The notes: generated by a model not told the origin, from the letters alone. A stretch of DNA of 64,000 nucleotides from Alphaproteobacteria bacterium (GCA_965216755.1 CBDCGL010000011.1:1408001-1472000); one strand, 5' to 3'. Positions 1-64,000 are shown, counted from the first letter of the stretch. Made by a program: numbers and translations.

Positions 1-8
1 CGCAATCA

Positions 9-440
9 TTGTCGTCTTCCATGATGATCGAAAATCAGCACGCGACGTTCGGCGCTATTGCTTTTGGCGCTGTTGGATGGGCCATATGTGGCGCCTCGAT
101 CGCAATTGGATTTGCCGTGACGAGTGAGTTCGGCGCGTTGGTGCTTCATGCGATCGCCGCACCGGTCATCTTCGCGGCCCTGTCATGGCTATACTTCCGG
201 CGTTTCGCATACGTCGCGCCGCTGCGCCCAGCAGTGCTGTTCGTGGCGGTGGCCATTTCATTGGATGTCGTCATCGTCGCCTTGTTGGTCGAGCGAAGTT
301 TCGAGATGTTTGAATCCATATTGGGCATGTGGCTGCCGTTTGGATTGATTTTCGCGGCAAGCTGGGCCACGGGGTGGTTGGTGAGGAAACACGCGTCCGC
401 ACCCGACACCGGGCACCAACCTGATCGATTCAATCACTAA
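9..440 (+). CDS. hypothetical integral membrane protein (about 4 TM helices)
   Basis: 143-aa ORF made almost entirely of hydrophobic segments; start uncertain (ATGs at 21/24). Confidence 0.6.
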   Translation: MSSSMMIENQHATFGAIAFGAVGWAICGASIAIGFAVTSEFGALVLHAIAAPVIFAALSWLYFRRFAYVAPLRPAVLFVAVAISLDVVIVALLVERSFEMFESILGMWLPFGLIFAASWATGWLVRKHASAPDTGHQPDRFNH

Positions 441-598
441 TTTATTGGTCCCTGAGTCGTTAGCGATCGCTGAGGGCGTAGGCCGGCCAAAGGGCGTAGA
501 ACACGTGCCACACAAGGCGTTCGAGCGCCGTGCCACCGTCACGACCTCAACGGGAGTATCATGGCCGTCACTTTTGTGCGCGAAGGGAGTTCCGCAGG

Positions 599-1480
599 AT
601 GTCCAGCAAAGTCGACATGATCGGGTTCATTGGCTTGGGCGTGATGGGCGAAGCCATGTGCCACAACCTCATCACGAAGGGCCACTGGCCGGTGACCGCG
701 TATGACATAGACCCGCAACCGCTTGTCCGGATCGCATGGGCGGGCGGCGAAGCGGCATCATCAGCAGGCAGTGTTGTTGATCGCGCCGACCTCGTCATCA
801 TGTGTCTCCCTGGCGGCGAGCAAGTTCGCGCCCTGATGCTCGGCCCAAATGGGATGATCGCCCGTGTCCGCGCCGGTCAATACGTTGTCGACATGTCGAC
901 CTCACCGCCGAACCTGATGCAAGAAATGGAAACCGCGACCGCTGAGCGCGGCGCTTATTTCGCCGATGCACCGATCGCGCGTACGCGCCAAGCAGCGAAA
1001 AATGGCACATTGGCCATCATGGTCGGCGCAAGCGCGGATGTGTTCGCCGTCATCCGCCCCATCCTAGCGGTGATGGGAAGCGACATTCTCCATTGCGGCG
1101 CGCCCGGCGCCGGTCAGGTCGTCAAAATCATGAACAACATGGTGCTGTTCCAGACCGTCGCCGCGCTCGCCGAGGCTATTTCCCTGGCCGAACGCGCGGG
1201 CGTAGACGCGCAAGTCTTGTTGGACACTATGTCGAAGGGCTCCGGCGACAGTTTCGCACTCCGGAATCATGCTATGAAATGTCTGTTGCCGGAAACCTAT
1301 CCTGACAAGGCGTTTTCGGTGAAATATGCGGCAAAGGATCTGTCCTACGCATTGCAAATGGCGCAGAAGCTCGCCGTACATACGCCCGGCGCGCAACATG
1401 TCGCCGCGCTTTTTGAACAAGCTATCAAAGCCGGCGACGGTGATCTCTACTTCCCAGTCATCCGCAAGCAGTTAGCTTGA
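599..1480 (+). CDS. NAD(P)-dependent 3-hydroxyisobutyrate dehydrogenase / tartronate semialdehyde reductase family protein
   Basis: IGFIGLGVMG Rossmann motif, DAPI substrate motif, GAGQVVKIMNN catalytic Lys, KDL motif; GAAGGGAG RBS upstream of ATG 599. Confidence 0.9.
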   Translation: MSSKVDMIGFIGLGVMGEAMCHNLITKGHWPVTAYDIDPQPLVRIAWAGGEAASSAGSVVDRADLVIMCLPGGEQVRALMLGPNGMIARVRAGQYVVDMSTSPPNLMQEMETATAERGAYFADAPIARTRQAAKNGTLAIMVGASADVFAVIRPILAVMGSDILHCGAPGAGQVVKIMNNMVLFQTVAALAEAISLAERAGVDAQVLLDTMSKGSGDSFALRNHAMKCLLPETYPDKAFSVKYAAKDLSYALQMAQKLAVHTPGAQHVAALFEQAIKAGDGDLYFPVIRKQLA

Positions 1481-1537
1481 AAACGAGCACACACTACACT
1501 CACACCCTTTGGCACACAGTTGGACACGGCCAATTGG

Positions 1538-2161
1538 TCACCGTGCGCGGGCCAGCCAAACCGTACGACCGCCTGCCGTCGTATCCTCGGCGACATAGGT
1601 CGACACATCAAAGCCGGTGTGGTTTAGAAGCGCCTCATATTCCACCGGATCAAGGCTTGCGTGATACAACGGCGCGCCGTGAAAACAACCGATCGCTTCA
1701 CCGTGGGCCGGTCCGCTTGTAAACATGAGCGGCGCACCTGCCCCAGCGTGGGCGCCAAACACGGCAAACATGCTGCGTTGGTCATCATGGGTCAGGTGAA
1801 AGAAACTGTCCCACGCCAAAATGCCGTCAAAACGCATGTCGAGATGTAGCCCACGCATGTCGGCGACATGCCATTCGTGGTTGGGAAACCGCGTCCGACA
1901 TTGCGAAATCATCGTCGGTGCCACGTCAACCCCCGTGACCCGATGCCCGCACGTTGCCAAGTATTGCGCGATAGGACGTCCCGAACCGCAGCCTAAGTCA
2001 AGAACCCGGGCAGCCGCGGGCAACATGACAACGAAGCGCGCGAACCAATGCTGTTCGGCCCAACCGCCGGCGTTCCGCTCCCGATCCCACGCGTGCGCCC
2101 CGCGTTCATAGAGCCCGCCGACCAAGTCTGCATCGACACGCGATGATTCAGATGCTCCCAC
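1538..2161 (-). CDS. class I SAM-dependent methyltransferase
   Basis: VLDLGCGSG motif I, GVD motif II, FDGILAWDSFFHL. Confidence 0.88.
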   Translation of the reverse strand: MGASESSRVDADLVGGLYERGAHAWDRERNAGGWAEQHWFARFVVMLPAAARVLDLGCGSGRPIAQYLATCGHRVTGVDVAPTMISQCRTRFPNHEWHVADMRGLHLDMRFDGILAWDSFFHLTHDDQRSMFAVFGAHAGAGAPLMFTSGPAHGEAIGCFHGAPLYHASLDPVEYEALLNHTGFDVSTYVAEDTTAGGRTVWLARAR

Positions 2162-2303
2162 GGCTAGACCACCCCGCGCAGCCGCGCAGCTGATTCACGT
2201 CCCGCTCCACAACTGCCGATTGTATGTGACATTCCGATCTCCAGTTCCTATCATATCGAGAAATATCGTTAGTATTTCTGCCTAACATTGTGGATTCGTG
2301 GAA

Positions 2304-4571
2304 ATGGCGTTCGGCCGCTTTTTGGAACAATTGAGTTGTTTCTGGGATGTATTTCAAGACATTGGCCGTGTCTGCAAGTATACGCGGTTGTCCCTATTGG
2401 TCACCCTAACCGCCGGATTTGTGCTCATATTTGTCGATCAAGGGCAGGATCTAATTTTCATTCATGCCGAAACGCCTGGATCGCTGTCGGTGTTTTACCT
2501 CGCGATCGTGTTCTGGGCATTGAATGCGTGGTATTGGGCTCGCTCAACTTTGGCGTACGGCGCCAGAATTGACACCACCGAGTCCTGCCAGGACCCTTAT
2601 TTCGGCGGCCGCCGACGACGCGTGAAGTGGCTGATCCGCATTGTGCCGCGGCTGATAGGTGTCGGCGCCTTTGTCATGATCGCAATCGCCCAGTTTCGGG
2701 CGGCATTGCGTCTCGGCATTGATCTTCACGAAGGGCAGTTATTGTTGGCCTTGGCCGCAGGCAGCCTCGTACTCGCCTACGTATTTTACTATTTTACCGC
2801 GGTGCGACGCAAACTGTCGCAAGCGCTCGGTCGCAAAGTCGCAGCCGCGACAAATCGATCCGATGGCCCCGAGTGGTTGATGATACCGAACGCTCCCGCC
2901 TATCAAAAAGCGCGAACCCTACGCGAAGTGCCGGCGGTTGTTCGCAGCAGCTTCATTGTTCTAACCGCAATTCTGTTTGCCCTCTTCATTGTCGTGTGCG
3001 CGGCGCCAGCGGCTGTATCCGTTTTTGGGCCCGACGCGGTCTTCCTCTTCGGCGCGAGTCTCTGGATCGCGCCCGGAACGTGGCTCCTTTTTGTTGCGCG
3101 GCGTGGTGATTTTCCAGTGCTGACCGTTCTTCTTGTATTGGCGCTCGGCTTTAGTCTCGTGAATGATAATCACAATGTGCGTGAGATAGACGACGATCAG
3201 CAGCCAATTCCGCAGCACCGTATCAATCCCCGAATGGCTCTGAACACGTGGTATGCCGAGAGGACAGACCAAAAAGTCGGTTCATCGTATTTGATCATGG
3301 TCGCGGCAGCGGGCGGCGGCAGCCGAGCTGCGTACTGGACGGCCAGCGTTCTCAGCACAATCCAGGACTTGCATCCCACCTTCGACAGCCACCTTTTCGG
3401 CATCAGCGGTGTATCGGGCGGGTCGCTCGGTGCTGCGGTCTATCGGGGGCTGCTGACCACACTGCGGCGGGGAGAGACACATTGTGCTCAAGCCAGCGCA
3501 AATGCATCGTATCCGTATCGAGATTGCGCGCGCACGGTTCTGCAGCGCGATTTCCTGGCACCCACGCTGGCGGCCATGCTCTTCCCGGACTTGGTTCAGC
3601 GTTTCTTGCCGGTCGCCCTACTGCCCGATCGAGCGGAGGCACTGGAACGATCGTGGGAAGCCGCTTGGCAGCATGCCATGGGCCGGGATGACGTCGACAA
3701 TCTTATTGCCGACAACTTCCTCGAGTTATGGCCAAATGCCACGACCGACGACCGGCAACAGACAAGCCTGCCCGCGCTGTTTCTAAATGGCACCTCTGTC
3801 GCCACCGGCAAGCGCATCGTGACAAGCAATCTGAATGTTTCGCAAATCTTGACAGATGGCTTCGACTTTTTCGATCGGTGGCCGAAGTCCATTCGCACGA
3901 GTACCGCCGCCAACAACAGTGCGCGTTTTCCCGTCATCGGTCCAGGCGGAACGCTTACCACGGACAGCCCGAACGGCCCCAAGGACCGCATCGTCGATGG
4001 CGGCTATTTCGAAAATTTCGGTGCGGCAACGGCGCTTGACATATTACGAGACCTTGCCGCCACACCCCGACCGCAGAGCGCATCGTCGGCTCTGGGTAAC
4101 ACGGTGGGTAGTCACAAATTTATTGTCATTCAAATAAGCAGCGATCCAGACTACCGTGGCGTGCTTCGCAATGATGCAAAATCTTTGGTTGACAATTGTC
4201 CGGCTAAGAAATCAGATCAAGCCACGCCGGGGCGATTTGCCACGGAACTGTTTGCACCAATGCAAACGCTTCTCAACACGCGCACGGCTCGCGGCATTTT
4301 GGCCGCCCAATCGCTTCACGACTGGGTCGAAGGTCGCCCGGAAAACAGTGCCCACTTTATCGAATTTAGACTCGACATACCGCCTTCGCAAAGTGAGCCC
4401 CCGTTGGGTTGGGTTCTCTCACAAGTTGCCATGCAATCGATCGACTGCCAACTGGCGCGCCCGTCAAATTGGCGGAACCTCGAAACGCTTGGTCAGCTTC
4501 TCGGCTTTGATCCGGACCCGTTGCGCGATTATCTGAAGACGACTGCAGGGTGCGGCTGCGCGGCGCAATAA
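2304..4571 (+). CDS. membrane-anchored patatin-like phospholipase
   Basis: N-terminal multi-TM region; AAGGGSRAA oxyanion hole, GVSGG nucleophile motif, DGGYFEN catalytic Asp. Confidence 0.75.
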   Translation: MAFGRFLEQLSCFWDVFQDIGRVCKYTRLSLLVTLTAGFVLIFVDQGQDLIFIHAETPGSLSVFYLAIVFWALNAWYWARSTLAYGARIDTTESCQDPYFGGRRRRVKWLIRIVPRLIGVGAFVMIAIAQFRAALRLGIDLHEGQLLLALAAGSLVLAYVFYYFTAVRRKLSQALGRKVAAATNRSDGPEWLMIPNAPAYQKARTLREVPAVVRSSFIVLTAILFALFIVVCAAPAAVSVFGPDAVFLFGASLWIAPGTWLLFVARRGDFPVLTVLLVLALGFSLVNDNHNVREIDDDQQPIPQHRINPRMALNTWYAERTDQKVGSSYLIMVAAAGGGSRAAYWTASVLSTIQDLHPTFDSHLFGISGVSGGSLGAAVYRGLLTTLRRGETHCAQASANASYPYRDCARTVLQRDFLAPTLAAMLFPDLVQRFLPVALLPDRAEALERSWEAAWQHAMGRDDVDNLIADNFLELWPNATTDDRQQTSLPALFLNGTSVATGKRIVTSNLNVSQILTDGFDFFDRWPKSIRTSTAANNSARFPVIGPGGTLTTDSPNGPKDRIVDGGYFENFGAATALDILRDLAATPRPQSASSALGNTVGSHKFIVIQISSDPDYRGVLRNDAKSLVDNCPAKKSDQATPGRFATELFAPMQTLLNTRTARGILAAQSLHDWVEGRPENSAHFIEFRLDIPPSQSEPPLGWVLSQVAMQSIDCQLARPSNWRNLETLGQLLGFDPDPLRDYLKTTAGCGCAAQ

Positions 4572-4600
4572 TGCGACCACCGCGCGCGTCCCGCGATCAA

Positions 4601-6886
4601 TCACACATCCTTCGCAGCGTCCAGCGCAGCGAGAACGCGCGGGGGCGACATTGGCAGGTCGGTAAAGCGCACGCCGGTCGCGTCTTGAACCGCGTTGGCG
4701 ACGGCTGCCATCACCGGTACGATATTCGCCTCCCCGACGCCCTTCACGCCATAGGGATGGTCCGGGTTTGGTACTTCCACGACCACGGTGTCGATCATCG
4801 GCAGATCGGACGCCAACGGGATCCGATAATCCAGGAATCCCGCATTCTCCATGCGGCCTGCGCTGTCATAAACATATTCCTCGTTAAGTGCCCAACCGAT
4901 GCCCTGAACAACACCGCCCTGCATCTGACCCTCTACATAGTCCGGATGCACGGCGCGGCCGGCGTCTTGTGCGACCGTCGCGCGCAGAATTGTCACACGA
5001 CCGGTATCCGGATCGACTTCAACATCGCAGACAACCGTCGAAACACCGGGCCCAACACCGGAAGCATTCACCGCGCCGCCGGCGCCAATCGGCCCGCCGG
5101 TTTGCGCCCTTGCCGCGGCGATCTCAGCCAACGAGAGCGGTTCATAGTCACCCACATTCGTGCTTGATGGTTTGGCGTAACCGTTTTCCCACGTGACGCC
5201 TTCGGGGTCGACGCCCCACATCTTCGCGGCCCGTTCGCACAATTGGCCGATGACGCTGTTGGCGGCGTTGACCACCGCCTGCCCCGTCGCCAGCGTCACA
5301 CGGCTACCGCCAGTGACGAAAGTGAATCCCACCGACGCTGTATCGGCGACGACGACTTTGACCTTTTCATAGTCGATGCCCAACGTCTCAGCAGCCATGA
5401 TCGCCATGGAAGCCCGCGACCCCCCAACGTCGGGGCTACCCGTCGCGACAACGGCTGTGCCGTCTTCGTTGATATGCAAAGTCGCGGAAGATTCGCCGCC
5501 AGCATTGAACCAAAAACCCGATGCAACGCCCCGCCCCTGGTTCGGACCCAGCGGCGCTTGGTAGTGCGGATGTTCAAGCAAAGCCTCGACCGTCTCTGCA
5601 TAACCTATACTAGAGAACGTCGTTCCGAACACGGTCCCGCTGCCATTGCGTGCCGCGTTCTTGGCGCGAAACCGCAACGGATCCATGCCGAGCTTCCGAG
5701 CCATGGCATCCATCGTGCTCTCGACCGCAAATGCCGCGATCGGTGAGCCGGGTGCGCGATAAGCCGCAGCTTTCGGTCGGTTGACGACAACGTCATAACC
5801 AGTCGTTCTGACATTAGGCAGGTCATAGCGGGAGAACGCGCACATGCAGCCATTGACGACCGGTGACCCGGGAAACGCACCGGCCTGAAACATGAACGTA
5901 CCATCGGCGGCAGTGATCGTGCCGTCGCGCTTGGCGCCAATCTTGACTTTCATGGCACTGCCCGAGGTCGGCCCCGACGCCTTGAATACATCCTCACGCG
6001 TCATGACCATTTTCACAGCGTGACCAGACTGCCGCGCCAAGGCGAGCGCCAACGGTTCCAGATAAACAACCGTCTTGCCACCGAACGCGCCACCCAGTTC
6101 CGACGGGATTACGGTCACATCCGACAAGCTCAGGCCCAGCATCGTCGAGGTCATGGCACGAACCGCGAATTGCCCTTGCGTCGATGACCAGATCTCACCT
6201 TTACCGTCTTGGCCAAAACGGGCCACGCAGGCGTGCGGTTCGATATAGCCTTGATGCACCGGCTTGGTCGTGAATTCCATTTCGACGACTTGGTCGGCGT
6301 CCGCAAAACCCGCATCGACATCGCCCAGCGCAAGTTCTCGGATTTTTGCGACATTTGACGGTCGTGTTGGGGGATTGTCGGTACCGCGCGTTATCATGTC
6401 CTCAAAAAGCAACGGCGCGTCGGGCCGCATTGCCTCTTGCACGTCAATGACGTGCGGTAGCACTTCATAGTCGACATCGATTAAAGCCAACGCACGCTTC
6501 GCAATTGTTGTCGACGTCGCCGCAACTGCGGCGATCGCGTGGCCCTCGTAAAGAGCTTTTTCGCGCGCAATGATATTGCGGGTCATATGCGCCATGTTGC
6601 GTTCGAGCCGATCGGGGCCGCTATATTTCGACGGCAGATCCGGAAAATCAGCGGCCGTTACAATCGCTTTCACGCCGGCCAAAGCAGCCGCTTTGGCGGT
6701 GTTGATCGCACGAATGCGCGCATGGGCGTGCGGGCTGCGCAAGACATAGCCCACCAACATGCCGGGCAGCGAGAAGTCGGCCCCATATCGGGCCAGGCCA
6801 GTGACTTTTTCCACCCCATCCGGCCGGACGGGGCGCGTGCCCACCCATTTGAATTTCTTATTGGCATCCGCAGTCTTCGTGGCCAA
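4601..6886 (-). CDS. xanthine dehydrogenase family molybdopterin-binding large subunit
   Basis: KVTG, RSPHAHARI, GGAFGGK, AYRAPG, GQMQGG, KGVGE motifs; GAGGAGG RBS before TTG at 6886. Confidence 0.92.
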   Translation of the reverse strand: MATKTADANKKFKWVGTRPVRPDGVEKVTGLARYGADFSLPGMLVGYVLRSPHAHARIRAINTAKAAALAGVKAIVTAADFPDLPSKYSGPDRLERNMAHMTRNIIAREKALYEGHAIAAVAATSTTIAKRALALIDVDYEVLPHVIDVQEAMRPDAPLLFEDMITRGTDNPPTRPSNVAKIRELALGDVDAGFADADQVVEMEFTTKPVHQGYIEPHACVARFGQDGKGEIWSSTQGQFAVRAMTSTMLGLSLSDVTVIPSELGGAFGGKTVVYLEPLALALARQSGHAVKMVMTREDVFKASGPTSGSAMKVKIGAKRDGTITAADGTFMFQAGAFPGSPVVNGCMCAFSRYDLPNVRTTGYDVVVNRPKAAAYRAPGSPIAAFAVESTMDAMARKLGMDPLRFRAKNAARNGSGTVFGTTFSSIGYAETVEALLEHPHYQAPLGPNQGRGVASGFWFNAGGESSATLHINEDGTAVVATGSPDVGGSRASMAIMAAETLGIDYEKVKVVVADTASVGFTFVTGGSRVTLATGQAVVNAANSVIGQLCERAAKMWGVDPEGVTWENGYAKPSSTNVGDYEPLSLAEIAAARAQTGGPIGAGGAVNASGVGPGVSTVVCDVEVDPDTGRVTILRATVAQDAGRAVHPDYVEGQMQGGVVQGIGWALNEEYVYDSAGRMENAGFLDYRIPLASDLPMIDTVVVEVPNPDHPYGVKGVGEANIVPVMAAVANAVQDATGVRFTDLPMSPPRVLAALDAAKDV

Positions 6887-6956
6887 TTCTTGCCTCCTCA
6901 AGTACAGTCGATTTCAAGCGCAGCGCGTAACGTATACGTGGCACACTGTCGATAAA

Positions 6957-7382
6957 TTAGCTGAGCATGCTTATCAGTTCAACAGTCACACCATCAGGGG
7001 CCGCAATGTATGCCACGTGAAGTCCGGGCAGGAACTCGTGCGGCTCGACCGAAAATGCTCCACCTTGGCGTCGGACATTGTCGCAATAGGATTTGAAATC
7101 ACCTGCCACGCGAAAGCCGAAATGATCGACGCCCCATTGATCGTGGCTGGCAAAATCGCCGAACGACCGCAAGTCGGCGTTTGGGATGGGGTTTTCGCCC
7201 GGTCGCCCTCCACGTATAACAATTGTCGCGCCGCCAAAGTCGACGCGAATTTGTGGCGCCCCACGAACTTCGTTGGTGTCGGCAACAACGCCGCCAAGGA
7301 CCCTCGCGTACCATGCGGCCGCAGCTTCCGGATCGGCACTGATGATATGGATATGATCGAACTCAAGCGACGCGTCATTCAT
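6957..7382 (-). CDS. VOC (glyoxalase/extradiol dioxygenase) family protein
   Basis: FDHIHI, GVDHFGF and APDGVTVEL metal-binding VOC pattern. Confidence 0.82.
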   Translation of the reverse strand: MNDASLEFDHIHIISADPEAAAAWYARVLGGVVADTNEVRGAPQIRVDFGGATIVIRGGRPGENPIPNADLRSFGDFASHDQWGVDHFGFRVAGDFKSYCDNVRRQGGAFSVEPHEFLPGLHVAYIAAPDGVTVELISMLS

Positions 7383-7459
7383 GTCACGACTTCCCTTGTC
7401 GGCGAACCCCAATATGTCGGGCGTGCGGCTGGTCCAAATAAAACCGTCCTTGGCTTGAA

Positions 7460-8227
7460 TCATACAATCGTGACGCCGCTGTCAACCGGCAAAATCTGTC
7501 CGGTCGTGACGGCAGACTCATCGGATGCCAGATAGAGCGCCATGTAGGCAATATGCTCGGGCGCGCACCACCCCAGCAAATGACGCGCCACCATCCGCTC
7601 GATGTTGGGCTCCCGCGCCGCCAACGCCGCGACACGGTCGGTCTTTGTCGCTGCCGGCGCGATCGCATTAACACGGATTTTGTGGGGCGCGTACTCAGCC
7701 GCCATGGATCGCGTCAAAGACGCAACCCCGCCTTTCGCGGCCGTGTAACAATCGCGACCGGGAAGCGCCATGAGTGCGACATTTGACGATGTGTTGATTA
7801 CCGAACCACCACCGGCCTTGATGATCTCAGGGATGGCGTAGCGGCTCATCAGAAACGTGCCAAACAAATCCAAGGTGATGACGCGCCAAAACTCTTCAAT
7901 GGGTGCCTCGGTTACTGGGCCGTCGTTCATCGTCGAGCCACCGGCATTGTTGTAGAGGACGTTGAGCTTGCCGTAGTGGCCGACACATTGGGCGACGGCC
8001 GCGCGCACGGACTTTTCATCCGTCACGTCAGTTTCGATGAATAGAGCATCGCCGCCGACTGTCTGTCCCGCGGCACGAGCTTGTTCTGCACAGACCCGGC
8101 CGTTCTCGACATCGACGTCAGCAATCACAACGTGGGCACCCTCGGTCGCGAAAATTGTCGCGGCGCTGCGTCCGATACCCGTTGCCGCGCCAGAGATCAA
8201 CGCAACCTTGCCCGCCAATCGCCCCAT
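7460..8227 (-). CDS. SDR family NAD-dependent oxidoreductase
   Basis: GAATGIG, NNAG, YTAAK, RVNAIAP; GGAGG RBS. Confidence 0.92.
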   Translation of the reverse strand: MGRLAGKVALISGAATGIGRSAATIFATEGAHVVIADVDVENGRVCAEQARAAGQTVGGDALFIETDVTDEKSVRAAVAQCVGHYGKLNVLYNNAGGSTMNDGPVTEAPIEEFWRVITLDLFGTFLMSRYAIPEIIKAGGGSVINTSSNVALMALPGRDCYTAAKGGVASLTRSMAAEYAPHKIRVNAIAPAATKTDRVAALAAREPNIERMVARHLLGWCAPEHIAYMALYLASDESAVTTGQILPVDSGVTIV

Positions 8228-8336
8228 TGCTGCCCCACCTCCATTTGTGTGGCCACTCGTTCTGATCGAATCTTGCCCGAATGCCAAACGATCGCATCTA
8301 CCGCCGCGCGCATAGTGATACGCCATCCCCGACGCG

Positions 8337-9950
8337 TTAGAACGCACCACCGGCCAGCTGGTCGGCGACAAAGTGACCCGCTCGCGCCGACAGCGCCATA
8401 ATCGTTAGGCCCGGGTTCTGAAACGGTGCGGTAGTGAACGACGCCGAATCCGTCACCAATACGTTCGGCGCATCCCAACATTGGTTGTGTTGGTTCAAGA
8501 CCGACGTGGCCGGGTCGTCGCCCATACAGGCGCCGCCACATTCGTGAATAGCAGACCCGGGCACCAAGGCCCCCTCCTCCGTGTAAACAAGCTTGGAGGC
8601 AAACTTATAGATGGCCCGACTGACAATGCCCTCATTCTCAAGGTGATCAACACGCAAGCCGCAGTCCATTGCAAGCCTGTCAAGCGAGCCCTTCATATCG
8701 CTCACCATGGCCTTTTCGTTGTCTGAATGGGCGCACGTAATCCGGGCGGCCGGGATACCATACGCGTCACGCTTGCTGTCATCCAGCGCAACATAGTTTT
8801 CGAAACGGGGCAACATCTCACCGATTGCCATGAAAAACCATCCCGGTTGGATTCTCCCAACTGAGCCCAACATTGAATAGCCACGCAAAAACCCCATTTG
8901 GTGCGGATCTGAGACATTGCGGAAACTTGGAATGTAGATGCCGGATTGGACGCCAAAGTCATACGGATCGGCGCGCGTGATCGGTTCTAGGGGCTGCAGG
9001 GGACCGGCCCTGAAGACCATGACATGATCCGTTAGGTAGCGCCCCAACAAACCAGCGCTGTTGCCGATGCCGTTGGGGTGTCGTACCGAGCGCGAGTTGA
9101 GCAAGATACGCAGCGACTCGATGGTCGATGCGCCCAAGATGACGGTGCGACCACGAACCTTGATCTGCTGCTTGGACTTGCGATCGACGTAACAAACACC
9201 AGTGGCCATGCCGGAGTCGTCGTCAACGGTTATTTGGCTGACCACGGCATCACTGCGAAGCGTAAGCTTGCCCGTCTCTTGGGCCGCGCGGATCGGCAAT
9301 GGCAACCGCTCAGGGTTATGCTTTACGATACGACATGTGGTGGCTGGACAGTCTGGCCACTTTTCCGCCAGATCATGCAGCAGCTTCCGTTCGGCAGAGG
9401 TAATTGGATAGGCGGATTCATACTTCCCGTCGGGAATACTTGGAATTCCGGCCGGGCTGCCAAGAACACCAAGGAATGTCTCGACCTTATCGTACCAGGG
9501 GTCCAGATCGTTGTAGCCGATTGGCCAATTCTGGCCGAAACCGTCTCGACTTGCCGGCTTGAGCTGATCGTCGGAAATCCGAATGGCGTTCCGCCCCCAA
9601 AGGTGCAATCGTCCACCGACTTGGCGCGCGCGATACCAGTTGAACGGCATGCCACGGGGTACCGTGTAGGGATTCTGTGAGTCTCTAATGAAAAAATGTT
9701 TTGTTTGTGGGCTAAATGACATGCAACGTGCCTGCACGTGCTGGCCGCCGAGCACGGCTTTGACGCGTGTCAATAACTGAATCTGAGAATGACCCGTGCT
9801 CTTTGAAGGAAAATCCGCCGCGAGGTCCAACTGACGGCCGGCTTCCAGAAGCAACGTTTTGAGTCCTCGCTCACAAAGCTCCTTGACCGCCCAGCCCCCT
9901 GCCGCGCCTGAACCGACGACGATCGCGTCATAGATTTGCTCGCCGTTCAT
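8337..9950 (-). CDS. GMC family flavin oxidoreductase (glycoside 3-dehydrogenase flavoprotein-like)
   Basis: VVGSGAAGG FAD motif, RQVGGR-x-HLWG, IHECGGACMG and NP C-terminal motifs; start overlaps upstream stop (ATGA). Confidence 0.88.
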   Translation of the reverse strand: MNGEQIYDAIVVGSGAAGGWAVKELCERGLKTLLLEAGRQLDLAADFPSKSTGHSQIQLLTRVKAVLGGQHVQARCMSFSPQTKHFFIRDSQNPYTVPRGMPFNWYRARQVGGRLHLWGRNAIRISDDQLKPASRDGFGQNWPIGYNDLDPWYDKVETFLGVLGSPAGIPSIPDGKYESAYPITSAERKLLHDLAEKWPDCPATTCRIVKHNPERLPLPIRAAQETGKLTLRSDAVVSQITVDDDSGMATGVCYVDRKSKQQIKVRGRTVILGASTIESLRILLNSRSVRHPNGIGNSAGLLGRYLTDHVMVFRAGPLQPLEPITRADPYDFGVQSGIYIPSFRNVSDPHQMGFLRGYSMLGSVGRIQPGWFFMAIGEMLPRFENYVALDDSKRDAYGIPAARITCAHSDNEKAMVSDMKGSLDRLAMDCGLRVDHLENEGIVSRAIYKFASKLVYTEEGALVPGSAIHECGGACMGDDPATSVLNQHNQCWDAPNVLVTDSASFTTAPFQNPGLTIMALSARAGHFVADQLAGGAF

Positions 9951-10936
9951 GGCTTGCCCGTGACAGTGCCCCAGACTTCGCCGGCGGTCCATGCCATGAG
10001 CAAGAGCGCAGCCAGAGGGGCAACCTGGACGTAGCGTGTGAGGCGACCCTTGCGCCATTGTGTCAACCCGTGCCGAAGAAGCAGCAGCGGCGGAATGACC
10101 GGGCCGGCAAAACTGTACGCGGCGCGCTTGAGAGGGCTCATATGGGCGGCGCGGATGTGACCGAACAACCGTCCCCAATGAAAGCGCTCCGGCAATAGAA
10201 CGCCAAGTGTTGCGGGCGGCCGTTTGTGCTCGACAACAAGTTCCGCCGACAAATACAGGGTCTCGCCGCGTTCGAGTAATGCCCAATGGACGACCGGTTC
10301 ACGGAACCTGTCTCTCCACAGCGGGCGGGTCGCCTCAAGAATTGACCGTTTGTAAGTCACGTTCACGTCGCTGACCCAACTTACCGGACCACTGTCGAAG
10401 GGCAATCCGTAGCGCCCAAAATCGCAGACATAAAATGCCCAGTTCAAACGATCACCAGGAGCGCACTCGATGGCACCACCGATCACGCCATAGGGTTCGC
10501 CGTGCAGGCGAACGACCGTCCGGGCCCAATCAGGTCGCGGCGCGCCCCGATCCTCAAGGATGGCGATCAAGTCACCTTTTGCAGCCGCCAACCCGGCTGA
10601 CCGCCGCCGGTCGTAAAGCTCGTGCTGGCCAGCCGCCGTCTCAATTGGCCGCGCCGGCGTGATCGTGCCCAAGTCCAAGAAACGCACATCCGGAAAGTCC
10701 GACTGAAGCGCCACCACGTCTGACACACTGGAATCATAGGGCAAGACAATGTCGAGCGGCGGCGGATCGACCTGGGCCACCACGGCATCGAGAAACCGCC
10801 GCATCACGGCGCCCCCGTCGACCAGTGTCACCACAATGCTGAGCAGCGGGTTGCCCACGCGATGCCCCGGCCGCTCTTTTGGCAGAGAATCTGGCTTGTC
10901 ACCGTCGTCATGTGGCGCAACGACATTCTCGGTCAT
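9947..10936 (-). CDS. glycosyltransferase family 2 protein
   Basis: LSIVV N-terminal strand, GLAAAKGDLIAILED GT-A region, C-terminal hydrophobic helices; ATGA overlaps on both sides. Confidence 0.75.
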   Translation of the reverse strand: MTENVVAPHDDGDKPDSLPKERPGHRVGNPLLSIVVTLVDGGAVMRRFLDAVVAQVDPPPLDIVLPYDSSVSDVVALQSDFPDVRFLDLGTITPARPIETAAGQHELYDRRRSAGLAAAKGDLIAILEDRGAPRPDWARTVVRLHGEPYGVIGGAIECAPGDRLNWAFYVCDFGRYGLPFDSGPVSWVSDVNVTYKRSILEATRPLWRDRFREPVVHWALLERGETLYLSAELVVEHKRPPATLGVLLPERFHWGRLFGHIRAAHMSPLKRAAYSFAGPVIPPLLLLRHGLTQWRKGRLTRYVQVAPLAALLLMAWTAGEVWGTVTGKP

Positions 10937-11988
10937 GTAACCATGCGCCCCAGCGCCGGGAGATGAATCGCTTCTTTTGTTTCCGAACTGCGACGAACAG
11001 CTGCGGCGACCTCCACCGACCGCAGTCCGGCATAGCCATCGGCGAGCGGTACATCCAAGCGCCCGTTATGCACGGCAAGAAAGTCTCCTAACTCACCAGC
11101 GAAGGACAACAGCGCTGTTGAATGCCAACTCTTGAGCTTCTCCCGCACCATGATTTCCGGATAGAGCCGACGCCTGACCTTGGTGCGTCCGCCGGGGCGA
11201 TCCTGTGTGATGAGCAAGTTGCGCATCGGTGCATAGAAGCCACGGACCATGCCTAACGCGCCGTATGCTTCGACGTAGAAGCGATAGCCTTGCCATTCCG
11301 TCCAAGTGGCGTGATACGAAGCCGAAAGGCCTTCCGGGCTACGAAGAACCGCCATAGCGTTGTCTTCCGAACCGGACACTTGCCACACGGATTCGGACAT
11401 CATGCCATAGACCTCTGTGATCTCGCCCAAGAAATAACGGGCGAGATCGGTCATGTGAATGCCGACATCCATCATCGCGCCGCCGCCTGATTCCGGTGCC
11501 TTGTACTGCCAATCGATGCGGAACTTCGACAAGCCCTCGTGCCCCCCGAACACACGCAGGTGATCGAGCCGGCCGATCACGCCTTGATCGATGGTCTCCT
11601 TGATAAACCGGATCGCCGGGTAATAGCGTAGGTTGAAGCCGACCGCCAACACGCGCTTGGCCGCCAAGGCCGCGTCAACAATGCGCCGACAACCTTCGAC
11701 AGTATTGGACAACGGCTTTTCACACAGCACGCTGCGCCCACGTTGCAACGCACCGATACACGCAGCTTCGTGCACATGCGGCGGCGTCGACACGATCACT
11801 CCGTCCATGTCTAAGTCGAGGAATTTGTCGAGATCGGTGACGGCCGCCGCTTTCGTACCGGCGACCGCGCGAGCCGCCGCTTCTGCCGATACGTCCATCA
11901 CCGCGGCAAGCGTGGTCTCGGGATGGGCGCGCACCGACTGCGCGCGCAACTTGCCAATGACCCCCGCCCCTACAACGCCAATACGCAT
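10933..11988 (-). CDS. Gfo/Idh/MocA family oxidoreductase
   Basis: GVVGAGVIG, VLCEKP, GGGAMMDVGIH. Confidence 0.92.
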   Translation of the reverse strand: MRIGVVGAGVIGKLRAQSVRAHPETTLAAVMDVSAEAAARAVAGTKAAAVTDLDKFLDLDMDGVIVSTPPHVHEAACIGALQRGRSVLCEKPLSNTVEGCRRIVDAALAAKRVLAVGFNLRYYPAIRFIKETIDQGVIGRLDHLRVFGGHEGLSKFRIDWQYKAPESGGGAMMDVGIHMTDLARYFLGEITEVYGMMSESVWQVSGSEDNAMAVLRSPEGLSASYHATWTEWQGYRFYVEAYGALGMVRGFYAPMRNLLITQDRPGGRTKVRRRLYPEIMVREKLKSWHSTALLSFAGELGDFLAVHNGRLDVPLADGYAGLRSVEVAAAVRRSSETKEAIHLPALGRMVT

Positions 11989-12182
11989 AGCTTCGCCGTC
12001 AACACCCTTGTTCCACCGGTAGCCGCACCGAAACGGCTTTTAGCATGTTTACGGGAACTTATCAGACACGAGCCGGTTGTTCGTCGTGCTGCGGTGCGTG
12101 CCAACCGATGCGACACAGATCGGACATGCGGCGCTGCCATGCCGACGAAACGCACCGGCGATTGGTCAATGCTGGCCAAACG

Positions 12183-12199
12183 TCTGGTTTCGAACCAGA
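12183..12199. terminator. short perfect hairpin just downstream of the GT11 stop codon
   Basis: TCTGGTT-TCG-AACCAGA; no clear U-tract. Confidence 0.3.
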
Positions 12200-12201
12200 G
12201 A

Positions 12202-13125
12202 TCACTCCGAGTCGGGTAATCTCCCGGCGGCGTGTGTCGGATCGAGTGTTATAGTCGGCGTGCCGGTAAGCCACCTGCGAAACTCCGCGCCAAAGTGGCT
12301 CAGATGATCGACGTTGTGCGGGTACCGATAGAAAGGGATCCGCACCAGCGTCATGCCAGTCCGCAAAACCGGTCCAGGGATCTTCTGAAATCTGGGCTGA
12401 TCATGGGGAAACAAGCGTTCCGCCGGAATCTGGGCGTTGGGGAAAAATACAGTCAACGGATGCCAGTTATAGATCTCCGGATAAATGACTTGGTCCGCGT
12501 TTGACAGCATGGCGGCCCACCACGAAAACGAACTTGTCGACAGCATGATGTTCGAGGCTTGTCGGATGAACTCGAAGTCCGCCAGAGTTGATCCAGCAAC
12601 AATCGTCGCCCCGCGGCGGCGGACAAGTCGCTGGATGGGTGGGTGATCCGGCGCGTTTGTGACAACATATACTTTGTCCCAAGAGCGCCGATCGATGGCC
12701 GACTCGACAAGCCAAGATGGTAACACCTTCCAAGGCCGCCGGCGCCGCACATAGTCCCCCACGCGCCAATGCACAACCAGATGATTGTCGCCAACGGGCC
12801 CCGCGACGGACCGCCCTGGTCTAAACCAGGATCGGATTTTTGGTAAGGCCGGCCTGAGGTAGTCGTAAACCATAAACCAACCCTCAAGCACGATCTGTCG
12901 GCCGTGGTAGCGCCCCGCCCTAAGGCCAGCGAGATCAATCGTATGGCCGCCGAAAGTGACGGGATCGCGCTCATATTGCTGACCCGCGACAACATCATGC
13001 GTTCCCGGGAATCCCGATATAGCCGGGCATACGAGTGTATACCCAAGTTCCTCGGCAAGAAGTCGGCCAACGGCGTATTGGAACATCTGATTGCCCAATC
13101 CACCGGCCAAAACAACTCGGATCAT
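12202..13125 (-). CDS. glycosyltransferase family 11 (alpha-1,2-fucosyltransferase-like)
   Basis: GGLGNQMFQYA, HWRVGDY and SSFSWWAA, the three GT11 signature motifs. Confidence 0.88.
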   Translation of the reverse strand: MIRVVLAGGLGNQMFQYAVGRLLAEELGYTLVCPAISGFPGTHDVVAGQQYERDPVTFGGHTIDLAGLRAGRYHGRQIVLEGWFMVYDYLRPALPKIRSWFRPGRSVAGPVGDNHLVVHWRVGDYVRRRRPWKVLPSWLVESAIDRRSWDKVYVVTNAPDHPPIQRLVRRRGATIVAGSTLADFEFIRQASNIMLSTSSFSWWAAMLSNADQVIYPEIYNWHPLTVFFPNAQIPAERLFPHDQPRFQKIPGPVLRTGMTLVRIPFYRYPHNVDHLSHFGAEFRRWLTGTPTITLDPTHAAGRLPDSE

Positions 13126-13532
13126 TCAGAGCGACGGAACAATCTTGTTCCTTGACCAAGATGGTCACGAAAATGGCTCATATAAGGATGATCTCTCCGC
13201 CGTACATCACAAGATTGGCCGGCCACTCGGCAACACTTTTTTCGCTGCGGCATCCGCACCAGGTTTGGCCCAAAAAAGGATTGTGCACAACGACGTTTAT
13301 CGGGCGGCCCCCAACCTGTCGTGGAGGCGCCTATAGCTTACGATATTGTTGCGGCAGTCTGCTCAATCAACTGTACCGAAGGTCGGGCGCAGCCGCTTCC
13401 TTACCAGAATGGCCGAATCGGGATCAGTGACTGGTCCATGATCCGGCGAATGGCGCAACACCTGACGCCACATCGACAGTGTGGCATGATTTGGGATCCG
13501 CATTCTCAGGGTATTTCTTTTGAGGTCCCGCA

Positions 13533-14996
13533 ATGACGACCAAACCCCGCCTGCCGATAAAGCTCGATTCCACCACAAACGGCGAATACGCGCCCCTGCC
13601 CGTGTCGCGGATGGTTCGGAATGCAAATCGCTTGGCCGCGCAACGCATAGCGGACGCCGCACGCCGCACCGACATACCGCGACGGCGTTTCCTGGCTGGG
13701 TTGTGCGGCGCCGCGACAACATTGCTGACTCTCAATGAGGCGTTTGCGGCGCACGGCTTCAATGGCGGCAGGTTTCGAGTCCGCAAAGAGGGTACTTTTG
13801 ACCTTGCCGCCGCCGAAGATACGCTGGCCGGGAACGAGTTCATCTTCGACGTTCAAACTCATATGGTAAATCCGGCCGGCAAGTGGCGCGCAAATCACGG
13901 TAAGTATTGGGAGCAGATCTTGCCGCGTTTTCCGCAGGGCTCGTGCGGCAATGCAGATCCTGTCGATTGCTTCTCCGCAGACTATTACTTGGAGCACATC
14001 TTTGTTGACAGCGACACCGACCTGGCGGTGCTTAGCTTCGTGCCGGAAACCCCAGCAGGCAATCCGCTTGACATTCAAGAAGCCGACCGCGCGAGGACCC
14101 TTGTCAGTCAAATGGAAGACGGCGCCCATCGGCTGCTGTTGCATGGCATGGTCGTGCCCAACCTCCAACCCTATCGAGATCAACATGCCCTGATGGAAAC
14201 TGCTGTCCGCGATTGGCGAATCGCCGCGTGGAAAGTCTATACCCAATGGGGGCCCCAGCGCATGGGCTGGGAACTCGATGACCCAGAAATCGGCATTCCC
14301 TTCATCGAAAAGGCGCGCGAACTCGGCATTCGCAACATCTGCATTCACAAGGGCTTGTCGTTCAGTGGTTTTCCGAAACAGTTCGCCGGATGCGCCGATG
14401 TCGGTCGGGCCGCGCGCCGATACCCTGATATGAACTTTATCATCTACCACTCAGGCTTCGAACGGGGAACCAATGGCGGTGCCTACGATCCAAACAGTGG
14501 GGCGCTGGGTGTTGATAGTTTGATCAAGTCCCTGGACGACAACGACATTGCACCGAACAGCAATGTTTATGCTGAACTTGGCAGCACATGGCGTATCGTC
14601 ATGGCAAATCCCGATTTGGCCGCCCATACAATTGGTAAGTTGCTCAAGTATGTCGGCGAGGATCGGGTGCTGTGGGGAACCGATTCGATATGGTACGGCT
14701 CGCCTCAGGATCAAGTACAAGCCTTCAGAGCGTTCGAGATTGCTGATGAATTGCACGACGCCCACGGATATCCCGATTTGACGCCAGCCTTGAAGGCGAA
14801 AGTTTTTGGCGCCAATGGTGCTGCGGTTTATGGCGTTGACGCCCGCGAATTTGAGCAGCGTGCCGCGGTGGATGCGATAGCACGCCGTCGTCTCGCGGCG
14901 CGGGAGGATCCACACCCCAGTCTGGAAACGTTTGGCCCTAAAACCATGCGTGAATTCCGAGCGCTTCAAGCCGAACGAAAGGGCTTCCCGGTGTAG
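13533..14996 (+). CDS. amidohydrolase family protein with internal twin-arginine-like motif
   Basis: DVQTH, HKG, YHSG, WGTD metal-site motifs; RRRFL at about residue 50. Confidence 0.85.
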   Translation: MTTKPRLPIKLDSTTNGEYAPLPVSRMVRNANRLAAQRIADAARRTDIPRRRFLAGLCGAATTLLTLNEAFAAHGFNGGRFRVRKEGTFDLAAAEDTLAGNEFIFDVQTHMVNPAGKWRANHGKYWEQILPRFPQGSCGNADPVDCFSADYYLEHIFVDSDTDLAVLSFVPETPAGNPLDIQEADRARTLVSQMEDGAHRLLLHGMVVPNLQPYRDQHALMETAVRDWRIAAWKVYTQWGPQRMGWELDDPEIGIPFIEKARELGIRNICIHKGLSFSGFPKQFAGCADVGRAARRYPDMNFIIYHSGFERGTNGGAYDPNSGALGVDSLIKSLDDNDIAPNSNVYAELGSTWRIVMANPDLAAHTIGKLLKYVGEDRVLWGTDSIWYGSPQDQVQAFRAFEIADELHDAHGYPDLTPALKAKVFGANGAAVYGVDAREFEQRAAVDAIARRRLAAREDPHPSLETFGPKTMREFRALQAERKGFPV

Positions 14997-15009
14997 GCGC
15001 GAGGTTGTC

Positions 15010-16560
15010 TTGAACCTCGCTCTGTGGCTCGCGCGCGCGGCGCACCATCGTCCCGCGGCACCGGCATTGCTGACCGGCACCCGGTGCGACGCCGACTATG
15101 CGACGTTCGCACGCCGCGCATCTGCCATCGCCAACGAGCTGCGCGTCACATTTCGCATCCGACCGGGCGACCGCATCGGCCTGTTCATGCCCAACAGCAC
15201 GGCTTATTTAGAGGCTTTATTCGGTATCTGGTGGGCCGGCGCCGTCGCCGTTCCGATGAACGCGAAACTGCATCCGAAAGAAGCGGCATGGATTTGCACC
15301 GACGCCGGCTGCAAGCTCGTGTTTGTCTCAAATGAGAGTGGTGCCACGCTGGCCGGACAAAATATCGACCTACCCGACACTGTCACGCTCATCTCGGTCG
15401 ACGAACAGCCTTTTAGGCGGTGGCGGAACACGCCGAGCGGCGGACCACCACAGGAACGCGCCGGCGTTGATCTCGCCTGGCTGTTCTACACCTCCGGCAC
15501 CACCGGCCGGCCCAAGGGGGCGATGTTGACCTGGGCGAATTTGCAGGCCATGGCTCTGTGCTATTTCGCAGACGTGGCCTCGGTCGCCCCCACCGACGCG
15601 AGCCTGTATGCGGCGCCGATTTCACATGGTGCGGGCATGTATATGCTGCCCCATCTGCGTGCGGGGGCGCGCCATGTTGTGCCAGATTCTGAGGGCTTCG
15701 ACTCACAAGAGATTTTGGATTTGGCCAGCGAATTGCGCGACCTCTCCCTTTTCGCCGCACCGACCATGGTGCGTCGGCTTGTTGCCTGCGCCGCCACCTC
15801 AAGCGGGCGCGATGGCAGTGGCCTCAAAACGGTCGTCTATGGCGGCGGACCGATGTACTTGGCGGATATCGAGGAAGCCTTGAACACGTTGGGACCGCGC
15901 TTTGCCCAGATTTATGGCCAAGCCGAATCGCCAATGACCATAACCGCGCTGGCACGCCATTGGCATTCAGACACCAACAATCGGCGATATCGGGCCCGAT
16001 TGGCGTCTGTCGGAGTGCCAATGAGCGCTGTTCAAGTGCGTGTTGTCGACGCCGAGGACCGCGCGGTGCCACCCGGCGATGTTGGGACGATTATGGTCAA
16101 GGGTACAACAGTGATGGCCGGCTATTGGCGAAACCCCGACGCCACAGAGAGCACAATCCGAAGTGGTTGGCTCGATACCGGCGACGTCGGGGTCTTCGAC
16201 GAAGATGGTTTCTTGAGTTTGCGCGACCGATCCAAAGATATGATCATTTCAGGCGGAACGAATATTTATCCGCGCGAAATCGAGGAAGTTCTTCTACAGC
16301 ACGGTGATGTCGTCGAAGCTGCGGTTATTGGGCAACCGCATGAAGATTGGGGCGAAGAGGTTGTTGCGTGTCTCGTCCTCAAACCGGGACGGGTTCTCGA
16401 CGAAGTTGCGCTGGACAAGCTGTGCCTCGGCCATCTGGCCCGGTTTAAGCGGCCACGGCGGTACATGGCATTAGATAGCCTACCAAAAAACAATTATGGC
16501 AAGGTTCTAAAAACGGCGCTAAGACAGCGATTTGCTGCCCAGACTGGCCCGATCGACTAA
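15010..16560 (+). CDS. AMP-binding acyl-CoA synthetase
   Basis: YTSGTTGRPKG, YGQAE, TGD, RSKDMIISGG, LPKNNYGK; TTG start after GAGG. Confidence 0.92.
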   Translation: MNLALWLARAAHHRPAAPALLTGTRCDADYATFARRASAIANELRVTFRIRPGDRIGLFMPNSTAYLEALFGIWWAGAVAVPMNAKLHPKEAAWICTDAGCKLVFVSNESGATLAGQNIDLPDTVTLISVDEQPFRRWRNTPSGGPPQERAGVDLAWLFYTSGTTGRPKGAMLTWANLQAMALCYFADVASVAPTDASLYAAPISHGAGMYMLPHLRAGARHVVPDSEGFDSQEILDLASELRDLSLFAAPTMVRRLVACAATSSGRDGSGLKTVVYGGGPMYLADIEEALNTLGPRFAQIYGQAESPMTITALARHWHSDTNNRRYRARLASVGVPMSAVQVRVVDAEDRAVPPGDVGTIMVKGTTVMAGYWRNPDATESTIRSGWLDTGDVGVFDEDGFLSLRDRSKDMIISGGTNIYPREIEEVLLQHGDVVEAAVIGQPHEDWGEEVVACLVLKPGRVLDEVALDKLCLGHLARFKRPRRYMALDSLPKNNYGKVLKTALRQRFAAQTGPID

Positions 16561-16644
16561 CGCATGTTCGCCCGCGTGCGCGGCTGAATGAACGATCGCG
16601 AAGCTCAATGAAGCAACGATTTGCGAAATAGGGAGAACAGCACC

Positions 16645-17037
16645 ATGGCCAGACCTGACCAAGTGTTCCACCTGCGGGAGGCGGAGAAAGAGCTGGGTTT
16701 CGCGCAAGCCGTTAGGTCGTCTGGCCGGTTGTTTGTTTCAGGTACTTGTAGCCTGGACTTAGATAGCAACGTCATCGCCGCGAACGATATGCGGGGCCAG
16801 ATGACGCAGATCTATCGGTTGATTCAGACGAGCCTCGAAGCGCACGACCTGACCTTTCAGAACATTGTCAAAGAAACGATCTTCGTGACAGATATCGAAG
16901 CATTTCGCGAGGCCCTACCCGTGCGCGCCGAGTTCTACGCCAACGCGGCACCACCCGCCGCAACCTGGATCGAGGTGTCACGACTTATGCGGCCACAATT
17001 CCTGATAGAAATAGAAGTGACAGTAGAGGCATCATGA
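16645..17037 (+). CDS. RidA/YjgF family protein
   Basis: FAQAV, LFVSG, conserved Arg (VRAEFY), PAAT, LIEIE. Confidence 0.88.
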   Translation: MARPDQVFHLREAEKELGFAQAVRSSGRLFVSGTCSLDLDSNVIAANDMRGQMTQIYRLIQTSLEAHDLTFQNIVKETIFVTDIEAFREALPVRAEFYANAAPPAATWIEVSRLMRPQFLIEIEVTVEAS

Positions 17038-17069
17038 ATTAAATAGAGAACAACAATCGAATCGTTTTC

Positions 17070-17666
17070 TTGGAAAGAGAAAGTCTTACTATCGGTTCGA
17101 TTATTAGTTTATTTGATCATACGCGCTCGATACCTAACATATTCGGTACTGGCATACCATTTTGTCATGTGTTGATAACGAACTATTTCCGCCTTTATGT
17201 GGACGCTTCCGTAATCGGCAATGCCAGCATCGAACCCGCATTGTTTGAGCTTGAGATCACCGAAAGCGTTCTCATGAGCGACACGGCCCACACGCTCGAT
17301 ACGCTGTGCGCGTTGCAGGGCCTCGGCGTTAGAATTGCCATGCACGATTTCGGAACGGGTTACTCGTCGCTCAGCTATCTCAAGCTGTTCCCGTTTAATC
17401 GCTTAAAGATCGACCGGTCGTTCGTTCAGGAACTGAGTGACAACCCTGAAGCTGCGGCTTTTGTGCGCGCCATCGTTGCTCTGGGGCGCAGCCGCGACAT
17501 GCGGACAACGGCCGAAGGTGTCGAGACGGCGCCACAGCTTGAGTTTTTGCAACATGAGAATTGTGAAGAAGTGCAGGGCTATTTGTTCAGTCGGCCGGTG
17601 ACCAAGGACCAAATCGACATTTTCCTAGATAGCGATCCGAATAAACGACAAAAAATCGCGGTCTAA
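17070..17666 (+). pseudogene. truncated EAL-domain (c-di-GMP phosphodiesterase) fragment
   Basis: Only the C-terminal half of EAL is present (ELEITES, KIDRSF, AEGVE, QGYLFSRP); DDFGTG reads HDFGTG; the EAL motif itself is absent and the first ~45 codons are AT-rich with no EAL resemblance. Confidence 0.7.
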
Positions 17667-17728
17667 CAAGTATTCGGCAAACACCTTTCTCTGCATCGAC
17701 CATGGCGCCGGCCAAAAAATCAGGCCGC

Positions 17729-18922
<1,194 letters not shown>

Positions 18923-19089
18923 TCACTATATTGATGGCCGGGATTTCAAGCTCATCGGCCAGCGTCGTCTCTCAATCGTCAACGATAGACCCAACGACGT
19001 TGGGGCGCGACGTGAAATCCGACGCGTTTGCGGTCATACTACCGTGTTTGAAATGAAAAAGATGCGAGCGGACGGGAGGCCACTTTCAT

Positions 19090-20124
19090 ATGCGTCACTT
19101 ATTTGTCTTCGCGACGGCTGTCGGCATGATCATCTCGGCCGAAGGTTTTGCCGCCGAAGTGACATTGACCCTTCAACATTTTGCCTCGCCCAAGGCCCCT
19201 GCGCACGCGCGCTTTTTGGCACCATGGGCGGAGCGCATCCAAGCTGAATCCGACGGCCGCATCGAGGTCGAAATTTTCCCCTCCATGTCGTTAGGCGGCA
19301 AACCACCCGAGCTTTATAGCCAAGTTCGGGATGGTGTCGTCGACCTGATATGGACCGTCACAGCCTATACGCCGGGCGTTTTTCCGCGCGCCGAGGTATT
19401 CGAACTGCCAACGGTTCACCAAAGCAGCGCGGAGGCGACAAATCAAGCGATCCAAGATTTGTATGACGCGCATTTGGCGGCTGATTTTGCGGCGATACAT
19501 CCCATTCTGGTTCACGTCCATACGGGTCAAGCCATTCACATGGTCGACCGGCCGGTCAAGGCCATTGAAGACTTGGCCGGACTCAAGATTCGCATTCCCA
19601 GCCGTACCGGCGCCTGGCTGATCCAAGCCTGGGGCGCGGAGCCCGTCGGCATGCCGGTACCGGAGCTGCCCCAAGCCCTGTCCAAGGGCACGATCGACGG
19701 CACTTTGGTGCCTTACGAGATCGTCATCCCGCTTAAGGTCCACGAGATGACCCAGTATTCGGTCGAAGGACCAGGGGCGACCCGGTTTGGTACCGCAACG
19801 TTCCTGTTTGCGATGAACAAGGAGCGCTATGAGAGTCTGCCGGACGACCTAAAATCCGTCATTGACAACAACTCGGGTCGCGCGTTGGCAGCCGAGATCG
19901 GGCGCGTCTGGGATTCGATTGAACCAGACGGGCGCGCCCTGACTGCCGCAACCGGAAGTATAATTTCGGAACTTAGCTCCGACGCCATGGCCGCGTTTGA
20001 TGCACGCGCCGATGAGGTGGTTGCAAAGTGGATCGATGACGTGGCGACAGACGGCATTGATGGGGTGGCGCTGGTTGCTGCCGCACGGGCGGCGATCGCC
20101 AAATACGAAAAGAACTCAGACTAG
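19090..20124 (+). CDS. TRAP transporter substrate-binding protein (DctP family)
   Basis: Signal peptide, FPSMSLGGKP, DLAGLKIR, YTPGVFP. Confidence 0.92.
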   Translation: MRHLFVFATAVGMIISAEGFAAEVTLTLQHFASPKAPAHARFLAPWAERIQAESDGRIEVEIFPSMSLGGKPPELYSQVRDGVVDLIWTVTAYTPGVFPRAEVFELPTVHQSSAEATNQAIQDLYDAHLAADFAAIHPILVHVHTGQAIHMVDRPVKAIEDLAGLKIRIPSRTGAWLIQAWGAEPVGMPVPELPQALSKGTIDGTLVPYEIVIPLKVHEMTQYSVEGPGATRFGTATFLFAMNKERYESLPDDLKSVIDNNSGRALAAEIGRVWDSIEPDGRALTAATGSIISELSSDAMAAFDARADEVVAKWIDDVATDGIDGVALVAAARAAIAKYEKNSD

Positions 20125-20187
20125 CACCGCAGCCGATTCAATGGACCGATGCCAGCGTCCAACCGCCAACGCTTTCGGCCTGGGGCC

Positions 20188-20700
20188 ATGCAAACGCGGC
20201 TAGAACAAGTTATTTCGGCGTGGGCTATCGCAGGCGGCATCGTCTTACTTGTGATTGTCGGAGTAACCGCGTTCAATGTCAGCGCCTATGTGGCAGGGTC
20301 CTTGGCACGCCTTTGGGGCGGGACGGTCGGCGTTTTTGCTGGCTACGAGGATTTTATTCGTTATACGGTCGGCGCCGCCGCGCTCATGTTGTTCCCTTAC
20401 TGCGAACTGCGTGGCGGTCATGTTTCGGTCGATGTAGTGTTCGATCGCCTGCCGCGTTGGCTGCAGCGTGGCGCAGGCAACCTGGCGCGCATTGGCCAGC
20501 TTGCGCTTGTTCTGTTTCTTTTCTACTGGATCGCACACGGCATGATGGACGCCCGAGCCGACGGGCTGCAGTCGCCGGTTCTGGCCTGGGCCGAATGGCC
20601 TTTTTACTTGCCCGGACTCATGTCTCTGGTCTTGTGGGCGATCGCCGTGGCCTTGAACGCGATGTCGTTCCACCGTGGCGGGGGCGGTCGTCGTGGGTGA
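20188..20700 (+). CDS. TRAP transporter small permease (DctQ family)
   Basis: 4 TM helices, GGHVSVD motif, lies between dctP-like and dctM-like genes. Confidence 0.88.
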   Translation: MQTRLEQVISAWAIAGGIVLLVIVGVTAFNVSAYVAGSLARLWGGTVGVFAGYEDFIRYTVGAAALMLFPYCELRGGHVSVDVVFDRLPRWLQRGAGNLARIGQLALVLFLFYWIAHGMMDARADGLQSPVLAWAEWPFYLPGLMSLVLWAIAVALNAMSFHRGGGGRRG

Positions 20701-22078
20701 ACGCGAATGGGTCGGTTTGGCCGGATTTGTAATCTTGCTGATCCTGATCGGCTTGCGCGTGCCAGTTGGTTTGGCCATGACCGGCGTCGGCATTGGCGGC
20801 ACCTTTGTCCTCAGCCTTGTGGCGCCACATCTGCGCTTTGCCCCCTATCTCAAGCAATTCAAAACGCTGCTCTGGAACACGGTGGCAAATTATGACTTGT
20901 CGGTTGTTCCGCTGTTCGTGCTTATGGGCTTTCTCGCCAGCCAATCGAATCTGAGCCGCGATCTGTTCCAGGGCATCAACGCCCTTTGCGGCCGCCTGCG
21001 CGGCGGAGTCGCGATGGCGGCCGTCGGTGCGTGCGCCGGTTTCGGTGCCGTGTGCGGGTCATCTCTCGCAACCGCATCAACTATGGGACGCGTTGCGCTG
21101 CCAGAATTGCGCCGCATGCGCTATGACCCCAGTTTAGCGACCGGGGCCCTAGCGGCGGGCGGTACGCTGGGTATTTTGATCCCGCCGTCTGTTGCCTTGG
21201 TGATCTATGCCATCATTGTCGAGGCCTCGATCGTTGAGATGTTTCAAGCGGCGATCGTCCCCGGCCTAATCGCTGTCTGCATGTTTGTCGCTGTGATTGC
21301 CGTAACCGTCGCCCGAAATCCGGAAAAAGCGCCCATCGCCCAACCAATGCCCACAGCCGAAAGGCGCGCTGCGATTGCGCGCCTGTTGCCGGTCTTGGCC
21401 ATTTTTGGCGCGATCATTCTGGGACTGGGAATGGGGCTGTTCACGCCAACGCCGGCTGCCGGCATCGGTGTGTTTGCCATCTTGGTCTATGGCTTTGCAA
21501 TGCGCACGTGGCGCGACGACGGGCTAACACTGGGCGGCGTGCGGCGGTCGCTGCTCGACACTGCGGTTACCGCCAGCATGATTTATTTCATCCTTTTCGG
21601 TGCCGAAGTGCTGAAAGGATTTTTTGCCCGGTCCGGCCTGCCTACGGCGCTTGCAGGTTGGGCCGGTGTCAGTGGTTTCGACCCCTGGGTTGTTTTGATC
21701 GTCATGCTGATCATACTCATCGCCCTGGGCTGCTTTATGGAATCCTTGTCCATGATCTTGGTTATCGTGCCGTTCTTCTGGCCAGTGCTCATTGACCTCA
21801 ACGGTGGCGATTGGGCAACGGCCGACAGCGCTGCCTTTGGCATGACAACAGACGAACTGAAGATTTGGTTCGGCATCTTGGCCCTGATTGTCGTCGAACT
21901 CGGATTGATTACACCTCCTGTCGGGCTAAACGTTTTTATCATCAACATGATGGCGGAAAACGCGAAAATGAAAGACACGTTTCGCGGCGTTATGCCGTTT
22001 TTCGCCGCCGAGATCGTGCGTATCGCTTTGTTGTTGGCACTGCCGGTCCTGGCCCTGTTCGTGCCGCGACTCCTTTGA
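20693..22078 (+). CDS. TRAP transporter large permease (DctM family)
   Basis: PLFVLMG, GSSLATA, GGTLGILIPPS, ITPPVGLN. Confidence 0.93.
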   Translation: MGEREWVGLAGFVILLILIGLRVPVGLAMTGVGIGGTFVLSLVAPHLRFAPYLKQFKTLLWNTVANYDLSVVPLFVLMGFLASQSNLSRDLFQGINALCGRLRGGVAMAAVGACAGFGAVCGSSLATASTMGRVALPELRRMRYDPSLATGALAAGGTLGILIPPSVALVIYAIIVEASIVEMFQAAIVPGLIAVCMFVAVIAVTVARNPEKAPIAQPMPTAERRAAIARLLPVLAIFGAIILGLGMGLFTPTPAAGIGVFAILVYGFAMRTWRDDGLTLGGVRRSLLDTAVTASMIYFILFGAEVLKGFFARSGLPTALAGWAGVSGFDPWVVLIVMLIILIALGCFMESLSMILVIVPFFWPVLIDLNGGDWATADSAAFGMTTDELKIWFGILALIVVELGLITPPVGLNVFIINMMAENAKMKDTFRGVMPFFAAEIVRIALLLALPVLALFVPRLL

Positions 22079-22102
22079 CGAAATAGACGAGAGTTTCGGA
22101 GA

Positions 22103-23122
22103 ATGACATCATTGCCCATATTACCCACCATGGGCGTCGGCAGTTATGCGGCGCCGGGTTGGTTTATTGCCGCGCGTGGACCCATCGCGGAAGGCCGATT
22201 CGGAGCCCATGATGTCGAAGAGCTATTCGATGATGCCGTGCGCATCACTGTTGCCGATCAGATCGAGGCCGGCATTGACATCCTGACCGATGGTGAGTTG
22301 CGTCGGCAACGATTTGTTTTCGAAATGTACGACCGTTTCGAGGGTTTAAGGCGAGTGCCACCACGTCGCAAATTGGGTCTGCGGGGCTACGATACAGCAC
22401 CACATTTCGTCGTGGAAAGTCTACCAACGGTGCCCGATGGCCTTGGCGTGGTAACTGATTTGCGCGCCCTGAAAGAGCTGGTGCCAGATCGACCGTTGAA
22501 AGTCGCTCTGCCGGGACCGCTTACGTTCGCGGGCAATATTGAGGCCGGAGATCAATCACCGGATGCAGTTTTCGATCGACTCGTCGAGCTCGTTCGAACT
22601 GAGCTGGATGCCCTTGTCGCCGCCGGCGCCACCTACATTCAACTCGACGAACCGTCCTTGCCACATCCGGCCTATGGTCGCTCGCCAACCGACGGGGCGC
22701 GCATAATCAACAAGGTGCTCGACGGACTCGAAGTGCGCACCGCGGTTCACGTCTGCTTTGGCAATAATGCGGGCCGGCCACGCTCAGACCGTCGCTTCGG
22801 CCGGCTGATGGAAGCCATGAATGCGTTGGCGTGCAATCAACTGGTTCTGGAGTTCGCGAACCGCGAGATGGCCGACATCGAATGCCTGACCCCATTGTCG
22901 GAAAAATTCGATATCGCGGCCGGCGTTGTCGACGTCAAGAACTGGCGGACCGAAACCCCGGATGACGTGGCTCGGCGCATCCGACAATGCCTGGAACACA
23001 TGCCTGCGGCGCGGCTGAGCGTGACCGCGGATTGTGGCTTCTCGGCGCTACCGCGTTATTTGGCACGCGCGAAAATGGAGGCGCTTGTCACCGGCACCAA
23101 GCAAGTTCGCGCCACGCTCTAG
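22103..23122 (+). CDS. cobalamin-independent methionine synthase C-terminal (core) family Zn enzyme
   Basis: VGSY, DGELRR, PGPLT, IQLDEP, Zn ligands HVC, E (LEFA) and DCG; about 340 aa with no N-terminal folate-binding barrel. Confidence 0.85.
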   Translation: MTSLPILPTMGVGSYAAPGWFIAARGPIAEGRFGAHDVEELFDDAVRITVADQIEAGIDILTDGELRRQRFVFEMYDRFEGLRRVPPRRKLGLRGYDTAPHFVVESLPTVPDGLGVVTDLRALKELVPDRPLKVALPGPLTFAGNIEAGDQSPDAVFDRLVELVRTELDALVAAGATYIQLDEPSLPHPAYGRSPTDGARIINKVLDGLEVRTAVHVCFGNNAGRPRSDRRFGRLMEAMNALACNQLVLEFANREMADIECLTPLSEKFDIAAGVVDVKNWRTETPDDVARRIRQCLEHMPAARLSVTADCGFSALPRYLARAKMEALVTGTKQVRATL

Positions 23123-23123
23123 C

Positions 23124-23154
23124 AAAAAAGGGTGTCGGTCGGTTTCGACCAGCC
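23124..23154 (-). terminator. putative intrinsic terminator between convergent genes
   Basis: Minus strand GGTCG-AAAC-CGACC stem followed shortly by TTTTTT. Confidence 0.4.
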
Positions 23155-23790
23155 TTACGTCCGCGCACTCGGGCGCGAGGACACTGCATCATGCCAGCGT
23201 CGCAGATGGATAGCCGCATCAGGTATCTCCATCTTGCACGCGCGCGCCGCGAAGTCTATCGCGCACAGGGCGGTAATATCCGCCACAGTATAGTCGTCGC
23301 CGGCGACAAACGGCCGATCCTCCAATTGCGCGTCCAGAACCCCGAAGAATCGTTTGATGCGCGCGCGTCCCCGTTCGACCAGCTCCGAGATTTGCGGCAC
23401 AGGGACGACAAAACCCGGCAACCCCCGATCGACAAATCCGGGATGGCTATTGCGCAGCATTTCGCCAGCGGCTTGAATGCCCTCAAGCTCTCCGCGTCGT
23501 TCCCACATCTCGGCCAAGGCCGCGGATTTCGGATCGCGCCCCATCAGCGGCGGCGTCGGGTGTGTCATTTCCAGGTAGCGGCAAATTGCCATGGCCTCGC
23601 TGATTCGCGTGCCGTCGTCGAGCTCCAGTACGGGAACAAGGCGGCTGGGGCTCAGTGCCAGAAACTCAGGAGTCAAAGTAGGTGCTTTTGGAACCCCGAC
23701 TTCCTCGATTGGAATCTCGATGCCCTTTTCCGCCAAGAAAATACGCACGCGCCGTGCGTTTGGCGCGGCACGCCAATCATAAAGCTTCAT
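23155..23790 (-). CDS. glutathione S-transferase family protein
   Basis: APNARRVRIFLAEKG, VPVL, SEAMAICRYLE, YTVADI. Confidence 0.92.
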   Translation of the reverse strand: MKLYDWRAAPNARRVRIFLAEKGIEIPIEEVGVPKAPTLTPEFLALSPSRLVPVLELDDGTRISEAMAICRYLEMTHPTPPLMGRDPKSAALAEMWERRGELEGIQAAGEMLRNSHPGFVDRGLPGFVVPVPQISELVERGRARIKRFFGVLDAQLEDRPFVAGDDYTVADITALCAIDFAARACKMEIPDAAIHLRRWHDAVSSRPSART

Positions 23791-23829
23791 GATTTGGTCA
23801 CTCCCAATTCTCCCTGCAGACGGCGCCGC

Positions 23830-24858
23830 TTATCCGCTTGGTGGTGTACGCCGCCAAACTGGGTCGGATTCGAATGCGCGCCGCAATTTATCTCTTTCCG
23901 ACGCGGGTCGCCACGCGGCATCAAGAGCGTTTAGGGTCAGCTGCCGGATCTCATCGGGCGTAAACCCGAACTTTGTCGACAACATCGTGAATTCTTCGAC
24001 CAGGCTATTGTGAAACATGCCCGGATCATCCGTGTTGATGGTCACCTGCAAGCCCAAGTCCCAATAACGTCGCACGGGATGCGCGCTCAAATCACTGACG
24101 ACACCTGTCGCCAGGTTGGACAGCGGACACATCTCGATCGTCACCTGGTGCTCGGCAAGCAGGTCAAGAACCGCCGGATCCTCTTCCGCGCGCGTGCCAT
24201 GGCCAATGCGATCGACGGCCAACGCGTCGAGCGCCTCGCGCACGCTGTCTGCCCCCGCCGCTTCGCCGGCGTGCACAGATGTGCGTAAACCAAGATCCCG
24301 CGCTCGCGCGTATATTGGGGCGAACGGCTTCGGCGGGTGCATGTGCTCCGACCCGCCCATGCCAATCCCGACTATTCCGTAGTCTATGACATCGGCAATT
24401 TGACTCAGCGTCTCCGCGGCGCGCGCCGGGCCGTGGTCGCGGACCAAATCAGGTATTAAATGCACTTCGGTGCCGCGCACGTCGTCAAGTCCGGCGCGGA
24501 TCGCCTCGGTTAATCCTTGGGGGGTCAAGCCCCGGTCGGCAAATCGGCTCGGCGAATAGAAGATCTCAGCGTAGCGTATGTTCTGCCTCGCCAGGTCTTC
24601 GGCGACCGCCTCCGCAATCAACTGAAAATCCTCATACGTCCTGAGGAAGCTATTTTTCCAAATCCAGGTCTCAATGAAGTGTGGAAAGTCGCGATAGGTA
24701 AGGCGCGCACGCAGGTCTTCTTCTCGTGCAACTGACCCATCGCCGCCATACTTTTGGATCAACGCCCACAATGTCGGTAAAGGGATTGCTCCCTCCAAAT
24801 GGAGGTGGAGCTCGGCCTTCGGAAGGTTACCAAGCCAGCATACGAACTCGTCAGTCAT
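23830..24858 (-). CDS. add: adenosine/adenine deaminase
   Basis: LPKAELHLHLEG, VHAGE, RIGHG, CPLSN, NTDDP. Confidence 0.9.
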   Translation of the reverse strand: MTDEFVCWLGNLPKAELHLHLEGAIPLPTLWALIQKYGGDGSVAREEDLRARLTYRDFPHFIETWIWKNSFLRTYEDFQLIAEAVAEDLARQNIRYAEIFYSPSRFADRGLTPQGLTEAIRAGLDDVRGTEVHLIPDLVRDHGPARAAETLSQIADVIDYGIVGIGMGGSEHMHPPKPFAPIYARARDLGLRTSVHAGEAAGADSVREALDALAVDRIGHGTRAEEDPAVLDLLAEHQVTIEMCPLSNLATGVVSDLSAHPVRRYWDLGLQVTINTDDPGMFHNSLVEEFTMLSTKFGFTPDEIRQLTLNALDAAWRPASERDKLRRAFESDPVWRRTPPSG

Positions 24859-25304
24859 CACATCGTCGCGTTTCACACAATTTGAGATTTGCCAGTGCCG
24901 CCGGCATAACAGCAAACGCACAGGAAGCGTAGAAAGAGATAGGCGCCAATCGCAAGATACAGAACACCATGCCGCCGCCATCGACGGCGGATGCACGGAA
25001 TCGTCGCAACATAACTATCTGATATTATATATGTTTGACAATTTGACGTTGGCTCGCATATTGAAACACCGTAAAAACCCGCACGCGCGCGATCTCGACA
25101 CGTGTCGCGCGATTGCCGCGTCGTTGTGGGCGAAATCATAAATGAAACGGGTGGCGGGTTCGATCATTTCGGTGAAACGGTTCATTTTGAAATTCGCGCG
25201 TAGCATAGTGCTGACCGTGCCGCAAGCCCCATCCAAAGACAAACCGCATCGTATCAACGAACAAGTCCAAGAACATGGACTCTCGACAATGAGAGGAGCG
25301 CAGA

Positions 25305-25709
25305 TTGCCCACATCTTATCGGATTGCAGTTGGCTTTATCGCTATCGTACTATCTTTTCGCATAGCATCAGTATCGGCCGACGATTTCTCCATTGATTTC
25401 AGTTGGGAGGGAATCGCCCGATGCTCTTCCACACCACCCGATATCAAGCTGGTCAATGTTCCAGACGACACGGCACGATTTCAGATCAAACTCGTCGACC
25501 TTGATTTTACAGCTTTCAATCACGGTGGCGGTATCGCGCCATATACCGGCGACGACAAGATCCGCGAAAGCGACTATGAGTCTGAAGATTATCGGGGGCC
25601 TTGTCCGCCCGGCGACACGCACACATACGAGTTTACAGTTCAAGCCTTGGGTGAAGATGGCAGCGTACGCGCCGAAGCACGGGCCAGCGGCGATTTTCCA
25701 CACAAATAG
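25305..25709 (+). CDS. exported YbhB/YbcL (PEBP) family protein
   Basis: Signal peptide; YRGPCPP-x-x-x-HTYEFTVQAL. Confidence 0.78.
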   Translation: MPTSYRIAVGFIAIVLSFRIASVSADDFSIDFSWEGIARCSSTPPDIKLVNVPDDTARFQIKLVDLDFTAFNHGGGIAPYTGDDKIRESDYESEDYRGPCPPGDTHTYEFTVQALGEDGSVRAEARASGDFPHK

Positions 25710-26920
25710 TGCCGACCCAGCCACGGGAGAGCCAATCGGTGGACCGACTTAGGAATTGCTACGACATCGGTGATCTTCGTGCTGCCGCGCGCCGTCGGCT
25801 GCCACGGGCGATATTCGATTTTATCGATGGCGGGGCTGACGACGAAGTGACTCTGCGCGGCAACGAATCGGGATTTGGTCGTTACGCCCTGGTCCCCGAA
25901 GTGCTCAAAGACGTGTCGGTTGTCGACATGACAACAACTGTAATGGGCCAATCCGTGTCAATGCCCTTGATCTTGGCGCCAACCGGCCTCACGCGCTTGT
26001 TTCATCCTGAGGGCGAAAAAGCCGTGCTCCGCGCAGCGAAGCGTGCGGGCACCATTTATTCGTTGTCGTCGGGTTCGAGTGTGTCGATCGAAGATATCGG
26101 AGCCCTCACCAATGGGCAAAAATGGCTACAAATCTACGTTTGGAAGGATCGAAGTTTGGTGCGCGATTTTATCGCACGCGCACGCGCCGCCGGATTTCAT
26201 GCGCTATGTCTGACAGTCGACGTCCAGGTCTTGGGCAATCGCCAACGCGATTTCTACAATGGCATGACTGTGCCGCCGCGGCTGACACCACGAACATTGG
26301 CCGATGTCGCGGTCCATCCCGATTGGTGGTTCAAGCTTGTTACAAGCCCACCGCTCAGCCTTGCCAACGTCACCGGCAAAGCCGCGGCCATCGGCGACGA
26401 TCTTTCCACAGTCGCGGCATACATCAACGACCAATTGGACCCATCAGTCGATTGGGACGACGCGGCGCAAATGATCGAAGATTGGGGTGGACCCTTCGCG
26501 ATCAAGGGCATCCTCAGTGCTGAGGATGCAATGCGCGCTGTTGATATTGGCGCGAGTGGCATTATCGTTTCAAATCATGGTGGACGCCAGTTGGACCAAA
26601 CGCCGGCTACGGTGGATGTCTTGCCAGAAATTGTCGAAGCGGTCGCAGGGCGGGCGGACGTGATTTTGGACGGCGGGATACGCCGCGGCACCGATATCGT
26701 CAAGGCGCTTGCACTGGGCGCCACAGCATGCATGTGCGGCCGCCCCTATCTTTACGGCGTCGCGGCCGGCGGGGAAGCAGGCGTGCGGAAGGCACTCAAC
26801 ATATTTGGGAGCGAAATCGCGCGCGATATGGCGCTGGTTGGTGTCAACCGAGTCGACGATCTAGGGCTGCGGCACTTACGCCGCAACGACGGGCCACGGG
26901 GCTATCCGCACAATCGGTGA
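25709..26920 (+). CDS. FMN-dependent alpha-hydroxy acid dehydrogenase (LldD-like)
   Basis: FDFIDGGA, LTVD, SNHGGRQLD, DGGIRRG, GRPYLYG. Confidence 0.92.
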   Translation: MPTQPRESQSVDRLRNCYDIGDLRAAARRRLPRAIFDFIDGGADDEVTLRGNESGFGRYALVPEVLKDVSVVDMTTTVMGQSVSMPLILAPTGLTRLFHPEGEKAVLRAAKRAGTIYSLSSGSSVSIEDIGALTNGQKWLQIYVWKDRSLVRDFIARARAAGFHALCLTVDVQVLGNRQRDFYNGMTVPPRLTPRTLADVAVHPDWWFKLVTSPPLSLANVTGKAAAIGDDLSTVAAYINDQLDPSVDWDDAAQMIEDWGGPFAIKGILSAEDAMRAVDIGASGIIVSNHGGRQLDQTPATVDVLPEIVEAVAGRADVILDGGIRRGTDIVKALALGATACMCGRPYLYGVAAGGEAGVRKALNIFGSEIARDMALVGVNRVDDLGLRHLRRNDGPRGYPHNR

Positions 26921-26938
26921 AACGTGAACGACCGACCA

Positions 26939-26974
26939 ATGACCGCCGGGGCGCGCGGGCCGCCCGGCGGTCAT
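26939..26974. terminator. strong GC-rich inverted repeat between convergent genes
   Basis: Perfect 12-bp arms ATGACCGCCGGG / CCCGGCGGTCAT with a 12-nt loop. Confidence 0.55.
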
Positions 26975-27007
26975 CCAAGCCCTTGGGAGGCTGTGCACGG
27001 TCGTTGA

Positions 27008-28021
27008 CTAGAGCATCGTCCGGATGGCAACGCGTTCCGATTTACTGAGTTCGCCGAAGACAATGTCCTCTGAATATTTCATTGCAAGCGGCAAACCATT
27101 TTCAAGGCTGTAGACGATCGTCCCCTCATAAGCCACCTCGAAATCGTCAAAATCGATCCCGTCAACCACTTGTTGCCCACCATCAAGCGACTGAGCGGCC
27201 TGGCTCATGAAAGCCTTGAGCTGCGATCGCAGAACTTCGTGGTCGGGCTCACGCCAGACTTCAAACGTCACGGTGCGGGCGTCGTGATCGATTTCGGAAA
27301 TGCCGTAGTAAAACTTTCCTGGGATGGGCTGACCGAGGAACGGTGATACCAACTGATCGTCCAGCGAGTAGACCGCGTCAACTTCCAATTCTACGCCGCA
27401 CAAGAAATAATAGAGACGGGCGTGTTCCAATACGGCGTTCTCCAGATATTCGGGATCATTCATTTGACCCATCATACTCTGGACCAGCGCATTGACTTGC
27501 TCAGGCATGCCTTGTGACCTGAGCTCACCGCTAATTTCTTGCAGCGACCTTTGGATGACGGCGGTCACCTCTTGGCGATTCGCGAGACTACTTACAGATC
27601 CGAACCTATCCATTTTGATCCGGATTGGAGTGTCTTCCTCCATCCGTTCCAAACGCTCGACCAATGTATCAGGCAACAGGGCGTTGCCGTCCATCTCGTA
27701 ATCCTCAACATCCCACACCAGCGTATGGCCGAGAGGTGTTACATGCCGAACCGTTGCACGACCAATCGATCGATGCTTTTCCGACCTTACTGTTTGCTGG
27801 CCGCGCCGCTCCTCGGAAACGATGATCGTTTCCATGCGATAGCTTTCGCCGTTCGCCCGCGTCGTCGGCAATTCAATAGTCTCGACGCCCGCAGTCTCGC
27901 TCATGTCCGACGGTTGATCGGTGCCCCCAACGTGGGGACCCGCACATGAAGCGACAAAAGCCATAGAAAAGGCGACAATTGTGGGTTTCCATGCAAATCT
28001 TGCAAAAATTGAATTAATCAT
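27008..28021 (-). CDS. hypothetical lipoprotein
   Basis: Signal peptide ending in lipobox-like FVASC; acidic, beta-rich body; family not recognised. Confidence 0.6.
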   Translation of the reverse strand: MINSIFARFAWKPTIVAFSMAFVASCAGPHVGGTDQPSDMSETAGVETIELPTTRANGESYRMETIIVSEERRGQQTVRSEKHRSIGRATVRHVTPLGHTLVWDVEDYEMDGNALLPDTLVERLERMEEDTPIRIKMDRFGSVSSLANRQEVTAVIQRSLQEISGELRSQGMPEQVNALVQSMMGQMNDPEYLENAVLEHARLYYFLCGVELEVDAVYSLDDQLVSPFLGQPIPGKFYYGISEIDHDARTVTFEVWREPDHEVLRSQLKAFMSQAAQSLDGGQQVVDGIDFDDFEVAYEGTIVYSLENGLPLAMKYSEDIVFGELSKSERVAIRTML

Positions 28022-28374
28022 GCGAGCTCCACGACACAGGTTTTGGGTTTTGGCGTGTTGTGACGCCAAAGTCGGCCCCAACAAAAATAGTTGTGTCCAT
28101 CAAGCAGACAACCTGAAAAAAGCGACGTGCTCATAATCTGGCCGTATCGTGGAATGAGTGTGATCAGTTCTATGTATTCAAAAAATTCTTCGGTTCTTTC
28201 GTTCTATACTTTAAGAAACCATAACTAAAATGTCGCATTTATTTTCCTCTATACTTGATTTAATTTTATCCGCACGCTCAATATGGTCGGAAAGTGCGCT
28301 CGGCATTCAGATCCTCAGAAACGCAATGCTGATGCTGCGTCATCAAGCATCGTATCCACTCTGTGGATGTGCTC

Positions 28375-29178
28375 CTATCCGCAACTGGCGGATAGACCGC
28401 CATCGACAATGAGTTCGGTGGCCGTGACATAGCGCGCTTCATCTGAGGCAAGAAACAGCGATGCATGGGCGACATCCCAGGCGTCACCCATTTTTCCGGT
28501 TGGACACTGCGCGTCGCGCGCCGCCACCATCGCTGCCGCGTCACCGTCGCCATACTGTGTCGCAATGCGAGCCGTCACCAAAGGTGTGTTCATCAGGCCG
28601 GGCAACACACAATTTGCGCGCAGGCCCTGGCGGGCATATTGCAGCGCAACACCTCGCGTAAACTGAATGAGCCCGGCTTTGGCGGCCTGATAAGACGCCA
28701 TCGCCCGATCGCCCAGCGCGCGGATACCTGCAACCGACGATACGTTGACGATCACGCCACCGCCGTGATCCAAGATCACGGGTATCGCGTGCTTGCATGT
28801 GAGAAATGCTGACTTCAGGTTAAACGCAATTGCGCCGTCCCAGGCAGCTTCGCTTAGCTCCACCGGCCCGCCGGGAATTGACCCGCCAACATTATTTTGC
28901 AGGATATCTATCCGGCCGAATCGTGCCACGCACATTTGTACGGCCTTCGCAACGTCCGTCGAATTGGTGGCATCAGCCTGCCCAGCCGCGGCACTTCCGC
29001 CCTCGCCGCGAATCAAACTGACAGTCTCTCTTGCCGCCACTCCATCAATGTCTACGGCGAACACGTCGGCGCCCTCGCGAGCGAACAACATGGCTGTTGC
29101 TTTGCCGTTGCCCCAACCCGGCCCGACGGATCCCGCGCCCATGACAAAGGCAACCTTGTTCCGCAATCGACCCGCCAT
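28375..29178 (-). CDS. SDR family oxidoreductase
   Basis: GAGSVGPGWGNG, NNVG, YQAAK; GGAGG RBS. Confidence 0.92.
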   Translation of the reverse strand: MAGRLRNKVAFVMGAGSVGPGWGNGKATAMLFAREGADVFAVDIDGVAARETVSLIRGEGGSAAAGQADATNSTDVAKAVQMCVARFGRIDILQNNVGGSIPGGPVELSEAAWDGAIAFNLKSAFLTCKHAIPVILDHGGGVIVNVSSVAGIRALGDRAMASYQAAKAGLIQFTRGVALQYARQGLRANCVLPGLMNTPLVTARIATQYGDGDAAAMVAARDAQCPTGKMGDAWDVAHASLFLASDEARYVTATELIVDGGLSASCG

Positions 29179-29230
29179 CGCACACCTCCGTTATTTGATG
29201 CTAGACTGTTACGGTCAGCAACATTTGAGT

Positions 29231-29620
29231 ATGACCATGCAAGATGATCGCCGCATCCCGCATCACTCCGAGAACTATACGTGCGACGGGGAGAATGTCG
29301 CTGCAGAGACTGTCGACCGCATCGAAGGCGCACAGGCGAGCGCGCCGCTGCAAATTAAACCGCTCTTGACCGGCGACAACATGTTTCTAATGGAGATTAG
29401 ACGGTCAAAAGGTCTTGTTGATGCCACCCACGCGCACGCAGACCATGAATCAATGTGCTATTTGGTCAGCGGGCGCATGCGCGTTATCATCGATGGCAAC
29501 GAATTTGTCGCCAAGGCTGGCGACAGTTGGATACATCCTCCCGGCGTTGCCCATTACAGTGAAACGTTGGAAGACTCCGTGCAGGTTGAAGTCAAGTCGC
29601 CACCAAGACGGACATGGTGA
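29231..29620 (+). CDS. cupin domain protein
   Basis: HAHADHESMCYLVSG and GDSWIHPPGVAH cupin motifs 1 and 2. Confidence 0.82.
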   Translation: MTMQDDRRIPHHSENYTCDGENVAAETVDRIEGAQASAPLQIKPLLTGDNMFLMEIRRSKGLVDATHAHADHESMCYLVSGRMRVIIDGNEFVAKAGDSWIHPPGVAHYSETLEDSVQVEVKSPPRRTW

Positions 29621-29731
29621 CGGATGTAACAACAATCGATCACACGTTCGGTACATCGTGACCCGATGGACGGTTCCGCGATATGATGGCTGTCCCGTAG
29701 TTTGGGCCCAAAAAATGCGAGGGATGGCATC

Positions 29732-30211
29732 ATGATTAAAGGCCTGCATCACAACGCCTATCGCTGTCGCGACTCGGAGACCACGCGCCAGTTTTATGAG
29801 GATTTCTTGGGCATGCGTTTGGCCGGGAGTTTGAAGATCGACACGACGGTCACTGGTCGCCCCACGAACGTACTGCACACATTCTATGAGTTGGATGATG
29901 GTTCATATCTGGCCTTCTTTGAGGCCCCAGACATGCCATTTGAATTCAAGGATCAGCACGACTTCGACTTACATATCGCGCTTGAAGTGAGCCGTGATGA
30001 TCTCCAGTCGATGTTCGATAGAGGCAAGGCGGAAGGCCGCGAAATCCGCGGCGTGTCGAACCACGGATTCATACGTTCGATTTATTTCCGCGACCCGAAT
30101 GGTTATGTAATCGAACTGGCGGCCAAACAGGACGGTCAAGATCACGCCATGGACCCGCGACAAAACCGTGCGCGCGATATCCTTGACGACTGGCAAGCCA
30201 CCAAGGTCTAG
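29732..30211 (+). CDS. VOC family protein
   Basis: GLHHNAYRC, LHIAL, SIYFRDPNGYVIEL. Confidence 0.88.
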   Translation: MIKGLHHNAYRCRDSETTRQFYEDFLGMRLAGSLKIDTTVTGRPTNVLHTFYELDDGSYLAFFEAPDMPFEFKDQHDFDLHIALEVSRDDLQSMFDRGKAEGREIRGVSNHGFIRSIYFRDPNGYVIELAAKQDGQDHAMDPRQNRARDILDDWQATKV

Positions 30212-30233
30212 CGCACTTTCTGCGTAAATAAGG

Positions 30234-31019
30234 CTATTCGTGCGCGACCAGCCAATCGTGCGCCGCCCGTTGCGCTTCAGCGACTTGTTCCGTCGTCATC
30301 TCCGAAACCAAACGGTCCCGCCGACGCTGCGCCTGGCCGGCTTGTTGCCGCGTGAATTTGGCGTATGCGGCACGGTCGCCTTCTATTTGCGCGCAATCAG
30401 CCTCTTTCGCGTCTTGATCCGCTTGCGCGCTCTCTCGCTCATAGTTTCGATGGGCAATATCGTACCACATATATGCCATCACATAGTTGCGTGCCACACC
30501 TTTGCCTTCGCTCAAGACACGCGCGAGGTCACTCTGTGCCCAAACGAAATTCTGTTCGGCCGCGCGCTCGTACCATTCCGCCGCCTTGTCATCGGCCTGT
30601 GCGACGCCTTCACCTTGTTCATAAAGAACGCCCAGCGCCCGTTGCGCCGCAGGAAAATCTTGGTTGGCGGCCCGAAAATAGAGTTTTGCAGCTGTTCCAG
30701 CATCGCGCCCGACACCGATGCCGAGCGAATAAAGGCCGGCCAGCGCGTATAACGCTTCATCGTAGCCTTGCTTCGCAGCACGCTGATACCACTCGGCGGC
30801 GGCGATGAAGTCTTGGATATATTTGCCGCTTTGATAGATTTTGGCGATTTCGTGCTGCGCTGACGGATCCCCAGAATCGGCCAAGGGTCGTAGTTCGGCA
30901 AGAGCATCTTGATAGTTGCCACAAAGGACTGCGTGTTTGGCCTCGTCCAAGCCGGCATCGCTGGGCGCCGCGCCGATAATGACCAAAAGACCGGCCCCCG
31001 CTGTCGCCCGCCAGAACAT
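30234..31019 (-). CDS. exported Sel1-like repeat protein
   Basis: Signal peptide; repeated A-x-x-x-LG-x-LY-x-x-G-x-GV / WY-x-x-AA units; C-terminal MT-x-EQVAEAQ. Confidence 0.88.
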   Translation of the reverse strand: MFWRATAGAGLLVIIGAAPSDAGLDEAKHAVLCGNYQDALAELRPLADSGDPSAQHEIAKIYQSGKYIQDFIAAAEWYQRAAKQGYDEALYALAGLYSLGIGVGRDAGTAAKLYFRAANQDFPAAQRALGVLYEQGEGVAQADDKAAEWYERAAEQNFVWAQSDLARVLSEGKGVARNYVMAYMWYDIAHRNYERESAQADQDAKEADCAQIEGDRAAYAKFTRQQAGQAQRRRDRLVSEMTTEQVAEAQRAAHDWLVAHE

Positions 31020-31047
31020 TGCCACACTCTTCTCCCTAGCGTTGCTG

Positions 31048-31479
31048 CTATTTCTTGATTTCACCTGCCTCGTGCCGCTTGCGGTTTTCGTCACGCAGAT
31101 ACGCAATGATCTTCCAAATATCGTCACCTTCCATCGATCCACCAAAAGCCCCCATCTGGGTATTTGGAATCCCAGCGGCGATATTGTAAAAGACGCGTTC
31201 ATTGGAGCCACCGAACTTCCACTTGTCATCGGTCAGGTCCGGCCCCTTCGCGCCGCGACCACCGCCACCATGGCAGTAAACACAACGTGCCCCGAAGCGC
31301 TCTTTGCCGTGCGCGATCGCGTCGGTATCACCTTCAAATTCATTCACTACGTCGTCAACGACGTCATCCGCCGCCTGGGCGGATACCGGCCCAATCACGA
31401 CGAGAGTGAAAATCGCAAAGACTCCACCGATATAGCTCGAAATTGTGCGTTTCCTCGCCACGAAATCCGTCGTTTTCAT
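31048..31479 (-). CDS. periplasmic monohaem cytochrome c (XoxG/ExaB-type acceptor)
   Basis: Signal peptide, CVYCHG, GPDL, distal Met (TQMGAF); directly downstream of PQQ dehydrogenase and binding protein. Confidence 0.88.
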   Translation of the reverse strand: MKTTDFVARKRTISSYIGGVFAIFTLVVIGPVSAQAADDVVDDVVNEFEGDTDAIAHGKERFGARCVYCHGGGGRGAKGPDLTDDKWKFGGSNERVFYNIAAGIPNTQMGAFGGSMEGDDIWKIIAYLRDENRKRHEAGEIKK

Positions 31480-31517
31480 TGGTCTTTCTTTTACTCCAGA
31501 CTTTCTTTTACTTTGCG

Positions 31518-32360
31518 TCAGCTCTTATCTTGAAATGGAGGGTAGAACGGCATGCCGTAGCCCTCGACGATTTCCTCAATCCGGCCACTTTCCAGCATGC
31601 GCGCAATCGACTCATCGATAAACGCCTTCAAAGCGGTCTCCTTCGCGGGCACGGCCATGGCCAAATTCCACCGTAGACCGGGCAAAGGCGCGAAATCCTC
31701 AACCGTCCGAAACTGTGCATCAGGATGGTTCTTCAGCGCCTTCGCGATCGCCGCCGAATAAACCATCGCGGCGTCGACCTCGCCTTCCGCCATGCCGCGC
31801 ATGACACGGCGATTGCCGTTATACAACTCTCGATCGATCTCGTTATCGAACAGATACGCATCCATAGGTGTCGTCATCGCCACACCTACTTTGTGCTTGC
31901 CCCGAATCTCTTCAAGAGAGCGGGCATCACCGGCCGCACCTTGCACCACCAAAACATATCCCATCCCGAGATAAGGAGCTGAAAATACAAGGTTTTTCTC
32001 AGCAAGCTCGCGCACACCGTCGTCGTCGACGCCAATACCCATGAACAGATCACAGGAGCCTTTGGCAATTGAATTGCGGAGGGCTTTACCGAGGCCGCCA
32101 CGAGTGCCGGTATCCGTCCAGACATATTCGATGCCCATGCCCGCGTCCTTGGCGATTGCCTCGATGATCTCAATATCGAAACCGGGCGGAAACTCGCCCT
32201 GCGACGAATAAGGATAGATGTAGGGGTCGGCGCAAACCGTTAACAAGCCACGTCGTTTTGACTTCTCAAGGGCATCTTCCGCTAGTGCAGCGCCTGAAAC
32301 ACAAAACAGCGCCGCCGCGCCACATACCAAGCCAAGAGCGATTCCAAGGGCCCTGTTCAC
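31518..32360 (-). CDS. MxaJ/XoxJ-like periplasmic substrate-binding protein
   Basis: VCADP-x-x-x-PYS, PGFDIEI, C-D-L-F-M-G; position after PQQ dehydrogenase; GGAGG RBS before GTG. Confidence 0.85.
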   Translation of the reverse strand: MNRALGIALGLVCGAAALFCVSGAALAEDALEKSKRRGLLTVCADPYIYPYSSQGEFPPGFDIEIIEAIAKDAGMGIEYVWTDTGTRGGLGKALRNSIAKGSCDLFMGIGVDDDGVRELAEKNLVFSAPYLGMGYVLVVQGAAGDARSLEEIRGKHKVGVAMTTPMDAYLFDNEIDRELYNGNRRVMRGMAEGEVDAAMVYSAAIAKALKNHPDAQFRTVEDFAPLPGLRWNLAMAVPAKETALKAFIDESIARMLESGRIEEIVEGYGMPFYPPFQDKS

Positions 32361-32379
32361 CGAACATCCTCCAACTTAC

Positions 32380-32421
32380 AAAAAAGGGGAAGGCGGACCA
32401 TGCCGCCTCCCCCCGTTTTTT
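32380..32421 (-). terminator. intrinsic terminator / stabilising hairpin after the PQQ dehydrogenase gene
   Basis: Minus strand GGGGGAGGCGG-CATGGT-CCGCCTTCCCC-TTTTTT; also a T-run on the plus side. Confidence 0.8.
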
Positions 32422-32468
32422 GTCAACCGATCTCGTGGCCCTGGAACAGCCACGATACCGATTAAGGC

Positions 32469-34199
32469 CTATGGCAAACCAAAGGTGACGACAACGCCGC
32501 CCTTAGAGTGCTTCTTCAGCCATTCACCGTAGTAAAGCGGCCAAATGCCACCGCCACCGGCGCCAGCCACGAACGACACCATCTGTTCGCCGCCAGCGCT
32601 ATAAGAGGTTGGGTTGCCGTGGACGCCGGTACCGACGTTGAACTGCCAGAGTTCTTCACCGGTGTCATCGCGCACCGCGTGGACATAGCCTTCGGCATCA
32701 CCGTAGAAAACCACACCACCGGCCGTGGCGAGCGTGCCACTCACTGCGGGCGTGCTCATCGGACGGATCCAAGCCAAGCTGCCATCAGAGGCATTATGGG
32801 CACGGATGGCACCGTTGCCCTTGTTCCAGGTGATGACCTTAGCACCCAGATACCATTCGCCACGCTTCCACTCCATCTTCTTGGCCTGCAAGTCCATGGA
32901 GAAGTTGTAAGTCGGCACATAGACCATGCCTGTGCGCGGGCTGTACGCCATCGGATGCCACTCTTTACCACCGTCCAGCGAGGGCGCGATGTCCCGGGTT
33001 GGGGCATCGTAGCCGACATCCATTTCCGGCCAATTCATGATCGGGCGGCAATTGTCCTCAAAGCCTTTCGCCCAGTTGACGCGGCTGATCGGCACCACCC
33101 AATTGCACTCGAAGTTCTCACGGTTGATTGAATACAGATGACCATTGCGATCACCGTGCAACCAAACCTTCTGACCATCAACATCGGCCAGAATGACTTC
33201 GTTCACGCCGTCATAGTCATACGGGTCGTTTGGCGTGTATTGGAAGTGGCCTTTAATTGAACCGTCATCCGGATCCAGCACCAAGGTACTGTTCGAATAC
33301 AGGTTGTCGCCAAGACGAACGTGACGGTCAAAGTCCGGACCCGGATTGCCAACCGGCCAGTACAGCAGGTGCAGGTCCTTGTCGTACGAACCCGTGATCC
33401 ACGCCGAGCCGCCCCCATACTTCCAGGACTCGCCGGCCCACGTATCGTTGCCCGGCTCACCCGGCGCGGGGATCGTGTAGGTCTTCCAAACTTCGTCGCC
33501 GGTTTCCGCATCACGGGCGGTGATCCAGCCACGAACACCATATTCGGCACCGGCCGTGCCGACGATGATCTTGTCCTGAAGCGCCATCGGCATCACGGTG
33601 AAGGTCTCGGCATAAGTATAGTCGCCAACAGCGACGTCATATTCGACTTCGCCAGTGGCGTTGTTCAGCTTCACAAGATGTGCATCCAGCGATGCAAGAT
33701 AAACACTGTCCTTGTAAGGCGCGACGCCGCGGTTTACCACGTCACAGCACAATTCCGGATAGACGTCAGCCGGAAGTTCACGTTCATACTTCCAGTTCAC
33801 ATCACCGGTCGCGGTGTTCACCGACCAGACCTTGTTGTAAGACGACGTCACATAGCCGGTGCCGCCGACCACGACAACTTCACTATCCTGGCCATCAAGC
33901 GAGCCAAATGACAGAATCCATTTGGCTTGAAGATCACTAGCATTGTCTTGATTGATTTGCGTCTGTAGCGCGTAACGAGTCGATTGATAATCCTTGCCAT
34001 AGTGCATCCAATTCATTGGATCCACGTCAGCATTCATCAACATGTCGTCCGATACATAGTTCGGTTGCTGCGGAGCCGCCTCGAGAACGTCGACTCCCTG
34101 AGCCCATGCGGACACCGATCCAAGACTGACAGCGCCGGCTACCAACGCAGCAACGCCCAAAGCCGAACGGCTGCAGGTCGTAAGAGACCGGTCTTTCAT
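32469..34199 (-). CDS. PQQ-dependent dehydrogenase, methanol/ethanol family, with lanthanide-type motif
   Basis: Signal peptide, vicinal CCDVVNRG, GAEYGVRG, GNPGP, YDYDGVNE, DRNG, W-docking repeats. Confidence 0.92.
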   Translation of the reverse strand: MKDRSLTTCSRSALGVAALVAGAVSLGSVSAWAQGVDVLEAAPQQPNYVSDDMLMNADVDPMNWMHYGKDYQSTRYALQTQINQDNASDLQAKWILSFGSLDGQDSEVVVVGGTGYVTSSYNKVWSVNTATGDVNWKYERELPADVYPELCCDVVNRGVAPYKDSVYLASLDAHLVKLNNATGEVEYDVAVGDYTYAETFTVMPMALQDKIIVGTAGAEYGVRGWITARDAETGDEVWKTYTIPAPGEPGNDTWAGESWKYGGGSAWITGSYDKDLHLLYWPVGNPGPDFDRHVRLGDNLYSNSTLVLDPDDGSIKGHFQYTPNDPYDYDGVNEVILADVDGQKVWLHGDRNGHLYSINRENFECNWVVPISRVNWAKGFEDNCRPIMNWPEMDVGYDAPTRDIAPSLDGGKEWHPMAYSPRTGMVYVPTYNFSMDLQAKKMEWKRGEWYLGAKVITWNKGNGAIRAHNASDGSLAWIRPMSTPAVSGTLATAGGVVFYGDAEGYVHAVRDDTGEELWQFNVGTGVHGNPTSYSAGGEQMVSFVAGAGGGGIWPLYYGEWLKKHSKGGVVVTFGLP

Positions 34200-34677
34200 G
34201 ACACAGGTCCTCCCCAAATAGTGCACTTACTACTCACAATCTCGTGCCACAGGTCTTGCCATTTCACCACGCCGCCAGAACGGCCACAGTGTTATCGTCC
34301 GCGCAAGCCAACGGAAGCGAGTCCACGACGCATTCAAGACAATCCTAGTCTAGAATATCTGGTTCCTTGGATCGGACCCTGCGTTACGAGCGATGACAAC
34401 AACTCAGACGCGCGGCCAAGCATTTAGTCATGGCCGTCGCCATCCCTGTTTTTGAGCCACCTACGCACGTCGGAGACAGCTCTGATCATCGGCGCCCAAT
34501 GTAACGAAAGTCTGTATTAGTTCAACGCAAGATCGCGTCGAAACCGAAATTGGCTGAAATCAACCGACCACAAATCCGTACATTGGAAAAGGAACTCTAG
34601 ATCTGTCGCGGTCGGCGCGAGGTCTGCCCATGTCTTGGCCGAACAAAGACGAGCAAGGCTGTATTGCGGGCCGTATT

Positions 34678-36819
34678 TTATCCGGCGAATGCGGCCTGTC
34701 CCGACCGAGACCTCTCGCCACGCTTCCGATCAGCAACCAAGGGCGGACAGCGACTTGTGTCTAAATAGTCGACCTGGCAGTCCAAACATTGAAAGCACTC
34801 GTTCAAATTAATACGCCCGTTCGGGGCGATCGCCTGAACCGGACAGGATAGTTCGCAAATATGACACGCAGTCCCGCATTGAGGCCGCCGCCGAAGCCAG
34901 TCAAACACATGGAGCCGGCCGAAGACCGAAAGCGCCGCGCCCAGCGGGCAAATATATCGGCAGTAAAATCGTTCGAAAAAGAGCCCGACAAAGACAAGCA
35001 ATCCGGCATACACAACATACGGCCACGCGCGCACGAATTTGAGTGTGATCGCCGTCTTGAAGGGTTCAATTTCGGCCAGTGCCGTTGCCAGTTCGATCGA
35101 GAACGCCGCCGCGGCGAACAGCCCCGCCACGATCGCATACTTCACCATCCACATCCGCTCGTTGGCGGCAAATGATGGCGTGTATTGGGGCACCCCGGTC
35201 CAACGCGCCAACCGCGCGAGAAGTTCCTGCAACGCCCCAAACGGGCAAAGCCAGCCACAGAACACACCGCGCCCTAATAAAATAAGCGTAACAAGTGTGT
35301 AGCCGATGATAATAACCATGAGCGGCTCAAAAAGGAGAGCGGACCACCCTGCCCCTTTGAATAGTGCCAACACATATGCAAAGACATTGACCATCGCCAA
35401 CTGGGCGCCGGCGATCCATCCCAGCCACACCAACACGAAAAGCAAAAACGCGATTCGCACAATCGCGTGCAACTGTCGGTGACGTGATAATTGATTTTGG
35501 AACAAGAGGACGGCGGTCAATACGGATAGCAATGTGATCAAAATCAGAATTTCATAGTCTTGGGCCGCCCACACCTTTTGCCAGTCGCTTAGGGCGCTTT
35601 CTCGAAACAGCCCAAAGCCAACGAAGTTGGCCTCTTTCAGGCCCGCCTCCTCTAATGCCGTATCATCGCCAACAATATAACCCGCCGGCAGGCGATAAGA
35701 GGCATGGACGGATGGACGCTCTGATTGCGCGGCATTCGCGGCACCTGCCGACGCCGGCATCGGCGCATCCACAAGCAATTCGAAGCGCCACGGCTGCACC
35801 GGATCGAAACCGACATCGCGTGATAATCGCAGCAACGCCAATTCATTGAATTTCGGTCCGCCAGCAACGCGCAAGGCCGTCGGCGGCAGCGCCATGTCGG
35901 CGCGCAAAAGTATAACCCGGTCATCCTGGATGATGCGCACGCGATCAAAAACGCCGGTCGCTTTGTAATTGCTACCGCGCCAAGAATACCGGCCGCGTCC
36001 AGCCACCATCACCAAATGTTCGCCGAACTCCAGATTCGAGAGGTGATGATTGTGCCAGCGGCGCCCGAACAAATTGCGCCCGATACCGGCAGGCGTCGCG
36101 AGAGCAACCGCAACCTCGGATGCCGGACCGGTTCCGGCATCGCGATCCTCGCCATCCCATACCAAGAGCTGGACTGCTCCATTGTCCAGCAGAGTTTGCC
36201 AATCCGCGTCTTGAAAGAGTTCGAGATCAATGCTTAGCCCACCGGCGGCGCCGACGTCGTCTTTCAGCAAACCTTTGGCGCGCGCGACCTTGCGCGCAGA
36301 CAAGACGATAGCGCCGTGCATGAGGGTCGAGCTGATCGTTGCACCCGATACGCCATCGATCACACCGCGACCGCGCCGCCGCATGGGGCTATTGATGTCC
36401 AACCCTTCCAGACGCGACAAATAGCCTTGCATGGCAGCAACCGGAATAGTACCCGGGCCAAGCATCGGTTCGTATTGTTCCAGCAGAACGCTGCCGGCGA
36501 TGCGCCCCTCCGCATCCAAACCGACGATGATATCGAAGGGTTCGCCGGCATAGCCACGGCCATCGACAAGATCGTAAGTCGAGAATAGATAGCCAATCGG
36601 CGCGTCATCGCGGATGACCTGGGCGACGGCCGGATCGTCTTGCACGTCACCGATCCCATCATTCTCTGGGAACATCATCCGAGTCAGTCCCGGACTGATC
36701 CGGGACGGCAACGGGTCGTCCATGTCGGATCGCGCCGGCCCCAGAACGGCGAAAACCGCCATGGCCGCCGCCGTGATCAAAATCCGGGACCACAAACGCG
36801 GTCCGATAACCGACGACAT
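34678..36819 (-). CDS. NosR/NirI-like membrane protein with FMN-binding domain and 4Fe-4S ferredoxin domain
   Basis: Periplasmic DGVSGATISS flavinylation motif, TM bundle, CGWLCP, CRYICP, C-x3-C-x2-C-x3-CP, CFQCLDC. Confidence 0.88.
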   Translation of the reverse strand: MSSVIGPRLWSRILITAAAMAVFAVLGPARSDMDDPLPSRISPGLTRMMFPENDGIGDVQDDPAVAQVIRDDAPIGYLFSTYDLVDGRGYAGEPFDIIVGLDAEGRIAGSVLLEQYEPMLGPGTIPVAAMQGYLSRLEGLDINSPMRRRGRGVIDGVSGATISSTLMHGAIVLSARKVARAKGLLKDDVGAAGGLSIDLELFQDADWQTLLDNGAVQLLVWDGEDRDAGTGPASEVAVALATPAGIGRNLFGRRWHNHHLSNLEFGEHLVMVAGRGRYSWRGSNYKATGVFDRVRIIQDDRVILLRADMALPPTALRVAGGPKFNELALLRLSRDVGFDPVQPWRFELLVDAPMPASAGAANAAQSERPSVHASYRLPAGYIVGDDTALEEAGLKEANFVGFGLFRESALSDWQKVWAAQDYEILILITLLSVLTAVLLFQNQLSRHRQLHAIVRIAFLLFVLVWLGWIAGAQLAMVNVFAYVLALFKGAGWSALLFEPLMVIIIGYTLVTLILLGRGVFCGWLCPFGALQELLARLARWTGVPQYTPSFAANERMWMVKYAIVAGLFAAAAFSIELATALAEIEPFKTAITLKFVRAWPYVVYAGLLVFVGLFFERFYCRYICPLGAALSVFGRLHVFDWLRRRPQCGTACHICELSCPVQAIAPNGRINLNECFQCLDCQVDYLDTSRCPPLVADRKRGERSRSGQAAFAG

Positions 36820-36844
36820 GAAACGTCGACCCGAGCTGCGCGGG

Positions 36845-37645
36845 CTATCGTACGTTGACGAACGGCAGAGAAGCCGCGCCAAGCGTGTTGCCGGCAACAA
36901 ACATCGGCTGGTTTGGCGAAGTTGGCGATTGCGCCAAAGGTACACCGATTTCCCGAACGAGCTTTTCTAACATGGCCGCCGCGAAGTCTTCATAGTCTTC
37001 CGCGATCATCAGAAAAGCGCCCGTGCCACCGATCACGCTGTGCAGGTAGTAGCCGTCGACAAACGGCTCTTCATTGAGAATTGCCAAGCCGTTGACTGTA
37101 ACCCCGGCGGCAATAGCCTCATCCCGCATGCGCATCGGCTCGACGCCGGAATTCGCGCGGCCATCGCCTGATACATCGATGACTCTTCGCAGCCCCTCGA
37201 TGTCGTTGTCGTCGAGATGATCTAGTGCGGCACGCAAGGCCCCACCAATGGCCGTTTGGCCGCCGACGATGCGCCTTGGCGTCCGCTGCACCCGTTTGGC
37301 GAGCGCCGCGGCGGACTCCGCGTCGCGAATAATAGTCCAATCCACGGCCAGCGCCTGTTCGCCCTTGTCCGACCACTGAATAATGGAAACCGCGACGCCG
37401 CTGCCGCCGGCGGCATGGACAGCGTCGACCACATCCGGATGCCGCAGCGCTTCTGCAAGCCCCCGCATCTGTAGGGCATACTCATCCTCGCTGACGCTTG
37501 ATGAGACGTCGACAGCCAGCACGAGCTCCAAATCCACCCAGTCCTGCGCCAACGCTGCGGTCGGACCAGATATCCCCCACAGGCCAGCGACCAACACCGC
37601 AAACCCGCTATAGTGCGCCAAACTGCGCCCGATCGGCTTCATCAT
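36845..37645 (-). CDS. exported DUF1194 VWA-fold protein
   Basis: Signal peptide; LELVLAVDVSSS (MIDAS DxSxS), TAIG, RRVIDVSGDG, GVTVNGL. Confidence 0.85.
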   Translation of the reverse strand: MMKPIGRSLAHYSGFAVLVAGLWGISGPTAALAQDWVDLELVLAVDVSSSVSEDEYALQMRGLAEALRHPDVVDAVHAAGGSGVAVSIIQWSDKGEQALAVDWTIIRDAESAAALAKRVQRTPRRIVGGQTAIGGALRAALDHLDDNDIEGLRRVIDVSGDGRANSGVEPMRMRDEAIAAGVTVNGLAILNEEPFVDGYYLHSVIGGTGAFLMIAEDYEDFAAAMLEKLVREIGVPLAQSPTSPNQPMFVAGNTLGAASLPFVNVR

Positions 37646-37681
37646 GGCGTTATCAATGGCACAAGTGCCGCAAAAGACCAA

Positions 37682-39520
37682 TCAATTGATTGCCATTTCA
37701 TCGGCTGCAATCACCGCCAGAGCCCAGGCCGCGGCGAACCGAACCGCTGGGTCGGCGTCATCCAAAGCACGTGTCAAGTCGGCGACGGCGGGTGCGGCAC
37801 GCGCCCTCATATCTCGTAACGCGCCGGCCGCCGCTCGTCTCACATTCCGGTCTGGATCCCGAAGCGCCCGCTTCATCACCGCGATGTCGAACTTCGCTTT
37901 GACACCAAACTTGTCCAGTACCGCACTGCGCATGCGTGGCTCGCTCCGGGGACGATCATCCAAGGCCGCGACTACCGCCGGAACACCGATCTCAGGATCC
38001 GCACCGAGATGCTCAAGCGCCCACGCCGCCGCCCATGCGACGTCCGGTTCCAGATCATCCAGCGCCGACAACAGGGTCGGCACCGCACCGGGATGGCCAA
38101 TGCGTTCCAGCGCCACGACCGTCGCCAGTCGCACGTCAAAATCCGGATCCGCGATCCGGCCAACCACGCGCGGTAACGCTTCGCCAGCCGGTGGCCCGAT
38201 CAGGCCCAGGGTACTGATCGCCGCGCGCCGCGTTTCAGGATCGGGATCGGCGACTGCGGAAGAAAGCGCACCAAGAGCTGCGGCGGCATCCTGACCGATT
38301 TCCTCGAGGGCACGCACCGACATCCGGCGCGCTTCCGCGTCAACACCGGCGATGACCTGCGCCAATTCAGCGACCGCGATCTTGCCATATTTGGCCAGGG
38401 CATCCGCCGCCGCCAAACGCACGGTACTCTCATTATCGACGAGGGCCTCCACGAGCCGGGGCATCACCAAATCGGCCGACCCGGCAATGTTCCCCAGCGC
38501 CACGGTCGCCAAGCGGCGCAAATCCTTGTTTGGATTGTCGGTTATGTCCAATAAAGGTAAGACCGCAGCACCGGCGGCCGGGCCAACCGCGCCCAGCGCA
38601 CGGACGGCGGCGACACGTACATCGTCATCCGGATCCAACAATGTCTCGATCAGAGCGGGGACGACTATTCTTTCGATCGCTGCCCGATGTGCGTTAGCCG
38701 CTGCGGAGCGTTGCGCCGCATCCTTGCCTTTCGGGAATTCCGGCGGTGCGCCGATAGCCTGGCCGACATCGTCCATCCAGGCACTCTGTTCGACGATACG
38801 CCCAAGGGCGCCCGCCGCGGCACGACGAACCCGGCGGTCCTTGTCCGCAAGCGCGGCAACAAGCGGTTCCAGTGCGGCACGGGCTTCGCCCCCAATCCCT
38901 GTCAGGGCGCGTGCCGCAGTGTACCGGGTTTGCGGGTCTGGATTCCGCAAAGCTTCAATAAGATACGGCACAGCCGGCGATCGCATATTGGCCAAGGCCC
39001 CGGCGGCCGCCGACCGAACGGATAGGTCGGGATCTGCCAACGCACCAACGAGGTGCGGGATCGATGCGAGCGCGCGCGTGCCGATAACGCTTAAAGCACC
39101 CGCCGCGGCTCGCCGAACTTGCGGTTCGGCATCGGACAGGGCATCGATCAACGCTGGGTTGGTGTGATTGAGCTGCGCGCCAATGCGCTCCAATGCGATG
39201 ATGGCCGCGACGCGGACGTCGATCGCGGGATCTCGCGTCAAAACCACCAGATCAGGCACCAGGTGACGGGCCTCACCGACATCTAGGGCCCCGATCGCGC
39301 GCGCGGCGATGGCGCGTCTGCCAGGGTCGGGCGCGGACAGCGCAGCTCGCAGATTGTCGGTTGGATTGACGGCCCCAGCCTCGATCGCGGCGGTACTCAG
39401 CCACAGAAACCAAATCAGAACCAGAATACCGTTCCGATGTGTCCGGCGGCTCACTTCGCGCCACGCGTCACAAAAAGAATCGCCACCGGTGGCCGCGCGC
39501 GGACTCGCTTTGTTCGGCAT
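37682..39520 (-). CDS. HEAT/PBS-lyase repeat protein with N-terminal hydrophobic (signal or TM) segment
   Basis: Roughly 14-15 tandem L-x-x-AL-x-D-x-D-x-x-VR-x-AAA-x-AL repeats; ILVLIWFLWLSTAAIEA segment. Confidence 0.85.
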   Translation of the reverse strand: MPNKASPRAATGGDSFCDAWREVSRRTHRNGILVLIWFLWLSTAAIEAGAVNPTDNLRAALSAPDPGRRAIAARAIGALDVGEARHLVPDLVVLTRDPAIDVRVAAIIALERIGAQLNHTNPALIDALSDAEPQVRRAAAGALSVIGTRALASIPHLVGALADPDLSVRSAAAGALANMRSPAVPYLIEALRNPDPQTRYTAARALTGIGGEARAALEPLVAALADKDRRVRRAAAGALGRIVEQSAWMDDVGQAIGAPPEFPKGKDAAQRSAAANAHRAAIERIVVPALIETLLDPDDDVRVAAVRALGAVGPAAGAAVLPLLDITDNPNKDLRRLATVALGNIAGSADLVMPRLVEALVDNESTVRLAAADALAKYGKIAVAELAQVIAGVDAEARRMSVRALEEIGQDAAAALGALSSAVADPDPETRRAAISTLGLIGPPAGEALPRVVGRIADPDFDVRLATVVALERIGHPGAVPTLLSALDDLEPDVAWAAAWALEHLGADPEIGVPAVVAALDDRPRSEPRMRSAVLDKFGVKAKFDIAVMKRALRDPDRNVRRAAAGALRDMRARAAPAVADLTRALDDADPAVRFAAAWALAVIAADEMAIN

Positions 39521-39621
39521 AAGGTCAATTATGCCGTAACTCTCCGTGACCTGTCAGTTGGCCTGTCTGGTAAAACCTGGTGCGACCGGCGAACCGCGCG
39601 CCGTCGGGGGCTATGGCGTGA

Positions 39622-40395
39622 CTAGGCCGGCAGGAACCATGAGGAACCGCGCGCCTTCTTTTTCCCTTTTCGATCGTCCGCCGCCTGGCCGGTCGCGCGC
39701 GCCTCGTCTTCTTCATTCATGGCGGCGAGACGTTGATTCATCGCGGCGAGCATTGCTTCGGCTTCTTTTTCCGGAGACTCCGCGTCATCATCGTCGTCGG
39801 CTTCAGACGGCGCGTCGAGCGCGTCAGAACCGGAAACTATCTCGGCGACCTCTGGATCGGTCGCAGATTCGTCCAAATCATGCTCGATCGCGGTTTCTTC
39901 CGCCACCAGTTCGGTCGTCGGGCTATCCGTGTCAGCAGCCTCGGCCTCCCCGGCGCTGGTCGTGCTACGCGCCTCGCTCTGCTCGATCGCGGCAGGTATG
40001 ATGCCAGAATTCGCCGACTCACCCGGCGACTCGGAGACCAAGGCGAATAGACGTTGCTCAATCGTGGTCTCGTTGCCGCCGCCCACTTCCGGTTCGCCGC
40101 GCTCGACGGTATTCAGCAAAGTACTCAGCATAGTCCGCAGGGTTTCATTTTCCTGCCGCAAGACCTCGTTGGTGTCGCGAAAATGCTCGTTTTCTTCGCG
40201 TATGGCCGACACTTGAGCCTCACGTTGCGCGACTTCGTCGCGCTTTTCTTGCTGACGTTTCTCGACAAGTTCGACCAGGTCCGCGAGACCTTTGCCGTAA
40301 TTCTTGCGCTGCTCGTCGATCTGCCCGAATCGTTGCTCGGCAGCCCGAACGCGCTTTTGCAGTTCGTCAATATCAGCGATGACGCGACCGTCCAT
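39622..40395 (-). CDS. hypothetical protein, N-terminal coiled coil and acidic disordered C-terminus
   Basis: Heptad-rich N-terminal half; D/E/A/S-rich C-terminal half; RBS-like GGGAG upstream. Confidence 0.6.
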   Translation of the reverse strand: MDGRVIADIDELQKRVRAAEQRFGQIDEQRKNYGKGLADLVELVEKRQQEKRDEVAQREAQVSAIREENEHFRDTNEVLRQENETLRTMLSTLLNTVERGEPEVGGGNETTIEQRLFALVSESPGESANSGIIPAAIEQSEARSTTSAGEAEAADTDSPTTELVAEETAIEHDLDESATDPEVAEIVSGSDALDAPSEADDDDDAESPEKEAEAMLAAMNQRLAAMNEEDEARATGQAADDRKGKKKARGSSWFLPA

Positions 40396-40861
40396 TTTCC
40401 CGTTAGCTCCCAACGCCTTACGCCTCAACGCATGTGCATTGCCGGGGCAGTAACCGCCAAGGCTTGGCATATCCCCGTATGTCTACAGATCACAGGCCCA
40501 ATCAGGCCGAAATCAGCATGCCCGACCTGCCAGCACGCGGATGCGATCGCGGTCACAACGGTACCTTTTGCCACAGTTATGGCGGATTATTGCTGTCAAA
40601 CAAAGGTTTGGCACGTCGGCCCGGTCACACCGACGTATTGTGCGTCACATCCATTGTCACCGATTGCGCATGACGAAGTTCAATGTCGATTGCGGCAGTG
40701 CAATAAAGCGTCTTGCCCAAAGTTGTAAGACATCAATCAGGCATGCAGCTGTCACAACCTTTGAAACAAAAGTAAATCACGCACCGTATTGTTTGCTTCT
40801 GTCATCCCCCCCATATCCAAAAGGTGCGTTGGCATCTTTATCAAACTTTCGGGTCGTAACA

Positions 40862-42796
40862 ATGGACGTCTTCGATCTCTTCTCATCGATTTACAGCCAG
40901 GAGAAGCAGGAAGAACTCACGCTGAAGGACTATCTGCTTGCCTGCCGCGAAGATCCGATGATGTACGCCACGGCGGCGGAACGGATGATTGCCGCAATCG
41001 GAGAGGCGGAAGTTATCGATACCAGTCCGGACCCAAGATTGGGCCGAATCTTCCTCAACCGGACCATCAAACGGTACCCGGCATTTCACGATTTTTATGG
41101 CATGGAAGACACAATCGAGCGGATTGTGGGCTATTTCCAGTACGCTGCACAGGGCCTAGAAGAGCGTAAACAGATTCTTTACTTACTGGGTCCCGTCGGC
41201 GGCGGCAAATCGTCTTTGGCCGAACGCCTCAAGCAATTGATGGAAATTCATCCGGTGTATGTCCTGAAGGCCGGAGACCAGATCAGCCCGGTGTTCGAGT
41301 CACCCCTGGGCTTGTTCAACCCGGACCGCATGGCCGATTTGCTTGAGGAAAAATATGGCATTGCCCGGCGCCGCCTGACCGGATTGATGTCGCCATGGGC
41401 GATCAAGCGCCTCGATGAATTCGGCGGCGATATCTCCAAGTTTACGGTCGTCAAACTGCAACCGTCGAAATTGCGACAGGTCTGTATCGCAAAAACCGAG
41501 CCCGGTGATGAGAACAATCAGGATATCTCAGCGTTGGTCGGCAAGATCGACATTCGCAAGTTGGAACATTTCAGCCAAAACGATCCGGACGCCTATAGCT
41601 TCTCTGGCGGTCTGAATCGAACCAGCCAGGGCCTGCTGGAATTCGTCGAAATGTTCAAGGCACCGATCAAGGTCTTGCATCCCCTGCTCACGGCAACGCA
41701 GGAGGGCAACTATCTGGGTACCGAAAGCTTCGGCGCCTTCCCCTATCAAGGTATCGTCTTGGCGCATTCCAACGAAGCGGAATGGCAGCAGTTCAAGAAC
41801 AATCGTAACAACGAGGCGTTTCTTGACCGCATCTGCGTAATCAAGGTTCCCTACTGCCTACGAGTTACCGAAGAATCGCAGATTTACGAGAAACTGTTGC
41901 ACAATAGCGAGTTGGGCGACTCCCAGTGTTCACCCGGTGTGCTCGATTTGTTGGCGCGCTTTTGTGTTCTCACCCGTTTGCGTGAGCACGAGAATTCGAC
42001 GCTCTATTCGAAAATGCGCGTCTATGACGGCGAGAACCTAAAAGACACGGATCCCAAAGCGAAGTCGATGCAGGAATACCGCGACGCCGCTGGTGTCGAC
42101 GAAGCAATGACCGGTGTCAGTACGCGCTTCGCTTTCAAAGTGCTGTCTGAGACCTTTAACTATGACATCAACGAAGTCGCCGCGGATCCGGTGCATCTGA
42201 TGTATGTGCTGGAGCAGGCGGTCAAGCGCGAGCAGTTCCCCGAGGAAACGGAGAACCGCTATCTTGATTTCCTGAAATCGGAGTTGAGCCCACGATATGC
42301 CGAGTTCATCGGCCACGAAATACAGAAAGCCTACCTGGAATCATACTCCGAATACGGTCAAAATCTGTTCGACCGCTACATCGCCTATGCCGACGCGTGG
42401 ATCGAGGAACAGGACTACAAAGATCCCGACACGGGTCAAATCTTCGACCGGCAGGTCCTCGACGCTGAGCTGTCGAAAATCGAAAAACCGGCCGGCATCG
42501 CAAATCCAAAGGATTTCCGTAACGAAGTCGTCAAGTTCGCCTTGCGTGCCCGGGCCAACCACAAAGGCAAGAACCCGCACTGGACAAGCTACGAAAAGAT
42601 GAAGGACGTCATCGAAAAACGCATGTTCAGCCAGGTTGAAGACCTCTTGCCCGTAATCAGTTTCGGCACGAAGAAAGATAGCCAAACCGATAAGCAGCAT
42701 ACCGAATTTGTCAGCCGGATGACGGGGCGCGGCTACACCGAACGCCAAGTCCGCCGGCTTGTCGAATGGTACATGCGCGTGAATAAGGCCGGGTAG
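40862..42796 (+). CDS. prkA: PrkA/YeaG family AAA+ serine protein kinase
   Basis: FYGMED, GPVGGGKSS Walker A, EFVEMFKAP, HSNE, GYTERQVRRL. Confidence 0.95.
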   Translation: MDVFDLFSSIYSQEKQEELTLKDYLLACREDPMMYATAAERMIAAIGEAEVIDTSPDPRLGRIFLNRTIKRYPAFHDFYGMEDTIERIVGYFQYAAQGLEERKQILYLLGPVGGGKSSLAERLKQLMEIHPVYVLKAGDQISPVFESPLGLFNPDRMADLLEEKYGIARRRLTGLMSPWAIKRLDEFGGDISKFTVVKLQPSKLRQVCIAKTEPGDENNQDISALVGKIDIRKLEHFSQNDPDAYSFSGGLNRTSQGLLEFVEMFKAPIKVLHPLLTATQEGNYLGTESFGAFPYQGIVLAHSNEAEWQQFKNNRNNEAFLDRICVIKVPYCLRVTEESQIYEKLLHNSELGDSQCSPGVLDLLARFCVLTRLREHENSTLYSKMRVYDGENLKDTDPKAKSMQEYRDAAGVDEAMTGVSTRFAFKVLSETFNYDINEVAADPVHLMYVLEQAVKREQFPEETENRYLDFLKSELSPRYAEFIGHEIQKAYLESYSEYGQNLFDRYIAYADAWIEEQDYKDPDTGQIFDRQVLDAELSKIEKPAGIANPKDFRNEVVKFALRARANHKGKNPHWTSYEKMKDVIEKRMFSQVEDLLPVISFGTKKDSQTDKQHTEFVSRMTGRGYTERQVRRLVEWYMRVNKAG

Positions 42797-42823
42797 TGCC
42801 CGCCTCGCCGCGGAGACACTGAG

Positions 42824-44137
42824 ATGTCCCATTTCATAGATCGACGGCTGAACCCCAAAGACAAGAGCCTAGGAAATCGCCAGCGATTCATGCGGCGGGC
42901 GCACGCCCAAATCAAGGAAGTGGTCAATCGGTCGGTCAAAGGCCGCAACGTTTCCAATATTGATACCGGCGAAACAATCAAAATCCCGACCAAGGGCATA
43001 GGCGAACCGCGCTTCCACAATGCGCCCACCGGCGGCTATCGACAACGCGTCTTTACCGGCAATCGCGAATTCGTCACCGGCGACACCCTGCCAAAACCGC
43101 CCGAGTCCGGCGGCAATGGCGGTGGCAAGGAAGGCAGCGACCAGGGCGAAGGTGAAGATGCCTTTGAATTTGCCCTCACGCGCGATGAGTTCCTCGACAT
43201 CTTCTTCGAAGACTTGTCTTTGCCCGACCTTGTCAAGACCAGCCTAAGAGAAGTCACGACCTACAAAATGCGCCGCGCCGGATTTACGGTGACCGGCACA
43301 ACCGCGAATATCAACGTGTTGCGCACCATGCGGAACAGTTACGGGCGTCGGCTTGCATTGCGCCGGCCAAATCCGGACGACATCGCCGAGCTCCAGGAAA
43401 AGATCATCCAACTTGAGGCCGTCGAATCACCCACCGAGACGCAAGCGCGTACGCTTTCCGCGCTTCGCGAAGAGCTCGAACGGCTCGAACGGAAATGGCG
43501 CACTGTGCCTTTCATCGATCCGCTCGACATTCGCTACAACAATCTGCAGCCGTTTCCCGAGCCCAACACCAACGCCGTCATGTTTTGCTTGATGGACGTG
43601 TCTGGCTCGATGGGCGAACGTGAAAAGGATCTCGCGAAACGTTTCTTTATGCTGCTGCACCTCTTTTTGCAGCGCCGCTACGAACGAATTGACATCGTCT
43701 TTATTCGCCACACGCACGAAGCGCAAGAAGTCGACGAAGAGACATTTTTCTACAGCCGGGAAACCGGCGGCACCGTCGTCAGTACGGCCTTGGTCGAGAT
43801 GCTGAAGATCGTGCGCGCGCGCTATCCCACCAACGAATGGAACATTTACGCGGCCCAGGCTTCTGACGGCGACAACTATTCGGGTGACGGCCAGCGCTGT
43901 ACGTCGCTGCTGGGGCAAGAAATCATGCCCCTTTGCCAATATTATGCCTATGTCGAGATTTTGGACGAGCGTGAACTTGAGATATTCCGGGGCTCCCACA
44001 ATGGCGCCGCGCTATGGCGGGCTTACCGCCCCGTCGTGGACGATTGGGCGAACTTCGCCATGAAACGGATTGCGCGCCCAAGCGACATTTATCCGGTGTT
44101 CCGCGAGCTGTTCGCGCGAGACAGGGAGAAGAGCTAA
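42824..44137 (+). CDS. yeaH: YeaH/YhbH family protein
   Basis: IDRRLNPKDKS, FCLMDVSGSM, GGTVVS, QASDGDN; follows prkA. Confidence 0.93.
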   Translation: MSHFIDRRLNPKDKSLGNRQRFMRRAHAQIKEVVNRSVKGRNVSNIDTGETIKIPTKGIGEPRFHNAPTGGYRQRVFTGNREFVTGDTLPKPPESGGNGGGKEGSDQGEGEDAFEFALTRDEFLDIFFEDLSLPDLVKTSLREVTTYKMRRAGFTVTGTTANINVLRTMRNSYGRRLALRRPNPDDIAELQEKIIQLEAVESPTETQARTLSALREELERLERKWRTVPFIDPLDIRYNNLQPFPEPNTNAVMFCLMDVSGSMGEREKDLAKRFFMLLHLFLQRRYERIDIVFIRHTHEAQEVDEETFFYSRETGGTVVSTALVEMLKIVRARYPTNEWNIYAAQASDGDNYSGDGQRCTSLLGQEIMPLCQYYAYVEILDERELEIFRGSHNGAALWRAYRPVVDDWANFAMKRIARPSDIYPVFRELFARDREKS

Positions 44138-44208
44138 ACCGAAATCGGATTTCCTTCCAGACATAGGCCGATCACTAAAACAACGCATGATGGAACGCAG
44201 GGCTTAGC

Positions 44209-45744
44209 ATGGCACGAAGGGCAAGACGAAAATTATTGTTCGACGGATCCGAATGGGACTTTGACACCCTTCGCAAGACCTATGACGCCATCAATGACGT
44301 GGCGGTCAACGATTTAGGCTTGGACATCTACCCCAACCAAATAGAAATCATCTCTTCTGAACAGATGTTGGACGCCTACTCATCAATTGGCATGCCATTG
44401 ATGTATCGACATTGGTCTTATGGCAAGCATTTCGTACGCGATGAAAAAATGTATCGAAAGGGCTTCGCGGGGCTCGCCTATGAGATCGTGATCAATTCCA
44501 ATCCCTGCATCAGCTACAACATGGAAGAAAACACGATGCCGATGCAGGCATTGGTTATGGCCCACGCCGCCTTTGGGCACAATCATTTTTTCAAGAATAA
44601 TTACTTGTTTAAACAGTGGACTGATGCCGAAGGTATCCTCGATTATTTGAACTTCGCCAAGAACTACGTCGCCAAGTGCGAAGAGAGCCACGGCTTTGAC
44701 GCGGTCGAGGAAACGCTCGATGCCGCGCACGCCCTCATGGATCACAGCGTGTTCCGCTATCGGCGGCCGCCGAAATTGAACCTCAAGGAACAGCAGGCGA
44801 AGGAACGCGAACGACGCGACTACGAAGAACGCACATTTAGCGATATATGGCGGACCTTGCCGAAACACGGCAACAATGAAAAAGATATTGCGGCCGAAGA
44901 AATAGAAAAACAAAAGAGAAAACTAAACCTGCCGCAAGAAAATCTTTTGTACATGATCGAATCGCACAGCCCAATTTTGGAAGATTGGCAGCGCGAAATC
45001 ATTCGTATAGTCCGAAATATCTCACAATATTTCTATCCACAAAAACAAACGAAAATAATGAATGAAGGGTGCGCGACGTTTGTTCATTATTATATCTTGA
45101 ATACACTTTACGACCGAGGCCAGATCACTGAAGGCGCCATGTTGGAAATCATTCATAGCCACTCAAACGTGGTCGCCCAACCGGATTTCGACGACCCTCG
45201 CTATCGCGGTCTAAATCCATATGCTCTGGGTTTTAGTATGATGCGGGACATTCGACGCATCTGTACCGACCCAACGGCGGAAGACCGTGATTGGTTTCCC
45301 GATATCGCCGGTTGTCAGGATTGGCGCAGTGCTCTAAAGGACGCATGGGCAAATTACCGCGATGAGTCGTTTATCCGCCAATTCCTCAGCCCCAATCTCA
45401 TGCGCGAAATGAGGATGTTTGTTCTCACTGACGATCCAGAGGAAAGCCACTTCACCGTTGGCCCAATCCATGACGAACGTGGCTTCGAGGAACTCAGACG
45501 CACCGTCGCACATTCGTTCGACTTGTCGATCCGCGAACCAGACATTCAAGTTGTCGACGTCGATTTGCTTGGTGACCGTCAACTTGTGCTTCATCATGTG
45601 GTACGCAACGGGATTCCTCTGGATGAAAAAGACCGAGACCAAGTCCTGCGCCATATTCGGCGCCTATGGGGCTATGGCGTGACGCTCATTGGAATCTCGG
45701 ACAAGTCCGGCGAAACCGTCTACGAAACCAAGCTCGCGGCCTAA
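44209..45744 (+). CDS. spoVR: SpoVR/YcgB family protein
   Basis: HWSYGK, AYEIVINS, GHNHFFKNN, TKIMNEGCA, NPYALGF. Confidence 0.93.
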   Translation: MARRARRKLLFDGSEWDFDTLRKTYDAINDVAVNDLGLDIYPNQIEIISSEQMLDAYSSIGMPLMYRHWSYGKHFVRDEKMYRKGFAGLAYEIVINSNPCISYNMEENTMPMQALVMAHAAFGHNHFFKNNYLFKQWTDAEGILDYLNFAKNYVAKCEESHGFDAVEETLDAAHALMDHSVFRYRRPPKLNLKEQQAKERERRDYEERTFSDIWRTLPKHGNNEKDIAAEEIEKQKRKLNLPQENLLYMIESHSPILEDWQREIIRIVRNISQYFYPQKQTKIMNEGCATFVHYYILNTLYDRGQITEGAMLEIIHSHSNVVAQPDFDDPRYRGLNPYALGFSMMRDIRRICTDPTAEDRDWFPDIAGCQDWRSALKDAWANYRDESFIRQFLSPNLMREMRMFVLTDDPEESHFTVGPIHDERGFEELRRTVAHSFDLSIREPDIQVVDVDLLGDRQLVLHHVVRNGIPLDEKDRDQVLRHIRRLWGYGVTLIGISDKSGETVYETKLAA

Positions 45745-45979
45745 GCACTGCCCTCTTGCGCGCCCCGGTCGCAAAACAGCACATCGGAAGCCACCCGTTC
45801 GATCGGAGCCGTCGACCGGAGTGCCTGATCCAGTACCACGAATCGCATGATCGAACAGGCCACTTGATCCAATTTAGTGAGGGTGCGGCGATCCTGACGT
45901 GAGATAAGGTTGGTGAGGTTATGTGACCGCCGACGCTATCATTTGCGTACAGATGCTTACCAGGGGCCCCGCCACACTG

Positions 45980-46480
45980 ATGTTCACCCACTTGTTGCGA
46001 TTTCCACTGGTCGTTGTCTGCGCGCTGGGCACGCATATTGCCAGCGCCGAGGAAGATATTCTGCAAATCGATCCGGAGCTGGAAACAAGCGGCTCCGTGT
46101 TGGTCTTGCCGGTCCTGGATCCGGCCCGAGGTCGGGAATTGTTTGTGACCAAGGGCTGTGTCGTATGCCACGCCATAAACGGTGTTGGTGGTAAGGCGAT
46201 CAGCGACTTGGGCGGTGAACCGGGACCAAGTTTGGAGGCGGCGAAGCTCGGTCCGCGCCCGGATCCCTTCGATTTCTTCGCAAAGATGTGGCGCGGCGCG
46301 CGCCAGATGATTGATTTTCAGGAACAGCAACTGGGCTATCAAATTGGCCTGCGCGGCGACGAGATCGCCGACATGATGGCCTTTCTGTACGATCAAGCCG
46401 AACAGGACAAATTCACCGCCGAGAGCTTCACGCCACCAATCTTCTGGTATCGGACACCAGTCGATGACGATACCAACTGA
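45980..46480 (+). CDS. exported c-type cytochrome
   Basis: Signal peptide, GRELF-x-x-KGCVVCH, GPSL, Met candidates (KMW, RQM). Confidence 0.8.
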   Translation: MFTHLLRFPLVVVCALGTHIASAEEDILQIDPELETSGSVLVLPVLDPARGRELFVTKGCVVCHAINGVGGKAISDLGGEPGPSLEAAKLGPRPDPFDFFAKMWRGARQMIDFQEQQLGYQIGLRGDEIADMMAFLYDQAEQDKFTAESFTPPIFWYRTPVDDDTN

Positions 46481-47891
46481 GACGAGGCGCGATACCGGTA
46501 GATCCGTATCCCGTTGGGGCTGCTTCTTATGGGTGCTGACCGCGGCAATGCTTATCCTGTGGACATTGGCACCGGTCGGCGCAGAACCGACCGACCGCAC
46601 CACTGAGGGCGTCTGGTCGGAGCTCGACGCCAACAATAACGTTCGGCTCAAGATCCACTTTTTCTGGGCAATCGGATGCCCCTACTGCAAGAAAGAGCGC
46701 GCCTTTCTAGACGACTTGGTGAACCAATATTCGTGGCTTGACGTCGTCGACTATGAGGTCAGCAAGAATCGCGACAATGTCAAGAGATTGCTTCAAATGG
46801 CAAAAAATGCTGGAGGTAGCACGTCACTGGTGCCGACGTCTTTTGTTTGCGGGCAAATGACGGTCGGCTATCAGTCAGATGAGATTACCGGCGAAACATT
46901 GCACCGGCAAGCTGTCAACTGCTATGCGCGGCTATTGGCATCTGGACCATCAAGCGCGGAAATCGGCGCCTCGGCGGCCGACACGCCGCCCCCGCCCATT
47001 GATTTGCCATTGCTTGGCCAATTCGAGACTGCATCGGCATCGATACCTGTCCTCACAGTTGCCATTGCAACAGTTGACGCATTCAATCCATGTGGGTTGT
47101 TCGTGCTGTTGATGTTGATGAGCATGATGATCCGCGCGCATAGTCGTGCGCACATGTTGGCGATTGGTGCGACTTTCGTGCTGACGTGGGCGGCGATGTA
47201 CTTCCTTTTGATGAGTGCATGGCTGAGTCTATTTGACTATGTCGGCGATATCACGCTGATTACGACGGTCGCGGGCCTCACTGTGTTGGTGATGGCTGCG
47301 CTCAATTTCAAAGACTATATGGGCGTCAAGCGCGGACCAACCCTGTCGATGAGCGCGCGCGCCAAGTCTGGCCTGTTCGCGCGCATGGGCGGACTGAGTC
47401 ATCGTGCAGTAGAGGCGAAAAGCGGTGCGGACGCCGCGCATTCGGGTCCGGTGCGCGCAGCAGCCATGGCACCGATGATCGTGGGCACGATGGCTTTGAC
47501 TTTGTCGGCTGGTGGTTACGCCTTGTTGTGCACGACAGGCTTTGCCATGACGTACACACGTGCCCTTACGCTGCACGACTTGCCCGCGTTTCAATACTTT
47601 CTCTATTTGGGTTTCTATGTTGGCATTTACATGATTCCAATGTCCCTGATCGTCGTCGCCTTTACCGCCACGCTTGGATCAAGAAAACTAAAAGAATCAG
47701 AAGGGCGCGCCTTAAAATTATTATCGGGCATTATGTTAGCCAGTTTGGGTGTCATCCTGGTTACGACGCCCGATTTACTGAAGAATCCGCTCATTGTGGT
47801 CGCTATCATGGTGGCCGCCATTGTGATTACCGCGATTATTACCAATACCGAATCGGTCATCAAGAGTCGGCCCAAAGCCCACCAACCGTGA
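46464..47891 (+). CDS. thioredoxin/glutaredoxin-like CPYC domain fused to a CcdA/DsbD-like membrane domain
   Basis: N-terminal hydrophobic segment, GCPYC, then a multi-TM region with DAFNPC and LLCT cysteines. Confidence 0.75.
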   Translation: MTIPTETRRDTGRSVSRWGCFLWVLTAAMLILWTLAPVGAEPTDRTTEGVWSELDANNNVRLKIHFFWAIGCPYCKKERAFLDDLVNQYSWLDVVDYEVSKNRDNVKRLLQMAKNAGGSTSLVPTSFVCGQMTVGYQSDEITGETLHRQAVNCYARLLASGPSSAEIGASAADTPPPPIDLPLLGQFETASASIPVLTVAIATVDAFNPCGLFVLLMLMSMMIRAHSRAHMLAIGATFVLTWAAMYFLLMSAWLSLFDYVGDITLITTVAGLTVLVMAALNFKDYMGVKRGPTLSMSARAKSGLFARMGGLSHRAVEAKSGADAAHSGPVRAAAMAPMIVGTMALTLSAGGYALLCTTGFAMTYTRALTLHDLPAFQYFLYLGFYVGIYMIPMSLIVVAFTATLGSRKLKESEGRALKLLSGIMLASLGVILVTTPDLLKNPLIVVAIMVAAIVITAIITNTESVIKSRPKAHQP

Positions 47892-47929
47892 CAATCACAC
47901 GATTCCCGATGTTTCAGGAGTTCGACATC

Positions 47930-48277
47930 ATGACGCGCATTTCCTTCTTGTTGGCTCTTGTCCTTGCGTTTGCTGGGCAAGCCGCGGCCAGCGAGCAATT
48001 CACGTTGGACAACTATGAACGGATGAAGAGCTCCGATCGGCAAACGCTGGGCATGATTTTGGGCGCGATGTACGAAACCGCGGTCTATGCCCAAGGCGCC
48101 ATCGAACATCCTGAATTCTGTTTTACGCCGGTCCCCATACCAAGCGCCGAGTTGATCGCGTTCGTCGACGACGAAGTTGCCTCACCGACCGGCAGCCTCG
48201 GGCGCGAGTACACGGGCAACGATCACGTCGCGCTCGTCCTGGTCAATGCTTTGCAAAACCAGGATGTCTGCCGCTAA
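47930..48277 (+). CDS. small exported protein, possibly Rap1a/Tai-like
   Basis: Signal peptide; FC-x-x-P ... LV-x-AL ... C pattern; AGGAG RBS. Confidence 0.55.
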   Translation: MTRISFLLALVLAFAGQAAASEQFTLDNYERMKSSDRQTLGMILGAMYETAVYAQGAIEHPEFCFTPVPIPSAELIAFVDDEVASPTGSLGREYTGNDHVALVLVNALQNQDVCR

Positions 48278-48312
48278 GCGCAATGCTGCACCAGAATGCA
48301 GGACCACTGGAG

Positions 48313-48665
48313 CTAGGCCCCACGCACCGAAGAAACAAACGCGTCGACTTTGGCACGCAGCAATTGACGTTGTTCAGCAACGCGCTTGGCGGCGTTGACG
48401 GTCAGGCTTGAGGTATTTTGGATTTCTCTGGTGGCCTCAGACACGTGCATGACACTTGCCAAGACTTCTTGGCGGCATATCGAACGTTTGCCGGATCCGT
48501 CCAAGTCACGCACAGCGCATCAAGCTCTGCGTACAACGAATTGGTGTCAGACCAAACATTCACCCTTCGGTTTCGCATACAAGATAGTCGGTGAACATCC
48601 CGCCATCACTCGATCGCGGATCTTGAGGGTCGGCACGCGTAAACTTCCCGCGAGCATTGTACCGG
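48313..48665 (-). pseudogene. degenerate methyl-accepting chemotaxis protein remnant
   Basis: C-terminus VNAAKRVAEQRQLLRAKVDAFVSSVRGA resembles alphaproteobacterial MCP ends; upstream fragment LKIRDRVMAG resembles an MCP N-terminus; the middle is missing. Confidence 0.45.
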
Positions 48666-48961
48666 GCGTATTGACCGCGGGCGCTAGGTTTGCGTGGTGG
48701 TCGTTTGGCGACGGATTTTGCTGAGCATTGTCTGTACTCACCCGATTGAGTCCGCACGGCCCGAATCGCTTGTTTGAGTCCTGGGCCGTTGGTTTGCGTG
48801 CAAACGAATCGATTGCGATGTACAGCGTGCAAGCTCTCGTTTTTCAGAACCGATCACATGGTCCGCGGTATCAAGTCAAAGAAAACACCGCTGACGACCA
48901 ACGGCAGCAATCTTGCCACAGATTCCGCAACACTCGTAACGGTCGTTCGCAATCGCAGAAT

Positions 48962-48977
48962 GTTAATTAATGGTTGA
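48962..48977 (-). promoter_or_regulatory. CtrA-box-like site
   Basis: Minus strand TCAA-CCATTAA-TTAAC, one mismatch to TTAA-N7-TTAAC, in an AT-rich patch upstream of the MCP remnant. Confidence 0.4.
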
Positions 48978-49040
48978 TAAATACTCAAAAATCAACCTGT
49001 GGATGAATTCGTCGCCCCAGACCCACTTATTGGTCAGAAT

Positions 49041-50228
49041 TCAGGCGGGCACCAGTCGCGCCAGGGCGTCAATGGCGGCCTGAACGCCGCCGCGCCCATG
49101 TGGAATTTCAAGCGCGGCAAGGCCAATTTCGACGGCAGAGAGCGCGCCGAGGATCATCGGCGCGTTTACGTGGCCCATGTGGGCGATACGAAATGCGCGG
49201 CCGTTGAGATCGCCAATCCCAATTCCCAGCACCACGCCACATTTCTCCCGGCAATATTCAAGCAGTTGGTTCGGTGATCGGTCGCCGTTTGTTACGATTG
49301 TCGTGACCGCGTCAGCCCGTTCGCGATCGGCAATGATGTTAAAGGCAAGCGCATTGCCCTCGGTCCAGCAAGCGACGGCGTGTCGGACGGCGCACGCCAA
49401 CAACGCGTGCCGCTGATACACACAATCCATGCCCTCATCAAACAGCAAGTCCAATGATTTCCGCAGGGCGAACAGCAAATGCTCGGGCGGCGTGCCGCAA
49501 TATTTCATGTAGTGCTCATCACCGTCGCGTGCAGTCCAATCCCAATAGCGACTGCGCAGATTGGCACGTTGATGCGCGCCCTGAGCGCGTTGGCCGGCCG
49601 CGACGAAACTCAGCCCGGGCATCATCATGAGACCTTTCTGCGACGCTGCGACGGCGACGTCCACGCCCCAAGCATCCATTTCAAAGGGGACGACCGCCAG
49701 CGATGCGACCACATCGACCATTAACAGGGCATCATGACCAGCCGCGTCGATCGCCTCTCTGATCGCCGGGATATCGTTTACTACGCCGGATGCCGTGTCG
49801 ACTTGCACCACCAACACGGCTTTTATCTCACCGGATTTGTCATCCCGCAGGCGCGCTTCCAAGGCCGCCGGATCGACCGCCCGACGCCAGTCGCCCGGAA
49901 TGCGGTCCACCGTGATGCCCAGCATTGCCGCCATTTCGCCCCAACCGTGCGCAAAGCGACCACTCTCCAGCACCAAGATTCGATCACCCCGTGACAATAC
50001 ATTGCTCAAGGCGGCCTCCCACGCGCCGTGGCCATTGGCGGCATAGATGTAGGACCGGCCTTGCGTACAAAAAACCGTGCGCAAGTCCATCAGGCAACGA
50101 TCTGTCAGAGCAATTAGATCTCCTGCATAGATATCCACCGCCGGTTGATGCGCCGCGTTGAGAACGCTTTCCGGAACGGTCGTCGGCCCGGGAATACATA
50201 GAAATTGGCGGCCATTGCTTACTGTCAT
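49041..50228 (-). CDS. class V PLP-dependent aminotransferase (serine/alanine-glyoxylate type)
   Basis: IPGPT, NGHGAWEA, DTASG, VDVVAS, SQKGL, FRIAHMG. Confidence 0.92.
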   Translation of the reverse strand: MTVSNGRQFLCIPGPTTVPESVLNAAHQPAVDIYAGDLIALTDRCLMDLRTVFCTQGRSYIYAANGHGAWEAALSNVLSRGDRILVLESGRFAHGWGEMAAMLGITVDRIPGDWRRAVDPAALEARLRDDKSGEIKAVLVVQVDTASGVVNDIPAIREAIDAAGHDALLMVDVVASLAVVPFEMDAWGVDVAVAASQKGLMMMPGLSFVAAGQRAQGAHQRANLRSRYWDWTARDGDEHYMKYCGTPPEHLLFALRKSLDLLFDEGMDCVYQRHALLACAVRHAVACWTEGNALAFNIIADRERADAVTTIVTNGDRSPNQLLEYCREKCGVVLGIGIGDLNGRAFRIAHMGHVNAPMILGALSAVEIGLAALEIPHGRGGVQAAIDALARLVPA

Positions 50229-50413
50229 GTCCCGCGCTTCCTTCCACTACGCATTGCGTCGCGCGCGCAACAATACGAAAGAACGGCACCGTCGAACACC
50301 AACATTGCGGCCCAAAGGGTTCCCGTCGGCAGCACGTGTTTGTCTGGTGTACACTGTTGGCCAACGACAAAGTTTGACGACTGATAATACCAATCGAAGG
50401 AGCCACCGCGGCA

Positions 50414-51196
50414 ATGGAACTCGGACTGACTGGCAAAACTGCGTTGATCACCGGTGGATCAAAGGGCATTGGCCGCGCTATCGCCGATCGACTCGCAGAC
50501 GAGGGCTGTCACCTGCGCCTTGTGGCGCGTACAAAGCAGGACCTGGAGACGGCAAAAGCCGAGATTTCAGCGCGTTGTGATGTCAATGTGACGGTTCATC
50601 CGATCGATTTGAGCGATGGCGAGACGGCCCGGGGTTTGGCCAAGAATTGCTCTGACGTCGATATTCTGGTGAACAATGCCGGCGCCATACCAGGCGGTTC
50701 GCTATCTGATGTTGTCGAGCCACAATGGCGCGAGGCCTGGGATCTCAAAGTCTTTGGATATATCAATCTGTGCCGCGCATATTTCGAGAGTATGACCAAA
50801 CGTGGACATGGCGTCATCGTAAACATCATCGGCATGGCCGGCGAACGCCCTGACTTCAGCTATATCGCCGGGACGACGGGAAATGCGGGCCTTATGGCGT
50901 TCACGCGCGCTTTGGGCAGCCGCAGCATTGACAACGGCGTCCGTGTCGTTGGCGTCAATCCTGGATTGGTCGAAACAGAACGTATGGTCAAATTGCTGAA
51001 AAAGCGCGCTCAGGAGAATTTCGGCGATGAAACTCGATGGCAATCCCTGTTGGCCCCGCTGCCGCTTGGCCGCGCGGCAAACCCAGAGGAAGTCGCGGAC
51101 CTGGCCGTTTTTCTAGCCTCCGCCCGAGCCAGCTATATTACCGGCACGATATTCGAGATCGACGGTGGTGCCAGCGTACGCGGCGGCGTGTTTTAG
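50414..51196 (+). CDS. SDR family oxidoreductase with atypical catalytic motif
   Basis: TGGSKGIG, NNAG; GTTGN at the position where YxxxK is expected. Confidence 0.88.
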   Translation: MELGLTGKTALITGGSKGIGRAIADRLADEGCHLRLVARTKQDLETAKAEISARCDVNVTVHPIDLSDGETARGLAKNCSDVDILVNNAGAIPGGSLSDVVEPQWREAWDLKVFGYINLCRAYFESMTKRGHGVIVNIIGMAGERPDFSYIAGTTGNAGLMAFTRALGSRSIDNGVRVVGVNPGLVETERMVKLLKKRAQENFGDETRWQSLLAPLPLGRAANPEEVADLAVFLASARASYITGTIFEIDGGASVRGGVF

Positions 51197-51202
51197 CAGC
51201 GC

Positions 51203-52375
51203 ATGAGAGCTGATCCGCTGGTCTTTCTTGTCGCGGGGGAACCATCCGGCGACGCTCTCGGCCAGCGATTGATGGCGGCGCTGCGCCAACAGACCAAGAA
51301 TCGTATTAGATTCGCTGGCGTCGGCGGCGAAAGGATGGCCGCGGAAGGTCTGGTAAGTCTGTTCCCCATGAAGGAACTCAGCCTAATGGGCTTGGCCGAA
51401 ATCTTGCCCCATGTGCCGCGATTATTGGGGCGCCTTCATCAGACCGCCGAAACCATCAGATGCGCGCCACCCGACATTGTCGTGACCATTGATTCCCCTG
51501 GGTTTTGTTTGCGATTGGCATCGCGTGTGCGTGGACTTGGTATCCCGATCTTTCACTATGTCGCACCCCAGCTCTGGGCGTGGCGGCCGGGCCGCGCGCG
51601 TAAATTGGCCAACTCGGTAGACCACCTGATGGCGCTTTTGCCTTTCGAACCCGAGTTTTTCGCGCGCGTCGGCTTGAAATGCAGTTTTGTCGGCCACCCC
51701 ATTGTCGAATCCAATGTTCGCGAAGGGAACGCCGCGCGCTTTCGGAAACGGCACAACCTGTCGATTGAGAGGCCGGTGATCGCTGTGCTACCCGGCAGTC
51801 GCAGCACAGAAGTAACTCGTCTCGTGCCGGTGTTCTGGCGCGCATTGCGGTTATTAGCCGATCGCCACCGCGACCTAACCGTCGTCATACCGGCGGCCGA
51901 ACCTGTCCGTGATCGCATCGAGAACGCCGTCAATAACTGCCCCGTCCGCGCGATTATCGTGACAGACGCGCAGGACAAAGCCGACGCCTATGCGGCGAGC
52001 GCCGCGGCACTGACCAAATCCGGAACCGTGACCTTGGAACTGGCCCTTGCTGGCGTGCCAATGGTTGTCACCTACCGCATCAACCGCTTAACCGCCATGA
52101 TTATCCGACGCCTGATCAAAGTGGAACAAGTCGCCCTGATCAATCTCATTGGCGCGCAGCCAATCGTCCCCGAGTTGCTGCAAGAACATTGCACACCCGG
52201 CGCACTTGCCGACGCAATCGATGTATTGTTAACGGACCCAGACGCAGCGGCACGCCAAAGGGCGGGTTTTCGCGACGTGCTGCGGCGTTTGGGAGACGCC
52301 CCGCCGCCGCCAAGCACGCGCGCCGCCGACCTGATATTGGCCGCCATCGCCGAACGAAGCGCGGCGAAACCGTAA
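51203..52375 (+). CDS. lpxB: lipid-A-disaccharide synthase
   Basis: VAGEPSGD, IDSPGF, YVAPQLWAWR, LPFE, VGHP, LPGSR, SGTVTLE, PELLQ. Confidence 0.95.
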   Translation: MRADPLVFLVAGEPSGDALGQRLMAALRQQTKNRIRFAGVGGERMAAEGLVSLFPMKELSLMGLAEILPHVPRLLGRLHQTAETIRCAPPDIVVTIDSPGFCLRLASRVRGLGIPIFHYVAPQLWAWRPGRARKLANSVDHLMALLPFEPEFFARVGLKCSFVGHPIVESNVREGNAARFRKRHNLSIERPVIAVLPGSRSTEVTRLVPVFWRALRLLADRHRDLTVVIPAAEPVRDRIENAVNNCPVRAIIVTDAQDKADAYAASAAALTKSGTVTLELALAGVPMVVTYRINRLTAMIIRRLIKVEQVALINLIGAQPIVPELLQEHCTPGALADAIDVLLTDPDAAARQRAGFRDVLRRLGDAPPPPSTRAADLILAAIAERSAAKP

Positions 52376-52376
52376 T

Positions 52377-53060
52377 TCACCTATTCATGTTTCGACACAG
52401 CAGGAAAATCGACCGACAACCGGCGGTAAAATCCTGCCGACGAACATCATATCCAGCCTCTGTGACGAGGTTACGCAAGCGCGGCACCGTAAAGCCACGA
52501 TAGCCGATTTCCCACTTATGCGGCTCCCAACCGTCGGCAGCCGGCGCTGGAAATTCGGTCAGAAAGCGGAACTTCTTCAGCGCGCTCCGTTTACGCCAAA
52601 CGTACCGATTGAGATACGTCGAGAAACTGACCTGAAAACCTTCGTAGGGCACCGAAATTAGCAGCCATGGGACTTCGGACGCGGAGAATCGGGCCAACAC
52701 ATCACCAACCTGCGACCAGGGGATGTGTTCCAGCGTCTCGCAGCAGACGATTACGTCGTGCCCCATTAACCGCTCTGGTGTCACATTCCGGACATCACCT
52801 TGAATGTGACGAGTCACGCCGGGCACCCGCGGTTCCGGCGCCACATCGAGCGTTGTTACCCGATATCCGGCGTTGATCATCATGGCGCTGACCAACCCAA
52901 GATAGGGCCCAACCTCCAGCACCTTCTCTATGTCCAGCTCCTTCAGCATATGGACTTGCTGCCACTGGTGCACAACACGCTTTTCGGAGTAGTAGGCGTA
53001 CCATCGGGATCTGTGCTCGGCCGACATGGCGGAGTTCACCGATCGCGCCGACGCGGTCAC
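52377..53060 (-). CDS. class I SAM-dependent methyltransferase
   Basis: VLEVGPYLG, TLD, DVIVCCETLEH, HKWEIG; start overlaps upstream stop (GTGA). Confidence 0.8.
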   Translation of the reverse strand: MTASARSVNSAMSAEHRSRWYAYYSEKRVVHQWQQVHMLKELDIEKVLEVGPYLGLVSAMMINAGYRVTTLDVAPEPRVPGVTRHIQGDVRNVTPERLMGHDVIVCCETLEHIPWSQVGDVLARFSASEVPWLLISVPYEGFQVSFSTYLNRYVWRKRSALKKFRFLTEFPAPAADGWEPHKWEIGYRGFTVPRLRNLVTEAGYDVRRQDFTAGCRSIFLLCRNMNR

Positions 53061-54037
53061 CGCAACGATTCCCCTGCGGCGGCAATCAACGCAGCATGTG
53101 CTCGCAGACTCTCTGTCACGCGAACCGCGGCGTCTAAGGCACGGACGCCGTCGTGGCCGCTGACCAGCGGTGGCGTGCCCTCCACAATAGACTGCAAGAA
53201 AGCACCGATGGATTGGCGTAAAGGATCGGCGTCGGCAAAGCTCTCCGTCGTGGTCACGACCTTCGGCATGGCCTCGACCGGACGCGGCCCGGCAAGCGCC
53301 ACCTTACGTATGCTGTGCGCGTCGAAATCCACCGTCAGGTAGCAATCGCGCTGAAAAACGCGCATACGCCGTTCGGTCTTCAGACTGATGCGGCTGGCGG
53401 TAATATTCGCTATACATCCATTAGTGAACTTCAATCTCGCATTCGCAATATCCTCACTGGCAGATACCACGGGCGCGCCGGCCGCGTCGACCGACTCCAG
53501 GGGTGATTCGACGAATGCCATGATCAAGTCCAGATCGTGGATCATCAAATCCAAAACGACATTGATGTCCATGCTGCGCGGTTTAAACGGCGCAATGCGG
53601 ATCGATTCAACGTAAAGTGGCCGCACCAAATGCTGTCGCAACGCTTGCGCGGCACCCGAAAATCGGACCAGATGGCCGACCTGCAACACACGCCGTTGGT
53701 CACGAGCCAGCGACACTAAATCTTCGGCTTCCGCAACCGTATGTGCGATTGGCTTTTCAACCAGCACATGGGCGCCGGATTCAAGAAAATCCTTGGCGAC
53801 CGTATGATGTTGAAGCGTCGGGACCGCGATAATTGCGGCATCGACCTGGGACAGCAGCTCGCGATAGTCAGCGACTGCCCGACACCCAAACTCCTGGCCG
53901 GCAGCAGCCCGCACCGCCGGATCGATATCAGCGATCGCGACCAGCTCAGCGGAATCAAGCGCGCTCAACTTCTGTACGTGGTAGCGACCAAAATGGCCGA
54001 CACCGACAACCACGACACGCACCTTAGAACCAGACAT
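53057..54037 (-). CDS. Gfo/Idh/MocA oxidoreductase, GnnA-like UDP-GlcNAc 3-dehydrogenase
   Basis: GVGHFGRYH, HVLVEKP, LQVGH, DINVVLDLMIHDLD, DIANARL, ASRIS; close to lpxB. Confidence 0.8.
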   Translation of the reverse strand: MSGSKVRVVVVGVGHFGRYHVQKLSALDSAELVAIADIDPAVRAAAGQEFGCRAVADYRELLSQVDAAIIAVPTLQHHTVAKDFLESGAHVLVEKPIAHTVAEAEDLVSLARDQRRVLQVGHLVRFSGAAQALRQHLVRPLYVESIRIAPFKPRSMDINVVLDLMIHDLDLIMAFVESPLESVDAAGAPVVSASEDIANARLKFTNGCIANITASRISLKTERRMRVFQRDCYLTVDFDAHSIRKVALAGPRPVEAMPKVVTTTESFADADPLRQSIGAFLQSIVEGTPPLVSGHDGVRALDAAVRVTESLRAHAALIAAAGESLR

Positions 54038-54130
54038 TGACACACGTTCGGAAGCCTGCACCGAGGCTCCGTCCCATAGCGGCGAACGCGCCTCTATACC
54101 ACGTTCGCCGGCCCGCTGCCGATTCGCTGG

Positions 54131-54697
54131 CTACATCTCGATACGCACCACATTGTAGAAGCTGTCCGATCGCACGTCAGCCGTGGTCGTCAGATAGATC
54201 TGCACGCGTCCGCTCTTGTAGAATTTGGCAAATCCCGGCGGGTTTTGACGCAATGTCGAACCGCGCCATCGGCCACCGCCGCTGACCGAGGTCAGCAGGC
54301 ACCGATCGACCCTGTGTCCCAGATCTAGGATCTCTTGCTTAAAACGCGCCTCTGCCTGCCACCCGCCGGCGCGCCCCCGACATTCATAGGCCGCACCAAT
54401 GACTTCCGTGACCCGACATTGATTAGTGCCCGGCAAGTCAACGATGCCGCGCCAGGATTGGCGATCGAGTTGCGGTCCTTTGAGGCCCGCGAAATCCTCA
54501 AATGCGTGAAAGACGATTTCCTTAAGCGCCGCGCAGAAATCGTCGTACGACCGCGCGATCGCGCGCTCCTCAATGCCCGGTACGACGGCCGCTACCGCGG
54601 TGCGGTCTTCTTGTGCGGCGGCCGGCACCAGCAAGATCGTTCCAAAATAGGCCGCTGCGGATAAGCGAACACCTATCCATCTCAAGTTGCACAACAT
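54131..54697 (-). CDS. hypothetical exported protein
   Basis: Signal peptide (LLVPAAAQ), four spaced Cys; GGAGG RBS. Confidence 0.6.
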   Translation of the reverse strand: MLCNLRWIGVRLSAAAYFGTILLVPAAAQEDRTAVAAVVPGIEERAIARSYDDFCAALKEIVFHAFEDFAGLKGPQLDRQSWRGIVDLPGTNQCRVTEVIGAAYECRGRAGGWQAEARFKQEILDLGHRVDRCLLTSVSGGGRWRGSTLRQNPPGFAKFYKSGRVQIYLTTTADVRSDSFYNVVRIEM

Positions 54698-55030
54698 AGG
54701 GCCCCACCCTCCCTTGGTGTCACTCTCGGTCGGCTATCGGCTCTGCTGACCGCGTGGTTCGGTTTCTCTTGTCCCGTTCTGCCACCGCCGCGCCGACCGG
54801 CCTGCCATCCATCGATCGGCTTTGCTGGCGACAAGCAGTCACCTCGAACCTTTAGCCAATAGTGATGATAGCCACGATCCGGCGTTTGACCTGTGTCTTT
54901 CTTGGAACAATTGCCGCAGTAGCGGGTGAAACGCGGGATCTGGTCGCCTGTGCGAATATGCTAAAACTTCTGAAAATTGCCGCTTAATTTTTTGAAACGA
55001 ATAACTTATTTTCTCTCAAAAGATGCACAG

Positions 55031-56554
55031 CTAATGGGCGGCCAAAGGCAATTCTATGCGAATGGCAAATCCACCCTCGTGACGATTGTGCGCACTGACT
55101 CGGCCACCCAACGCTTCGATGTTGCGGCGGACAACCCACAACCCAATACCATAATGTGCGTGCGCCTCAGGTGTCGTGCCGTCATGGCCATTGCCCGCAC
55201 CGCTGCCGTTGGCGTTCTTTTTTCGATACGAAAAGTAACGTTCGAACACTTTCTCGGCCATGTCGCTCGGCATGCCCGGACCGTCGTCTGTCACCGCGAT
55301 GCGGACCACGCCTTTCGTTTTCACAGCTGAGATCTGAACCAATCCACCATGCGGTGAAAATCCAATGGCATTGTCCAGAATGTTCTCGATCACCGTCTCC
55401 AACAACTCGGTCCCGCCGCGCACATAGACCCCTTCTTGAACACGCGCCGCGACCAATACATCGTTGACAATCGCCGCGCCCTTGTACTCGTCTGCCAACT
55501 CGTCGAGCAGCTCAGAAAGGTTTATGAGATCGCGCGGCGGATTGATCAAGTCGGCTGTCGATTCTTCCAGACGCCGGGCCGCGGATACCAACGTATCAAG
55601 GCGGTCGACCGATGATTCGAGATTCTCGAGCGCCCGACGGCTGCGCGCGTCGCCCCCCCTGACGGATCGCTTGAGGGGCTCCAGCGACTGCCGAATAATC
55701 GACAGCGGTGTCTTAAAGGCATGGGCATTCTCTTCGGCGGCATCGCGAATGGATTGCGCCGAATGACGCAACGTGCCAACCAGACGGTCAAACTCCTCGG
55801 CCACACTGCCGAGTTCGGGCATGCTGTTCAAGGATGCGAACGACGGCGCGTCGCTTGCTTTGATGCGGATCTCACGGGCGGCCTTCGTGAATCTCCCAAG
55901 GCCGCGCCAGATGCCTGCAAACAAAGTCAAAATCAAGACGGCCATGAGCACATAGACGGCGGCAGCGGCTTGAATTTCGCCGCTCTGCCAATAGGGCTTG
56001 GTGATCGACGAACCGAGCAGATCACCGACGGAACGCGACGTGATCACCACCCAACATCCCGAACCGGCGGTTATCGGTGTGATCGATGTTAGGATCTCAG
56101 CCTCGCCAGCCGGGTTGATGTATCGGATGGCAAGGCTTTTCTTGCCATCGCATGTGTCGCGCATTTTTTCCAACACGCCGGTGTTGATGAGTTCAGCGCG
56201 TTCCTTGTCGATATAGTCCGTGGGCACGCTCGGCGACGTCGCGACATAGTAAAAACTGTCAGAGCCACTTTCGCCTTTTGGACGAAACAGCAGCTTGATT
56301 CTGAGGTCTTCCATGTTCAGGCGCGAAAGCGCCGTATTCACTTCGGGAATTGCTTGCCCGCTAGTGTCAGCTTCAATGATGGGATACAGCGTGCGCGCCA
56401 CCAGCGCACCTTGCTCCTCGACAAGCTTGAGCAATAGGCTGCGGCGCTCATCGTCACCGGCTTTGAATTGCCAATAAAGAAACAATGGTACCGCAAAAAA
56501 AATGGCGACGATGATCGCCAATTTCGCGGCCATCGAATTGAAGAAAGCCGGCAT
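55031..56554 (-). CDS. membrane sensor histidine kinase (ChvG-like)
   Basis: Two TM helices, HAMP-like linker, H-box AHAFKTPL, N-box ENILDNA, DDGPG, FERYFS, GIGL. Confidence 0.9.
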   Translation of the reverse strand: MPAFFNSMAAKLAIIVAIFFAVPLFLYWQFKAGDDERRSLLLKLVEEQGALVARTLYPIIEADTSGQAIPEVNTALSRLNMEDLRIKLLFRPKGESGSDSFYYVATSPSVPTDYIDKERAELINTGVLEKMRDTCDGKKSLAIRYINPAGEAEILTSITPITAGSGCWVVITSRSVGDLLGSSITKPYWQSGEIQAAAAVYVLMAVLILTLFAGIWRGLGRFTKAAREIRIKASDAPSFASLNSMPELGSVAEEFDRLVGTLRHSAQSIRDAAEENAHAFKTPLSIIRQSLEPLKRSVRGGDARSRRALENLESSVDRLDTLVSAARRLEESTADLINPPRDLINLSELLDELADEYKGAAIVNDVLVAARVQEGVYVRGGTELLETVIENILDNAIGFSPHGGLVQISAVKTKGVVRIAVTDDGPGMPSDMAEKVFERYFSYRKKNANGSGAGNGHDGTTPEAHAHYGIGLWVVRRNIEALGGRVSAHNRHEGGFAIRIELPLAAH

Positions 56555-56693
56555 CACCAACCGGTCTACCTTCGCCCAAGAGGCCGTAAACGGCGTGTCG
56601 AACAAGGCGAACCCACGCCGTCACTGCACCCCTGCACACTCATCACCAGGCGCCTCACAACGCGGCGCCCGCAGCACAACAGCACCAAAAGCT

Positions 56694-57470
56694 CTAGTCA
56701 GCCCCCACGCCACTGGGGCGCCAGCGGTAACCGAACCCCGGATAATTCTCGATCCGGTCAAAACTATCGTCGATCTCGCGGAATTTCTGTCGGATGCGCT
56801 TGATAAATGCCCGCACGTTCGCCCGATAACCGTCGGCGCCGGAACCCGATATGAACCCCTCACCATGGACAATGTCGTACAGGTCCCGATAGCGGATATC
56901 GCGGCCGGCCCGCGCGCTCATGAAATGAACGATCTTGAACTCGGTAAAACTGAGCTCTACTTGGGCCCCCTTCCACAAAGCACGACTGGTATCCAGATCA
57001 AGTGACAACTCATCTAGTTCCAGATGTTGCCCTGACTCGACATTGTCGTTGGCGTCTTCGCGCGACCGCCCTTTCGAACCGGCCAAGATCAAATCGATTC
57101 GCTTCAGAAGAATCGCAAAGCTCCGCGATTTCTCCACGAAATCGACGGCGCCGCCTTGCAGCGCCGCTTCCTCAAAAATCTGATCGCTGAGGACAGTCAA
57201 AAAGATCACAGGAACTTGGAGGCCGGATTCGCGCATCTCGCGAAGGACCTCGATACCGTTCATTTCGGGCATCTTCCAATCGAGCAGCACCAAATCGACG
57301 TCAGGTGAACCGCCTAAATATTGCAACGCTGTGCGCCCATCCGCGAAATTTTCGACGCAGAAATCGGCATCGACCAAGTTCTGGCCCAAGGATTCACGGA
57401 ACAACGGGTCATCATCAACGACAACAACCTTTTGTAGGGGCGTTAGTGTTTTACTGGCTTGAAGCTCCAT
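56694..57470 (-). CDS. OmpR-family response regulator (ChvI-like)
   Basis: VDDD, LLDWKMP, FLT, K; winged helix IKRIRQKF...IENYPGFGYRW. Confidence 0.92.
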   Translation of the reverse strand: MELQASKTLTPLQKVVVVDDDPLFRESLGQNLVDADFCVENFADGRTALQYLGGSPDVDLVLLDWKMPEMNGIEVLREMRESGLQVPVIFLTVLSDQIFEEAALQGGAVDFVEKSRSFAILLKRIDLILAGSKGRSREDANDNVESGQHLELDELSLDLDTSRALWKGAQVELSFTEFKIVHFMSARAGRDIRYRDLYDIVHGEGFISGSGADGYRANVRAFIKRIRQKFREIDDSFDRIENYPGFGYRWRPSGVGAD

Positions 57471-58017
57471 ATTCTGCCTGTATCTGGGACAAACACGCCA
57501 ATCTTGCCTGTTCGGAACTGTCCGTCACGGTTACGTCATAGGCCAAGGCGTGAAAACTGTCGCTCCCGATATCAAGATAGAAAAAAACATCGAGAGTGCA
57601 AAACTTTGAATCGTAAATCCAAACTTTTGCTGGCGGTTCTTCACGCACACTTGGCGGAATTCCGAGCAGGGCGACGGTTTGGTCTGGTTCCAGCCCGATG
57701 AGTTGATCCGGATCGAAAATCCCTGCATCGCTGTTCAAAGCCACCGGCTTCTCCAACGGATGTGGAAAATTAACCTCGGTCTCCTGTGGTTGCTCCTCAA
57801 CTGTTTCCGAGACGCTCGGAACCGGCCACTTCGGCGCTTGTGGCAACTCCGCCGTCGGCGTCATGGCTCGAACGTCCCGCTCGGCGGTATCGATTGTTGC
57901 GCCATCATCAAGCTTTGCGGTCTCCGGCGCCAGGCCGGGCGTACATGCCACGGCCGCCAGAGGCGAAGCATAGACGACAAGTCGCGCGAGCTTTCGCATG
58001 CTCTGCGGATTTAGCAC
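57451..58017 (-). CDS. hypothetical lipoprotein
   Basis: Lipobox AVAC, Pro-rich linker, LLG-x-P...W-x-Y motif resembling BamE/OsmE folds; overlaps the response regulator start. Confidence 0.65.
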   Translation of the reverse strand: MLNPQSMRKLARLVVYASPLAAVACTPGLAPETAKLDDGATIDTAERDVRAMTPTAELPQAPKWPVPSVSETVEEQPQETEVNFPHPLEKPVALNSDAGIFDPDQLIGLEPDQTVALLGIPPSVREEPPAKVWIYDSKFCTLDVFFYLDIGSDSFHALAYDVTVTDSSEQARLACLSQIQAEYGASSQ

Positions 58018-58317
58018 AAATTCTCGGCCTTCGAGACGCGGTAAACCAATGCCTTATCTCGTATCCACCGGAGCCCAAACCAAGTCCCATCGGACAGAAG
58101 TGTGATGACCGAACGCTTTCTACCCAGATTCATCACAGCTTGGTCACAATGCTGTCCCGGCGGTCCCACCACATGTTGAATGACGGAAGCTTTTTGCTGA
58201 CGCCAAGCAATACTCGCGAAAGATGTTTCAAGTTCTCGAAAAAATCAATCAATCATGTGGAGGGGAACAAGTCCAAGATCGCTGAAGACCCTGACAAACG
58301 ATAAAAAAAGGAATGCT

Positions 58318-58704
58318 ATGCACGACAATTCAGCGCTAATTGGACAAGCGTTTGGCGCGGGTCCAACGCGGTATCAGATCCGTTTCTCGGGGCCCGAACA
58401 AACCGGTGAAGAAACATTGCTGCTGACAGACGGGACAATTCGCGGTCTGGGCTGGTCTCGGGCACGCATAAATGGCATCTACAATGTCGACCCCAATGCC
58501 GGCGTCGTGGAACTGACCATGGCGATGACCCTGCCGCCGTTTCATTCTTCGGGATCGGAGGCAGGCAAAGGCTCGCTACGCCCACCTATCGTCATCAAGG
58601 CCGAGTTGCCCGCAGGGGCTGAGCGCCGGAGCCTGGTGGTGGACAGTCTGGACGGTCCCTACGCCATCGAACTCAAGAAATCTGGCGCCATTTCGGATCA
58701 CTAG
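58318..58704 (+). CDS. hypothetical protein (weak GrlR-like beta-barrel resemblance)
   Basis: AAGGA RBS; LTDGTIRG...GIY pattern. Confidence 0.5.
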   Translation: MHDNSALIGQAFGAGPTRYQIRFSGPEQTGEETLLLTDGTIRGLGWSRARINGIYNVDPNAGVVELTMAMTLPPFHSSGSEAGKGSLRPPIVIKAELPAGAERRSLVVDSLDGPYAIELKKSGAISDH

Positions 58705-58846
58705 AGCAGTCCGGGGTCAGCCGGTCCGCAGGCTCAAGCGGCGCCCTCAGCGCCGCACGAGCAAGCTAATAGTGCCCTTGGATCATGCGTGGCGATCCGA
58801 CGTCCGCTAATTTTGGACAAATAATAAAAGTACTTCCCGATAACTG

Positions 58847-58881
58847 AGGCCGTTGAGCAAAAGGCGGCCTGTCCTTTTTTT
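58847..58881 (+). terminator. putative intrinsic terminator
   Basis: AGGCCG...CGGCCT stem followed by GTCC and T7. Confidence 0.55.
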
Positions 58882-58912
58882 GCGAACTTCGCGGCGCCCG
58901 CCACAGGCGCCA

Positions 58913-61168
58913 TTAGTGCTGCGCGGAAACTGGCGTCGGCCTGCTCTCTCTCTCTGGCGCTGGATTATTGATCAATCCGACCCCTGTCCGCAGAATTGAC
59001 GGCAGCTCAGCGGCCGGCAGCGGCTTGCTGAAATAATAGCCCTGCGCCATTTCGCACCGATTCTCACGCAGAAATTGTACATGCTCGAGGGTCTCGACGC
59101 CCTCGGCGACCACATTGAGTCTCAGTTTGTGCGCAACGCTGATGATCGCGGCGGCAATGGCCGCGTCGTCGGCACTAGTGGTCACATCGCTGACGAAAGA
59201 TCGATCAATTTTGAGCGTGTCAATCGGCAGCCGCTTCAAATAACTCATGGACGAATATCCCGTTCCAAAATCATCGATCGACACGCGAATCGCCATATCC
59301 CGCATCACACTCAAGATGTCGGCGACCTTATCGGGTTCCCGCATCAGGAGCCCCTCGGTGATCTCCAGTTCCAAATTGCCGGGAGGCATGCCTGTGGCGG
59401 CCAGTGCCCGCGCCACAGCACCGGAAAGCGACCCCCGGGCAAATTGGTACGCCGAGACGTTCACCGCAATTGTGATCGGATCTATGCCCGACTCGAACCA
59501 ATCCTGAGCCGTACGGCAGGCCTCGTGGAGAACCCATTCACCGATAGGTACAATCAGACCGGTTTCCTCAGCGATCGGAATAAATTCGGCCGGCGGGACT
59601 AAGCCGCGCTCTGGATGGGACCAGCGAATTAGCGCTTCAGCACCAACGATCTGGCCATTGCCCAAATCGACCTTGGGTTGGAAGTGCAATGTGAATTCGT
59701 CGTTGTCCAAAGCCGACCGCAATTCCGATTCCACCAATAGCCGCGTTCGAGATCTTTCATTAATCTCAGGCTTGAAATAGGCGGCGACGTTCTTGCCCTG
59801 TTCCTTGGCCGTGTACATTGCGGCGTCGGCGTGCTGGACCAGTTCTCCGCCCAACGTGGCATCATCGGGATACAACGCAACGCCGATGCTGGCCGTAACA
59901 CACACATTTCGATCGCCCAATTTGATCGGCAGTGCGACACTTTCTAAGATCTTGCTCAGCACCAGGTCGGCGTTGACCTCTGATTTGAGACCCGGCAGGA
60001 TAATGGCGAATTCATCACCGCCGAACCGGGCCACGGTGTCGCTACTGCGCGTACACGCAGAGAGTCGTTCCGATATTTCCTTTAGCAGCTCGTCGCCGAC
60101 CGTATGACCCAGTGTATCATTGACATACTTGAAACCGTCCAGATCCAGCAACAGCAGGGCCAGTTTTTTGTCGTCGCGCGCGGCCAGCCCAAGTGAGCGC
60201 TCCAAATACTCGCTGAACAGATGTCGGTTTGGCAGGCCGGTCAACAAATCGTAGCTTGCGCTCTTGTGGGCCCGACGTTCGGCTTCGATTTGTGCCGTAA
60301 TAAGCTGAGCAAAAATTGCAATGCCACCAATGTCGCCTTCCGTCGTCCACCATGGTCTCGCTTGCCATCGAAACCAGTCTTCGCGCCCATCGCGCCAAAC
60401 AATACGATCAGATTCGCGCTGCTCGATGCTGCCAGTCATGCAATGTGCGTGTAGGGTCTCCCATTCCTCGGTGTCAAATTCTAGCAAGTCGTAGAGCCGG
60501 CGATCGGATAGGTTGGCATCATCGAGACGCAGATCGGTAAGCCACCGTTGACTTGCGGCCACATGGCGCATGCCGCGGTCAAACATAGCGATTGCAGCCG
60601 GCGTGTGCTCAATCAATAGGCGCAGTTTTTCTTGTTCATCGCGCAAGGTCGACTGTTGCTGCATCAAACTGGTGATATCGGCAACGGTCATGACGAGACC
60701 GTCATCCGCCACCGGCGCAACCCTCACCTTGGCGACGCCGCTGTCCGATCCATAGTGGATAAATTCGCTGATCTCGCCACTGCAAAGCACCTGGAGCTGT
60801 TCGGCCACGAAAAGATCGACATCCTCGCCGTCCGAAACGGTGTGCGCCGCGGCAGCACCAATGAGCGCCTCGATCGTTGTACCAGGTTCTGTCAAATCAT
60901 CTGGAACTCCATAAATTTCGCCGAAACGGCGATTGCAGATCACTAGCCGCAATTGTGCGTCGAAAATCGCAACCCCGTCGGAGATATTGTTCAAGATGGT
61001 TTCATTGACGATCGCCTGATCCGTCACTGTCGTGTCTGCGGAAATACTTTGGCGGTTGGGGCCGGATCTGCTGGGCGCGGTGCTAACAGCGGTAGACGGC
61101 ATGGCGCCGATGACATTTTGCGGTGGCATGGTCCGGGTACGGGCTGCTTGTGGCTTTGCGTCTTTCAC
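58913..61168 (-). CDS. PAS-PAS-GGDEF-EAL diguanylate cyclase/phosphodiesterase
   Basis: Two PAS-like segments, DLLTGLPNR, RFGGDEF, EALIRW, DDFGTGYSS, QGYYFSKP. Confidence 0.93.
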   Translation of the reverse strand: MKDAKPQAARTRTMPPQNVIGAMPSTAVSTAPSRSGPNRQSISADTTVTDQAIVNETILNNISDGVAIFDAQLRLVICNRRFGEIYGVPDDLTEPGTTIEALIGAAAAHTVSDGEDVDLFVAEQLQVLCSGEISEFIHYGSDSGVAKVRVAPVADDGLVMTVADITSLMQQQSTLRDEQEKLRLLIEHTPAAIAMFDRGMRHVAASQRWLTDLRLDDANLSDRRLYDLLEFDTEEWETLHAHCMTGSIEQRESDRIVWRDGREDWFRWQARPWWTTEGDIGGIAIFAQLITAQIEAERRAHKSASYDLLTGLPNRHLFSEYLERSLGLAARDDKKLALLLLDLDGFKYVNDTLGHTVGDELLKEISERLSACTRSSDTVARFGGDEFAIILPGLKSEVNADLVLSKILESVALPIKLGDRNVCVTASIGVALYPDDATLGGELVQHADAAMYTAKEQGKNVAAYFKPEINERSRTRLLVESELRSALDNDEFTLHFQPKVDLGNGQIVGAEALIRWSHPERGLVPPAEFIPIAEETGLIVPIGEWVLHEACRTAQDWFESGIDPITIAVNVSAYQFARGSLSGAVARALAATGMPPGNLELEITEGLLMREPDKVADILSVMRDMAIRVSIDDFGTGYSSMSYLKRLPIDTLKIDRSFVSDVTTSADDAAIAAAIISVAHKLRLNVVAEGVETLEHVQFLRENRCEMAQGYYFSKPLPAAELPSILRTGVGLINNPAPERESRPTPVSAQH

Positions 61169-61567
61169 TCACTGCTCCTGGCCGCAGAAACACGAAACAG
61201 CCCTGGCAACACCATGCGCCGGGCTCGCTCCAGCGCCATGGCACGGGCGCCCGCAATCCATATAGATCGACTTCTTCATGTTTCATTAAGCGCAACGGCG
61301 CGTCCGCGGAGACCCGCTAGAGCCGACGAAATTCCGAGGAAATGAAACCGGAGCGAGTGGGGATTTTGTGATGCCAGTCACAATTGGCAGCAGCGCGAGG
61401 GTTCAACCATTGTCCGGTCGAGCCAAGGCCGAAGCGGTCTGGCAGATATGGACGGGTGGATCGCGCATGCCATAATGGCGCGGTCCCCGTGCCGCGGCGC
61501 CGCCGGCGCCTGTGTCACGGAACCGGCGCAGCTGATCTTTTCGTCGAACAACCCGCGGAGACGCCTG

Positions 61568-62602
61568 ATGATTTTTCGCCAATTGTTTGATTCGACGTCC
61601 AGCACGTACACCTACCTCATGGCCAGCCGTCGCGGCGGCGAGGCCGTCATCATCGATCCCGTACTGGATAAGGTGGATCGGTATTTGCAGTTGCTACAAG
61701 AACTCGGCCTGCGCCTCGTGAAAGCACTCGATACTCATGTCCATGCCGACCATATTACGGGCCTGGGCGCGTTGCGCGACCGCACACGGTGCATCACAGT
61801 CATGGGTGCGGAAAGTGCCGTCGACGTTGTCTCGCTACGCGTCGCCGACGGCGAAACCGTCGACATTGAAGGGATTTCGCTACAAGCCGTCTATACGCCG
61901 GGCCATACCAGCGATTCGTACTGCTTTCTTTGCGAGGACCGGCTGTTCACCGGCGACACTCTGTTGATTCGCGGGACCGGACGCACAGACTTTCAGAATG
62001 GCGACCCGGTTGCGCAATATGATTCGATTTTCAATAAATTGCTGAAACTGCCGGATGACACTCTGGTTTATCCGGCCCATGACTATAAGGGCGAAACAGT
62101 TAGCACCATTGCCGAGGAACGGGCTTTCAACCCGCGCCTCCAAGTCTCGTCGGTCGACGAGTATGTCGACCAGATGAACGCCCTTAAGCTGCCCAATCCC
62201 AAACTGATGGATGTGGCGGTGCCGGCGAATCTACATATCGGGTTGCCGCAAGACGAGGTTGATCGCAAGGGCTGGTCAATGACGGTTGCGGACGCCCGCA
62301 AGTGCTTGGAAAGGCATGACACGGTGTTGGTGGATCTTCGGGACAATGCAGAGCGTGATCGCCACGGCGTTATCCCGGGCTCCGTACACGCGCTCTACAA
62401 AGATCTAGATGAGAATATTCGCCCCGGCGGGATGCTCTATGAGCTCGCGACCGCCACCGGCCGCGCCTTGGTGTTTTATTGTGCGTATGGCGAGCGTTCA
62501 GCCATGGCTGTGCAAGCCGCGCGCGAATGCGGTTTGGACAACTCAAAACATTTGAAGGGCGGAATTGACGCCTGGAAAAAGGACAACGCGCCCATCGCGT
62601 AG
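61568..62602 (+). CDS. persulfide dioxygenase (ETHE1-like MBL fold) fused to rhodanese
   Basis: FRQLFD, THVHADH, TPGHT, GRTDFQ, PAHDY; rhodanese FYCAYGERS, LKGGI. Confidence 0.9.
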   Translation: MIFRQLFDSTSSTYTYLMASRRGGEAVIIDPVLDKVDRYLQLLQELGLRLVKALDTHVHADHITGLGALRDRTRCITVMGAESAVDVVSLRVADGETVDIEGISLQAVYTPGHTSDSYCFLCEDRLFTGDTLLIRGTGRTDFQNGDPVAQYDSIFNKLLKLPDDTLVYPAHDYKGETVSTIAEERAFNPRLQVSSVDEYVDQMNALKLPNPKLMDVAVPANLHIGLPQDEVDRKGWSMTVADARKCLERHDTVLVDLRDNAERDRHGVIPGSVHALYKDLDENIRPGGMLYELATATGRALVFYCAYGERSAMAVQAARECGLDNSKHLKGGIDAWKKDNAPIA

Positions 62603-62630
62603 CGACGGCGGCTGGCCGGGCTGCATGTCG

Positions 62631-63194
62631 CTACTGCGTCAAGGCCGCAAAGGCCGGAACGCGCCAATCTCCGAACCATTTGGCAAAGCCCGGGCCGTCG
62701 CCTGGCAGGAACAGGTCGCTGTGGAACCGGGCGCCGCCGGTGATCCCCGCGTACCGGCCGGTTCCATCTATCCACTCGACCTTGCCTTCGCAGCGCGCAT
62801 CTGAGGTCATCATGGCGCCGGTCCGGCATTGCCACTCGGCAATCGCGCTGTCGCCGTCAGCCGCCGTGAACAGACATCGCCCGCTGACCTGCTCCACATT
62901 CGTAAATCCACAAGAGAATGCGCGGCCGGGCGCGGCATAGCCCTCAAATTCACAGGCGACTTCGGCATCGGCAAAAATTCCCGCGTCATCGCCCGTCACA
63001 ACGCCCAAATAGCGGCCCGAAAAGGTCTCCTCCTCGCTCAATTCATCGCCGAAGACTTCAACCTCCGGGGCTGCCGTAAACTCGACCACGAACTCCTGCT
63101 TCTTGGCACCAGCGTCGCCCGCTAGCCCGTCGCCAGGCATCAGAATAAGGCCCATCACGCTTACGGCCAGAAGCTGAACACCAATAGGGGCCAT
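62631..63194 (-). CDS. hypothetical exported Cys-containing beta-barrel protein
   Basis: Signal peptide; GTGRYAGITG motif resembling dirigent/AOC-type barrels; five Cys. Confidence 0.6.
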   Translation of the reverse strand: MAPIGVQLLAVSVMGLILMPGDGLAGDAGAKKQEFVVEFTAAPEVEVFGDELSEEETFSGRYLGVVTGDDAGIFADAEVACEFEGYAAPGRAFSCGFTNVEQVSGRCLFTAADGDSAIAEWQCRTGAMMTSDARCEGKVEWIDGTGRYAGITGGARFHSDLFLPGDGPGFAKWFGDWRVPAFAALTQ

Positions 63195-63276
63195 GACTTG
63201 CCTTCTCTCGCGCGCCGAAAGCGCTATCGCACGTTCAACACGGTATGGGACTTAATGATCAACAACATATCACAAT

Positions 63277-64000
63277 TCATTGTGGCCGCGTCACGGGTTG
63301 CCCCATCTTGCTACTCGGTAGCTGATCCGACGGCCGGCCAAATAGATAACCTTGGCCATAGCGCACGCCACTATCCATCAAGAACGCTGCAGTCGCCTCG
63401 TCTTCGACCATCTCCGCAACAGTCTCAATTTCCAAATCACCGCACAACGCCGTCATGGCCTTTAGAAAGGCGCGCGCTTGCCGATCTTCAAGCGCATTTC
63501 GAACGTAGGCCCCGTCTATCTTCACCAAATCGACCTGCAAGGCGCGCAGGTACTGGAACGCGGCCGCGCCGGCGCCGAAATCGTCCAAACAGACCGGATT
63601 GCCGCCAGCGCGCAGCTCCTGCAGCACTTCGTTGGCAGCTTGCAAGTCTGTAATCTCTGATGTTTCAGTGATTTCGAACATCAAAAATCGCCTTTCGGCC
63701 GGATGCCGCTTCAGCACAGTGCGAAGCGTATCGACGAAGAGGGGGTTGCCGAGCGAGCGACCGGAAATGTTCACCGCGACCGACGGTGCGCGGTCATCAC
63801 GTAGACCCTGAGAAACGGCCTCAATCACACGCTCGCATATGGCTAGATCGAGCTCGCTGATTACGCCCACATCTTCGGCCAAGATGATCGTTTCCATCGG
63901 CGAAAGCTGTTGTTCGGGGTGATCGAACCGCGCCAATGCTTCAAAATGGTGGATGGCGCGGGTCTCTAAGTCGATGATCGGTTGGAACGCGATTGTAAAC
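63277..64000 (-). CDS. EAL-domain protein (5' end outside the window)
   Basis: Frame open to the window edge: FQPIIDL...FEALAR, EITE, DDFGAG, KIDG, QGYLFGRP. Confidence 0.9.
   Translation of the reverse strand, partial: FTIAFQPIIDLETRAIHHFEALARFDHPEQQLSPMETIILAEDVGVISELDLAICERVIEAVSQGLRDDRAPSVAVNISGRSLGNPLFVDTLRTVLKRHPAERRFLMFEITETSEITDLQAANEVLQELRAGGNPVCLDDFGAGAAAFQYLRALQVDLVKIDGAYVRNALEDRQARAFLKAMTALCGDLEIETVAEMVEDEATAAFLMDSGVRYGQGYLFGRPSDQLPSSKMGQPVTRPQ

Follow-up and report, generated by a model that had tools for sequence, protein, structure and literature searches.

The mxa, xox and ped/exa clusters of PQQ dehydrogenases are the closest described relatives of the locus analysed here. 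In the VWA metal-insertion systems known so far the partner is an AAA+ ATPase, the periplasm contains no ATP, and we know of no route by which lanthanides are inserted into PQQ dehydrogenases. For methanol dehydrogenase, passages of PMC12276312 describe MxaJ as inserting PQQ and MxaRSACKL, with MxaC and MxaL among them, as required for calcium loading, and calcium enzymes as needing a seven-gene helper set. On the electron-transfer side, passages of Méheust et al. 2021 (PMC8238504) report from bioinformatic data 172 genomes in which NapH-like flavinylated proteins cluster with alcohol oxidases of the ExaA type, propose a flavoprotein electron route from these oxidases, and note that NapH-like modules serve reductases and oxidases alike. 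Proteins of the DUF1194 family, mostly Sec-exported and with a metal-ion-dependent adhesion site (MIDAS), are described as neighbours of type 11 secretion outer-membrane proteins from marine Rhodobacterales, in a context of DUF560 outer-membrane protein, glyoxalase and ThyX genes with no PQQ enzyme mentioned (PMC12282271).

The window, by which we mean the whole stretch of 64,000 nucleotides from an Alphaproteobacteria bacterium (GCA_965216755.1 CBDCGL010000011.1:1408001-1472000), contains a genuine conserved variant of the xox/exa-type cluster (Table 1). Like the xoxFGJ, mxaFJGI and pedH-exaA clusters, it encodes an eight-bladed PQQ dehydrogenase with a vicinal cysteine pair and DYD, followed by a MoxJ-like protein and a c-type cytochrome. 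Unlike them, its enzyme belongs to a separate clade, the partners fall below the MoxJ, MoxG and PedF cut-offs, and HEAT, DUF1194 and NosR-like genes, which we have not found described for those clusters, are added. We lean towards reading the locus as a single conserved module for oxidation in the periplasm, centred on a PQQ dehydrogenase clade that is distinct and of lanthanide type; that the gene set forms a functional module is, in our view, highly probable. The sequence-only reading had regarded the combination as undescribed, and we indeed found no report in the literature that places HEAT or DUF1194 alongside a PQQ enzyme, whereas the NosR-like part has a precedent in the passages of PMC8238504.

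Table 1. Features of the dehydrogenase locus, in window coordinates
Feature	Position	Strand	Basis
HEAT-repeat (PBS-lyase-type) protein, exported, 612 aa	37682..39520	-	HEAT_2 224 bits, HEAT 181 bits
DUF1194/VWA protein, exported, full MIDAS	ORF 36845..37681, probable ATG start 37645	-	PF06707 237 bits + VWA
NosR-like membrane flavo-iron-sulfur protein	ORF 34678..36945, probable ATG start 36819	-	Fer4_5, FMN_bind, NF046105 575 bits
Non-coding spacer, 478 bp, 5' of dehydrogenase gene	34200..34677	-	gap between NosR-like and PQQ dehydrogenase genes
Periplasmic PQQ dehydrogenase, methanol/ethanol family, lanthanide-type signature	ORF 32469..34226, probable ATG start 34199	-	TIGR03075 526 bits
Terminator-like hairpin, strong, between dehydrogenase and MoxJ-like genes	32385..32414	-	12-pair stem, 9 G-C pairs, then T run
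MoxJ/XoxJ-like periplasmic binding protein	31518..32360	-	SBP_bac_3 42 bits
Mono-haem c-type cytochrome	31048..31479	-	Cytochrome_CBB3 51 bits, one CVYCH
Sel1-repeat protein, exported, lineage-specific accessory	ORF 30234..31229, probable start 31019	-	Sel1 83 bits

The seven co-oriented genes were recovered with the coordinates and gaps first given for them: all ORFs lie on the minus strand and, counted from probable ATG starts, 36 bp separate HEAT from DUF1194, 25 bp DUF1194 from the NosR-like gene, and 478 bp the latter from the dehydrogenase. Profile searches found the same domains that the sequence-only reading had named, and its impression that the products are exported or membrane-bound agrees with a hydrophobic signal-like segment, read by eye, at the N-terminus of all seven. 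The 478-bp spacer has no ORF of at least 60 aa on the coding strand and no Rfam match. It probably holds the dehydrogenase's own promoter; one promoter-like site lies at 34702-34675, in a promoter scan that was not above chance. A ribosome site, GGGGAGGA, precedes the dehydrogenase start at 34199. Sizeable spacers are likewise present in g6 loci.

The dehydrogenase passes the TIGR03075 cut-off (525.7 versus 480.05 bits) over model positions 5-530, the whole propeller, and among solved structures PedH 6zcw (E 6e-97, 329 bits) is its best relative, with XoxF at 297 bits. A residue-level alignment to the PedH structure shows a complete set of PQQ and metal ligands; 20 orthologues show no variation at CC160-161, E228, W276, N294, D337-Y338-D339, R360 or a second cysteine pair, C374 and C393. 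The abstract of bioRxiv 2020.02.25.964783 gives the extra aspartate two residues past the catalytic one, as in DYD, as the lanthanide-type mark. With its complete complement of PQQ and lanthanide-type residues, the dehydrogenase is by signature probably of lanthanide type, as had been proposed, and by sequence comparison it represents a distinct clade at a similar distance from PedH and XoxF.

The MoxJ-like gene follows the dehydrogenase in 25/25 loci, and a c-type cytochrome gene is present in all 25. Both products score below curated cut-offs: the MoxJ-like protein reaches 77.1 versus 212.15 bits for TIGR03871 and 40.5 versus 258.1 bits for TIGR03870, and the cytochrome 46.6 versus 147.8 bits for cytochrome cL/MoxG (TIGR03872) and 21.3 versus 122 bits for c550 PedF (TIGR04494), with its single CXXCH at residue 66. 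The MoxJ-like protein, which has no paralogue in the window's genome, probably works as MoxJ although it is not a member by score, because it belongs to the SBP_bac_3 fold family and keeps the same post-dehydrogenase position throughout.

The genes recur as a group in other genomes, under three gene orders, so that their grouping goes beyond chance. In the window and g6 the order is HEAT>DUF1194>NosR>PQQDH>MoxJ>cyt c; in low-GC MAGs, f120 and f182 it is NosR>PQQDH>MoxJ>cyt c> <DUF1194<HEAT; and in g8 it is HEAT> <Sel1 DUF1194> <cyt c<MoxJ<PQQDH. Linked genomes span at least four families, GC contents of 32-74% and about six lineages, and their flanking genes vary between lineages. DUF1194 and HEAT share a locus in 24/25 dehydrogenase loci, and in 17 of the 20 readable genomes DUF1194 lies near the dehydrogenase unit with HEAT in the same locus. 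The gene set is kept together through rearrangements. It tells against the module reading, however, that the lineages are few and that the whole cluster may travel between genomes by transfer. The linkage predicted by the sequence-only reading therefore appears for HEAT, DUF1194, the NosR-like gene and the dehydrogenase/MoxJ-like/cytochrome core. Its inclusion of Sel1 in the set is not supported, Sel1 being no core member and recurring only in the window and genus g8: the g8-type loci (L007, L012, L047) alone have a Sel1 gene placed between HEAT and DUF1194, and none was found in g6, low-GC MAG, f120 or f182 loci. Its further claim, that both halves are one system, draws support from linkage across families, but in the three exceptional genomes, G005, G017 and G300, DUF1194 is elsewhere in the genome and the halves are at least 1.5 Mb apart. 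In G005 and G017 (L003, L004), HEAT-DUF1194-NosR-like is a tight stand-alone operon; this separation, together with that of DUF1194 in G300, indicates that co-transcription is not required.

The window's genome has one DUF1194 gene only, with a PF06707 score of 237 bits against a cut-off of 27. In a tree, 17 linked copies form one clade with support 96/99, and in a tree of 109 rows a single label change accounts for the 26 linked ones, against a shuffled mean of 23.5. The window's copy falls into the HEAT/dehydrogenase-linked group in these trees. Q142, beside the MIDAS threonine, is present in 26/26 linked copies and 0/83 others. DUF1194 occurs in every genome checked that has a dehydrogenase orthologue, and all tree-placed copies are of the linked type; in family f1, whose members are kin and not independent, this type is found in 9/9 examined genomes with the orthologue and 0/7 without. 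All seven of the examined relatives lacking the orthologue carry other DUF1194 types only. Sister groups occupy sulfur-oxidation or housekeeping contexts, for example behind hom-glpX-recJ, and the proteins of PMC12282271, although of the same Pfam family, belong to another subfamily in the tree. By these sequence relationships, there is a dedicated DUF1194 subfamily tied to the PQQ dehydrogenase gene set, and the module would supply the first functional anchor for the DUF1194 family.

HEAT and DUF1194 most likely act as a pair and, judging from gene overlaps, are often translationally coupled: in MAG loci the HEAT stop overlaps the DUF1194 start by 11 bp, and in L004 DUF1194 and the NosR-like gene overlap by 4 bp. 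HEAT orthologues in related loci also have signal-like N-terminal segments, read by eye. Across 17 DUF1194 orthologues the MIDAS residues D58, S60, S62, T143 and D173 never vary. However, the MIDAS is common to the whole family and not confined to the linked subfamily, so nothing marks the site as lanthanide-specific. The predicted DUF1194 structure (pLDDT 70) adopts a fold of the VWA/integrin I-domain kind, with integrin I-domains and collagen-binding VWA domains as the closest folds and NorD at rank 11. By domain and linkage, the locus resembles MxaRSACKL and NorQD-type pairs, in which a VWA/MIDAS protein is genetically tied to a metalloenzyme. Unlike VWA/MoxR pairs such as NorQD, it has no AAA+/MoxR gene in or beside the cluster: no AAA+ (MoxR) ATPase domain was found in the seven genes or in the related loci scanned, and the sole AAA-type match among the flanking genes scanned, a PrkA AAA domain at 40541-42796, is part of an unrelated PrkA/DUF444/SpoVR set. 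Since DUF1194 is exported, the process it serves must be ATP-independent. An identity of HEAT as an E/F-type phycobilin lyase was rejected: it scores below all E/F-lyase NCBIfam cut-offs (NblB 89 versus 300, CpcF 61 versus 220, CpcE 59 versus 330 bits) and has the repeat type alone in common with CpcE/CpcF and NblB.

The NosR-like protein has a periplasmic FMN-binding domain, a NapH-like membrane part and cytoplasmic cysteine clusters, an architecture in common with NosR/NirI of denitrifiers. It scores 60 bits for Fer4_5 (PF12801) and 21.4 bits for FMN_bind, just short of the Pfam cut-off of 22, with SGAT at residue 200 and CX3CP at 563, 662 and 697. The [S/T]GA[S/T] motif occurs in 12/13 cluster-linked NosR-like proteins, and the window's genome has an ApbE gene (C11:3702535-3703362). 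PF12801, an extracytosolic FMN-binding domain, the motif and ApbE are the features that define NapH-like flavinylated electron transfer in the passages of PMC8238504, where such a protein likewise adjoins an ExaA-type dehydrogenase. Those passages name no HEAT, VWA or DUF1194 partners and propose that the flavoprotein stands in for the cytochrome, whereas the cluster here encodes both. The cluster thus offers a conserved natural pairing of a flavinylated NapH/NosR-like protein with a quinoprotein, for which the electron route is only predicted so far.

NosR identity was rejected for this copy, which reaches 574.7 bits against a cut-off of 1000 in the NosR model NF046105 (aligned over 22-680 of 680 positions), is not adjacent to nosZ or nirS and lies in a tree clade other than NosR/NirI; the genome's true NosR and NirI are separate genes beside nosZ and nirS, the copy adjoining nosZ-nosD scoring 836 bits. 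A NosR-like gene adjoins the dehydrogenase unit in 17 of 18 loci readable on that side; L007, the only g8 locus so readable, has no adjacent one. The window's genome has 12 NosR-like paralogues, most without an obvious partner, so that adjacency of a member of this family carries little weight by itself. In the NosR-like tree, the copies from g6 clusters fall with other paralogues of the window's genome and not with the window's copy; this member may have been swapped, or composition may have distorted the tree.

In the mechanism we propose, the dehydrogenase would use PQQ and a lanthanide ion to oxidise an alcohol or aldehyde, PQQ would be loaded by the MoxJ-like protein, as by MxaJ, and electrons would be taken up by the c-type cytochrome. 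Through its ApbE-flavinylated FMN domain, NapH-like part and iron-sulfur clusters, the NosR-like protein would connect the enzyme in the periplasm with the electron pool of the membrane, and we hold the case for such an electron link to be evenly balanced. HEAT and DUF1194 are two exported, strictly co-inherited candidates for building or wiring the enzyme, and we prefer to read them as an ATP-independent holding or assembly factor that would grip the dehydrogenase or its metal via the MIDAS and help in metal-site loading or in enzyme docking at the NosR-like protein. A part in metal or cofactor loading is possible, if doubtful. It is unlikely that the pair goes as far as delivering lanthanide in the periplasm without ATP to a dedicated PQQ dehydrogenase, or holding that enzyme open, while the NosR-like protein wires it directly to the quinone pool; if true, HEAT/DUF1194 would be the long-sought lanthanide-enzyme counterpart of the MxaRSACKL calcium-insertion machinery.

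NosR is proposed to feed electrons outward for nitrous-oxide reductase, and NosR, NirI and the NosR-like protein are members of one superfamily. HEAT, DUF1194 and the NosR-like protein could accordingly be a redox maintenance or activation unit whose outward electrons keep the dehydrogenase or a partner active, for example at PQQ or the Cys160-Cys161 disulfide, with HEAT/DUF1194 as docking adaptors and not metal loaders. To this we assign a low probability: to our knowledge no PQQ dehydrogenase needs reductive activation, the cluster already encodes cytochrome c, the usual electron acceptor, and the g8 locus L007 lacks an adjacent NosR-like gene, even though the stand-alone operon of G005 and G017, the invariant vicinal cysteines and C374/C393, and the service of NapH-like modules to reductases as well as oxidases (passages of PMC8238504) fit it.

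Protein-protein interaction is the classical task of HEAT solenoids and of MIDAS/VWA domains alike. This, the integrin-like and collagen-binding neighbours of the DUF1194 model, a HEAT alignment with no conserved His or Cys metal motif, and a gene order shuffled among all partners agree with a role as structural tether, or as scaffold that captures a substrate or partner. Such a pair would hold dehydrogenase, cytochrome and NosR-like protein as a membrane-associated supercomplex with no cofactor insertion; DUF1194 relatives occur in very different contexts, so that a generic role is possible, and we think the tether quite improbable. That the halves are two unrelated neighbouring operons, with HEAT/DUF1194/NosR-like serving another process and adjacency reflecting inherited synteny, is very improbable, since the spacer with its promoter-like site, the unlinked halves in three genomes and the many orphan NosR-like paralogues are set against a linkage that outlasts three gene orders, differing flanks and the whole range of GC and families, and against linked-type DUF1194 tracking the dehydrogenase orthologue.

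The dehydrogenase clade belongs to marine Alphaproteobacteria. Its orthologues are 62-81% identical, the 25 loci together covering 62-100%, with a mean column identity of 82% in the clade, and the clade is kept in small, low-GC marine genomes, the system being retained even in streamlined ones of 1.6-1.8 Mb. High conservation at the sequence level and this retention suggest that the substrate is important in the ocean. Several carriers appear as single-contig genomes, so cultured strains may exist.

The seven minus-strand genes of the cluster are all present as the sequence-only reading had them, both in the ORF read-out and in Pfam/NCBIfam matches (table), and its gaps of 36, 25 and 478 bp hold when the likely ATG starts are taken; the dehydrogenase start at 34199 is preceded by a GGGGAGGA ribosome site. 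By eye, all seven products have signal-like hydrophobic N-terminal segments, and on these N-termini we predict that all soluble proteins of the cluster are exported. Terminator-like sites number 26 against 12.4 expected, only one of them strong, while the promoter scan is uninformative, since it returned 4 sites against 5.0 expected. Rfam over 29000-41000 gave nothing beyond an IRES match at chance level. The cluster is a conserved, uncharacterised variant of the quinoprotein dehydrogenase cluster.

Genes of the cluster and the one strong terminator-like hairpin, with the supporting match
Feature	Position	Strand or placement	Evidence
HEAT-repeat protein	37682-39520	(-)	Pfam/NCBIfam
DUF1194/VWA protein	36845-37681	(-)	PF06707, 237 bits
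NosR-like protein	34678-36945	(-)	Fer4_5 + FMN_bind; NosR model 575 bits, below 1000 cut-off
PQQ dehydrogenase	32469-34226	(-)	TIGR03075 526 bits, cut-off 480 exceeded
Strong terminator-like hairpin	32414-32385	3' of PQQ dehydrogenase gene	terminator scan
SBP_bac_3 protein, weak MoxJ likeness	31518-32360	(-)	Pfam/NCBIfam
Mono-haem cytochrome c	31048-31479	(-)	Pfam/NCBIfam
Sel1 protein	30234-31019	(-)	Pfam/NCBIfam

The association proposed from sequence alone proved conserved in gene-neighbourhood comparison, whether approached from DUF1194 or from the dehydrogenase. Among 40 relatives surveyed from the DUF1194 side, one genome of genus g6 (G011) has the gene order of the window, and two others of that genus (G014 and G019) keep it with HEAT 8.8 and 2.1 kb off, respectively. 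In G005 and G017, HEAT, DUF1194 and the NosR-like gene form a tight operon, and the dehydrogenase (80% identity) is over 2 Mb distant. In genus g8 (loci L007 and L012), the dehydrogenase, MoxJ-like and cytochrome c genes are convergent with DUF1194, HEAT is close by, and a Sel1 gene sits in the HEAT/DUF1194 interval on the other strand; no NosR-like gene was found at locus L007. From the dehydrogenase side, a pattern-based scan of genome contigs yielded eight close relatives (75-77% identity), all from genomes of 32-34% GC, four of which were searched whole and measure 1.6-1.8 Mb. Their genes run NosR-like, dehydrogenase, MoxJ-like and cytochrome c, facing DUF1194 and then HEAT on the opposite strand, and in these low-GC loci the HEAT stop and DUF1194 start overlap by 11 bp. 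A class sample of 400 genomes contained the dehydrogenase orthologue in 4, adding four genomes of families f120 and f182 (64-67% GC), three with the convergent low-GC-type arrangement and all four with an adjacent NosR-like gene. The fourth, G300, has its DUF1194 1.5 Mb from the dehydrogenase cluster; this sole DUF1194 match of the genome (G300:C1:2780543-2781187) has a flagged frame with one in-frame TGA and may be a decaying copy. G300, G145 and the g6 genomes appear as single contigs.

Scanning metagenomes with the DUF1194 alignment gave 80 loci, 11 of the linked kind (tied to HEAT and the dehydrogenase orthologue), some of which duplicate the MAG loci (identical rows L012/L047, L025/L043 and L049/L050); genes of high-GC loci were called with a GC3-filtered ORF caller. 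MoxJ-like and cytochrome c genes lie 3' of the dehydrogenase orthologue in 25/25 loci, DUF1194 and HEAT share the locus in 24 (the exception is L123), and a NosR-like gene is found in 17, seven of the remaining eight having less than 500 bp of sequence on that side. Counted per genome, DUF1194 is near the dehydrogenase unit in 17 of 20 readable cases. Within family f1, the orthologue occurs in 10/23 genomes; the linked type of DUF1194 was present in all nine carriers examined (G015 left out), and all seven non-carriers examined have a DUF1194 of another type. Because there are only about six lineages, and these are related, the counts overstate independence.

In the convergent loci (L023-L028, L046, L048 and L121-L123), the NosR-like gene is immediately preceded by two others, which encode a molybdoenzyme of the sulfite-oxidase family and a cytochrome c::NapH-like fusion protein of about 590-680 aa; both are upstream in most of the eight low-GC relatives. 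They represent another periplasmic enzyme together with the NapH-type protein that partners it in the membrane. As a frequent neighbour, the molybdoenzyme hints that the dehydrogenase may act on sulfonated alcohols. In the genome of the window (G000), the molybdoenzyme orthologue is away from the cluster, at C11:4034752.

The closest solved structure to the dehydrogenase is that of the lanthanide enzyme PedH (6zcw, E 6e-97), followed by XoxF (4mae, E 3.6e-87). The vicinal C160-C161, E228, W276, N294, D337-Y-D339 (the DYD motif already noted from the sequence) and R360 are invariant in an alignment of 20 orthologues and are found in the alignment with PedH as well. These residues make up the complete PQQ and metal set, among them the additional aspartate by which lanthanide enzymes are recognised. 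Its clade is strongly conserved, with 82% mean column identity. About twelve dehydrogenase paralogues are encoded in G000 (contig C11), eight exceeding the TIGR03075 cut-off; besides the copy in the cluster, two have a cytochrome c gene of their own next to them. This genome has pqqC, and no paralogue of the MoxJ-like protein was found in it.

NosR/NapH-like flavo-iron-sulfur proteins are numerous, with 12 paralogues in G000 (5.0 Mb; loci L031-L040) and 4-8 copies in relatives of the family. Two G000 paralogues are the true NosR and NirI, since they sit beside nosZ-nosD and nirS. Two others, at L033 (G000:C11:2960000-2979999) and both without [S/T]GA[S/T], have a divergent PQQ propeller gene (TIGR03075 373 bits, below cut-off) no more than 10 kb off, with several ORFs without Pfam match in between. 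The rest have no clear partner gene at their loci. The NosR-like tree joins the window's copy to the low-GC cluster copies (support 98/96) and places those of the g6 clusters with other G000 paralogues, a placement we treat as unsettled because composition is deviant in many rows. Cluster-linked copies retain [S/T]GA[S/T], the flavinylation motif in the available text of PMC8238504, in 12/13 cases and both membrane CX3CP motifs in 13/13. In the window's protein the motif reads SGAT and ends at T203, the candidate flavinylation site. The single ApbE gene of G000 (C11:3702535) adjoins one NosR-like paralogue.

DUF1194, a single gene in G000, belongs to a distinct subfamily. Seventeen linked copies form one clade (support 96/99), and the 26 linked rows of a 109-row tree require a single label change against a shuffled mean of 23.5, on a weakly supported branch with a sulfur-linked group among its sub-clades. 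One of the nearest other groups consists of f1 copies in a sulfur-oxidation context. Its loci, L008 (G001), L010 (G002), L013 (G013) and L015 (G012), show a conserved run of flavocytochrome-c sulfide dehydrogenase, an FGE-sulfatase-like gene (most loci) and DUF1194, with SoxY adjoining. This sulfur-linked sister group suggests that several periplasmic redox systems make use of DUF1194 proteins. The other nearest group is a 22-row clade (L055-L075) placed directly after the housekeeping genes hom-glpX-recJ in the three metagenome contigs scanned (L058, L062 and L071); several other loci of the group have ORFs of similar size. The MIDAS is invariant throughout the whole family; Q142, beside the MIDAS threonine, occurs in 26/26 linked copies and 0/83 others, and E205 and F207 are largely specific to linked copies. 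Solved structures include none of the DUF1194 or NosR family; the DUF1194 model shows an ordinary VWA/I-domain fold (pLDDT 70), and complex prediction of dehydrogenase residues 58-585 with DUF1194 46-255 scored 0.00 against a mark of 0.32, which is evidence neither way.

The HEAT orthologues align end to end, with signal-like N-termini and a common non-repeat middle loop containing a near-invariant proline; their alignment has no conserved His or Cys motif.

The sequence-only reading proposed here a candidate lanthanide-PQQ oxidation system with its own maturation (HEAT/DUF1194) and electron-transfer (NosR-like) module, and is partly supported. What stands of it is the conserved gene set, the full catalytic residues, the intact MIDAS, and the flavinylation motif alongside an ApbE gene in G000. 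According to PMC12276312, MxaJ is required to insert PQQ and MxaRSACKL to load calcium. Here, PQQ would be loaded by the MoxJ-like protein, electrons would reach the membrane via the cytochrome and the NosR-like protein, and HEAT and DUF1194 may form a pair whose target is the dehydrogenase, with loading of its metal site or docking as the likeliest task. The NosR-like protein might instead provide redox maintenance. The HEAT/DUF1194 pair could also be a pure scaffold, a reading in keeping with the missing His or Cys motif in HEAT. That the accessory genes and the dehydrogenase are unrelated neighbours is made unlikely by the three gene orders and differing flanking genes, a stronger argument than the counts. 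MoxR-style insertion by HEAT/DUF1194 is argued against by the lack of an AAA+ gene in the cluster and by a periplasm without ATP.

The claim of novelty holds in part. Méheust et al. 2021 (PMC8238504, available text) report 172 genomes in which NapH-like flavinylated proteins cluster with ExaA, and therefore the NosR-like part has already been published as a prediction, which it still is. The same text, its cluster table being outside the comparison, mentions neither HEAT nor von Willebrand. In the further literature searched on NosR-like proteins, xoxF and lanthanide PQQ enzymes, and likewise in a 2026 preprint on the latter, no link of the accessory genes to a PQQ enzyme was found. Thus, within the searchable literature, the HEAT/DUF1194 pair appears undescribed. 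PMC12282271 links DUF1194, to which it assigns no known function, with the type 11 secretion proteins of marine Rhodobacterales, in whose loci it co-occurs with glyoxalase.

A glyoxalase-family gene (29702-30211, (+)) is convergent with the Sel1 gene; we rejected it as a cluster member and regard it as coincidence because related loci lack a counterpart at 1e-8. The ORF at 39622-40470, upstream of HEAT, was likewise rejected, not being conserved in related loci; its product is an acidic coiled-coil without signal peptide or Pfam match. A PrkA / DUF444 (YeaH-like) / SpoVR trio (40541-45744, (+)) flanks the cluster immediately upstream on the opposite strand.
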